Part shown: one piece after another, positions 1-64,000 of the stretch
Numbering within the stretch: the first letter of the stretch is position 1
Layout of the letters: each line of letters starts with the position of its first letter
Notes under the pieces: generated by a model
Databases searched by the model: none
What the model was told of the DNA's origin: nothing
The model's input: only the letters and a program-made list of their open reading frames with translations
From: Rhina ancylostomus
Taxonomy: Eukaryota
Reading direction: 5' to 3'
Assembly (NCBI GenBank): GCA_030265395.1
Contig: JARFYF010000084.1
Coordinates: forward strand, 104,773,140 to 104,837,139
DNA length: 64,000 nt
Translations under genes and position numbers: made by a program

Positions 1-3000
1 ACTCTGCATTACGTATTCAACAATAGCTAGATCAACAGTGATTAGAAGACGGATGATAGAAAATAAGAAATAGAGTAACAAATTATTATTTCAGTAGATG
101 CGTTTTATATGTAGATGCACATGGTTGTTTACATAGGTAAATAACGGCTGTAAGGATAGATTAATTCATTTCATTCAGCTCTCCATATGGATGTTTCTTT
201 TTACAGGCACAATATCCCTGTTTGTTAGCTTGGGTAGACTAGTTGAGAAACATCAAAATCAGACTCAGGAATAATGTTTCTCTGACCATTTTAAATACGG
301 TAAAGAACAGCGTCTACAAGTACTGAAATGGTAAACACCAATAGTCTCTGCTTTCTGCTTTCAGTAAATTCATCCTGGTAAAAAAGAATAGAAAGAACAT
401 AGCAATAAAAGTATGTATTCAGGGTGATGATTTATAGATTTAATTTTGATATTCTTGTAAAGAAAATCCCAACAGAAGAGCACAACGCCATATCTCAGCT
501 TTGAAAGATTTCACAGTAATTGTGTGTGGGAGTGATTGTTATTGCATCAGCGCTCTTCATTAAGGCGTGCTTGCATCTACATGTGCATTTGGTATATAAA
601 CACTACAGTACTTCTAGAGAAAAGTAGTTAACAAAATGTCCACGGAGGTTGTTCAAACGACCAACCGACCTGCAAACATACAGAAGCTCAGTTTTGTACT
701 TGATATGTCTGCATATGGGCTCCCTTCCACCAGAATGTTATTTTAATTGCACGCGATTGAAATTTGTTTATACTCCCCAAATCCCAACTTCGATTTTCCA
801 TAATTGCACGCTGTTAAGGTTTTATCGACCATAAAATAGTGGAGTGTTTCTTTTGCAATAATTAGGCATTTTTGAACACCTCGATGGAGTCATTTGTGTT
901 TTGGAATAAGAGAGCACTTACTGCGCCCTGAGCGCGGCATCAGATCGCAGTGAAAGGACGGAAGCCAAGGGCTCCTTACTAAAGATCTCATTATCTCGTT
1001 AGATTTCTTTTCTTGTCAACAATAGTAACATAGAGATTGAAATATCTAGGCTGGTGTAAACAATGCATATATACAACGTGTGTCTTCATATATTTTAATA
1101 GGGGAAATTTAAGTGTTGTGGTAAATATAGTTACAGATCCTGTAACCGAACTCGAAACAAAGCAACTATAGGACAATGATTGCAAATTACCGCCAGTGAT
1201 AAACGCGGTTGTTTAGTAGTCGGACAATTTCACATCTTCGAGTGCTATAAATGTATTTTTGGGAAGGATGATATTTCATTTATTGCAAGTTGTTAAATAC
1301 CTCGATAGGTTAATTTTCAGTACTGAATCCTTATATCTCTCTTTCTTCCCTAAATATAGACTGGCTTAAAAAAACAGAATGCCTGTCGTAATCAAAATCT
1401 GTAGCTGTTGGAGGTGTGAGTATAAATGCAACACGAGTATGGAGGGAAATGTGCAAGACCTCGCTAGTTCGAATCCTCTTAGTGAAAGGCCGACGCTTGC
1501 CGCTTTCCTCAGTTACTGTTCTGTAGTATGCAACCTTGTGATGCAATTCTTCATGTGTGCCTTCTCTTGCATTTGTACATAAGATTTTAATAAATTTGAA
1601 ATTATCTCATTCTCGCCTGATCTGTTCTGTTTATGATTTGTTTTAGATAATATTTTTAGCTTTCGTTTATTCGTGCCTCAAGCATGAGTGCAGAATCTTC
1701 AGGACCCCCCTCCCTCCCCTCCCCTCCCACCACTATCACTGCAACTCTTATAAAGGGAAATTTTCACAAGTTAGTGAAGATAAAATATGATATTTTAAGA
1801 TGGACAATGTGTAACCTATACCTATTATTTTCCTGTTAGGTGATATATTTAATAACCACTTCACAATTGCTGCTGGACCATGTCTTAGGAAAACTGGATA
1901 AAACAAGGCAATATAATGAGAGTATGAACACAGACGGGGTAAATCTTAACCGAAGAACTCAGAAAACGTATTAAACAGTAACAATTTCTGTTTGTCTTTT
2001 GGGCGGAAAACAACGCAGATCAATTTAAATACTGTACTGCACTTTTCGGTTCATTTTTTTTAATTGACATGCATCTTGTAGAAGATGCAGTGCCAATGAA
2101 TTTCTTTCTGTTGCAGCTTAGAACTAAATGGTAATTGGTCTGGGAAAGGTTAAAATATTATCATTCCGATTTAGTCTTTCCGTTGACGTATTTGCATTTC
2201 CTTGCAAATAGCAAAACCTTCCTAATGCTCATATTAATTGAAATACTGCCGACACATTGAATCTACAATTCAATGCTAGGAATTTTGGCACTTTTGAAAT
2301 CCATTTTAAATCAAAGTTAGATTACCGTCAAACGCACAGATATGTAAATTAGATTTTATCATCTAGTTAATGAGAGGGAATTTTTGGCCGAGACTTTTCG
2401 TTCTGGGGGTGATTAAGTTTAGTACATTCCAAACAGTTGCAGCAGATGTAATTCCAGTCATAAATACCTTACCCTTTTCTTGGCCTATCAGATATATTTG
2501 GGGCCTTGGTTTGGCGCTTGTAGTTAACTTCAAATGCCATAATCGCTGCCCTGACCAATAAATATTTCGTAATATAGTAACACCTAAGCACATATTAACC
2601 CACGCATCCTATTCTTTCTAAACAAAACAATACAGCTTCTGAAACTGCGAAATTCGAGGCCGTGATTCAAGATGGCAACCCACATGGCACGTTGTATAAC
2701 TCATTGCTACGATCATTTCTCGTTTACATGTTGCATTTTTTAGAAATAAAATTACAACTAATGCAAAGAAGTACAATAATCTCCCAATTATTTTCTAATA
2801 ATTGCAACACAATCGAAAAACGCAATGTATCTAGGAAGTATTTAAATGGTTGAAGGTAGAATTTGCAGCCTCTGGACTGTGCAGAGTATTTAAATAAATT
2901 AAACCTGCAGTATTTTACACAAAACTTGTCTGTCCACCGAATTTTCGATTAATCGAAAACACTGCTTTTTGTAACTTATTTTAGAGTTCTAGATTAATTT

Positions 3001-4517
3001 AACTCTTCGCTCAGTTCGAATTCCCGCTTCTTTCGCTCCCATGCTAGTATTAAAAGGTATTTTTACCATCTTAACCATGGATTATTCTTACATTTTATGT
3101 CTATTATTTAGAATTACAGTGATTTACAGTAAACGGATACATTTCACTTAGTTTTCATTAATCACAAACCCCTTCTTAAATCTAATTTTCTATTTCTAAC
3201 CACAAACATGCTTAAACTACCTCCTACGGTTGGCATAAATACTACTAAAGATCAAATAGAGTTCAATACCCAATGTAGGGGTGCTTTGCCGATGTACAAA
3301 TATTCAAAATCTTTACACTTTCCTAGTGGTTTGCCAAACATACACTTCACAAGGGTTATTATTATTCTGCGCGCAATTGAACGCTCAGTTAGAGCCGTTT
3401 AAAATTTAAAACATTAATTTCGTGTAAATAAGCTTCACCGAGCTCTTGAATCGAATTCAGGACATTCGTGTATTATGTAAGCAAAATGATGATTACTGGA
3501 CGAGTCCAAAAAAACAACTTACATAACGGTTAATTTGAGAACTGAACTCAACCATTTAATCAGCAACATATGACCAGAAAGAGACGCTGTGCTGCTCCAA
3601 GCGCAGGTTTGTTCACACTCCAAACACACGATGGCAGCATCGAGTCCAAAAACTAATAGCAAACATCAATATCCACACATTTTCACATTTTAAGTCAGAC
3701 AACACTGNNNNNNNNNNNNNNNNNNNNNNNNNNNNNNNNNCTCTAACAATACCAGACAATTTTGTCTGCTCACACCCGAAATAGGATGTCTTTGATCTTT
3801 CCTTTCCATTCATGATCAACTTCAGCACAGCAATAAACCGCTGATAATTACGGATGGCGACTCCAAGTTAACGCTAGCACAGAACGCTCATTAGCCTGCT
3901 GTCAGATAATTTCCCCAAAAAAAACATAACTATTTTTAAACTATAGCACATTAAAGTAAAATTATGCATTGATGAAAGACGATTGAAATCAAATATTCAA
4001 TTGATTGGTGAAAGGAACCCGTCGCCATCGTTGCAACCGGCACCTTATTCATTGTAAAGTGGATGTAGCTTCCTCACCCCATAAAATGTATAACGCCCTT
4101 TTGTTAAAATATCACGGAATTCCTACTATATGGCATCTTCTTAAAAACAATATCGATCAAGCAATATGTTTTACTTCCTAATAATTGCTCTTTCTTTTCT
4201 CAACCAATAAGCCGGTTGTCGATCAGATCAGCCGGAACGTACCGCGTCAATCGCATTTTCCACACTTTTTTTTTAAAAAAGCATATTTCACAGTTCCAAA
4301 GAAAAAAAGAAGCCAGTGACAACACTCAAATTGTTTTAAAATATGCATAACCAATGTGATATTTCGAATTAGATATTCCGAAGGTCGTTGACCCTTTTGG
4401 ACCAGATGCTCTAACTTTGACAAATTAAGAATTTTAGAAAGTAGGTTTTAGCATAATATCTTTAAAAAGGTTTTTATTTACGGAATTGCGAAGTGACGAA
4501 TGACGAGTGGGCCTTAC

Positions 4518-5090
4518 CTTGCAACTGAATCGATCTCTTGGACTGGCTCTCCGGGGCACTGCACAGGCCGTGCGTAGGGTTGACTCAGCCCCAGTGAGAG
4601 TGTTCGTAGAGTCCGTGTTAGTTTGACAGCTGTCCGTTCAACTTCAGCCGAGGCCAATGGCTCTCGCATTCCGCCAGCGGCGTTTAGTGACGACTTGCAG
4701 GAAACTGCCCTGCGGATAGCAGCCGGCGCTTTTTAGTCCAATGCTCCACCTTCTGTGGAGGAATTCGCGGTTGCCAGCCATGAGATTCGTGCTGAAAGCT
4801 TTGGATGTATTGAGGCTCCATGGGCAATAATCAGTGCGCCGGGAGGGGGAAAAAAAGAACAAAATATGCGTCGAAAAAAAAGCCTCCAAGCTCTCACATC
4901 CGAACCAAGACGCGTTTAGCACAAGAATGCAGCTCTATAGTCGCAAGGGAAATTATAAAAAGTTCATGTTCACGGTTACTCTCCACATGACTTTCAGCGG
5001 CCAATGGAAAAACCGAACAACTCGTAAAGTTCTATTGCAAAGTTGTAAATTTTCATAAAACAACAACGGATTTATGACATTTCCCCATGA
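4518..5090 (-). promoter_or_regulatory. Orphan promoter plus putative first exon between HoxA7 and HoxA6
   Basis: CACATG (4984-4989) followed 11 nt later by CCAAT (5001-5005), a CATAAA/TTTATG cluster at 5020-5080, a GC/CpG-rich stretch at 4520-4930, and a strong donor AAG|GTAAGG at 4518/4517. Confidence 0.5.
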
Positions 5091-6500
5091 CTATTAGGAG
5101 GCAGGTCCTAGACGCCATTTTTAACAAAGAGACAAGTTAAAATTGCGAAATTATAAAAGATTTTTTCCGCAGTTTAAACATAATTTTTCAGTTTCCGAAG
5201 ACCAGTTATTATGATAATAATATCAATCTGTAATTTGTGGGATTTTTTTATACAGGTCAGTGCTATTTCTGCACCCCGGCTGTTATTAAAGCGCATCAGG
5301 TCGGTGTTACGTTTAATCGCAGCTTTCTATCCATATTTTCTTTCCAGTTTTCCGTTTTACTTAAGTACGCTGCAGTTAGAAAATGAACCCTAGCTCGCCC
5401 ATACGCTGTGATTCAGCTTCAGGTTGGACTGCCGCTCTGTATCCATAACAGATAAAGATGCACTTGCCCGAAAATTCGTTCAAAGGTCGCCGATGAAAGA
5501 GCACTCGGCTCTTCTCCCCACTTCTTATTTGTATTTAATATTGAGTCCGAATACAACATTGCTTCATTTAAAAAAAACATTTTCTTCCAGTGCTCGCAGA
5601 TTGATAAATGGGCACGATTTAGAATCGAATGCTAATTACTCAGTTGTAACTTTTGCCCAGAATCCCCAATTCGAAAGCATTCCGTCTGAATATTGTCATG
5701 CTCAGAATAAAACATCTGGACACTTTTCATCACATTTACCCAGTTTTAACAATCGATTTTTCTAACATAGGTTTTAATTAATATAAAGATTGCCAATAAG
5801 GTGTTTTAAGAGTATATTTCATTTTATATAATGAAAATCAGATTATTGGAAGATGATGGGGTACGGTCTATGAAGAAGTGTGTACAAATTTTCAAACAGT
5901 TTATATTTAATTATTGTAATTATCCAACCCATACCTTTATAACGAAACATATACCCACTCATTTGGTGGTATATGGCTCAGACAAGAAATCGAGACCGTG
6001 TTTATTCAAGCACCGTTTAATGTTTTTGAGTTTTGTTTTCTTACACAGTTTCCATTCAAAGTATACATGTCGAGAACGAATATATATATTTTAAATAGAT
6101 TGCACCTTAAACCTTTAACATCGGTTATTATTGAACAACACATACACAGATTACAAAGCAAACTTTCGATTGACAGATACCACACCGAAAATGGAACCAC
6201 AATATATTCAGCTGACGATGCAGTTCGGGTTTTCTATTATTACATTTGGTTATTAGATTTTTTTATAATTTACACAGTACACATGTCTAAGACAACTGAT
6301 ACAACACTTATACACATACAATGCTAATATAGATGGATGAAAGTCCTTTAAAATATTTAGAATGTATCCTATGCAAGTTCAACAAATGACTNNNNNNNNN
6401 NNNNNNNNNNGCCTCCTAATGCAACTATTTTGCTTTTTACAGCATAGTATTGAAGCATATTGCGAAAGGATTCCATTTGCGTTAAACGTAAACGGGCATC

Positions 6501-7506
6501 TAGGTAGTATTCACTATTTTCCTGTTATAAAGTGACTACATACGCACCTCATTAAAATACACACATATCGGAATATATTTCACAATTTTACTCTCATTTT
6601 ATGGTACTGTTATAAGAAGGGCGAAAAGTCAAGACTCCAGAACAACATTCTCTGTCTCGAAACGAATCTTAAATTAAAACATTTAGGTAGTTTCCATAAA
6701 CGTGCAAGATGTCCACTATTGTGGTTTAGGTAGTTACATTTAATTGCCAAGTGAAAACAAAATTGTTTTATACCCTTAGTGGGGACGGTACATATATGAA
6801 ATAAAAGACATACTCGTAACACAATAAACAATGTAGAGAAAAATGAGGAATTGAGCAGAAATAAACTATTTTACTCATGAGTTTGTTTCCTAATCAGTTC
6901 TTGTAATATATGACAGGGTGGCTCGTATACTTGGTTTCTGTTTGGATTGGAAATGAGTTCCTAAAGTCACAACGTTCTTATTGTGTGAATGGTATGCAGA
7001 AATGTTTTAAAATATGATTAGAATACGAATTAATAAGATAAAATAAGTTTGACAAATAGCTCAGTGCATGAGATATATCTTATATCACATAGTGGTAAGT
7101 GAATTAAATACAACAATGGCTACAGTTTGTTTTTCCGGCTCATGTTGTTCCTATCGCTCTACTATCTGAGACCCAGGGTCGGAATACCCTTCCATTATAT
7201 ACGTAGACTGCAGAGGTTCAGAATTGTGCTCCCTTCTAGGTTTTATTGCAATAAGAGATTCTCAGATTAGCTAGGGACGACCGGGCAAAGGGTCTAAATC
7301 CATTGACTTTCACTTTAGTACCGAAAGAACTTATTCTGAACCTATTTTACTAACGCCGATCAAGATTTTGGATTTTGTTTTATTAAAACCAAATCAGAGA
7401 AAGTAAATTTATTATTTATTTCAGAAGATTATTGAAACATATAGGTAGTATCATGAGTGCCAATGCACAGCATCTTTCTAATAGTCCACGATTGTGGCTA
7501 GGTAGT
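6501..7506 (-). promoter_or_regulatory. Five miR-196 8mer seed sites (ACTACCTA) downstream of the HoxA7 stop
   Basis: The plus strand has TAGGTAGT at 6501-6508, 6684-6691, 6727-6734, 7442-7449 and 7499-7506. HoxA7 is an established miR-196 target. Confidence 0.85.
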
Positions 7507-7575
7507 TAAATGTCATTGTTAGCTGTTGGGAAACAGCTTTGTACATTCGCACAGTTCAAGCTTCGGCTGGACGTT

Positions 7576-7851
<276 letters not shown>

Positions 7852-8595
7852 CTAAAATAACGTTTAGTAATTAGTAAACATAGACAATCTGTCCAATCCA
7901 TTATTGGTTTCTGTAACTTTCTCTCATCTGTTTCATAACTCATTAAATTGTCGATGGACTAAACAGAATTTTTAAATGGCGATGAACTGTTTTAGGATGC
8001 AAATAAACAATCTTGATCGAAGCGTTTCTCTTTTCGAGCTGGGTATTTACAGAGCAAGGATATTTCACAGGGTTCAGTGGAGGCCTCTGTGGTCTAAGTA
8101 TTGTAATTAAGTATTGGTGTCCATTATCTTGAGAAAAATAATATTCGGGCTCCCCACATTTCACTCAAGATAAAGTACGTCAATGCTAACAGCTCAGAGC
8201 CAGAAATTACAAGTAACTTAAGTCTTACATTTCCATTTATGATTCTTCAAGTGTGTTGACTTGTTCAACACCAGCAAAGAAACACAGAAATCCGTGTAGA
8301 ACACTTGCATAATAGGACCAAAGTGGTGCGATTTAAATACGAACCCACATCTATAAGAGTTGAAGCTTTACAGGGGTCAAGGGATCTTTCTTGAGGTAAA
8401 ATATAATTTCTTCAATCTCTCGACGGTGTTTTATCTGTAAACTTACATTAGACATGGAATATATCATTCCATTCGCTCAAGACTATATTGTTTCCCGCGT
8501 ATCAGTTAAAAAGAACTTATTTGATGTTGATAAAAGTGAGTAAATAAGCAATATGTGGCTTGCTGTTAACTTTAAATGAGCGGATGTCGAGTGCT

Positions 8596-8645
8596 TTTAC
8601 GAGGATTGTACTGATTAATTGTGCAATAAAAGTTTTATGATTGCT
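8596..8645. promoter_or_regulatory. HB1-type homeodomain/Cdx binding cluster in the HoxA7 intron
   Basis: TTTTACGA...TGATTAATTGTGCAATAAAAGTTTTATGA, near the 5' end of the intron where a conserved homeodomain-binding element is known in mouse Hoxa7. Confidence 0.6.
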
Positions 8646-8788
8646 ATCTGCATACAATGCCACATGCGTTTGAGGAACTGTTCCGTAGCTATCATTAAAA
8701 CTCTAAACTACTTTCAGGAGGTACTGGCTCTCATCTTAACTGGCCGTTTGCACGTCTCCCACAGCCGTGTTACATTGATGTCCCATAC

Positions 8789-9182
8789 CTGCATTCCTCA
8801 TCCAGGGGTAAATCCGGAAATTGCTCTCTGCTTGAGGATGCACGTTTGTCTGATCCAATTTTTCGCAACCCTGTTTGCTCAGATCGCTGCAAAGTACTGG
8901 AATGTTCTGGTCTAAGGCAGAGCAGCGCAGGTTGTAGGAATCTGAATTTAGGTTATAACCTGTGTTGTACATGGAAGGGCCGTGATAGATTGCACTGTTA
9001 ACATTGTACAGCCCGGCCATCGGGGTTGGGAAGGCGCCCGCGCTCGCTCCATAGCTCGATCTTTGTGAGTTCGCTGCAAAAGCGCAAGAAGTTGCTTCTG
9101 TAAAGCCACTCGTGTTCTGGAAAACGGATGTCCCCGCCGTATATTTGGGAAAAAGAGCATTCACATAATACGACGAACTCAT
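8789..9182 (-). CDS. HoxA7: HoxA7 exon 1
   Basis: Starts MSSSYYVNALF (paralogy group 7 N-terminus) and has the hexapeptide FRIYPWMR. The donor is GCA G|GTATGG at 8789/8788. Length is 394 nt (phase 1). Confidence 0.96.
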
Positions 9183-9256
9183 AATTTTGTCTGGTGATTT
9201 GTTGGCCGAGACTCTTCAGTGTCGGTTTTACGAGATAGCGTGATATATGGCAGCAT
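9179..9256 (-). other. uORF in the HoxA7 leader (25 aa), stop overlapping the main ATG
   Basis: ATG at 9256 gives MLPYITLSRKTDTEESRPTNHQTKL*. The TGA at 9181-9179 overlaps the HoxA7 ATG (ATGA). Confidence 0.7.
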
Positions 9257-9312
9257 TACACCCCCGATTTACACCAAACACCCATTTTCCTTCGGCCCGA
9301 CTTATTTCTATT

Positions 9313-9346
9313 CACGTGACCCGACCATGTGATCCCGTCACCCAAT
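9313..9346 (-). promoter_or_regulatory. HoxA7 proximal promoter (E-boxes plus CCAAT)
   Basis: CACGTG at 9313-9318, CATGTG at 9326-9331 and CCAAT at 9342-9346, about 130-165 nt upstream of the ATG. Confidence 0.65.
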
Positions 9347-11873
9347 AGCATTTCACATCACAGGTGGTAAATATCATGTTATTTGACTATTTTCAAAATA
9401 AATTATGCAAGAATCATATAAAAGATTGCATTATTAATATAGATAGGCTGTGGAACTTTCAAAAAGTAAGTATCTTCTAACAAGTTCCTGACAAGCCAAT
9501 CCCCCACACGCATGTGAAGATTTTCAGAGCGCAGGTATGTCTCCAACGCTTGTAAAAATGAGATGCACGATGAATTTGGAAATGTAATGAAAGGTTTTCT
9601 TTGATACAGAAACAAAAATGGAGACACGTTGGTTTAACTACTGGAAGTAAGCATAATTTACGCATAGAAGGAAATCAATGGTCACATTAGATCAACATTA
9701 AGAAATATTTTCTGCACTTTGCTTGAAAAATAAGATTATATGGTTTCAATTAAAAGACAAGCCCTATCCCATTGTTCCACACGCTCTCTGTGCAAGAGTT
9801 AGCTGCTATTCAGCATTATGAAACCCTGTACGAAATTGGAGAGAGATGGGATTGGGGGAGGGGTTGAGAGCCTGTGATCTGTAACCCTATGGAATTAATG
9901 ATCAGGGTTCATCTAATCTCTAGATTACAGGATAATCTGCGTGGTTTTGGTGAGGACTAGAAATGCAAAAAGGTATAAACTGCAGTAATGATGCAAGGGG
10001 ATTGGGCGGGGCATCACAGTGAAATCAGCTCCTGCTATGAACTCTCGATCTTTTTATAGATTCCGTCATGTTTGGATATTGATTTACTGAAATGCATAAT
10101 TTCATTTTGTGAACAACCGCATTTCCTCTGCTGTTTCAATGCCACAGCTATTCTGTGGAAACCTCTTGGAGTTGCTAGGTAATCTGACGAGATCCCCGCA
10201 GGGGATTTAGCCCGGCATCATTTCCTCCTTCTGCTTTATAACTTTTTTTTCTCTGTCTCCTAATTCTCTCATTAGATCATGGAAGGTGTCTCCGAAACGA
10301 GTTTCCTTGCAATTGCGACAGTCATTCTACGTTGGCTTTCGTTGCTTTCTAGCCGAATAGTTGCCTCAATGCACAAGATTAATAGTTATATTTCTTCGAT
10401 GTTACACGTAGACAAGAAACCCCAGGCCACTGTAGATACAGCAGATACACAGTCTTGCAACGATGCACCTGGTACGTTGAAAGTAAAGGATTATTACAAT
10501 AAAATATGCTTCTGTATTTGCGTCTGAGATCCTTAAGGAAGCATTTGTTCTCATGTTATTAAATGTTATTTTCTTTTGAACTCTGGGTCTCTCCGGTAGT
10601 TGCAGTGCGAGTTCTATGCAGAAAGGCTTTCGACCAGCGAGGACGTTTTATCGGGAGGTTATTGGTCTGCATTCATCCCTCGGTCGTTAAAGAATATTCT
10701 TTGGTTGATATACCACCAGACTATAAAACTGTTGGTAATCTCCATGTTTCCTGTACATACCTAAAACGAAACGGCGTGCTCATGTAAATATCGCAGGAAC
10801 CGCTTTGAGAGATGGCTTTGTGGTCTAAACTTTCNNNNNNNNNNNNNNNNNNNNNNNNNNNNNNNNNNNNNNNNNNNNNNNNNNNNNNNNNNNNNNNNNN
10901 NNNNNNNNNNNNNNNNNNNNNNNNNNNNNNNNNNNNNNNNNNNNNNNNNNNNNNNNNNNNNNNNNNNNNNNNNNNNNNNNNNNNNNNNNNNNNNNNNNNN
11001 NNNNNNNNNTAAATAATAACATATTTTCTAAGTCTAAACATTCCTAGCTGAAAATAGGTTACCGCTACCGATTGTTCTCAAGTTTGAAATAATTGATCTC
11101 CGACGAAAACTTGAAAGATCCGAGTCAATGGAAGGGGGCAATTGAATGAAAAGTAATACAATTCAACAGAATAAAATCAACATTTCATCCATGCCACCCT
11201 ATTTCAATAATAACAAAAATCAGGCTGTTAACTGAAGCCAAATATGCGCCAAGAACACCGACGTTCCCCAAAGTTCCATAAATTCATTTCCAAATAATAT
11301 GAAGCAGGCAATTGGTAATAAAACTATTTTTTTCTATTTGACACTTTATTTCTCCATTTCCCAGGATTGCCAGTTTCTTCGTACGGTTGTCCTTTGATCA
11401 TTGCGACCGCATGGACTTTGTTGCAAATGTTGATAAATATCGTACAAATTATAATAGTCTGTCCAACATCTGAAGTATGCTTGCGTTCTGCTATCTCGTT
11501 AGATTGTAACTTTGCTTATAAAACACTGATACTGTTTATTTAGCAACAACACCAAATTCTTATTTTCTTTTTATTACCAGGAATCCGTGGATGCATTTTA
11601 CGCAGTATCGTTTGAGCAGATCGAATTGAAGAAAGCACAGAAGCATTGAAAGCAAGACACATGTTAATGCGATTATATAAAAACATTGTGGCCGTAACTC
11701 CAAATATTGCCAATTGCTTTAGAAATAAAAATGTGGTGAATAAAGCTTTGCAAGTATTGCTGGTCTCTAAGCAATGCTGTGCTGTTATGTCTTCCGCAGT
11801 TTTGGCATATTTGATCTTACACGATTGAAAATCGATAAATATTCAATTACAAACAATTTCTCAATTGCATAAA

Positions 11874-11970
11874 TAGGTAGACAGACAGGCAAACAGACAG
11901 ACAGATAGGTAGACAGATAGATGGAAAAGCAGACAGACAGGCAGAGAAGCAGACGGACAACGAGACAGAA
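11874..11970. repeat. Degenerate (GACA/GATA)n tetranucleotide repeat
   Basis: taggtagacagacaggcaaacagacagacagataggtagacagatagat... Confidence 0.85.
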
Positions 11971-13864
11971 GGACAAATTCAAAATGTTGGATAGCAACAT
12001 AGTGTTTTCCAGAAATCTTGGCAAATTTCAGTTTATCTGGAACATTCTGTATTTTTGGAAATCCTATCCGTTCAATTATGTGTGTTTTTTTCATGCTATT
12101 CTAATAGATTTTTAGAATGTTATTGGAAGCTGATCGCAAACACACGAAAAAGACTTTATGCAACATTAAGATTATGTTGCGCACCAACAGATCACACGGA
12201 AAATGCAGCTGGCAACTTTACACTTCAATAGACAAAGTAGCAACTAGCACTTGATCACGGAGCATATATTTGAAATGCGATTGAATAATAACATATACCA
12301 TGTCTGTCAGCATATTTTGAAATACCTTTATATCAATTCCATTACAAGTCATTTGCTGTAGTTTGGAATCTATTATACGGCTGTAAAACTTCCACGTTCC
12401 TCTGTGCAGCTTATTAAAAGGAATGGAAGCCTAGTCTTTCTAAATTAGCATTGCGCTGTGGCAAGAATGTGCAAACACACGCATACGGATACACGTTTAA
12501 ATATATGAAGATCACCAGTATCATTTTGGAAAATATATCGTGAAATGATTATCATTCATGTTATGGTATTTGCGTGGCTATTCGACAGACTTTTGAATCC
12601 ATATACTCTACTTTTCAACGTGGTGAAAGATCGCCCTTTTTTTCCAAGCGGTAAAGACAAACATATTACCAATAAAGGAGTGTGCGATTTTGACTTACAA
12701 AAAAAACTTGTGTGAATTTATTTAAATATTCCGATTCTTGTAATAAATAGACCTTCTTTGACGCCGACCACCCCTTCGTTCATTCCAAGACCAATATGGG
12801 GGAGTTTCTATAGAGACTGCCCTTTAAAAATTATATGCTGAAATGTCGCAGTTTGACCCAACGATAAAATATTATGTAGGTGACAGTATATATAAAAAAC
12901 AAACGTGTATCCTCTTAAATCAACTTTTTTGGCTACCATTGTCAAATTTAATTGAATTATTAATGATTTCAAGAGAATTCTAAAACATAGTTAATTGTAT
13001 TTACGGGGCATTTCACGACGTCCTTATATAATAATTGTCTATATTTAAGTCTTTTGTTGCACTGAAATAGCAACTTCGCTCTGTCAAGTTCTCTGAGTTT
13101 ACAAAAAATAAAATCACATTTCAAGGATCTCTCGTTTCATACAGAAAAGGGGAAGGTTATATATATGTGCATAATTGGACGAACGTAATACTGCAGCTGA
13201 CTGAATATGATATATTTTCTGGTATTAGGGTTGATTTTTTAATATATTATAACAACTTGAAGTCTAATTGCAAAATATATAGGTGAATTAATCATACAGA
13301 TTTTATTTTCCTTCAGAGTGTAACGTCTAACTGGATTCCACCTGCTTTTCTTGAAAAAAATCACCATAGACAACGTACATGCAACCATATGCATGTAACT
13401 GCATGCGTGTCTGCCTGAATACATGCATTTGTGTTATATTTGCGTGGATGAACGTACGTATTCATGCACGTAGTTTATATGCACGATTTTATGTACGGAT
13501 ATTAAAGATTCGTTTTCAAGTAACTCTTAATCGCCCTCCATTATTGCAAACAGCACAGTAGGACTGAGGTATGCAGTGGAAGATAATCAATTTAAATCGT
13601 CTTATTGTACATTAAAAATAAAACACTTAAAGTACAAATGGTTTTTGAGACCCTGTGCGAAGTGGAATTAATCTGTTCACAAATGAGTTGATGGATTCAA
13701 AATGAATATACTCCATCGACCACAGTCCGATTTTACAAGTGTCATTTGTCGTAGATGTTTTCATCCTATTTACAACCTACTGTATAAATAAATCCCAGCA
13801 TATAGTAGTTATTGCACTTTTTGGCAGCTTGGCGGCACTCTTTTTAAACTCTTTTGTGGATTAA

Positions 13865-13883
13865 TACCGCCATCTCCTGGCTG
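13865..13883 (-). promoter_or_regulatory. CTCF-like motif between HoxA7 and HoxA9
   Basis: The minus strand reads GCCAGGAGATGGCGGTA, matching CCNNNAGRKGGCR. The position corresponds to the known A7|A9 boundary. Confidence 0.6.
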
Positions 13884-15859
13884 TAGAGCGACCCTACTGC
13901 GAAGAAATTGCTGACCGTGAATGCCCAGAAAGCTTTTTCTGAACTGTGTTGAATCTAATAACTTTATTGATTTTAATCAGGTATTTTATTACATCTACCA
14001 AATTTAATATCAAGCATTTTAAACCAGGCTTAAAAATTACGAAATATCGGTTATTTTTCCACTAGACGCAATAAATTGGTAAAGAGATATGTGAGGGGCC
14101 CACGTTAGAGACGAGACTAATAAAGGTCGTTATTTCCGCAGACCCTTTTGTCTAAGCAGCCAGACAAAACAAATGGATGGCCTTCCCTGGAAAAATACTG
14201 ATTGTAGCTGGACAGTTGTAAACTCATTAAAACCTGAATTCCAGACGGCTTGCCAGACCCTTTATTTTATTGCAAGTCTCCCTGTTTAGTCTTTGAAGTT
14301 CCATATGCAACAACAGAGGGCGTCGCGACATTATAACCCTCCAGACTGAACACTTAAATATAAAATAAAGCAATTTCAATTTACCAACTGTTTTAATATC
14401 ATAATAAAAATTTATTTTAATTACTGTAAGCCCTATTCGTGTGTTTGCTCTAGACATGAAGAATACTTCGATCGTCGGTGTTGTGTTTATGTACTTCGCC
14501 CCTTAACCTCCAGCGTTTTACACCCCATAAACGCTTACAGCAGTCATTTTCTTTTATTGCGGTACACCACTCTGAATTTTACTAACGACAGCCACTGCCA
14601 AGACTNNNNNNNNNNNNNNNNNNNNNNNNNNNNNNNNNNNNNNNNNNNNNNNNNNNNNNNNNNNNNNNNNNNNNNTTCGGGGTTTTAAAAAGTTACTAGG
14701 GATCTTACAATTAGAGAGGAAGTCGCATAGATGGCCAAATCGTGTACTTTTTGTTAGTGGTGAAACGCTTAAGACTAATTTAACTTCCTTTGCTTTCAAA
14801 GGCTCCAAGGCTTTTGTGTTGATTTGTTAAGGAAATGGCGGCAAGGACGAGACCAAGCTGAAAAAAAAATATATATATATATATAGTTATTCGCTTCATT
14901 ATAATATGATTAAATCCCAACTCGGGCAACCGGATCAAGGTTATCCATTTCCACTTCGAGTAAAAGCATTGCATTTCTTGCATAAGTAACCATAAGTAAC
15001 CCACCACAAATCTTATAAATAGCCAGCCACATTGGAGCACGGCCAAGCGACAAATACAAGTTGTTGGTGCACTTTTGCAGGTTCTCGGGTTAATTGGTGA
15101 TAACTGGGCGTTAAGCGCAAATGTATTCAGACCCTGCGTTATCAAATCCGCTTTCCAAAACAAAGTTGCTACCTCACCGTTTATGATCCCTTTTTTCGGA
15201 GAAACCTCAAACTCTGGTCGAGTTTTAGGTAACAACGAAACATCCCATGTTTATTCCAGGAGACCCAGACATTGAATTACATTTTGAATGCCAGGACTTT
15301 GGAAAGAAAGCTAATAGCTTTTGTTGAAGTAATCGCTAAATTTTGCAAAACTGTGTGTTGACATTAGAGACTGTGTGTTAGTAGTAAATGGGATTAATTT
15401 CTTGAAATTGATAGATATTCTTGTTACTTCATTATCCAGCTGTTGTAAAGTTTGGGGTTTGATTCTGATACTTCAGATCTCAAAACATCCGTAAAGAGAC
15501 TGATGAATATTTTTGAAAATGCTGTAAGTACGACGAGTTTCGAAAATTCCGAAATCAGGGCGGAATTGATGAAATATAGTCGGGGCCAGAGTCCTATGCA
15601 TTTCCATACATTGGATTCCAAGAAGCGAAACCATGTTTTATGTAGTGAAACATATATTTTATTAGACAACAAATAAAATGACATTTCATTACAAACAGTA
15701 TAGTTTGGTCAATATGACACGAGGTATTCATTTCAAACGTGTACACAAGTTTAAATGTGTTAGCTCGGCAGGTCCAAAGAAAACCCCATTTAAAACACAT
15801 TAATGGTATATGTTCTTTCTATTGCACCCAGATATTTTCCTTGTATTGTACACATTACA

Positions 15860-15865
15860 TTTATT
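15860..15865 (-). terminator. Candidate distal poly(A) signal of HoxA9 (a proximal candidate is at 16031-16036)
   Basis: TTTATT on the plus strand (AATAAA on the minus strand), about 0.9 kb after the stop and just beyond the miR-196 sites. Confidence 0.5.
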
Positions 15866-15935
15866 GACAATATTGTTTCTTTCATCGCATAAATGCAACT
15901 AGACAGTTTTAAGAGTGACATTTACACACAAAACA

Positions 15936-16544
15936 TAGGTAGTTACTAGTTATACATATAGGTAGTTTTAAACCAAATCTTATACTTTTCTTTGCACCAC
16001 AACACCGATAAATAGAAAGTGTTTGAGAACTTTATTCGTGCTTTCATCACAATAGACAATAGTATCGTGTAGCAGTATGTTCAGCGCTGCCCTTTTAAAT
16101 AAAACTTATATTAGCATTCTATGCAATTCAGTTTCATATATTTGCTGAAGAACAACACAATCGTCATGCACCCAGCAAGGCCGTTAGTCTCACAAAGACA
16201 GCATAAAGCCCGGCGTTTTTACAAGTTAATTCACAGTGAAAATAATACAATATATGTCCCAAGTTCACCACGAAAATAACATTTCATATCCAACACACAG
16301 CCTGTTAGTTTTATATTAAACATCCTGAGTTGAATTGAGATTTTTCTTTTGTTTGTTTACACGATCTTTACTCAGACACCGCCCAAGCACAGAGGCCCAG
16401 TCACAGAGATAATCACAACAGACACAAGGATTCAAGTATATAGGCAGCCTCGTTTGCTGCATGTAAAACAAGTAAATATTAAACTACTACAGTATTACTG
16501 AATTACTGTCCGCGTAGAATAGCGGTGAATTAAAAGAAGGTAGT
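15936..16544 (-). promoter_or_regulatory. miR-196 seed sites in the HoxA9 3' UTR
   Basis: The plus strand has TAGGTAGT at 15936-15943 and 15959-15966 (8mers) and AGGTAGT at 16538-16544 (7mer). Confidence 0.75.
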
Positions 16545-16780
16545 TTTCATGTAAAGGTAGATTCCGTAGCCACAGACTTAACCTTGCCGTAGATGTCTCC
16601 CTCTTTGGTTCCCGTCTAACAAGTGTATTAGTCTTTCCCAACAAGTATAGTCCAGAACTGGCAAAGGAATAATTTGTGCTAATGGCATGATAGAATGTTC
16701 ATAATGTCTTTCTAAGCAGGGTCTGTTCCGATTGCAATTGTGAATTAGTCCTTATCTCTCCCAAAATAATTTAATCCGTG

Positions 16781-17022
16781 TCACCGATCATCTTTAGGTC
16801 GTTCCTTATTAATTTTCTTCATCTTCATTCTTCTATTCTGAAACCAGATTTTAACTTGCCGTTCGGTGAGATTGAGAACCCTGGCCACTTCGTATCTGCG
16901 GTCTCTTGTGAGGTACATATTAAACAAGAATTCTTTTTCCAGTTCCAGCGTCTGATGTTTGGTGTAAGGGCAGCGTTTTTTTCTGGTGGACCTTGCATGC
17001 AGCCAGTTGGCGGAAGGGTTAT
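16781..17022 (-). CDS. HoxA9: HoxA9 exon 2 (homeodomain)
   Basis: The acceptor is actttcag|AT. Translates to [79 protein letters not shown] with TGA at 16783-16781. This frame is not in the ORF track. Total protein is 260 aa. Confidence 0.95.
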
Positions 17023-17520
17023 CTGAAAGTGTAAAGGAAACACATTTACTATATTTCCCTTCCCATGTTGGTCAAATATTGTAATATTCTCAGAATCAAA
17101 ACACCTTTACAGATAAAAAAAAAGGTGGGGAACTCTGGATTCATGAAGCTGTTTACTGCAAATTCATATGTTTACACAGATTATTAAACTCTGACACGCA
17201 TGGTCCTGTTCAATGAATAGAGTCTATGAATAGAATTTTTTTTAAAAGCGAGATAAAATAGTATTGAAAGACTTTGTTAAGAAAAGTAAAATGTTGCTTG
17301 TTTGCATTGTGTATTGCGTGCATTTTATCTTTCCAGTGAACTTATCTCCATCACATTTACTTGCACCAGATGCACTTGAATTACAGAGTCTGTAATTAAT
17401 ATCTTCCCCTTCCTCTATTATAACGAATGGATATTAGTTCAGTGCATACACGGTTTCTGGCCATGGCAATGCCTAAAATGTACAATATAAACCGTCATCA
17501 AACGCCTTTAATACACATAT

Positions 17521-17521
<1 letters not shown>

Positions 17522-17573
<52 letters not shown>
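17522..17573. repeat. (CA)n microsatellite in the HoxA9 intron
   Basis: About 26 uninterrupted CA units. Confidence 0.97.
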
Positions 17574-17574
<1 letters not shown>

Positions 17575-17711
17575 CGGATAATGGGAAGCAAATAGGTGGA
17601 TTTTTTTAATTTCTCTACGCAATGAAAAAGTCAGATATATAAAATGGTTCTAATTTATAATCCTCAGATAGAAAAGTAAAATAAAAAAAGATGTGAGATT
17701 TCCATACTTAC

Positions 17712-18252
17712 TTGGATCCATGTGGAGCTTATCTGCGTTTGACTCAACTTCTCCACTATTGTCAGAAAAAGAAATCTCGGCCAGCCGTTTATCACCAGGA
17801 GATGCTCCACAAGAATATTCTGAGAGGGCTAACGTGTGTGTTTCAAACGTAGTGCAGTCATTCCTGCGGGCAGCTGCAGGCTCAGGTTTGATGCCGTAGT
17901 GTCTACTGGAAGGTAACCCGGGAAAAGACAAGGTCCCCGGCATGGGATCTAGCCAGGAGCGCATGTACCTACCATCAGGCGTGGCGGCAATAGGTGCCTG
18001 GTGCATGTATGGGTGATAAACAGCGGGCATGTTGGCAGAACTCTGAGCATGGACCGGGTTCCAGGACGTGCCGAACACGGTCGCTTTAGACTGGAAATTA
18101 CATGGGGAAAAATCGGGGTGCTCAGCAAGGGCTGCCTGCCTGGAAGACTGAGCCAGAGGACCCGACGCATATCTGGACGACAGCAGATCCTCGTTCTCAT
18201 GCATTATAAGAGAGTCGACATAATAATTGCTGATAGTCCCCGATGTCGACAT
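17712..18252 (-). CDS. HoxA9: HoxA9 exon 1
   Basis: ATG at 18252 gives MSTSGTISNYYVDSLI. Contains the group 9 motifs PDGRYMRSWL and RHYGIKPEP. The donor is CCA A|GTAAGT at 17712/17711. Length is 541 nt (phase 1). Confidence 0.95.
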
Positions 18253-18368
18253 TCTCGGCAATGACACGGCAAGCGCCTCTGAAAATATGAAAGAGCAGAT
18301 TTCAATATAACAACTTACCGCCGGGACAAGTACAGTCCGCTAATATGGTGCAAGCGCACTTCCACGCC

Positions 18369-18389
18369 ATTGGATAGATCGCCCACGTG
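18369..18389 (-). promoter_or_regulatory. HoxA9 proximal promoter (E-box plus CCAAT)
   Basis: CACGTG at 18384-18389 and ATTGG at 18369-18373, with a 10-nt spacer. TTTAT-rich Hox/Cdx-type sites flank it at 18400-18500. Confidence 0.65.
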
Positions 18390-19439
18390 ATTCAAAAAAC
18401 AACAATAAAATATAAATCAATCCGCAGCTTGTAGCGGGGTCAATCTTTTATAGTCATAATTTTATATAGCAACTCCATATGTTTTTTTATGCAACGGGAT
18501 ATAATCACTTCTATATAAGGACGCCAATTTCTTTCTGCCAACTGAAATGCAAAAATATATTCGGTTGAATTTCTTTTCTTAGGGGACTACTTTATATCAT
18601 AATCAATCTTCCCATCAGATGCTCGTTTTTTTTAACGAACACCTTATAATCGTTAACCTTCTCATAAAACATTATGGAAAGAGTGAAACTATAAACTGCA
18701 AAAAAACAACCAAGAATGAGATCGGCAAGGTATTTATTATTCTGGCTTTGTGGGGGGAAAAAACTAAAATTCAAATACATTTTTATCCAAATAAAAATCA
18801 TTAACGAAGTTTTAAAGGCTACCTCTGAGAAGTGCGAGTGTACCTGCAGCTGCTAGGCATCTTTCATTTTAAAAACGAGACGCACATTAAACCCACTGTG
18901 TCAATCTCCGTTTTATAACAGTTTGAGCAATAAAACTACATGTTAGCAAACTACAGCCATTGCAAAACGACTCTTTACCTACAATAAACCATAATTAATT
19001 ACAACTTCCGCATTCAACGTGCTATTTCGGTTGACAGATGCAGATGTACGGATGATATTAATTTGTTCGGAAATCCAGTTGTTCCCGCATCTTGCTCTTC
19101 GTATTGGTGGACATTCCCTTCCATTCATTCACTGGCGGATTATGTGGGCGTAAATTGCAAAGCTTTCCTTCACTGACGGTATCTGGAAATCTCATCTCTT
19201 AAATGGTTAAGATAGATTCCTTTCAATAGCAAATAAAAGCAAACCGTTAGAAATATAATAAATAGAAAACGTAAGAGGCCTATTTCCGTGGATTTCGCCA
19301 GCATCCGTAATGATAGTTTCATTTACTACCTTTCCTATTTTCTCGGCATATTAAATATTACAACGAGGTACTGTGCTTTGAAACCTNNNNNNNNNNNNNN
19401 NNNNNNNNTAACCTTATTCCCCCTCTCCCACCCCCCCCC

Positions 19440-19458
19440 CTCTCTCTCTCTCTCTCTC
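19440..19458. repeat. Short (CT)n tract after a poly-C run, near an assembly gap
   Basis: cccccccccc tctctctctctctctctc. Confidence 0.8.
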
Positions 19459-22400
19459 ACGCACACATGTTCTATCGATATGTATTATATATGTGAATAT
19501 GTACGTCTAAAGCGATGGATGATATTATTAACAAGATTAAAATTAACATAAGGAATATTTCAGAAGTCCGGTATCATGGCCTGGTCTAGTTTTTAAGTAA
19601 ATAAACGTGTAATGTATTTAATATAAAATCGATGAAACAACTTCAGAAATATTTCGTAATCAGTGGTCGTTGGTGCTATAATCATTTTCGCGTAGAATAA
19701 CTTATCATTGCTATTCGAATGTGAGATATTTTATTTTGTGTATAATGATCGGATGCCAATGCGTTTGTTTATTTGGTTTCCCTGCACTGGAATCGCAGGG
19801 TAAAATGGTAATGTTTTACTGCATCTCAATGGGACACCTTTTAAAATATATTTCTCTGTAAGCAGCATCTCAAAATCTGTGAAAGAATTAATAACAGCTA
19901 TTCTAAATGACTGGCACTGAGCCCAGTTTTGTTTCATTTAAAAAATACCCTTGGACCTTTCAGGCCAAATAATTAGATTTGGCCGCTGGATCTGTCGGTT
20001 CGCAACTGAGCCTTATTGTTTCAGTTCTAATTTTATCCTCATTTGCGGCTATTTGACCAACTATATGTGAAAAAAAAATCTGCTGCATAAAATGAAGTTG
20101 AAAAAAAATCTCTTGGTGTACCTCGACAGTAGCAACAACGTAAAAATTCAACCTCTTTCTCCGCAATTAATGTGAAGTACTTGAACTGTTGCGTTCCATC
20201 TGATAACACAGAAATAGTGATGAAACAAAGGCAATTATCAGATGCCACTTTAAGCCAACGTGCTGTCGCCGTTGTGGTGAATAGCTTGCTCCCACATACA
20301 CCCTCCTTAACGCTGCTGCTCTCAACCCCACAACCATCCGCTGATTGTACAAACCTTCGGTTGCAAATAACTGAAATGCAACGTCCTTTTCTCGGTGTTT
20401 ATTTCCCAAAAAAATCAGATTAATTACATTTTTCTCCACACTCCTTTGACTTTTCACCATTTGGGAGAGTGGGTTGGGAAGGAGGGTTCTTGTGGGTGGT
20501 AATGGTGGGTGGTGCGGGGGGGGGAGACTAAAGTGTGAGTTGTTGTGGCTGTTGGCGGGGGGTGTTGGAGCGCTTCAGCCGTCGCTTGCGTGCGGACATG
20601 AGTATCAGGTCAGCGGAACGTTACAGTGAAAACTGGTGGAGTGATGAGGTCTAGAGCGGAATCAAGAACCATTCAAGTCCAGTGTTGAGCCTCAGGCANN
20701 NNNNNNNNNNNNNNNNNNNNNNNNNNNNNNNNNNNNNNNNNNNNNNGGGATTCAAATGTTGAATTTTTTATATATAAAGTGAAGCCACGGGGCCCTGAAT
20801 CCGCACCTCGCTAAAAAGAGCCGTTCATCTCATTAAAATTAAGGTTTTTTTTCAAGGAGATTTATAAAAACGACTAACCATTAAAGCAAAAGTTGGAATG
20901 TGCCGCGTCTAGCTGTGATCCTAAAGATTTATAGTTTGTATGAAATACTTGATTTTAAACGATATAGTTGAATTCGTTACAAGTAGTGTAATGATAACTC
21001 AATTCCCCCCAATACCTAATCCATTCCCCCACCCCCACGAAGAAAGATAGTTAAGAATTTTGATGGTTCGTCCGGTTTAGAATTTCAGTTTCGAGTTTTG
21101 TTCAGGCGTTCAATACGGGAAGCTCATATGTTATTTGCAAGATACAGCTCGCAAGCAAGGATATTTAAAAAAAGAACAGCAGAAAAAGAGAGAAAATACC
21201 TTACCGTTCTTGGATGCAATTCGCTAAAGTTCTCCAATAAATTGTTATAATGCAGCATAGATGCAGAGTATTCAACAACATAGAGGGACGCAGCAATGCA
21301 TCTACTTCACGTTTAATATTTATTTGATGGAGGGATCTATCATATCTCATTGTACAACAAGGCGAGTAGATCAAGGATAAAGCATAATTGCCCTTTTCGT
21401 GCAGTGTCGAGTTGATCTGATATGTTTTCCCCCTTTGGAATTACATTTGTTGCAAATAAGTAGCACATCTTTATTAAATCGTGCAAACATTATAGAAATG
21501 AAAGTTCTGTCAAAAGTATTAACCGATGCTTTCTCAAAAATCATTTCAATACTTTATGGAATTACCCGGACAAATGGGACATTCATTGAATACATCTTGT
21601 AGCCAGAAGTATTTGGTAAAACTGGGATAAAGCTGGCAGATAAAATTTTAAGGATGACACAGCCTAGAAATGTGGATTTTTTTTTTGGCTTTTCGGTCCT
21701 ATCTTTTAAAATAACGCTGACGCCTTTATTTCCGTTCAGATAACATCTGTGTGAAAATGCAGAGCCCAATTTGTAGAGACACAGTGCGTGAGGACGACAA
21801 AGATCTTTCATCGTTTCGTGTCTGATTAGCTGTAAGCAAAATAATTCGACAAAGATTCAAACCATATATAAAATATATGATTTGAATCCTGGAGATGCTT
21901 GCATACGAGAGGAATCAAAATCAGTCTAATCGCTTTACAACCAACCACTCGTGTTTAGCTGCAAACAAGTCATGTCTGATTTTAGTCTGCGAAACCAAAC
22001 ATTATATTGGGGCGTTGCATGTTTACGAATAATTGAATCACATTTTAGTTCATTCGCAGCAACCCGTAATTAAATCCTCGGTTTAAAACGGTAAAGATGG
22101 ACTGCATGCACTGATCTTTCCTTGACAGGAAAGCGAACTTTTAATTTAACATTAATGAAGGGAACGACAAAACTGTCGCGGTTTCCCTTTTTATAAGATT
22201 ATAAATCATATCAACCTCGGAGATAATTGCGAACAACGCACAGATATTACAATTGAGGGTGTAACCAGAATGATTCTCAAACATAAAATAATTTGTACGA
22301 TTAGATTTGTCAGATAAGTCATATATGAAGAACATTACATTAGTAAAAAGTATTAATAATATTGCTGATATAAAACACTATTCGATATTTATTCGGATAC

Positions 22401-24034
22401 ATAATAATTAAAGAAACATCTCCAACTTCTTGGCAAAGTATTTAGACTATTGAATCGAGAGAAATGAAAGGGAATATGTTCAGTCAAAGGGCCGAGTTTT
22501 ACAGCGTTTTAAACAGGGCCCGGCAGTAACCAGAAAGGATGTTTTGATCAGTACAAACTTGACTTCCTTCGTGGGTCAATAAACCATGCCGACGATAGTT
22601 TAAGGTGGCACAGCGGCATCGGGAGAATATGAACCTGATGTGGAATAACAAAGTACTTTTTTTCGGAAGAGCTTTTATATTTAACTGAGAAAATAATCAA
22701 GTTAAGTATTTCTGCTATACGTAACTTGGGCTTCTCCAACATGCTGGATGATACAATTTAATACAGCAGACGAGTCTTCGGACATATTTGAATCAAGTAT
22801 CAGTAGGTTACTTGCAAAGCTAATTTCAAATCGTTTACACAAACATATGGAAAATTGAATGTCAATACATTTCCTTTGTACAATATGCAAGTTCCACTTT
22901 TTCTCAATTAATTTATTCTGCTCATTTTACCACGGAACAATAACCAAATATGCGTGTTATATACAATGAATTTAATTCTACATTCATAAAATAGGACAAG
23001 AAGCTACCTAGTTATGATCCTTATTTTGCATAATGACATTGAAACATCTATTCTAAATAGTTTAATTCTAATGGATGTTCAATTAACTAGGCCAACAAAA
23101 TAAAGTACCATTGTGCTTGTTTACTTGCTTAGCTTAGATTAAAGCTTCTGTTTGTCTCGTCTAAACAGCCCAATATAATGGGACAAGTCTGCTTTCTGTG
23201 TTTAGTCTAGTTTCTGCAGAGCATGAGCCACCGACGGAGCAGCGCTTCCACTACACTCCGCCGAGGTCGCTGTTTCCAAGAACAAAACAAAATTACGCGC
23301 CTAGGCGCCATGTAATGATCATAACCGAGGCCTTGTGCCTTTCAAGTAATTTCTTTGTCTTGCACATGGTAGAATACATATGCCTAAAACGCGTATCCTA
23401 AATCATTTATTTCAGACTTTCACCGCGAATTACAAAGTGAGCCATGTACAGAATGTACCAAACAAATATGTGAATTTTTGGCAATGCTAATATAATTGCG
23501 GAATATTTATCACTAACAAAATCGAAATCTGCAATGCATCGATTACGCCGCCGTACGTATGTAACTGCAGCAATCTGCAGTGGAATACAGCGGACCAACA
23601 CCGGTACTTCCAAATAATGGTTCGGCAGCGCACACATACTGAAGGAAATCGAAATGGATCATATTTAATTTAAACATGAACTTGATCCTTCTTAGGAAGA
23701 ATAAACAAATCTCGTAAAATATTATATTTAGGAAATCCCAGTTCACCACATTGTTCGGAAAGCACAATCCAGCGTTAGTTTGCGAAATAAAGAATATTCT
23801 TTTGTGCTCTTTTTAAAAAAATACACCATTGCATTAATTTCGGGGGGGGGTGNNNNNNNNNNNNNNNNNNNNAACTATCTACCATGTCCTTTGATTACAC
23901 GTTTTTATTCCTATTACAGAACGTGCCACGTTACGGTTGGCCGTATGAAGCCAAAATCTTTTACTTTTTCGTGGTTATCTGAGTATCTGCGGTTTCTGTC
24001 CAAACCAGCACAAGAACTCACTGGCGATGACGAT

Positions 24035-24118
24035 AACTGCAGTAATTCAGGCAGTTTCGTGTTGTAGAGTTAGACTTTAGCCCCAACAACATGAAACTAC
24101 CTAAATCACAGGTCAGTT
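24035..24118 (-). ncRNA. mir-196: miR-196 precursor (HoxA-cluster copy, positional ortholog of mammalian mir-196b); mature 5p at 24103-24082
   Basis: The minus strand reads AACTGACCTGTGATT-TAGGTAGTTTCATGTTGTTGGG-loop-CTACAACACGAAACTGCCTGAATTACTGCAGTT. This is an exact miR-196 mature sequence with a complementary 3p arm, in the canonical position between Hox10 and Hox9. Confidence 0.97.
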
Positions 24119-25967
24119 CTATCTCAGCTCTTTAGATTCCTATCACTGTACATAAGTAGGGGGGGGGGGCAATCTAAATGCACATTCAACAAGCTCACTC
24201 AAATCGAGGTCACAATCATTGCGCTTCTCGTCCAAACCTTGCATGCATTTACCAAAATCGAAAGGCACTCCTTCAACATGCAGAGCTGTTTGTCTCTGAG
24301 ATTATTTTCCAACTACTTGAGGGGGCTTTCGGGGTTTTAATGCCGAATTCCAATTCAAATGAGTAAATTGAATTGCAAATTCAGCACGAGAATACTTGTT
24401 AGTCCCCACTAAATATGGCGGGGGGTTCTTTATTAGCTCTGTGCAGGATTTCACGCGATCTGAATGCATGTCATTCATTCCAGTAATGATAAGCCATTGC
24501 AACTTGTGTGCACTGCAATAATCACGAGTTCAAGGTTTGTCCGAAGAAAAGAGCTAGTCAGATGACACAGTCAATAGAGATATATTTTCCTTTTTCTCTT
24601 CTCCCACGTCCCCCCACCAAAAGGAAAATAAACAAAACAGTAGCTTTAACTTTTCTTTTCTAGCACCACTGATTACATTTAAGATATATTAAAGACGCAA
24701 GTTTGTTAGAAATGATCCTCTACCTTTTGGGTTAGATATAGAATAATGGCTTTCGCTCTTCATACAGATCTCACCTTCATCGTGAATGCTTCCAGATGTC
24801 CTATCTGCTAGGATTTTTCGATTCTTCAAACTCTTCAGATTTGTGCAGATTAAAAGATGTGGTGTGCATTTTGTTCAAAGAAAATCAATTTCCTACATCC
24901 GAGCGGTGCTCTGCTTCCTCTGTCTTCGTGGCTGTTCGCTCAACTGAAACCACTCGTCCAAGACAGCAACAACCCAGATATACTAGCAAGTCATAAAACT
25001 CAACAAAAGCCGACAAACGTTACAGCACCATTGCTATATAGCCCAGACAAATTACGACCGTCTAGGTAATATTTAAATAGATTGCAACGGTAATTGCCAG
25101 TCTTTAAACCCACCATTCCTGCAGTAAACTTCCTCAACAGATAAAGGTAAGAAAAAACACGGAACACAAAATGAAGTAAAAACAATGTGCATATACCTAT
25201 CTCAAAGGACTCCGACGAAATGCGTTTTATTCATCTTCCAGAAAACACAAGTTTTTGTTAACGTACACAGTGCAGCAGCAATAAGACCAGGCATAATCCG
25301 AGTCTTCCAGTAAGAGTGTTTCATCTTTTCAAAACCAAAAATGAATCAATTCTAGTTGATTTTATTTTCTTTTAAAAGTGAATCGACGGCACTGAATAAA
25401 AGGTCCGACATCCTACTCATTTATGTTTGCAACAATGTTTCACATTTAAATGTGCTATGGTGCTTCCTTTCATGGCGTGTGATATATTTATGTAACAACA
25501 CACTTTACAGCATATTCACATTTAACTTTTATCAACATGTCGGTATATGGTAGTAACATCATCCTGGGACTATATTAACAGCATCAAATGCATTTAAATA
25601 TTACAATGTTCGATTTACTTAGCTGATAATTGGTAACTAGCACAATTAAATGATTGTTGACATGTTCACCACCCTGCTTCCCTACCCCACCCCCTCCCAA
25701 CCCTATCCCTCCGCAGTTGTTTGGAAAATCGTCATACAGGACGATAACTTCTGTGCATGCCTTACTTATCGATGGCAACACTTATTATTATAGATACAGA
25801 AACAGACTAGCGCCACAAATAAAAACAAAAACACATAAATCGTAATTATCTACAATCAGCACAAGGCTGAGAAGTCAGAGGTAAGTGGAAAAGTTTTTAG
25901 TCTTTCAGTAACACTAGCACAACTTCCCGATGTCCGGCTAAAATATGCAAACCAGTGTCTGTGTTTA

Positions 25968-26242
25968 TCATGAAAAACTGAAGTTAGCTGTGAGCTCCCG
26001 AATCCTGTTCTCACGGTTCATTTTCTTGAGTTTCATTCTGCGATTTTGAAACCAGATTTTGACCTGTCTGTCAGTCAGGTGGACACTGCGGCTAATCTCT
26101 AGGCGACGCTCTCGAGTCAGGTACATGTTGAAAAGAAACTCTTTCTCCAGCTCCAGGGTCTGATGTTTGGTGTAAGGGCATCGTTTTTTCCTGCCACTCT
26201 TTGCAGTCAGCCAGTTAGCCCCACTTTCAGCTTTCACTTCCC
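25968..26242 (-). CDS. HoxA10: HoxA10 exon 2 (homeodomain)
   Basis: The acceptor is tttttacttaatag|GG. Encodes [83 protein letters not shown]. Total protein is 343 aa. Confidence 0.96.
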
Positions 26243-27747
26243 CTATTAAGTAAAAATGATAGAAAGCAAAGGAACGAAACAGAAAGCAAAGAGAGNNNNN
26301 NNNNNNNNNNNNNNNNNNNNNNNNNNNNNNNNNNNNNNNNNNNNNNNNNNNNNNNNNNNNNNNNAGAGAACAGATTCCAGAGAAAGAAAAGAAAGTTTCG
26401 TCAAAAAGTTTTCAAAGGGAACCTACTTGTGGTAAAATGGATGCTTTTACCTATATTCTTCGTGGTACAGTGTCAAAAAAATAGGTACAGTATCTTTACA
26501 TATAATATGAAATATCCGAAGTACTGCATCCTCTATTTATTTTAAATGTTCACTTTTAATGTCAGGGCAGTATTGTACCATTTTTCCGTATTTGTCAATA
26601 CCTTTGGTGTATGTTCTCATGGAACGCGAAAAAAATAACACATGTTGAACTATTTCATGATTTAAACAGATTTGAAGGATTACGTAGTATTAAAGTGAAC
26701 AGTGGGGTCTTTTAGGATGAAGATGAAATTAGTTTGTAAATTTATTTAAATAATATTAGATATATTTTAAACAATTGTCAAGAATCTATGAACTTAGAGT
26801 GACACTGTCAGATTGATTTCATTTCATTCTGCAAGAGTCTCATTCATTCTCCCTTTCAAGGTGTTTCATTAATACCAATGCAGTTGGTTATTCACTAAAA
26901 GAAAAGTACTCCTGTAATTATCATAAAATTCAATATTTTGCTAAGCACCAGTAGGTGTGTCTTTCCCTTTGCTATCATTTCAAACTTTGAAGTTTTCAAC
27001 CCTATTTTTCCCCTGTTTCACATCAAACAAAACCTATCTTCATCCATGCCAATAATCTAAGGAGATTAAGCGAGCTTTTTCGTTTGAGCAAATAACTCCA
27101 AAGGTAACAGATCGAAATATATTCCTCTTTACTTGAAAGCTTTAAGACTCTTGCCTTTTCAATTCCTCACTTTTTTCACTGGATCTAACTTATTCAAATG
27201 TTTTCTTCGGAAGTTCGTTAGAGTTGCAACTAAAATGATCGGTGGGCTTTTAATTTTTCAATTGTGATGCTCTGTTACAGTTAACTGGATGAATTTTAAA
27301 TACAGTAAGAGAAAAACTAGGCAACCCTTAAAGCTGTCTTTTAACATCTATTTTCATATTTTTAACAAAATCCCATGAGGAATGATTCTATACTGACTTA
27401 ATAGCATCAAATGTCTTCAAGCAAAATATGACAACATTATCTTTTATTATTTTGAAAACTTTTCCTATTTTTTATTTCAACCTTTTTCTCGAAAGACGCG
27501 CTAGATCATAAAACGTCCCTGGGTTCCTTTGAGTATTATTTATTGGCTGTCTTTTATTTACTTTGGACTCTGTGTGCAAATATGTCCTTCTATGCGGTAC
27601 ACTTAAATAACTGCAGAAAGGCTTCGTGGTTTGTAACTTATCTGACAAGTTTAGAATGTGAGTACAATTGATTCCGGAGCGTGGGCTCATGCTATAAACT
27701 ATAGTAGGCATTAATTTTTACAGCATAGCTCACGCCCAAAAATAAAA

Positions 27748-27761
27748 AGTTCACAAGGTCA
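27748..27761 (+). promoter_or_regulatory. DR2 retinoic acid response element in the HoxA10 intron
   Basis: AGTTCA-ca-AGGTCA is a perfect RGKTCA direct repeat with a 2-nt spacer, flanked by ATAAA sites, about 100 nt into the intron. Confidence 0.65.
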
Positions 27762-27862
27762 AAATAAACCCCCCTTTGTTAGGCTTGTTGGCTGTACCTG
27801 CCACGTCTAACCATTTCTGACTGCTAGCTCTGTAAATCGCCCACTGTCTCTCATGTACCTAC

Positions 27863-28619
27863 CTTTTGTTTCTTTCTCAGGAGAGTTTTTGGTGTTTTCT
27901 GAAGGGACTGGAGAAGACTCTTCGTTTGCTGAAGAAGCCGGAGCCTCTGCCTCTTCTCTCTCCGAACCGCAAGTTAAATGGCCGGGGGATGTCCCTTCGC
28001 TTCCTTTTCTCCCCAACTCACTCGGGGTCGAAGCTGAAGAAGGGGGTGTTCCAAAACGGATCTGGGACTGAGGCACGAATGGAGAGGCCCCAACCTGCCC
28101 AGTGTTATAAAGTGTCTGTTTGGATGTCGGATAGGCTTGGGACAGACGGAAATAGCCGGGCACAGGAACCCCGCCGCTAGTAGTAGTGTCACTGTTAGAG
28201 CACGATTCTGAGGTTAGCCTTGGAAACGTGGAAAGATCTGTTGCTGCCGCGCTTTTTGGACATTTCTCAGAATCATATAAGCAATATGCGTTTTCTTCTT
28301 TGATATTCTGGGGGAAGGAACATGCTGCTACTTGCTGGGTTGCAGGTTGCTCCATGCGACAGGACCTAGGAGGTTCTGACCAGACCTCCATCCCGCTCAT
28401 GTAGGGATGAGAAGTCAGGACCATACTCTGAGAGTTGTTCTCACCGCGTTTGCTCAGAGATGGGAAAAGTCCACAGTTCTGGATGCCGTATGATAGATCA
28501 GAGCCAGGCGGCAGGTATACGCTGTTGTTGGGGTAATAGGTCCCTTCCCCGCCACGGCCCACGCTGATCAGAGAATCTACTAAAAAGGAGTTTGCAGCCG
28601 GGCTGTCTGAGCATGACAT
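27863..28619 (-). CDS. HoxA10: HoxA10 exon 1
   Basis: Starts MSCSDSPAANSFLVDSLIS and contains QNIKEENAYCLYD and VPVPGYFRLSQAY. The donor is AAA G|GTAGG at 27863/27862. Length is 757 nt (phase 1). Confidence 0.95.
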
Positions 28620-28732
28620 TGTTGTGGGGTAATTTGGCGAAAGCAGAAGATATCCAGTTCAGGCTGACATTTCTTGTGCAAACACGTTGAATATGATTAG
28701 AGATACCTCCGCAGCACGACAGGCGGGACGAG

Positions 28733-28787
28733 CCAATCAAAAGGCAGAGCTGGGCATAAGCCCCTCCTTCGTGGCCGGGCTACGTCA
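28733..28787 (-). promoter_or_regulatory. HoxA10 proximal promoter (CCAAT, CRE-like)
   Basis: CCAAT at 28733-28737 and TACGTCA at 28781-28787, within a GC-rich patch. Confidence 0.5.
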
Positions 28788-29806
28788 CCAGAACTGCAAT
28801 AAGGTCACCATATGTATTCGGTAAACTGCAAAAGCGTCTAAATGCATCTTTATTTACTCAGTTCTACTTTATTAGAATCACGTCCTTCAAGTAAAATAAT
28901 AGAAGGGCACAAAATGTAATTCAATATTACAAGTTTCAGCAAAACGCAGAGCTAAACAACTGTTTCAAAGTTGTAGTTATTTACATACTTCTAATTATTC
29001 GCACATGCAGTTGACAAAAAGAACAAAGTTTTAGTCCTATATTATACACTTTTAATCACGCGTTGAGGTTCACAGACGGATGCACGCGAGAAAACATAAG
29101 TAATCTTGACTTTCACGGCTCTGATTGTAATTACCCAGCCGGCTGCTGCAACAGTTTCACAGCAATCACTGTAATTCAGATCCACACTGAGTCTTTACTG
29201 ACTGTTACCACTGTTGCCATTCCTTGTAGAAATCACTGCTGAAGTACAAATCCGTGGTTGTATATCTGGCCTTTGTAGTTTGAAGTGTACTGGGTTAATA
29301 GAACTTACAGCAGCTCTGTAGGTTAAGTGTAGAAGGTCGGAGTCAACAAACTAATAAAACAACCACTTATTTTTTATCCATCCACCTATTTCTACAGCAC
29401 GGATATTTGGGGGTGACTGAATTGTGGGCAATTCTTGATATTTCATACCAAATTACAATTTCAAGAAATAGAAAACATTTCTTTCTAAGTACTTTATCAT
29501 CTGTTCTTCGACTGGCTGGGCCAGAGTATACATCGTTTACCACATCTATAAAATCGACCTCATCATTTCGTCTTAAAAATAGAATACATTGCAGTTAAAT
29601 AAAATTTACAAGCATCTTAACTGCAACTCAATCAAGTTTAAAACAAAGCGCGAAGCAGAAGCTCCCTCCAGACTTTGTCATTCTCGCCCATTCAAAGATA
29701 ACTTAGAAATGAAGCCAAAGGAAAAAAATTGCCCTACCTTTTTTATTCAGTGTCGAAGTGTGACCTTCGATTGGTGAGCTTTCCCCCCCCCCCCCCCCCA
29801 ATTTAA

Positions 29807-30325
29807 NNNNNNNNNNNNNNNNNNNNNNNNNNNNNNNNNNNNNNNNNNNNNNNNNNNNNNNNNNNNNNNNNNNNNNNNNNNNNNNNNNNNNNNNNNNNNN
29901 NNNNNNNNNNNNNNNNNNNNNNNNNNNNNNNNNNNNNNNNNNNNNNNNNNNNNNNNNNNNNNNNNNNNNNNNNNNNNNNNNNNNNNNNNNNNNNNNNNNN
30001 NNNNNNNNNNNNNNNNNNNNNNNNNNNNNNNNNNNNNNNNNNNNNNNNNNNNNNNNNNNNNNNNNNNNNNNNNNNNNNNNNNNNNNNNNNNNNNNNNNNN
30101 NNNNNNNNNNNNNNNNNNNNNNNNNNNNNNNNNNNNNNNNNNNNNNNNNNNNNNNNNNNNNNNNNNNNNNNNNNNNNNNNNNNNNNNNNNNNNNNNNNNN
30201 NNNNNNNNNNNNNNNNNNNNNNNNNNNNNNNNNNNNNNNNNNNNNNNNNNNNNNNNNNNNNNNNNNNNNNNNNNNNNNNNNNNNNNNNNNNNNNNNNNNN
30301 NNNNNNNNNNNNNNNNNNNNNNNNT
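29807..30325. other. Largest assembly gap (N-run); many smaller gaps occur throughout
   Basis: About 520 consecutive N. Its content cannot be assessed. Confidence 0.99.
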
Positions 30326-32604
30326 TAATCTAAAGCAGGTTATTTAAAATATCGTTTCAGTTAAAGTCAGCGGGATATGAAGGCCGGCTTTACACGCATC
30401 GTGTTTGCTAAGGGGCCGTCTCGGAGGATTCCTTATTCATGCTTGTTTTTTAAGCACAAACGACTGTTTAGAATTATCACGGCCGTCCAGAAAACCTATA
30501 AAAACCTGAATGTTCTGTATCGAAAAATTTGAAAATATTCCCTTTGCAGTCCCACTGTGCCCATGACACGTATGATCATGGGAGCAGACAAAGATTTAAT
30601 GGGGAAAAATAACAATTACCATCTCTGCCAGAGTCTCATATATAAAGGTTCAGGCTACTGTACACCAATGCTAACAAGCGACGCATTTATGTGTTGGAGG
30701 CATGATATTTATCTGGTTCTCTTGGTAAATGTTTCATTGCTTAATAAATTGATACCATATTTGGATAATTTTATTGGTGTATTTTTGGAAAGGTTTAAAC
30801 GTCTATAACCCAATTTCCCAGTAAAACTGTAATGGGGATAGTGGATTGGTTTCTCCAGTTTCTAAGACACTACAGGCCTTTCTTAACTTTATGGATAGGA
30901 ATTGAGCGAGGGCCGTGAGTCTCATGTGCACATTTAAAAAACCCACACCAGGAAGTAATTGAAGCAGCAAGNNNNNNNNNNNNNNNNGTTTCTTTTCTTG
31001 CCTTTAAGGTGTACGTGACTGTTAATTACAACATTGGTAACAGTTAAGAAATGTGGTTAACTCTGCCGAGGAGGTTGGGGAGATGAAATGCCTTTATCGT
31101 ATATTTCAGGAACCTGGCTAGAGAAGAAAATAAATTAAAGAAATAGGCTATAGAAAGTGCATAATTCTGATCAAGTTTATACAGTACTTTTTGTGGCGAT
31201 CAGTGCGTTCTATCTGACATAAGAAAGAATAACGAAGACAATTTCCTTTGCGCCAAGCTATTTCGATCGTGGGTACTTCAAGATTTCTACATTTCTCCAT
31301 CAACGCGTAAGCAATAAACACACGTCTTGAAACGCCGCAGCAAATGAGGTAAATAATACGTTGTCCAGTCAGTGGTAAAGGGGGGAACATAGACAGTAGT
31401 GGAGCGAATAGTGGTTCTTCAGTAAATAAGCGATTTCAATGTCTAAACTGAGCAGGCTGTGCCCACTCACAGCTCGGACTCGTTGTTAGCCTAGATCGTG
31501 AACTTAAGACTGAAGGCCAGACTGGATGCCTTTCACTCTTTTCCGGATAAAGATCCAAGGAGAAAACTCACACATTCACCGCTTTCAGCACTGAGTGAGA
31601 TTGCTTATAATTATTTAGCTCTTTTTGTTTTGCAGTAACAAAATGTATCCAACACTTTGTGAACTTCAAAACAAAACTCCTCACCCTTCAAGTGTATCGG
31701 CCATTGTATGTGCGCAGTGAAATCTTTTCGTACAAGGAACCAGAGCAGATAGTTCCAATCTGCGGGCTCCGATTTAACATATACCGCCCTTTTTTTAGAG
31801 TAATAACAGTTATTTGTGACGCTCTAAGATTGCTGGGGAAGTCGACGAGATAAAATTGCTTTTTGTCTCAAAGATAAAGACAAGAATGTCACCCTTTAAC
31901 TGCTTATGCATTCAATGGCTTTCCAGGCAACCATCCCGAGATCCCAATACAATTGCCTATCAGAATGTTCAGGTAAAGATTTTTTTTAGACTGATATAGA
32001 AGTCTGAGACTGACCTAATCTAAAACTGAAAACCCGCGGAATTAAAGTGCTTTGTTTCTCTCTATTTGATGCTCACAGGATAAAACACTTTGAAACAGAA
32101 ACACTATTCAACAATTTCAGAAAGTTATGCAGGAAGAACTTTGTATGCAGTTAACAATTAAAATGCAAACTAACGCCGATCGATCGCAGACAAGAAATAT
32201 AAAAATCAAGGATATCAAAATTCACTAAATCTTATCGTCCACTAAATCGACAGTCCTAACTAATCTGGTTAACTGTCGCCACAGCACTGTTGCGGGAACA
32301 ATAATATTTATTTTGGGATAATCTGTTGTATAATGCTTTAATTTTTTTTTAAAAATCGTGAGCCTAAGACTTCAATTTAAATGCATCGTTTACACCCAAA
32401 TTTCAATGCAGAATAAACGGAAATCAAGCCAGAAAACGAAAAAGATTGAAACGTCGAACAACAAGATTGAATGAAATGTAGGGTAATAACAGGAATGGGC
32501 GCATGACTGTTTTATGGTTTGGAATAAAATAATATTAATAACAATATTTTTCAATTGCCTGCTTAAATTGACTTCCGTAAACATGCCTCGAACAATTTAA
32601 AACA

Positions 32605-32720
32605 GAGACAAAAGACTTGCATTTAAACAGCGCCGTTCACAACCTCGGGACGTCCCAAAGCGCTTTACAGCCAATGAAGTACTTTTTGATGTGCAGTCCC
32701 TGTTGTACCGTGGGAGACCT
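32605..32720 (-). mobile_element. 3' fragment of a Deu-domain SINE (SacSINE1/AmnSINE-like, shark type)
   Basis: The minus strand reads ...acaacagggactgcacatcaaaaagtacttcattggctgtaaagcgctttgggacgtcccgaggttgtgaacggcgctgtttaaatgcaagtctttt. This matches the recalled 3' end of chondrichthyan DeuSINEs (…aagtacttcattggctgtaaagcgctttgggacgtcctgagg…gcgctatataaatgcaagtc). Confidence 0.75.
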
Positions 32721-34671
32721 AATTCATTTGTTCTATTTTAATCTTGTTTCAGCTCAGCTATTATACTGTTATGTACAATTAAGCTCCAGTATCCCCCGTT
32801 TTAAATTTAAAAAAACTGAGAAAATGCGATTGGATTGTACAATTTCAAATGAACTAATCGACTTTGAACGTGAACAATGAACAATATTCCACAAGGTAAA
32901 GGTTTTTACGAGTGAAATCAAGCGCTTGTATTTATAGTGAAGACTTGCACACTTCAGTTTAGGCTTGCTCAATGAAAACAGCATTCTAACAATTCAAAAG
33001 ATGTTCAGATGAAAATAGGGTGGGGGTCTTTTCACTCTATTATATAAACTGAATAGAGTAAATAGCTGTGCCGAATTGTGAATTAAGATATCTTTTTTTT
33101 TAATGAAACGAGATCTTGAATAATTCTGATGTTAATTTCCTTTTAGAGATTACAGGTAAAATTGTTTAAATTATGCGGAAACCACGCATGCAAAATACAT
33201 GCAAATAAATACAGAATTGCGCAAACTCATTTATTATTCTATGTGGCTTTAAAATTAACGAGATTTTGATTAGATTTTGTTGAAATAAATAGATGATTTT
33301 CATTTATTTGAAATTACTTTTTTTGTTAAGTATACAATTTGCAATCATCTGACTAACGGATTTTGATTTTATTAACCATGTTCTTCATGGTACACGACAG
33401 AGGATTTTCTTTTCACGCTGGCAGAATAGCTCATTGGCTTTATAACAAAAAAAGCGGCGATTCAGTTACACAGGCCACGGTGAAGGTGACGCAGCAGGGG
33501 TCGAGTCACAAACCAAAAAGGTCCGTGTTTTGCACCACGTTGAAAATAAAGAGTTGGCGTAAAATGTACGATTACATCAAATTCTTCACATTTGTAACCT
33601 ACTCTGTCTGGAACGTTTCACTCAATAACTTGATACCTTCAAACAATGAAGGATTCGTGGCATTAATGTTCAATTTAAAGCCGTTCTATAATCTAGTATT
33701 ATCTTCTTATTAAGGAAAAATACATGGTAATTTCTTCAGCTGTGAAGTGTGCACATGCCAGTTCTGTTTATAAATGGTTAACGCATTACTATACTCCCTC
33801 CCACCATTTCAAATATGGAACTGACTGTAACCAGTTCTATCATATTTTACAATTTACTGCCGGAGAAATAAACTCTCTTTTAGCAAAATACTTCACGGCA
33901 TATTGGTATCCTGCTTTCAGGGGCTTACTGGGAACATAGCGGAAGTTTTCATGCAAAGGAATAGGCAAAGAGTGATTTGTAAAATGGATATGAACAGTTC
34001 AACCATGCAGCCAACTATGCACAATGAATCATTTTTGTAAAGTGTTTTGTTAGGAGTAGGAAAAAAAAGGAGAAATTGACCTTTTAAAAATCAATAAGCT
34101 TAATTTCGGGTTGTCTAAATTGTTTTATTTTCCGAAAAGTTGGAGAGTTCCAGACCGAGCTCATGTTTGTTCTATATTCCATCCTACTTTTTTAAAATTA
34201 ATACTTCAATGTTCTACATTTTTGGCAAACTCACACAGGCAGTGCCTACTCTTCCACAGTTTATTTTCGAGATTCGTCCAGTTTGATATTAATCCAATCA
34301 TCAGATATTTAATCAAAGGGTTAATGTTTTCGCACACTTCAAAGACTGGAATTTCAGCAATTGAAAACTAGAATGCACTAGTTTCTGAAGCAGAAAACCT
34401 GAACTCTCTAGCAAGAGGAAAGAACAGTTTGGAAATTTTCTCTTGTTAATGATATGGTCTTTAACAAATAGGCTACCATTGACTTTTTGCATCTATCGTT
34501 CCGGCAAACATGAACATTTAAATTACCTTTCAAAACTAAGGTCTATTTTACTTGCTTTATTAAGATTCTGGTTACTTAATTTATTTAGTACTGCAATACC
34601 CGAATACACTTTATACAGCAACCAAAAACAGAATGAATGACTATTGCGCTGTGGTGCAAGTGCTAATCCTA

Positions 34672-34688
34672 GACCCAGAGGGCGCTGT
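34672..34688 (+). promoter_or_regulatory. CTCF-like motif between HoxA10 and HoxA11
   Basis: GACCCAGAGGGCGCTG, preceded by a TGCAAGT upstream-motif-like sequence. Confidence 0.55.
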
Positions 34689-36614
34689 GGCCTAAGATTG
34701 CCTCAGCCTCCAAATGGTATGCTTTAAATATTGAAGTTGTACTGATTCTTGATAGGAATGCATTTCATGACATTCTTGATAACACGTCATTAAATAATAA
34801 GAAGATAATAATTGGAAGTTGCCATTTTGTTACATTATCTGAAACAAAGGAATACAGTGACAAGATATGCTGGCGGCATTATTCAAACATAGAAAGTCGG
34901 TAATTTTTCACAATTTAACTGAAAAATTCCATAGCTAATAATTAAGGAAAATTAACGGTTTAACGAAACCCTTTACTAGATTAGCACAGTCGCACAAGGT
35001 TACAAATACACAGCCAAGCATGCAATAAGCAAAACCACAATACTGGTATCCACCACAACAATTTAACGCAATATTATTTGTCACAAGCATCATGTTTATA
35101 CATTGTTTAGCCGAACTAGTCATCAGAGGCCATCGTTACTGAGCGCAAAACTGTACCAGACAAAATTAACNNNNNNNNNNNNNNNNNNNNNNNCAGAGCA
35201 AGTATAATCTTCATGTGAAATTTACTTCAAAATGTAAACAATCGTGCACTTAATTTTAGTTTAATATGCTCCGAATTGATGTTAAATTTTGGCCAATTTT
35301 ACATTACTTCGCACCCACTTGTTAATTATTCGTCTATGTTAAAAACCCAACATGGCCAATAGATATCAACAAATAAGAGAAATAATCTGCAGAATTAGAT
35401 TAATGTAATTTCTGCGCTAACTGTTAAAATTAAGCAGTGCGAGAAAAATAATCGAATATACGTTGGAAACATATGCACCAAATGTTTCACAATGCTTCGT
35501 CATAATTTAAAAATACACAATTAATTGAAAAGACGCTACCCCGCTAAACAATGCGGGCAAATTAGGAAATCTAGCCGAGTTACATGATTCCGTTGAAGTT
35601 TAAACATTCGATCAATATTTAAGAAACAGATAAAACTGTGATAATTTGACTGTTACATTTCAATGAACTCGTGGCTATTTCTAAAGAAGAAATATATCTT
35701 TATTCTTTCGTTTTAAAAAAATAAATAATAAATGGGAAACGGACGAGACCAGAGAATAGATAAGCTACTGAAATGCTCTGAATCCTAAATACTAAATCAA
35801 ACATCAGCGGTTGAGCACATTTAAGACCTATGAACGTTTTGAAGAATACATGTGGTCATTTCGCCAGCATATTTCTAAAAATTACATTATGTTCTGGTTG
35901 TTGGAAAAAAAATCAAATTTAACATTGCCGATGAAATGTTAAGATAATATCTCTTGGTGTCCAATAAGTAGTATTATGTCGATAAAAGAAATCATGCAAT
36001 ATCATGCAAAAACGGGAGGAAAAAAATAAAAGAACGAATACCAGAAATTCAATTCCAAAAATAAACCTTTCCTTCCCAACCGACAAATTCCACAAGGTAC
36101 ATTTTGCATTGTTATTATTGTAAAACATTTTCGTGGTTTATTTAAGATGCAAGTTTATTGTATTTTCTAACCTATTTTCTAAAGTCAGTTGAAGTCTGCT
36201 GTATTTGAAGTAAATTCCGTGCACTTTCCCTTTCCCTGATGTTTATTTTTTAATGAAATAAGAGCAGTTAAAAAATCATTGCACCCGAATTCAAATCTCA
36301 CACTAATTGTAAGGTTAGCTGTTGAATTCCTTGTTGATAATTGTGTGGTAACATGTCCCAGTTGAAGAATCCATGTCGTATCTGCATGGAACCCGATCAC
36401 CTACCTTTTGTTAGCAAAACAAAGCTGTTATTTTTGAGCTCTTTTGGACATTCAATATGTATTGGATTTAATATGTCAAACAGAGAGGTTCGGTTTTTAA
36501 TTTGCCTTCAAAAAGTCACATACCTCTCTTTAAACTCGCACTTTGGAACAGCGACAAAGTGTTTTTCCTTATATTTTGTTTGCTGCCCCAAAGCGGCTTT
36601 GACATTGATCTAAA

Positions 36615-36633
36615 TGGCGCCACCATGTGGACT
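36615..36633 (-). promoter_or_regulatory. CTCF-like motif between HoxA10 and HoxA11
   Basis: The minus strand reads GTCCACATGGTGGCGCCA. Confidence 0.5.
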
Positions 36634-39600
36634 GTGTGCCCAGTTGGAAGAATTCATTGTCACAGCTCACTGCTGAAGTTATGCAGAAACATTGAACGAA
36701 CGCAAAACGATATCCAGAGAGGGCGAGCAATTAAACTCGAAAATTTTATTTACGCTCGCCGCATTTGGAATTTTAAATCTACTGCGGTAATATTAACAAA
36801 ACAGATAGCTACAATTAAAAAAGGACTTTATGACTCGTCCCGCTGTTTGTAACCACAGCAACAGAGACGATCCCATGTCATTTGCCTTGAATGCCACAGC
36901 CCCTTAATATGCTACCACACTGGTCTTAACTCCCTCTTCTGTAGGTATAAAAGCTAACTCATATCTTTAATCACCGTTAGTATCATTCATTATTAAAACA
37001 ACCTCACACGCAACATTAAACTTCCATGATACGAGAACATGTCTCGCTAGTATCTCTGCCAATGTGGTTGATCAATCTCTTATAATCTGCTCTGGTCACC
37101 CGTCACCTCCGGCGGGAGTCTGACCAGAGAATGGAAGTTTCAGGGCTGATTATCCCTTCACCCCCAAGGTTAGAGGTGACGTCCATGGCGCAACAGAAGT
37201 TCAAAGCCAGGAAACAAGCAGGAAAACAGAATGAAAACCAGCATTAAAGATATTGTAATGTAACTGAAATGTATTGCAATCTCTTCTGATGTACGTCCCT
37301 ATGTATCGAAACAAACATAGTCGAATATCTGCCAAACCGAGAGCAAGGATTCGCAAAATTTCCCCAGTGAGAGTTTTGGTTTTGTTCGCAGAATAAAGTT
37401 TAAACCAATATAATTTTTGACATTTTGTCTAATTTTGGTAACATGAGCATGCGATTTTCAACGTGACAGGACTATAACTTGTGCTAAGGGCAAGCTAACT
37501 GAAATTGCATTGTCCGAAATTTGATCTGATTGTCTTAGTTTCCAGAAAATCAACTAAAGAAAAACGTACCAATGTATGTAGACAGATGTGGAATGTTCTC
37601 CAGCTTTAATGGTTGTTTATTACGTACATGAAACGAACAATAATACAATACTTTGCAGGTGTTTTAGTTTCGGCTTGAATACCCAACAAAGTTCGCCCTC
37701 GAGAAAAAGCACCTTAATTACTTTTTCTACATTAAAGCCAATTGTGCGCTCTCTGAACGTGTACATGCAATTTTACCCCACTTTAGTCAAATTGATAAAT
37801 ATAAATTATATACAAATGTTAAGCAAATGTCGATATCACATTTAATTAAACGGCATCTGATTAAGACATTGCTCTTAAAAGAATTGGTGTTCTTTTTCGA
37901 AACCTAAATGCTTAATGTAAAAAAAAACACCACTAGTGTGATGCATATTCCAGCCTTTTAATGCATTTCAGTGTTTTGCAAAATAAAATAGAATTTACCA
38001 AAAATAAAGATAACGGCGAGCAGTCAACCGCTATCATCTGTCATTTTATGAGAATGAATAATAAAATAAGCTATTCTGGTGATGTTAATGACAAAAGCCA
38101 CAACGAAACATTTAAATTAAATTGATAAAATAAACAGAAGTGATTTGGGGCTGGTATATGTTGTTAGGTAACGTGTGGGCGATTTTTGTACAATACGGCC
38201 TATAGGTATATCGGCCTATAAAAAGCTTATATGGTGAATGTACAGGAAATGTTACCATTGTGCAATAAAACACTTATGTGTTTAATGAAAATACTTTTCT
38301 GTCTTTGGTTCACACGGATAAAGATGGCTTCAATGTTGCAAATACTGCAAACTTGTCATCTTTTGGAGGAATCCGTGAAAAGATTAGATGAATGAGCAGC
38401 AGCTTTTAAACCCAATTCCTATACACATTCATATTGTACCAAAAGAGCGACATATTTACAATACTTTGTGCTCAAGTATGCCATCACGGGTAGCATCTCT
38501 TCCCTTTGAAAAGTTAAAAGTAAAAACTGCATCTGAAAATTACGAAGCACAATGTATCAAGTACAAATAAACACACACGGGTTGCTTCAGCGAGCATAAA
38601 ATAGCCGGTTTTCAAATATCTTATTATTCCAAGCTATGTATTAAATGGTAAGGTGTTTATGTATCGAGGCCAACAGCTAAAATATACAGATTTTTACATG
38701 TTAAACTGAATTTAACCACACTTGCTTATTTTAATGACTAATATAAATTCGACACTCATTAGAAACGGTGTTTCTTTTTGCTATGAATTTCAAATTGGAT
38801 ATTTGCATGCATGTTCTCGTTTGGGATAATTATGGGGGTGGGGGATGGGAGTACTGACTGTTATTTATGGAAATAAACGTGGATCTATTGTAGAGATTCG
38901 AAGTTGTCATCTGCCTTTCATATAGACAAGTTTTAGTCGGCTAAGCAGCGATAAACAGGCATTATTTGTAGAATTGCTGCGCTAAGTTCCCTCCTTTCGA
39001 AGGCTCAGTTGCAAAAGAATGAGGCTGCTTGCTATTCTTTGTAACCGAAGATAACAAACATATATCCAATTGTGACTGGCAGTGAGAGCCACTATAATGT
39101 TCCTAATCTAAAGCATGCGCATCTTATCACCTTATTTTTAAAAATATTTTTATATTGCAGCTGGTCCACAACCGTCAACTCTTTCTCCCAGGGCTTCAGT
39201 ACACGTGTCCGTTTATGTATAGAAGCTGCCTTCTTCCTTGAATTAAAAAAATCAGTTTTGCTTAACTAAGTCCAAACGTTCACCTTGACATCTCAAAGTT
39301 AATCGCTAGAGACACTCTCTGTATGAATTACACAGACAACGTATATGAGTTTATAAGTGTGNNNNNNNNNNNNNNNNNNNNNNNNNNNNNNNNNNNNNNN
39401 NNNNNNNNNNNNNNNNNNNNNNNNNNNNNNNNNNNNNNNNNNNNNNNNNNNNNNNNNNNNNNNNNNNNNNNNNNNNNNNNNNNNNNNNNNNNNATTCCAG
39501 TTACTTTTTAAAGTTGAAACTAGACGTCCTAATTAGTTGTGGAAAGTTGTCTGGCCCGTCAGAGCTGTACTAAAGTGTCTGCTCACAAACTCGAACTTGA

Positions 39601-39688
39601 GTTTTTTTTTACCTCTGCATTCTGGCCTGGCCGATTTCATCGTAGAGGTTAGGAAGGTGGAATGCGTCTTTGTAAACTCAGGCTAATC

Positions 39689-39921
39689 TCAGAGTAATGG
39701 ATTCGTAGTGTAATATTGAAGGCGGTCCCTGTTTAACTTCTTTTCCTTCATCCTCCTGTTCTGAAACCAAATTTTAACTTGCCGGTCGGTTAAGTTGAGC
39801 ATCCGGGAAAGTTGTAGGCGCTTCTCCTTGTTGATGTAGACACTGAAAAAAAATTCTCTCTCCAGCTCCCTGATCTGGTACTTGGTATAGGGGCATCTTT
39901 TTTTACGTGTACGCTGGCCAC
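39689..39921 (-). CDS. HoxA11: HoxA11 exon 2 (homeodomain)
   Basis: The acceptor is ctgttacag|GT. Encodes [82 protein letters not shown] is typical of HoxA11. Confidence 0.96.
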
Positions 39922-40959
39922 CTGTAACAGGTAAACAGTGCGTTAAAACATTGATAGCTGTAAATAAGTGTAGCCAGTATTTTTCTGAGGATAATATATA
40001 CTTTGCCGTGAACAGGAAAAGCTGTATGTAGTTCCTACTTTTTATACGACTATATTTTCCACCAATGCTAAGATTCAGAAAAGTTCGCCAAAACATTAAA
40101 GCGCTTTTTCACATGTTGAATGGGCCTTGGAACAAAAGGTGGCTGTCTCGATTATCAGAATGGTTGTGGAACTTCTTAAGTTGAAGTTGTGTAATACTCC
40201 CTTTCCAAAGAGATACTTGAAATTACAAAAGGGCTCTCTGTATCCAGGGACTAGCTACACTCTTTGTAAATAAATAATTTTGAAAGGTGAAACGCTCGAA
40301 TATGAGAGCACTAAAGACAAAATAAGCGCAATGCAAGACGTTTTATATTATCCAGCATATTAAATCTACCTATCACTATACAGATGCTGGGAAACTGGAA
40401 TTAGTTTCCTTAGAGGAGGGTGCTTTGTTGTGTGGATATTTCTTGCTGTAAAAGTCAACATAAGGAACCTCCAGAACTAATATTGCAGCGTTAAGGCTGG
40501 GTTTACCACACGCCCAGCTATAAAATGTGATTATTAAATAAAATATGGTCACTCGGTCCTGAAATAAGTTTTTTTTAATGATGGAAAGCTCCGTACGTAA
40601 GGTATTGCACTATTTATGTTGCTGTTAAAAACGTCATTTTGCCCTGTTATGTTTTAAAGCGGTTACTTATGGAACTGAATACAACCTATAAATAGAGTTT
40701 TTGTGTCAACACGTGTTTTATAGAATTTGTGAGCTGTATTAATACACGCATGGATCACAGCGGCCAAAACACTATTTTTTTATGAATGCACACCTAATAA
40801 TTTAAATGATCAGATTTTTAATCCAAGATTCACTTTTTGAGGTGCTACTTGAGGTATTTTAATGCAGGGATTGGCTGGTGTTATTTCACGGCCAATTTCA
40901 GAGCGGAACACGTGATCCTGTCATTTATATAAAAAAAAAGTTTTGTTGGGAAATCTACA

Positions 40960-41030
40960 GGCCATCCATAAACCCCCTTATATGCTTATAAAACAGCACA
41001 TAAAAATTTTAACAGCAGCGCGCGAGATCG
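40960..41030. promoter_or_regulatory. Clustered (C/T)ATAAA Hox/Cdx sites at the 5' end of the HoxA11 intron
   Basis: CCATAAAC...TTATATGCTTATAAAACAGCACATAAAAATTTT. Confidence 0.5.
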
Positions 41031-41069
41031 CAAAACTTTCCTTCATAAGTAGGCACTGATTCTACCTAC

Positions 41070-41679
41070 TAGAGTTGCTGCTTTTTTCCTCATTGTTGCC
41101 GGAAGAAGATTCCGGGCTGCTGCTCCCGGGACTCGTCTCCTTCTCCACCGACACCCTGGAAGTCTCCGAACTTGAAGTTGCCGCAGACGGCACTTTACCT
41201 GGGCTCTTCTCCCCGCAATACTCCGACTGCTGATTCTCACTAGAACCGTAGGCAGTCTCGAAGAACTGGTCAAATCCTTGCGGCAGAACACCGTTCCTAC
41301 CCACCGGGTTGTAGAAGCTGGAAGACGCGTTGGAACTAGGGTGGTAAACGCTGGCGCTATTTTTCATTAACATCTCGCCCATGGTGCTGGCAGGCAGACA
41401 TTCTCTGTGCATCAGCTCCTCTGCGGAATAGCAATGGGGGAGATTGCTTCTGTGATGCCACTTATTGGAAGGATCGATGGCATAGTCTCTGAAGGTAACT
41501 TCTCGCACAGGTTGAACCTGGGGGATATTAGACGAGTAAGAGTATGTCATGGGACGAGAAGCCGGTGTTTGGGGTAAAAAAGAAGGCAGGCTGGAGAAAT
41601 CCGGACCCGAGACATAATAGGTACAGCTAGGCAAATAAAGATTAGAGCCACAAGAAACCCGCTCATCAAAATCCATCAT
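41070..41679 (-). CDS. HoxA11: HoxA11 exon 1
   Basis: Starts [24 protein letters not shown] and contains [12 protein letters not shown] and [20 protein letters not shown]. The donor is TCT A|GTAGG at 41070/41069. Length is 610 nt (phase 1). The start could also be at 41676 or at the in-frame ATG at 41718. Confidence 0.94.
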
Positions 41680-41734
41680 CGCTTTCTTGGGGTCCCCTAG
41701 CGCAAGAATAGCTTGCATTCGCACAGCTAAACAT
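41666..41734 (-). other. Overlapping uORF in the HoxA11 leader (22 aa)
   Basis: ATG at 41734 gives [22 protein letters not shown]. It is out of frame and ends after the main ATGs. Confidence 0.6.
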
Positions 41735-41797
41735 GGTCCTTAGATGCTGCTGCCTCTTTGAAGCTGATCCGCGGAGTAAAAATTTGGAAACGTAAGC

Positions 41798-41848
41798 TGA
41801 CGTGGAAATGTATCTCCATACATCGCAGGGACAAGCCAGTCATGTGAC
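41798..41848 (-). promoter_or_regulatory. HoxA11 proximal promoter (TGACGTGG and GTCATGTGAC E-box)
   Basis: TGACGTGG at 41798-41805 and GTCATGTGAC at 41839-41848, 120-170 nt upstream of the ATG. Confidence 0.55.
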
Positions 41849-44112
41849 CAGATGCCTGGAGAAATTGACATGCATCACTTTGGATTCCCCCCTCGCACCA
41901 GGAGCGCAAAGCTCTTTACAACTGAGCCCTGCACATTTCTAACCGGGGAAAGGAAAGCTCGAATAATACTGTGAAGGTGTTCAAGCTTCGCACCAGAGAC
42001 GCGTTTGGCACATTTACTTCATGTCTCTCCAACAAGCTGACTTGAACCAAGAGCAGACATGGAAGTAACTTATAACGATTTCCGCAGCAAAAAAAAAATC
42101 AAACACTGCTTATTTTTTTAAAGAGCGATTTTCGAATTATCACACATACGCATTGCTACTGCAGGAAAAAAAACCGGGAACATTCGACATTTTATTGGAA
42201 AATAATCCCCTTATCTTTCCTCTTGTCACTTTAATGAAAGGCAACGTGCAGCATATTTATTTCTGCAACACAACATTTGTGAATGGATGGATAAGTAATA
42301 ATCAAAACTGTGTCAGAATCTTACCGCAAATATGGTGAGAACATATTTTTCAATGAATAAATCATAATTTATCCGCCAATATCCCCTCTATTTTCAACCC
42401 CAAATATCCTCCCCCCTCCGGTCCCACCTCCCCCTTCCACAAAAAATAAAACACGGGAGCATACAATCATTTGTAGACCCCCACAAAGATTTAGGGAGGA
42501 TAAGTTAGACTGACGACAAGTTCGAAATGGATGTGAGCTTGTTTGTGTCTTTGTGACTGTATCCAAATCGACATTAGGTTATTTTTCCCCATAAAAATTG
42601 AATCCGCACGAATCAGCCAAATGTGTTTCTGAAAATTGTTATGGTGCTTCTGATTTGAGGACAAATGGGACATGGTCACGTTCAACACCACATACAAAAC
42701 CGGCGCCCTCTCAGCACAGTTATATAAATCCTGTATCCATTTAGCTGGATTTCAAGAAATATTACCGAAAGCAATCTAAGATTTAGCCAATCTTCACATT
42801 TCAGGCGGAGTGCTTCTGAACATGTTGTTCACGACGGAACACTTGCAATTATTTGTAAAAAAAAGTTTAGGACGAAACAAGGCGTGAACAAAGCGGAATA
42901 AAAATCTGTTTGACATTGGCCGTGGGCACATTGTTCTATATTTCTATAAAATCTCAACAAAGTCACATGAATAAGAAGCAGAGTTATATTTAATGTGTTT
43001 CAGATTAAATAAACAATGGTCTTAGTTTGGCGAGGGAAAGATTAATTAAAGAACCTCCAATAAAGTGCATTTTATTTAGATATATGACCACTGTCTAACA
43101 AACTGTATGGTTTAAATGCACACTAAGAGTTTGAAAGCCATGCAATGAATCCTGGTGCTGTTGAATAGAATGGTACCATAGATAAGAGTTGAAGTTAAAC
43201 TTTGCTTTAAGAATTTGTCACATATTAGCTTATTGCTGTTCCAAAAACAATCGCGCAGTGCCAAAACAAACAGGTTTCCTGGGGATAAGGACCTTTGCCA
43301 TAAACATTTGCCAGAAAGACCTAACTCTAAATTAAGTTCCGTGCACAGTATCTTTACGAGCAACCGTGTTAGTTGCAAGTTAATAATTTAATCTTTTTTT
43401 CTGATTGTTTCGTTACGATAAGTGCACAACACTGCTATGAAAAGTCTGCAAAATACTCGAAATGCAGATTTTACTTATTTTTCTGGCCCGCGCAACCGAC
43501 TAAGCCACTAGCTATAAAAATAAGACTATCTTATAAAAGAGTAATGCTAGATTCCGAAAACATCGAGAATGTTAATAGGATTTTCGAAGCCATAATTTGT
43601 AACAAGGCTTTGCAATACTCAATGTTAAGATTCTTTGTGTAATTTCACCGTTGGTCAACCGCCTATCTCTACAATAGACTCTGGTACACAACTGCATTTT
43701 TATTTAACTTATGCACATTTAAAAATATATACGCACGGAATAGAATGAAAAAGTGAAGCTATCCTGTGATATTTGACAGTTTGAAATTAAGATCCAAATT
43801 AATTCACATTCAGTTGTTTAAAAACGATTTGCGATGAGATAGATTTAGTCACTGTGGTCAAAGCTGCAGATATAAAATGTGAAAGTTCGTGATTTTTAGA
43901 AAATGAAAGGAAGTCCAGTGGGAAAATGACACGATCTGTCCCGATACCAACAGACAAATTCCGGCACTGTGCTTTTCATAAAATAACTAAATATAATCCG
44001 CCTACGAGAACCGAGAGCGGTTTAGCCTGACCTGTGGTTTTAATAGCAGTTTTGACAACCAGCTTTACCAGACGCCCGCATAGACATTGTAGCTGACCAG
44101 GGGTTAGCTAAA

Positions 44113-44129
44113 GACGCCACCTACATGGA
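44113..44129 (-). promoter_or_regulatory. CTCF-like motif upstream of HoxA11
   Basis: The minus strand reads CCATGTAGGTGGCGTC, within a GC-richer block. Confidence 0.4.
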
Positions 44130-47100
44130 ATCCCTGACATTCCCAGCTAACGTGAGCAATCAGGCGTTCCCAAAAGCGTCAAGGACGCGGTCTTTGTCTG
44201 ATAAAAATCGGACTGAATTTTGAAAGAGTGAGCTTTTTAGCTGCTCGTTGCGCGTTTTTACTACCAGTGGATCAAAATCTAATCTCTTGTCCCTTTTCTT
44301 TCCTACGAAAGGACTGGGTTTTGCGTGCATGGATTGCTGTATGCTTTAACGCCATATGCCTATAATTTTGTAGAAATAACAACAAAACAAAGTTACAGCT
44401 ATTTAATAATCCTCCAAACTAAAAAGGGAAAGCTGCGATTGAGTTTCCGTTTAAATAAAGCTGAAAATGAGCTAAAATGCAGTCACTATCTTAATCGCTG
44501 CGCCATTTTCCAGCCATCTGTATTTCTCAGTTATCATACTTCCTCTGCAGTAAGTATAGTCCTTTTTTTTTAATAGTTGTTTTTTAGTTATAGATTCAGG
44601 ATGAAATTGAATTATTTTTTAAAATTTTTTATTGATCTCTCAGCTTTCAACAACACAGTCAGGCAATGTTAAAGAGATAGTTCCAAGAAAAATATACCTA
44701 CCTTGTTGATCTTTTATTAGACGCAAACTGCGGCCATTTGGTTGATATTTGATGGGAATGAAATCTAATGTAAATGCCGAAGTTTAAGGAGATCAGTGAA
44801 TTATTGCGGCGCAGGCTATTTTTCTGCAGGAGTCCAACTCCGTGGGAGAGCTGAGACCCGGATGAAGTTGAATTTCTTCACACTGAGGTGTACTTCGAAG
44901 CTTTGTTGAAGATATTGTTAGAAACGAAATGGGATCAAAAATTTCCGTTTCAAAGTTTGTCATCAAAAGGTAGTCCCAATATAAGATAGGGGGTCAGGCG
45001 AAGTTTTCATCTGAGTTTTGCGAGGGCTTTGCAAGAGCGGGCAACCGACTTAACATTGAACTTCAACTTTGAAAAACGTTGTACAAGCGAAATGAATATA
45101 TTTCTCAAAAACAAGAGTAATATCACGCGAAGTTATTTTTTTCAGTACGAAAGCATCTTAAATCTACTGTCGTCTTGAAAAATAGCTAAATACTTGGATC
45201 ATGGCCTGCCCCCACTTGTAAAATAAATTGTGTCATTAATTGACTCTGACTAGAACAGTAAATGAAAATACATTTTGTCGTGTTTGGATTCATTCATTTT
45301 CAAGTCTCACTATCCATGTGGAAAAGCTGAAAACTATATTTTCAGCAATGGAACTTATACTATCACCGTCAACCGAATCACTACGGAATGAAAACGGCCA
45401 GCCATATTGTGCCTTGCAGGCTTTACAAGGAATTGTGTCGCATTAGTTCTTCATTTCTTCCCACGAATTACATTGGACCGTAATTAAAGTTGGCAAATGA
45501 AGCAACATATGTCTTAATTGCGTATAACAGCAGAGCATTTTGCTATATTATGCCCCAAGCTAATCTTTTAACGCGGCGTATTCAAACACTTCTCCAATAT
45601 TTCCTTTTGTCCCCCTAGAAGACAAATTAAAAGAGCATCTTCGCGCATTAAGGGATAATGGCTATTTCCTGGTGTAATATGAAATTTTAGCTTGGAATCT
45701 TTCAACGACAGTAACCGCGGTCCTCTAACGGAATTTTTCCATTTTAATGTAATACCCACTTTAAGTTATTAGGTCAAAAATAATCTGGTTCTGGAATTGG
45801 TACAATAAACTGCGGAAGTTTATAAATCGAAGCAATACCATTCTTCTTTCTAAGCCAATGGTGTGAAATCAACTCAAATAAAAACAAATCCCTTCTTGAT
45901 GATTGGGAGGGTAGGGAGGCCTACAATGTCTTTATTTTATTTTTATTTTTCTTCAACCAAAGATATTCCGAGTCCCAAAATATAAAATGAAAACGCTTGG
46001 CTTCAGAAGAGTGCACTCCTTTTGAACGAAAATCCATGTTGTTTTTGTTTTGTGTGCTCGGTTGTTTTGTCCCCTTGTTCAGTGGCACTGACAGTGACAA
46101 GACAACGGTAACTGGCCGCCATTTTTATGCCTGATGCCTCCGAAATTTTACACAAAAGTTCAGTTAAACACTGGAAGAAACTTGCAGCTGAATAGGAGGA
46201 TGCGTTGCATTGATAAAAACACTTCTCTTAAAGCCGCAAAAAAAAACAGGTCCAGAATTAAAAGGGTAAAGCTCCCAAGTGGATTGTTGTACTTGAATTT
46301 GAAAACAATGCCAGAGTTCTATCGTTTTTTATATTTTAATTTTTTTGTTGACCTGCAATAGGGTTCTTAAATGACCGTCACATACAATGCACATTGAATA
46401 TTGTGGCCGGTAATTGAGCAAAAATAATATTTTCAACTTGTTTTTCCAATGTACTTTTTGTGCCCCATGAAAGCCAGTGAAGCACGGTCATGTACGCATA
46501 TTTAATTTTAAAAAAGGCAATGAAACCAAAGGTCATTCCGCAATGGAAGTTGCAAATGAACATTTTATATTTTTAATTGTTTGCGAGGAAGTTTGTCTTA
46601 TTATCCGAAATCAACTTCTTATGTTATGTAAGGTTTATGTGTTTCTGTAGCATTTGCCATTCGGAATATCGCGCTTCTGCTTTGGTAAGTATGGATGATC
46701 TTGATTCCGATTTTAACCTGCATTTTTTCCCAATAAAATTGCAAAATTCTATGGCATGTTTTATTGTGACAATTTGTGCATATTTTTCAATAAAACCCAA
46801 AACCTAGAGCTCAAAGGTGTCAACTTGTCCAGTGATGCAGGGGGGAAAAGAACCCTCAGCGGTGATTTTAAAAGTTCACGACGGCAAAATAAACGGATCA
46901 TTAATTAATATTGAGGCTTCTCTTTTGAACAATTGGACCTAACCGTCATAAAATTACCGTTTTATTTACAAATAAACACTACACTTCGCTTCCGAGCATT
47001 TTTGAGTCTATGATGCGCGAATTTATTTTGAACTATTAATTCATTATCATTTTTGCAAGCAACGTATATTTGAGATGCACTGCTGAGTTCACGGGATAGT

Positions 47101-50100
47101 TTTAACCCTAGCACACACAATTTAAGAAGTTNNNNNNNNNNNNNNNNNNNNNNNNNNNNNNNNNNNNNNNNNNNNNNNNNNNNNNNNNNNNNNNNNNNNN
47201 NNNNNNNNNNNNNNNNNNNNNNNNNNNNNNNAAGAAGTTGAAGAGTTACCCTTTAGACACAGTAGTATTTCAGCTCTATGTCTAGGACCTCGAGATTCAT
47301 GAAGTATAAAGATATGAAGGTTGAGTAAAACCAATTAATAGTTCAGCGGCGAATTTCGGCAGTAATTTTTCCACGAAATTACATACAAAAAAGTGAAGTT
47401 TCGTCCTAATCGACTCACTCTTTAATTACAATATATAAGCCTAGCCGAGCCTTACTCAATACCGAAATATCTCCAAGGTATGGCAAATTTCATCTGAACT
47501 GTCGGATTTGAACTTGAAAGCTCCTTACTTTGAACTTGGCTAGTAGTCACAGATCGGAATTTCAGAACTCCTTTGGTTAAAAGGTACACTATACACCTCC
47601 ACATGGCGTAAAATCTGGAACTATTCCCTTCATTTTCAGATGAATTCTTCCAGCGCTCTAATCCTCAACCTTTCAATAGATAGCCGCCGCCTCAGAATGC
47701 ACAGGTGCGGTGGATTCGGAGCATTTCCCGTAGCCTCATGTTAATCCAGTGCCCAGTCGCTATACTCAGATAAACACAGAAGCGGCAACCTCCTAATTGC
47801 ACCTAATCTTTGGTAGGTTAGCATATTCCNNNNCGTGATGCAATTGTCTCCCAGTTGAACATTCAGGACCAACACACGTCGCGTATGTGCTCACTAACTC
47901 TGCAATATGACAAAACGTCTCAATCCCTTTACCTGAAAGAATATATGAAAACCAAAGTGAAACTCTGGAATTATGTAAAATGTCAACAACAGGACAGGCC
48001 CGCGACTGCATGCGTCAAAGACGAATTGAACAGCGTTATTTCATGAAAGCTAAAATTAACGAATTGTAACTGTATTTATTCTATGCTTTATTGAAGAGTT
48101 GTGTAAGTTACTTTGGAGGCCATAGTTCGGAATACGTTTAAATATATTTCTTTGTTATCCCGATTGCAGAACGTAATAAATGTTTTGAGCTCAATGGGCA
48201 AAGTTCAAACCGCTATTTGCTGCTTCAGTTTTTAAATAACGTTTGTTCACAGAACTACGAATGAAATTACTACTGGAACTTTTATTTTATCTGTTTATAC
48301 ACATCTGTCCCATTTAGAGATGGGAAGTAAACATTTTACTGCTAATTCGTGAAGTATTTAAAAACAAATCACATTAGCAAAGAAGTGAGAGCTTTTTCAC
48401 ATTCCGAATAGAGATGCATAAATAACACTTCACGATAATAAATATAGTTGGACAAATTTTGTACAGGGAGGAAAATGTATATCTGTATTATTTTGACAAA
48501 ACATTAAGGAACGCCACTACATTATTAGACGACTGACTGGTAAGTCGATGTAAAAACGTATCACGGAAAACCCATTCAATTGTTTATAAGCTCCACCGGA
48601 AATTAGATTTACTTTCTGAAACAATGAACACAAATATTTTAACAAAATACTTTTGCTTAAAGTTTTATACAGAAATTATTTTAATTCAAGGCACGCATTT
48701 GGCGCTGGAATGAATAATGATAAAATTGAATTCAAAGGAAAGAAAATCTCATAAATTGAATAGTTGGGTGCGATTTAAAAGAAATTCTATGTTATACAAA
48801 ATATACTTTGAATATTTTAGGAGCGCGAATTTATATTGTTAAATGTAATTATACGGATCTAATCACACATGTATAATTTTCTAAAATGTAGATTGCGTTT
48901 ATAAATACACTCTGTTTTAAATCAACATCTGAAAAGATTTTAGTGAACTGAAATACATATTCCCTTTGAAACGAATTATAACACATAAGACGCGTGTTAC
49001 CTTAATCTAATTATACAAATTTGGTTATCCAAAGACGCATTCTACACGTGAAATACTATTTGCCCTAATTTGGCAAAAATAGTACCTGAATCGTTATTAG
49101 TTTAAATCCCACATATTTGCCTGTGCATATGAATAAGCATGTATTTTATGCTAATCTATTAAAGGTTGGTTTACTGGTTGATATGTATCTATTAAAATGC
49201 AGAAAGCAATTCTTTTCATCTATTATTCTCTGGTACATAAACCGCAAAGTAAAATTCCTGGGATTGCATCAGTAGTTTATGTATTATATAATCTTTTATT
49301 TTATGAAGCTCAGTTTCGTTTCTGCACAGTATACTAGATATCTAACCGACTTAATATTGCGAGGCCATGGTACCTTATTTCCAAAGTGTTCCATTTTCCG
49401 ACATATATTGCCAGCAATGTCAAATCCAGTACATCTATTTATGGACTGCATGTATAATCTATTATAAATCAGAGTAAAACAATGAATCAACTACTTATGT
49501 ACATTCAAGTATTTTTATGTAATTAGAAACAAAAATTATAACACAAAGGTTCTATTTGGTTTTTTTTCATTCAGAAAATCATTTTTATTTTTGAATTGAA
49601 GTGACGCAATAGTATTTGATGACAATTTCTAAAGTTAATCCAACAATTTTGAAGTCAATTTGACGCGATTTTCGAAGAGCTACATACAGTGACTGTATAG
49701 TACAGCTAGTTAAAAATCCAATTTACTTAGCCCGTTGTTGAATTCAACGGAAATTTTACATTTAATATTATTTTGAAGCAATTCATAAACATTAAATATA
49801 TATTTCAGTGTTTCTTATTGTTAAGAGTGTTCGTTTTGGATACGTTAAATTGCATGGTGGCAAGTTGTACTCAGCAGCAAACGGGAAAAAAACGCATTAT
49901 GTAGCATGTATATACATGTAGATACTTCATGCAGCGCATGCTGTCTGCCTTCAGAATAGATAATAAGGCTTCACTCGAGTGAAGAGAAGAAACAATTCAA
50001 GTAAGCCATTATATCAAGATAAATGAGCTTTCAGGCTGCAGGCAGAACACATAATCGGTGAGGTGAATGGTCACATATTTTTTAAAAGTGGCAACAAGCG

Positions 50101-52141
50101 AAATGAAATCCAAACTGTGCCTTAATAGGACTTTAGCTTTCGAAAATTGCTTATAGCTTTCATCATAGAACGAATGGCGTTGATATAATTATAGATGATA
50201 CAGAGTATAGATCTCTTTAAATATAATTCCTAATGCTTTGGTTCGTACTATGCGATGTGTTTTTTTTAGAATCTCAGTCAGTGCATGCGAACTTCTAAGA
50301 ACTATATCGGAGTTAGTGATAATATTCCGTAGCACAAATTCAGTAATCCAAAATGCATTATCGTTTTCCCAATAAATTAATTTATTCGCTCGCGGCTACC
50401 ACTGAAGTCATTGAACATGCATTCATTTATTCCAAGCGAAGATCTACAGTTCAAGGTTGAACACTGGCACCAAACGTTTTCAAGAACCGAAGGCTAAACG
50501 AATTCTGAAATGCCAGTTCTAAATTATTGCATTCTTTGCTTCTCTGTGGGTATCACGGAGATAACTATACAACTAATTTTGCTTAACTCTTTATCTTGCA
50601 ATAACTAAATAACAAGAAATGACTGGACAAGTCGACAAATCTGGGCGTCCCTTTCATTGCTTAAGGACTTCGCAGCACTTTTACCTGTTGTATTTGAGTT
50701 ACTTAAGGCCCAACAAAACGTATAACAGCCGAAATAAAAATTTGCACTACATTAATTTATTTGGAAAAAAAGTGTTAATTGTCGGTTATTCCCATAGACA
50801 TTATCTGTTTTGACTGCACCGAATGGTTACTTATAACTAATAAAACATTATTTCGTTGTCTTCCCCGTAAACAGAAATTTTGCAATTTTACACAAGATGC
50901 ATCCAGAAAAGTAATAATTAAACCAGCCTTGATCAGACACAATGTGGGTGGTTCTCTTCAAGTATTTTCCAACAAATGCTCGGTTGGATTTTGCAATAGC
51001 ATGCTGTGATTGGTTCGACTGCATCATGTGATGAATGTAGAATTTTATAATCCCTCGACATTTTGACAAATCGGCTTTCATGTTGCAAACAGTAAGCCCC
51101 GGATTGTTGTTTCGGGTGTATTTGGAAAATGCACCAGAGAATGCGTAGCTTAAGGTTGATCATTAGGCATCTAATATTAACTGGGTGTAAATGTAGCAAA
51201 ATAGACCGGTTACTTAAGGAAGTCCGTTTACCTCTCAATTAATAATTCCGAGTAAACATTTTCTATAATATCCACGATAAAGTTGCGTACTCTCTGCATG
51301 ATTGTGGAATTTATCTGTAATTCTGTATGTTAAAATGAAAAGTTGCGGTAGTTAACGTTTTTAATGAAGATCAAGTTATAGTTTTGCATGTCTACTGCCC
51401 TCAGCGAAAGACAGATTACGCAACATCACATGCAATTTCCTGTGGTTTATATTTAAAATCTATGTAGACTGCATGCTTTTAAATTCTCAGAACGTCGCGG
51501 AGAATTCCTTACTGTCATTTACACGGAACATCTAAGCGATCTCTTTAGTTTTGCAAGATAGAAGTGAAATTCCGCAAATACTTGACCGGATACAGTATAT
51601 AAGAGAGCATAGCTGTCCTGCCCAGAGCAGTTAGATATAGCAATAGATAAAGGTGAAATAATNNNNNCATGGATACATAAAGACAAAAATGTTGTACACG
51701 ACCGATCATTGATAATTTGAAGATTACTCTAAAGCCTTTTTATGTAGTTCGTAATTACAATAGTGAGGAATTTTACTTGATCAGTTTGTTTACACCTTCT
51801 TTAGCTGTAGCGGTTGAAATGTAATTGGAGGTGAAAGTTAAATCACAAAACATACAGCCACATCCCAATATTCATATGGATTCTAAATTCTCTCCTTTAG
51901 GATATTAGTAAATTATCAAACCTTGGCGGAGGAAATGTAATTTATGACGAGACATTGAAATTCGAACATTTTAAATAATTTACCCGAAATTTTCCAATAT
52001 GTTGACAATGTATAAATATTCCTTAGAGTTGCTGACCTATATTGGATGCTCCCAGCTCACTCGCTGCCGGTTTATTATGCATACAATCACGTTTGGTTGT
52101 TCGTGTTTCCAACGCTCATATAAATGAATGTCCGCAGATGT

Positions 52142-52158
52142 AACAGTAGATGGCGTAC
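52142..52158 (+). promoter_or_regulatory. CTCF-like motif between HoxA11 and HoxA13
   Basis: AACAGTAGATGGCGTAC. Confidence 0.5.
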
Positions 52159-53739
52159 TTGCTCTACATATACACCTCATGACTATTCATGAGCTGTTAA
52201 TCGTCAAGGTCAAAGACTATCTGTTTTCGTCAAGGTCAAGGTTTAAGCCACCCCCACCGCACCCCCCCCCCCATCGCCCTGTCTCCATGTACAAAGCAAA
52301 GACAGAGCGTGTATTTTTACTCAGAATATGGAAACACTTGTTTGTTGCTCTCAAACTTTCAGCATATATTAATACAAACTTAGAGGTCCAGCCTACAAAG
52401 ATTGTTGACATCAAAACCCTGAACCTTTATCTGGCCGTGACATTCTCCCATTTGAAAAAGAAGGCCGGGTATATCTGCTGATTGGCAAATTCCTCGGTTA
52501 TTTCTTAGAATGAAAGCATGGTTTCCACGCATTTGGAATATCTTGCTTCACAACAGGAAGAAATCTAATTAGCCCTTTTTGATTTTTTTTCCTTAGAAGT
52601 TCTTCGCTGGTCTCATGTTTCTTAACAAAAAATATGCGACGCTGTAGTTTATGAAGACTTTTTATTCGTGAAATAATTTGTTTTAATGCAAGTAATTCAG
52701 TAGATGATAAAAAGACAATAGGCTATACAGATTAAAAGCTGCATAATAGTAATGCAAGACATATCTTAATTTCATGATTATCATTCGTGATTTAACGTTG
52801 TAACTATAATTGGTTTATATATACCAAGCAAGAGGGGAGCATGCAGATATAACAATGCAGTATTTTTTAAATACAATTGCACGCAAATGTTGTCATCTTT
52901 AAGAAGAAAGCTGTGCGCCTTAAGCCTGTATGAAGATTAATGCGATGTGAGATGTGTAATATAACTAGCAGACAAAAAAAGGCTTCATATTTAGTTCATT
53001 TGCACGGGATGAGGTCTTCGACGTTTGCAAACATTTTTTTTCTTTCCGCTCTGTAGAAACTGACGGTCTGCACTGTAATTATGAAAAGCAAGGATGCTCT
53101 TAGGTATGTACATAAGAAGAAATGTAGAGTGCTGGAATTGTACGCATTCACGTTCCCATCTGCATTGCTACTTAGAATATATTCTTCCATCTCCCTGTAT
53201 ATTAATATCTTTAGAGATAGCGCATCCCTTCCAAAGAAAACGTAGTGCGTAAACATACTTTTTATTATACATTTCACGAAATATCCCATAGCTTACCTGA
53301 GGAAAAAAATAGCATGCACTCTAGTAGCTTTTTCTTAATAACTAAACCCTTTCAGCAAGTTTTCTTTAGGTGCTTTGATGGCATTTTGCGAAGGAACTCT
53401 GTGAATCAAAGTTTTACGATTATTCTTTCTAAGTGTTTCAGTTTATATGCACTCGACAATGTTTGCCACATTTGAAAATAGCAACCCTCTCGATTCTTGA
53501 ATCATCAGTTTGATTTATTTCTGGCAAATAATAATTTGTCTTAACAAGATATTTGTACCATGTGTCTCTTGGATTTTTATTTGTGTTTTGTGGGATGTTT
53601 TAAGAAAAGTAATGTTCAGGCAGAAAGAAAAAAATCTAGCATCAAGAAAATGAGCTGAGATGGTTTTTTTTCTTCAGGCTGAGATCAGATATGTTTTAAA
53701 ATTTTCACAATAAGTCCAAGTGTTTCTGGAATTGTCGCA

Positions 53740-53984
53740 CTAGCTGTTACTTTTCAGTTTGGTGAGAACTTTTTTTTCTTTGACTCGTCTGTTTTGAAAC
53801 CAAATAGTGACTTGTCTCTCAGAGAGGTTTGTCGATGCCGATATCCTCCTTCGCTTGTCCTTGGTGATGAATTTATTGGTAGCATATTCCCGCTCAAGTT
53901 CTTTCAACTGCACCTTGGTATAAGGCACCCTTTTCTTTCTCCCACGCCGAAAAGAGCTCGCATCCGAAGGATGCGAAACGACGT
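53740..53984 (-). CDS. HoxA13: HoxA13 exon 2 (homeodomain)
   Basis: The acceptor is tttctctccacag|AC. Encodes [81 protein letters not shown]. Total protein is 297 aa. Confidence 0.96.
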
Positions 53985-54375
53985 CTGTGGAGAGAAATGC
54001 ACACCTTTACTATCCCTGGCAGTTTAGCTCTCGTCGCCAAAAAAAGTTTCAAAGCAGAGACTGTCGCTGGAGTCAAGTTCAACATCACAGCATGGAGATG
54101 CTACTGGGATTGCATTTCATGAAATAAATGACATAGCAGCAAATATAATTTAATGCGTTCGAAGGTCGAAGGAATTATATAAAAATCATGCAAAGGAATA
54201 TTTAGGCAGGGACACTAAAATACAAGTGTAAATAATGTTGGGGGCATGGCGAATATCATTTCTTAATTGTGTTATCCAGCTAGCCGCACGTATTTGCACG
54301 TCAGACAAAATGCTTTCTCCCTTCATTGGACGGGTTTCGGTTATGGGGTGTGCATTAAGCTTTATCTATATTTAC

Positions 54376-55024
54376 CTGGCAGACTCGACTTCCAGAGGTG
54401 GGTGGCTTGAGGTTGCTCTTTCGAACAGCAAACTTGACCGTTCCACCCATTGGTGATTGCCCAGGGCTGGTAGCTCTCCATGGGTAATAATGTGTCGTGT
54501 CTCGGTTCTCCCGGAGCGCTGATGGTGGGGACCACAGGTACGTCCAAATAGCTGGGCATTGGTTGGTATGGCCCCGCGTAACCTTGATAGAAAGCAAACT
54601 CCTTAGCTCGGGTGGTGAATTCCTCGCCGGCGGACGTGTCCATGTATTTGTCGGCAGGATAGCCAGACAAGGTGGAGGGTTGCGCACAGGACTTAATGCT
54701 GCTATGGTGGCTCATGCGGCAGGGGTAGTAACTGCTCCCAAAGTATCCATAAGGAAGAGAAGCACTAGAGGAAGTTTGAGCAGCAGGACAAGGACTACAC
54801 TGTTTGACAGGTTCAACAATGCCAGAGACTGGTACTTCACTCGACGAGTAGGCAGAACTGGGGGCTAGGGATGCTGGATGGGCCATCAAATTCCTGCATT
54901 GATTTGCTGTGAAGTTCCCTCCTGAAAATCCATCCATGTTTTTATTAATTTCATCCAAATTATTGTCGTAGACGAACATCACCGTGTCGATCCAGCGGGG
55001 ATGAAGTATCACTGACGCTGTCAT
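54376..55024 (-). CDS. HoxA13: HoxA13 exon 1
   Basis: ATG at 55024 gives [21 protein letters not shown]. Contains [15 protein letters not shown] and [13 protein letters not shown]. The donor is CCA G|GTAAA at 54376/54375. Length is 649 nt (phase 1). Confidence 0.95.
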
Positions 55025-55038
55025 ATCACGTCCAACAT
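55021..55038 (-). other. uORF in the HoxA13 leader (5 aa), stop overlapping the main ATG
   Basis: ATG TTG GAC GTG ATA TGA. The TGA at 55023-55021 overlaps the ATG at 55024-55022. A further 17-aa uORF lies at 55109-55056. Confidence 0.6.
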
Positions 55039-55142
55039 TGAGACTAGTGGCCGTTTTAAAAGCCCCCAAGACTGAAAAGAGATACTGAATCTCTCAGACT
55101 TAGCAGCATTGACGCGCCAGTGTCGCTGAAACCTGCCTCCCT

Positions 55143-55165
55143 ATTGGCTGCGAGTTGTCCACGTG
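55143..55165 (-). promoter_or_regulatory. HoxA13 proximal promoter (E-box plus CCAAT)
   Basis: ATTGG at 55143-55147 and CACGTG at 55160-55165, with a 12-nt spacer. Confidence 0.6.
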
Positions 55166-56365
55166 ATATGCAAAGTAGCTGATAAACATCTGAAGAATAA
55201 AAAGGTAGATGTTCCATTAGTCTAATAAAGTAACGTTTGGATATTTACGTGAACGAGTAATTGGAATAAAATGCATATATCAAAATACTACAATTCCATC
55301 GGTGCACAAAATAAACCATTTTTATGGGAATTACATAGGTGCGTTTACATGAAAATGCCTGGCCATGCCAGTAAAAGCAATATTTTGCATATGCACAAAA
55401 GTACTCAATGTTAAATCTATTGTTTTTTTGCATTTAACAAAATAAATAATTCATGCTTTATGGGGGTTACGACGTAAAGGATTTTAAATCGGTTATCTGT
55501 GCATGTTCTTGATTATCGTGCCAAGAGTTGAGTTTACCTTTGAATAGATAATTTTACGGTTCATCCTTGTTATCATATGTATCTCCTATCAATTAAATGG
55601 GACTTTTTTTTGTCAAACCAGCTGCCGCTTGAGCAAAGCCTAGCTATAGGACAGGTTAGTGTTGTACCTTACAATATACAAATAAAATCACGAAGTGTTT
55701 TCAACTAATAGGAAAATAACGTTTGGAGAAATAGGTAGTAGCAGCAATTTTATAGTGAAAAGGAAACATCTGTATGACCTTTATATTGCTTCATGACATA
55801 ACTCGTTAAACCAAATAGTAATAATGCCGAAGAAAAGTCCAAAATTATTCCGGAGTGGATGCTTGATAAAACGTGATAATTATTTGAAAAAATCCATCTG
55901 TTCACTCTCTGTGTAATATTTGTAAATAAAGTGAGCACCGGACCAGTGCATGTTGAAATCAGTCATTTCGGAAACTGAACTCATCTTACAGAATAACAGA
56001 ATTTCCATTCGCCCAGAACAATTAAATTATTTGCATGTAATAGTAGTGGTGAAATTTCTAGCTATCTTAAAAATATATTAATATCAAAGGACATTTATAA
56101 GACAGATAAGAATATTGACTAAATCTTTTCCTGCCGTTTGCCAGCCGTGATCTTGAAGTTTTTTAAACAAATGTCAGTTTTCGATTCTTCCCCCGCTAAT
56201 GCAGTCGGTTTGTGGTAACTTACTTGCTGCAAAATGTGTATTCTCTGAACAGGAAGAGTATTCACGTAACTGATTTCAAATTAAAATATCAGTAAATGTG
56301 TTTTATGGGTAACTGGCACATTTAAGTACACGAGAAAGCGATAGAATTGTGAATTATTTAATACT

Positions 56366-56383
56366 ATCTGCCACCTGGTTGAA
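56366..56383 (-). promoter_or_regulatory. CTCF-like motif 5' of HoxA13
   Basis: The minus strand reads CAACCAGGTGGCAGAT. Confidence 0.45.
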
Positions 56384-59300
56384 TTTACTAAAATCCATAA
56401 ATATAATTTATTTTATATCTAACACAGTCTTAAAGCGTTATTTGATAGATTCAACTATATTATCGCTGTATTTAGAAGTAACTTGGTGAAATCTGGGAAG
56501 AGCATGGCCATAATCCGTCCTACTAAACGTAGATATCACATGACGAAGAAGAGTAGCTGGTAAAAATGAGCAACAAAAAAATTGGGACCAACACTATTCG
56601 CAGCAATGGGTCGTCACAAAAGGTGATCTTTAATTCAATTCTAGTCACTTACTTTGTACATGGGACCTTGTGGTAAGTGCAATCAAACTCATATCCTAAT
56701 AATCGACCTCGACAACCATGTTTCAGTCAGTCGTTGGCCTTGGTTCTTTGGCTGAAGACTTGATGCCTTTAAGTGATGCAGCTGCCTAGAACAATCATTT
56801 TATTATTGAAATGCATTTTTATTCTTTATAATCCCTGCCTTCCCCTCCCCCGCGTTCTCTATCACCCTCTTTCCTGCTTTAATTGCCCTTCTCTTTATTT
56901 TCTCACTTTTTTGCCCCTCACTCTTCAGATATAGGGGACAGGCAATCGTTAAAGAAGAAAATAATCATCCTTCTTTTAATCTTATTTTAGAAAATGGAAG
57001 TAATGCGAAGCTAAATGGTTTGGAGTCGCTGTTTCTTCACTGATGCGGACCATCGTTAGTAAAACAGAGAGGCTGTTATTCCAATTATATTGCATATAAA
57101 CACTCTCCGTCGACTTCCGTGACATGAAATACTATAATTAAAATAGTCTCTCCACTGTGTCTGGAGATTTTCCACATTATCTTTCCTTTGGATATCCAAA
57201 GTGTACAACATTTTCCAGTTTATAATTGCACAGATTATACTGAGATGGGTTTAAAACATTTCACGCTGCAGTGAAATATATAGCCAAGCTAAATCGGGAC
57301 TTTCTCAATACATCTTGTGAGATTATTCTTTCAAATCTATGACCATCTTACTCGGTGGGAGCTCGTTTAGTTTATACTCCAGTGATGATTATGTGATAAA
57401 ATGATTGGTACTCCAGTGTGTCTGTCACTGAATGACAAAGATTCGCTTCCTCGCAAAATTATTAGTCGGTCGATCTTATTAGTATTATTATTTAATGTAG
57501 TTGAAGAACCTTAATTTTTCCCGTGTATTATAAGCTAACGGTCTTACTAGAATTTGTTCTGATCATAAAATGTTTTGAAAGAGCACATCTTGATCCATAA
57601 TTATTCGGTTAATGCTTAATAACGCCGTATCTGCTCAGTTAATCTCAGCAGATACACAGAAGATGAGCTGCATTTAATTATGTAGATTTGTTCCACGTAA
57701 ATATCCATTTATCAGATAAATAGGTAGCATGGGCAAAGGCTGCGCTATGTTAGAATATATTTCAATCTGAATTCATTCGAGCCACAGTTTTATACAGCGA
57801 CGTTTCTGAATTGAACATTATTTAATCAAGAGAAGGCTGCCCCTCCCCCCCAAAAAAAATAATACACGTTGAATTGAAGCAAACATTCGTCTGCGCACTT
57901 GAGTGTAGGTTGGACCACCAGCGCCTTCCGCCTTGAAAGAGTGTTATGTTAAGGCATGGGAGCGATATAACTACAATCTGCAGCATATTCAAACGGACAC
58001 ATTGCAGATTATGCTACAAAATGGCAGCAACCAAATGGGCAGCTCTTTTACATACGGGTTAGACACGGCTAAAGGCCAAGGTCAAGTTGAAAGTTGCAGT
58101 CTAGCCAATGTGAGTGCTGTCATTCACGCGTTGACGACCATGTCTGAATTCTTATAAAGGCAAGCCGTGAGAATTGACTTTTTCATTGCCGTTTTGTTTG
58201 TTTTCCTTTGTTTTCACTCACAACCCTCCAAATGAAAAAAAAATCCACTGACCATACCGTCTTCATTTCCAGGCTGTTTCTGCATGGTTGGCAAAGGATG
58301 TGAAATGGATGCAGTCGCTTTGAGATACATTGCAAATTATACAGCATTACATCCGGTTTAAATGCACTGTTTACGAAACCTCTTGTTTTGAACTGAGTGC
58401 AGTACAGGCACGCCAGTGTGTGACTTGCAAAGGTAGCGGCATGTAGAGCATGCTGAACTATCATGATGAACACTGCGCCAAGTATTGAGGGCCATACTGC
58501 GGTGCCAGGAGATATCTCCAGGCTAGGTTTCAAACTATTTTTGGATCCGTACATCACCAATGAAAATCTTACACTCTGACAAAGTGCAACAACTACATGC
58601 CTANNNNNNNNNNNNNNNNNNNNNNNNNNNNNNNNNNNNNNNNNNNNNNNNNNNNNNNNNNNNNNNNNNNNNNNNNNNNNNNNNNNNNNNNNNNNNNNNN
58701 NNNATGCCTAAGAGGTAACTGTCTAAAAGGCATCTGTGCCATGAGGTAACTGTGCCGTATTCTGAATTACTCACGAATCGTAGTAAAGTTATTTTTAGAA
58801 CTTTGCAAGGTAACAATTTATTTTTATAACTATTGTCTGCTACTTCTGCTTTCAGAGATGTTGCAATGCATCCATGCATAAGCACTCGACCTCGTTGTTT
58901 GCTACGAGTTGTCAGCCGAGATCTTTTTGCTTTGCCCTTTCTGGATGATGTTGTGAATAATATCCATAATGTACGCCTGAATACTAAATGATCGCAAGGG
59001 CGAAACTGTAACCAAGTTGTGAGAACGTAGTGCACATTGGTTAATAAATCGATACCGTTAAAACACGTCAAAAACTATTTTCTAATATGAATATTCGTAT
59101 GATAACTCGTTTAATTGCATCAACATGCGGATATCATCTACAAATTTTTTTGCGGGGTGGTTCACTGGTATATTGACTTTCCATTCATAAAAAATGTTTA
59201 CGTGATCCAGAAGGCGTCTACTTCAATTCCCTTTTTTAAAATTCTGAATGTGATCTCCAAATCGCTCCATTCAAACATCTACTACCACTTATATGTATGA

Positions 59301-61481
59301 TTCTTTGAAGCAATAAGACTTGAAAAGAATCTGTTCAACATAAATACTCACTTATTTATCTGATAAATGGGTATTTATGTGGACACACTAACATCATGAC
59401 TGTTAGAACTGGATTTTCCTTCATTTTAAGCCATCAGAGCACCACAAAATTAAACATATTTGTACCATGTCATAAAAATATGTTTAGACCACACTGTGAG
59501 TTATAGCTCATATACTTTCTATTTAATTCAGAACTTACCGGAATTCCTTTTGGAAAATGTTAAGGTCGAAAGAGGCAAGTGTTCTCAAAGTTGCTCCTTC
59601 GTTTCTTTTTCGAACTACTGCCAAGTTAATGGAGAACTAATCCCCACTTCCTCTTGGGACTGTATTTAAAAAGATAATCATAATACGCACGCTATATCTT
59701 GATTTTCTTCTACCTTTACTATCAATGAATATTTACTAATAACATCTGACAATTTAATAGTTGTTAAATAGATAATTTAATAGGTGACAATTTGATTTCT
59801 GATTTTCTACTACAAAGGTCATATGATAAGTCATGCTATTTACAATTGAATAGCCACGATCCTTCCTTCACTGTGACTAAAAGTATCTCAAATTTCTAAT
59901 ACTACAGTTTAAAAAAAGTAAAGCAATGTCTTAACCCTACTAAAAATATTCATTGTATTCCTCCACTATGCATGTGTTACCTGTGATAACATTATTTATC
60001 CACTTTGGCCTAATCAATTGTAGTAAGTTATGTTATGTCATTTTCCTAAATCAATTAAATTGCAATGGTTTCAATTATTATATGTGTTATGAGTCACATA
60101 CGGTATATATTTTGCAGATATTTGATCAACACAGCACCTCCATAAATCAAATAAAAACTTGCCAAAATATTTCATGTTTCTTTTCTGAAACATTTTGAAA
60201 TATTATCCAGTAACGTGACTGAGATCAATCAAAATGATTAATCTCTCTTGTGGTCCATGAACTGCTCAATTTGCAATACTGTAACATTCATATCAATAAA
60301 TGTACGTACAGATAGAACATGGTTCTTTCGTCACTTATTGTTGTCTGCAACGTGCACATATTATTGATGCTGAAATATGCAGCTAGGTAGACTTCATATA
60401 TGTTTTGTGCATTATTGGAAAATCACTGTTGTCTGTGAGAGGCTCGGCATAGAATACATAGATATCATTAATGCTTGTTATTACTTCAGTTGTCAAGCTA
60501 AGAGTACAGTGACATAGAAAGATTTCACATCTGAATTGTGCTGCATTGATCACTGTCATGCGTTCAGAATGAGTCTGAAACTAACAGAGGTTTCCACATT
60601 TATTGATGTCACTCCAATTTTCAATGCAAAATCACATTCATCTACATTGAGAAACACGGTTTAAGGATGCAATCTACCAAATTGGAATTAATAGCAATAC
60701 TGAATTTTAGTATATATTTTACTTGGTTCTTCACACAGATGGGGGAGCAGTTTACACTTGTCATTAAGTCCTACCTTGATTGCATATTAAGTGTGCGAAC
60801 ATTTGAAATGAATGAACCTTTGGGAAGAAAAGGAAAATCAACTGCTTCCTAACAACCATTCATGGAACTTTTGCCATATGATTATCACTGGTATTATTAC
60901 AAGTAAATGAAACCTTTAACCAAAGGATGCAATTTTGTAAAGCAAATGACGACTTTTCCGTATATGCATTCCAACGAAGTACAACTGATTTATTTTTCTC
61001 AGCATAAAACTTGAAATGCGCACATAACTCATGTGCCTTGTTCTATTCGAAATTTGCCGCTAATTTAAATAGTTTGTAACCTTTACAGGGAAAATAATTT
61101 CCTTCAAAGAGATCTGTGCATATTTTCTGCATTAGATCGAGCTACAACGCCATTTCTGCTTTCTGGACATTCTTTTCTAAACATTCATCAGAGATAACTA
61201 AACAAAAGGGTATGGTTCTGTTTCAACACTGCAGTTAATAACTGCATTATTAGTTCCAGTTAGCTGGAGGCTAATGAGCCTCTTCTCTTTCTCATGCCGA
61301 ACCCGTAATCTGAATTTGCTCTATCATGAGAAATGTTACTTCCATTTTTTTTAAAACGCTCTACAATTTGATTTGGAGTCATGTAAGGAATATTTTTTCT
61401 TTTACTTCCCATTCAGAGGGCAACCCTCCTGATTTAGTCGCCTTATATCCTTCCCCATTACCTCACCCTCGCTCCCCCATC

Positions 61482-61483
<2 letters not shown>

Positions 61484-61528
<45 letters not shown>
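61484..61528. repeat. (CA)n microsatellite adjoining the HoxA14 homeobox relic
   Basis: About 22 CA units. Confidence 0.97.
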
Positions 61529-61530
<2 letters not shown>

Positions 61531-61544
61531 CCGCACACCACTAT

Positions 61545-61711
61545 CACCACCAATTCTGCACTAGTTCCTTTTGCTGTAATGTCTCAGGCATCACAAAGCA
61601 GGTTTCCTCGAAAGCACGGTCGGGTCTTGCAATTTGGGATTTGATNNNNNGGATTCTTCTACCTATGCTGAGCCCCTGGGTGGGCAGGCCAATGTGAACG
61701 ATTGCTCTGAG
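61545..61711 (-). pseudogene. HoxA14: HoxA14 pseudogene, relic of the exon carrying the 5' part of the homeobox
   Basis: There is an acceptor tcttatttattcacag|C at 61712/61711. The phase-1 frame reads QSNRSHWPAHPGAQHR*K (TAG at 61661-61659). After a frameshift it reads RI(P x)IKSQIARPDRAFEETCFVMPET, which aligns with the Hox14 homeodomain pattern recalled as R(I/V)PYSKxQIxELExAFEENRFLTPE. Position 5' of HoxA13 on the same strand fits. Confidence 0.8.
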
Positions 61712-63674
61712 CTGTGAATAAATAAGACCCAATTATTCGATTCAACTATTTCCATTCTTACATTTATTATTAATTATGTAACGAACGCTTTATTCTTACC
61801 TAAAAAATCTTCATCACCAATTCAATGTTTATTAACTTACATGGTAACATTAGCTCCAAAGGGGCAGAATATTTATATGTACAATATACGTACGATTAAT
61901 ATGTAACCAATGTTTATGAGACTTGTATGACCATCAGGCTTGAGGTAACGAATCTCGCCCTCAGATTTCTGCAAGCAACTATTCGCTAAAATTCTTTATG
62001 TGGTTATGTCTGTGCAAGCCTACACTGATAATAAGCTCAAGGAAAACGGTTCAAAGATTATGGAAAGTTAAAAATTCATACCTTTTAAACTGACGAAACG
62101 TCATGACCCATATGTTGTAAATATAGGATATCAGTAGATTTAAAGATATATTGAACGACTAGAAAACAAGACAACATTATTTTGGCAATGTTACGTAACT
62201 GGTGCCCACAGTATGTTAAATAAATATTTCATGCATTTATTAAGTATAACCGCTAAATTAAACGCAAATAAGTACTTCAGTATAAGGCATTCCAACATTC
62301 TGGGACGTGAACATCTTTTCACAGGCCTTTAGAAGATACGTATCATTCATTTGGATTCGTTGCATTAGCATTGTTTCTGTTACAATCTGTAAGTCAATTG
62401 CATATATTTAATGTTCTGGGTGACTGTATGTTTCTTAACTTTAGTTGCTGTCGGTATTTCTTACACATTATATTGATAAGCTACATTTAAGTGCTGCTTT
62501 CGTACCTTAGAATTATTTCTTTAAATTTTTATATCCAATATTTAATTCCTGTTTATTATTATATATAGGTGGCTGTAAAAACAGATACAGATATTTCCTC
62601 GACTCTTTATTTTGTTACAGTGAATGTAAATTAATTAAAGTGTGCTTTCCGCCTTAATAAATCAATAATTCTCGGAGAATCGTCAGATTGTATATATTGA
62701 CTATCGGGCTATTATTTGTGGTGCATTTCAATAGGTAACAGCAATATCTATTTGTAAACGAATGCTTCTCTCAAAGCAGTTCATCGTTGCTTAAGGAATG
62801 TGTATTGTGACAAGACATATTCACACAAACTATCTGCTCGGTGACGGGCGTCGGCTATCTGTATAAACATATCGAAACAAATATGTTTACATCCTCGTTC
62901 ATAATTACCTCGGTGACGTTTATACGCTTCGGCGTTAAAGGGAGTTGGGAAGGGCGATCGGATTATTTTCTCTTTCTCCGGTCTGTCAGAAAGATATTTC
63001 CTGAGCAGTAAGAAACATTTCGTCACCTTCCCAATAAATTGTTTAAAAACGATGTCATCGTAAATTGATAATCTGTTCGCCTTTATTGTCGCTTTTGGAC
63101 TGGATCCTTTCTTTTTGTCAATTTAGGAACCCCAAATGTAAGACACAATCAACTTGATACCAAGCACAGTCTTAATCTTAAACTACGTTCTCTTCTGCTG
63201 TATGGAGGAAGTGTGAAACTGTAATATTCAGATCTAAATGAAGCCATGCTGAAATTAATTTAATATTCACAAGAGGTACCTTGTATCAGGCAGTAAAGCT
63301 GAGGTGTCCTATTTAATAGCATTTAAAGAAAAGTAAGGTTGTTATGATTAACAAACTTGTTTTATAGGGTTTTTTTCCGGGTATCTAATGGAATGTGAAT
63401 TATTTTAGTTAAAACAAAGAATTGCACATATTTCTGAAAACTCATAATTCTATTTGATTTCTTTAGGGTAATCGACAGTTAACCGGATCTCTGTAAGTTG
63501 ATTTTAGCCTGAAAATATTTCATGGAAGATGTTCTAAAATTGATCACAAATTTTCCCCGGTGTTAGCTTTGCACCCCGCCATACCGACAGAAGGCGGGTA
63601 ATGAATTATTCTCCGCGGGAGGAAAGGATGGCACTGGATTATCCTCAGATCTATTCATCGGAGGATGTCTTAAC

Positions 63675-64000
63675 CTGAGCAGTGAGATTAGAAAGTCGTG
63701 GGAACGCCACAGCTCCACGCAAAGCCTTCCTGACCCTTGCCTGTTCAGCCCAGGTTCAGGTCAGTCCAGGAGCTCTCGGGAATGACTGCCACTTATAACT
63801 ATTCTGATGCTGAGGGGAGCAGGCACTTTCCAGAGGCTTGACTCAGAAACTCGATCATAACCGCAGGGAGTCACTGCAAAACCTGAAATGGTTAGCGGTA
63901 AATAATAGTAACCACTGGCGCTCTGGAAAGAAATAAAAATGATACACCTATAACCCAGATTTCTGAGCCACATCATTCCTGTAATTGCTTTGTAGTGACC
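63675..64000 (-). pseudogene. HoxA14: HoxA14 pseudogene, relic of the 3' part of exon 1 (runs off the window)
   Basis: Frameshifted pieces SFQSASGYYYLPLTIS, SYKW, LT*TWAEQARVRK and ELWRS parallel the HoxA13 exon-1 motifs of this window ([41 protein letters not shown]) in the same order. A candidate donor CAG|GTTAAG is at 63675/63674. Confidence 0.62.

Follow-up and report, generated by a model that had tools for sequence, protein, structure and literature searches.

A probable unprocessed HoxA14 pseudogene, with remnants of all three exons, 5′ of HoxA13

The HoxA setting

The minus strand of the DNA analysed here, a 64-kb stretch that we call the window, carries the intact homeoboxes of five genes, HoxA13 (at 53.9 kb), A11 (39.9 kb), A10 (26.2 kb), A9 (17.0 kb) and A7 (7.8 kb). 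In searches, exon 1 of HoxA10 matched a Stegostoma cluster (25 members) at 93% identity, with the next match at 65%, and exon 1 of HoxA7 matched a Heptranchias cluster (19 members) at 94%, with the next named matches at 65-66%, identities that point to a cartilaginous-fish host. Set against HoxB7 as a yardstick, the 92.5% identity to shark exon-1 proteins is intermediate between shark-ray pairs (95-96%) and chimaera-elasmobranch pairs (87-89%). The genes that we take to be HoxA11 and HoxA9 are named from gene order and characteristic motifs. Judged from its sequence, the window is a chondrichthyan HoxA cluster, and the order A13, A11, A10, mir-196, A9, A7 provides the synteny around a remnant that we assign to HoxA14, located 5′ of HoxA13 on the same strand as the Hox genes. 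Evx1, on the other side of the remnant, falls beyond the window. The features are as follows.

63585..63976, minus strand: pseudo-exon 1, whose ATG (63976) aligns in register with the Met of the references
61712..63584, minus strand: intron 1, 1,873 nt, phase 1, with donor TCG/GTATGG and acceptor TTCACAG/CT
61574..61711, minus strand: pseudo-exon 2, recognisable part, comprising a linker with Trp-Pro-Ala-His, the homeodomain N-arm and helix 1
61321..61573, minus strand: stretch that would hold the rest of exon 2 (helix-2 codons), the donor of the homeobox intron and intron 2
61484..61528, plus strand: (CA)22.5 microsatellite, within intron 2 or exon 2
61198..61320, minus strand: pseudo-exon 3, recognition helix and C-terminal tail, with acceptor GATAG/ in exact register before a Val codon
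53740..55024, minus strand: HoxA13, the intact neighbour of the remnant (Pfam HoxA13_N, E 6e-47; Homeodomain, E 2e-20)
24039-24112, minus strand: mir-196 precursor, in its expected place between HoxA10 and HoxA9

No decayed homeobox of HoxA8 was found within 9300-16700, nor one of HoxA12 within 41800-53700, by tblastn with the window's homeodomains and by nhmmer; the sensitivity of this search is low, as the HoxA14 remnant itself escapes the same nhmmer DNA profile. Between the remnant and HoxA13, positions 58042-58181 on the plus strand match the Rfam family HOTTIP_2 (RF02041, model positions 240-374) at 69-74 bits, against a gathering score of 80, with E-values of 9e-17 and 5.5e-19. This segment is a conserved non-coding element antisense to the Hox genes; the match speaks for sequence conservation with the HOTTIP region and not for transcription. 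On both sides of it lie the arms of an inverted repeat of 34 nt (57692-57725 and 59350-59383, 91% complementary, 1.6 kb apart). Elsewhere, the HoxA9 intron contains another (CA)n array, at about 17525-17572, and a degenerate (GACA)-type repeat occupies 11867-11977 in the interval from HoxA9 to HoxA7.

Exon remnants, splice junctions and decay

The initial annotation had described a decayed HoxA14 homeobox exon 6.5 kb upstream of HoxA13, a distance of 6,521 nt when taken between 61545 and the start codon of HoxA13 (ATG at 55024). The peptide it gave is found in the sequence, and its intact-looking acceptor is present as TTATTTATTCACAG/C, with 61711 as the first exon base. The stop and frameshift it reported are also there, as TAG at 61661-61659 followed by a net loss of 8 nt relative to HoxA14 that takes out Arg-Lys-Lys, and the run of 5 N (61650-61646) does cover the expected Pro-Tyr codons, save the first C, with the frame kept. 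Because both the stop and the deletion lie at most 15 nt from this run, they may be assembly errors; the lesions in exons 1 and 3 are independent of it. The supposed break in similarity just before the (CA)n array proved half right: similarity does end at about 61574, 45 nt ahead of the array, but it resumes in exon 3 at 61320.

By homology, the remnant is larger than had been annotated, since it also includes exon 1 and exon 3, the latter having been missed. With HoxA14 queries, tblastn returns three minus-strand blocks that follow the order of the gene (63976-63654, 61706-61574 and 61299-61225), the first matching from residue 1 of the queries; each piece is weak alone (E 0.004-3). The homeobox is split before the helix-3 Val, at an AG (61322-61321) about 250 nt past the exon-2 core, and beyond this split the exon-3 similarity extends to about 61240, in a frame that stays open for 40 codons to a TAG at 61200-61198 (34-37 residues in the references).

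The previously proposed donor at 63675, and with it a 63675-to-61711 junction, did not hold up: CAG/GTT at this point is a Gln-Val pair inside the exon-1 coding homology and scores below 0 bits in a donor scan. Exon-1 homology runs on instead to a phase-1 donor at 63584, the homologous donor, and phase-1 donors are also found in the window's HoxA13, A10 and A9. With long indels allowed, the exon-1 tail together with donor 63584 was equalled by 0 of 60 shuffles and 1 of 55 control blocks; with short indels only, 23 of 40 shuffles did as well, and the inner alignment is ambiguous. The codon formed across 63585/61711 encodes Ala, which coelacanth HoxA14 also has at this junction. An alternative, a mutated donor near 63557, was rejected as unsupported (1,469 of 8,590 scan windows as good), and 63584 was taken in its place. 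At intron 2, candidate donors lie before the array, at 61536-61538, and after it, at 61466 (AGG/GTGAGG, with Glu-Arg codons ahead); neither reaches significance. The last 12 exon-2 codons plus an intron-2 donor were matched by 75 of 150 shuffles, and the best candidate, 61466, by 8 of 418 blocks and 35-40 of 400 shuffles; this donor would put the (CA)22.5 array inside exon 2, which is suggestive only.

The HoxA14 remnant is dead as a protein gene. Exon 1 carries a frameshift near 63841, a TGA at 63758-63756 where the references have Cys, a second frameshift near 63653 and a deletion of about 30 nt in its tail, and in exon 3 WFQNQR has become RLRVRH, so that the recognition helix lacks its Trp, Phe and Asn. 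At the diagnostic Gln the codon is CGG (Arg), a single substitution away from Gln, which makes it uninformative on descent. In total, there are at least three frameshifts and two stops, WFQNQR is destroyed and the homeodomain frame is not open. The frame from the old HoxA14 ATG (63976-63761, minus strand) closes after 71 codons, the first 45 of which are homologous to HoxA14, and its survival is compatible with chance.

Among 28 readable codons that are invariant in Hox14, 13 are unchanged and the set requires 19 minimal substitutions; in simulation, these 28 codons fit neutral change at p 0.25-0.30, corresponding to d 0.30-0.38 (range about 0.2-0.55). The initial annotation had held that the lesions can date the loss, which one sequence does not allow; orthologues are needed. 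Dividing d of about 0.3-0.4 by a pedigree rate of 7e-10 per generation, the only rate that we found (PMC10587355, in its available text), gives 4-5e8 generations, an age that we rejected as too old. Because this figure is implausibly large, the decay estimate says just that the loss is ancient.

A reading that shares the same origin holds that the locus putatively still gives rise to a transcript, spliced from 63585 to 61711 and on to 61320, which would be a non-coding RNA or encode a 71-codon product, under Hox control and partly under selection. We consider this unlikely. The ATG, both AG acceptors and the GT of the intron-1 donor do survive in register, yet seven independently placed signal bases would survive neutral decay with P 0.08-0.13, and the persistence of the ATG and two acceptors is compatible with such decay. 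The intron-1 donor, chosen partly for its GT, is weak, at 0.8 bits where three intact Hox donors score 5.2-6.1 (with textbook frequencies as weights), and the intron-2 donor is not identifiable. An AATAAA does lie about 200 nt past the exon-3 stop, but this hexamer is common in AT-rich DNA; Rfam gave no match over the remnant, and the promoter falls outside the 64-kb window. For an RNA spliced at the old sites, nonsense-mediated decay would be expected, because the stop after 71 codons lies far upstream of the first junction. Either state has a precedent, since the hoxd14 pseudogene of bowfin is spliced, with expression in the fin bud, vent and tailbud, whereas that of gar is without evidence of transcription (PMC8423624). 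We found no report of a transcribed chondrichthyan HoxA14 pseudogene in the literature searched, a weak negative given that most subscription papers fell outside the search. Also doubtful is a fuller scenario in which the HoxA14 protein was lost once, early in chondrichthyans, and the locus is a putative spliced three-exon unit under Hox control, with selected splice sites, overlapping a HOTTIP-type region 5′ of HoxA13. If true, a Hox gene would have turned into a regulatory RNA.

Assignment to HoxA14

General resources are blind to the remnant: Pfam returned no family for either of two candidate queries in the exon-2 frame, tblastn with the window's five homeodomains gave no match at the exon-2 locus up to E 20, and the ESM Atlas gave no usable match for the exon-2 remnant. 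Hox14 references were therefore required. We built a profile from the candidate exon-2 core and pieces of the window's homeodomains and ran it on 1.84 billion representatives; 4 of the best 150 matches carried WFQNQR, which PMC3509897 describes, in its available text, as diagnostic of Hox14. A search with one of these WFQNQR proteins brought 10 Hox14 proteins among 51 candidates at E <=1e-25, three from lobe-finned fishes (one named HoxA14, from Neoceratodus) and seven chondrichthyan. P0271 is the sole HoxA14 named as such by its source, P0272 and P0165 being assigned by similarity and tree; the seven chondrichthyan proteins, under other automatic names, were taken as HoxD14 from literature and tree. 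Name searches will undercount Hox14, as nine of these ten proteins (P0165, P0184 and P0272-P0278) are named Hox-B9a-like, D12-like, C10-like, C11-like, A4-like or php-3-like.

Twelve query sets (three HoxA14, four of the seven HoxD14 and the window's five paralogues) were then scored with a frameshift-aware aligner over 55100-64000. In exon 2, HoxA14 reached 69-81 and HoxD14 52-65, and all seven Hox14 queries exceeded 100 of 100 block shuffles. None of the paralogue groups compared matched better: groups 7, 9, 10, 11 and 13, represented by the window's own genes, stayed at background, with scores of 20-28 that 97-100 of 100 shuffles also attained. Counted as minimal substitutions, the 5′ part of exon 2 requires 10 over 15 codons, a fit found at the site itself alone among 8,563 scan windows, and the core requires 11 over 23 codons, a fit equalled by 0 of 8,473 windows (the site itself left out for its N). 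Because the candidate's exon-2 core sat in the profile that fetched the references, exon-2 scores are not wholly independent; neither exon 1 nor exon 3 was in that profile, and their recovery is therefore independent.

In exon 1, HoxA14 scored 54-63, equalled by 0 of 30 shuffles for each of three queries, and the window's paralogues 27-38 (15-30 of 30 shuffles); residues 1-50 and 51-100 were each matched by 0 of 40 shuffles. In exon 3, HoxA14 scored 41, 36 and 37 (0, 5 and 5 of 100 shuffles) and HoxD14 27-31 (19-78 of 100). The exon-3 fit requires 22 minimal substitutions over 27 codons, where the null averages 43.4, and is found at the site itself alone among 8,455 scan windows; its first seven codons alone are weak, with 467 of 8,635 windows as good.

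These scores bear on a second alternative, that the remnant is a HoxD14 copy, or of another Hox14 origin, or else a decayed HoxA13 duplicate. HoxD14 queries do match exon 2 as well, and two of the four reach 42-43 in exon 1 (equalled by 1 and 3 of 30 shuffles, within a HoxD14 range of 29-43 at 1, 3, 23 and 30 of 30), but HoxA14 outscores HoxD14 in every exon, and grouping of the remnant with HoxD14 is rejected by an AU test (p 0.03), in a comparison among HoxA14 and HoxD14 references. A tree of 13 whole proteins places the remnant with HoxA14 at 99/99, on a long branch; a tree of the homeodomain alone leaves it unplaced, on a very long branch. As for HoxA13, the window's copy is at background in all three exons, the remnant's homeobox is split, unlike that of HoxA13, and the position is that of HoxA14. 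Such origins are already largely refuted, and we regard them as very improbable. Chance similarity or a repeat has a negligible probability: Pfam and the Atlas were blank and single-query E-values are modest (0.004-0.25 for Hox14 at exon 2, within the window), but three colinear blocks on one strand lie above controls with acceptors in register, and no dispersed repeat family covers the exons.

The HoxA14 origin thus follows from three exon remnants that are colinear and lie on the same strand as the Hox genes, from a homeobox interrupted at the site typical of Hox14, and from closest similarity to HoxA14. All of exons 1, 2 and 3 are recovered, matching the three-exon structure given for HoxA14 in the available text of PMC3509897. 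The assignment to a HoxA14 pseudogene made from exon 2 has come out stronger than claimed, with three exons in place of one and with A14 favoured over D14, and the remnant is probably an unprocessed, unitary HoxA14 pseudogene in its ancestral slot 5′ of HoxA13.

Proposed history and known relatives

We infer that the vertebrate genome duplications would have left HoxA14 redundant with HoxD14, that cartilaginous fishes kept HoxD14 while selection on the HoxA14 protein lapsed, and that the locus would then have decayed in place, by some 0.3-0.4 substitutions per site. Slow change in these genomes and the exclusion of transposons from Hox clusters may explain why it can still be recognised; PMC2746220 describes slow evolution and a scarcity of repeats. 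The remnant yields no homeodomain protein.

The remnant is well supported and of an already known kind. It confirms HoxA14 in the jawed-vertebrate ancestor and the pattern in which cartilaginous fishes lost HoxA14 and kept HoxD14, the mirror image of lobe-finned fishes, both points being already accepted. What it adds is a precise map of the three exons and their lesions, with which it becomes cheap to test whether chimaeras, sharks and rays share a single loss or had several, and whether splicing persists at the locus as in bowfin. A horn shark HoxA14 pseudogene was reportedly described in 2004. The authors of PMC2746220, in the text available, believed Hoxa14 absent from skate and horn shark, a statement that would need qualifying if a shark or ray had a complete remnant of three exons.

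The closest counterpart is the elephant shark, for which PMC3707753, in its available part, gives HoxA14 and HoxB14 pseudogenes; its HoxA14 pseudogene resembles the remnant in gene, cluster, animal class and disabled state, and were the host that very species, the locus would have been described before. Group-14 pseudogenes are described for several cartilaginous fishes, with independent mutations inferred (PMC3509897, available text). The HoxA14 genes of coelacanth, lungfish (P0272, P0271, P0165) and caecilian share its three exons, split homeobox and start and junction registers, and lobe-finned HoxA14 provides its best similarity in all three exons; the lobe-finned and caecilian genes are intact, whereas the remnant has no open frame and its WFQNQR and Arg-Lys-Lys arm are destroyed. 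In the portion of PMC11600591 at hand, Hoxa14 is intact in caecilians and a pseudogene in turtles and crocodilians. The latter likewise persist as recognisable exon remnants in slowly evolving genomes, but represent a separate loss in the tetrapod line. The bowfin hoxd14 pseudogene, as described in the available text of PMC8423624, is similar in being a Hox14 gene with stops and a kept split-homeobox junction; it differs in lying in the D cluster, in keeping WFQNQR and in its demonstrated transcription and splicing, whereas the HoxA14 remnant has lost that motif.
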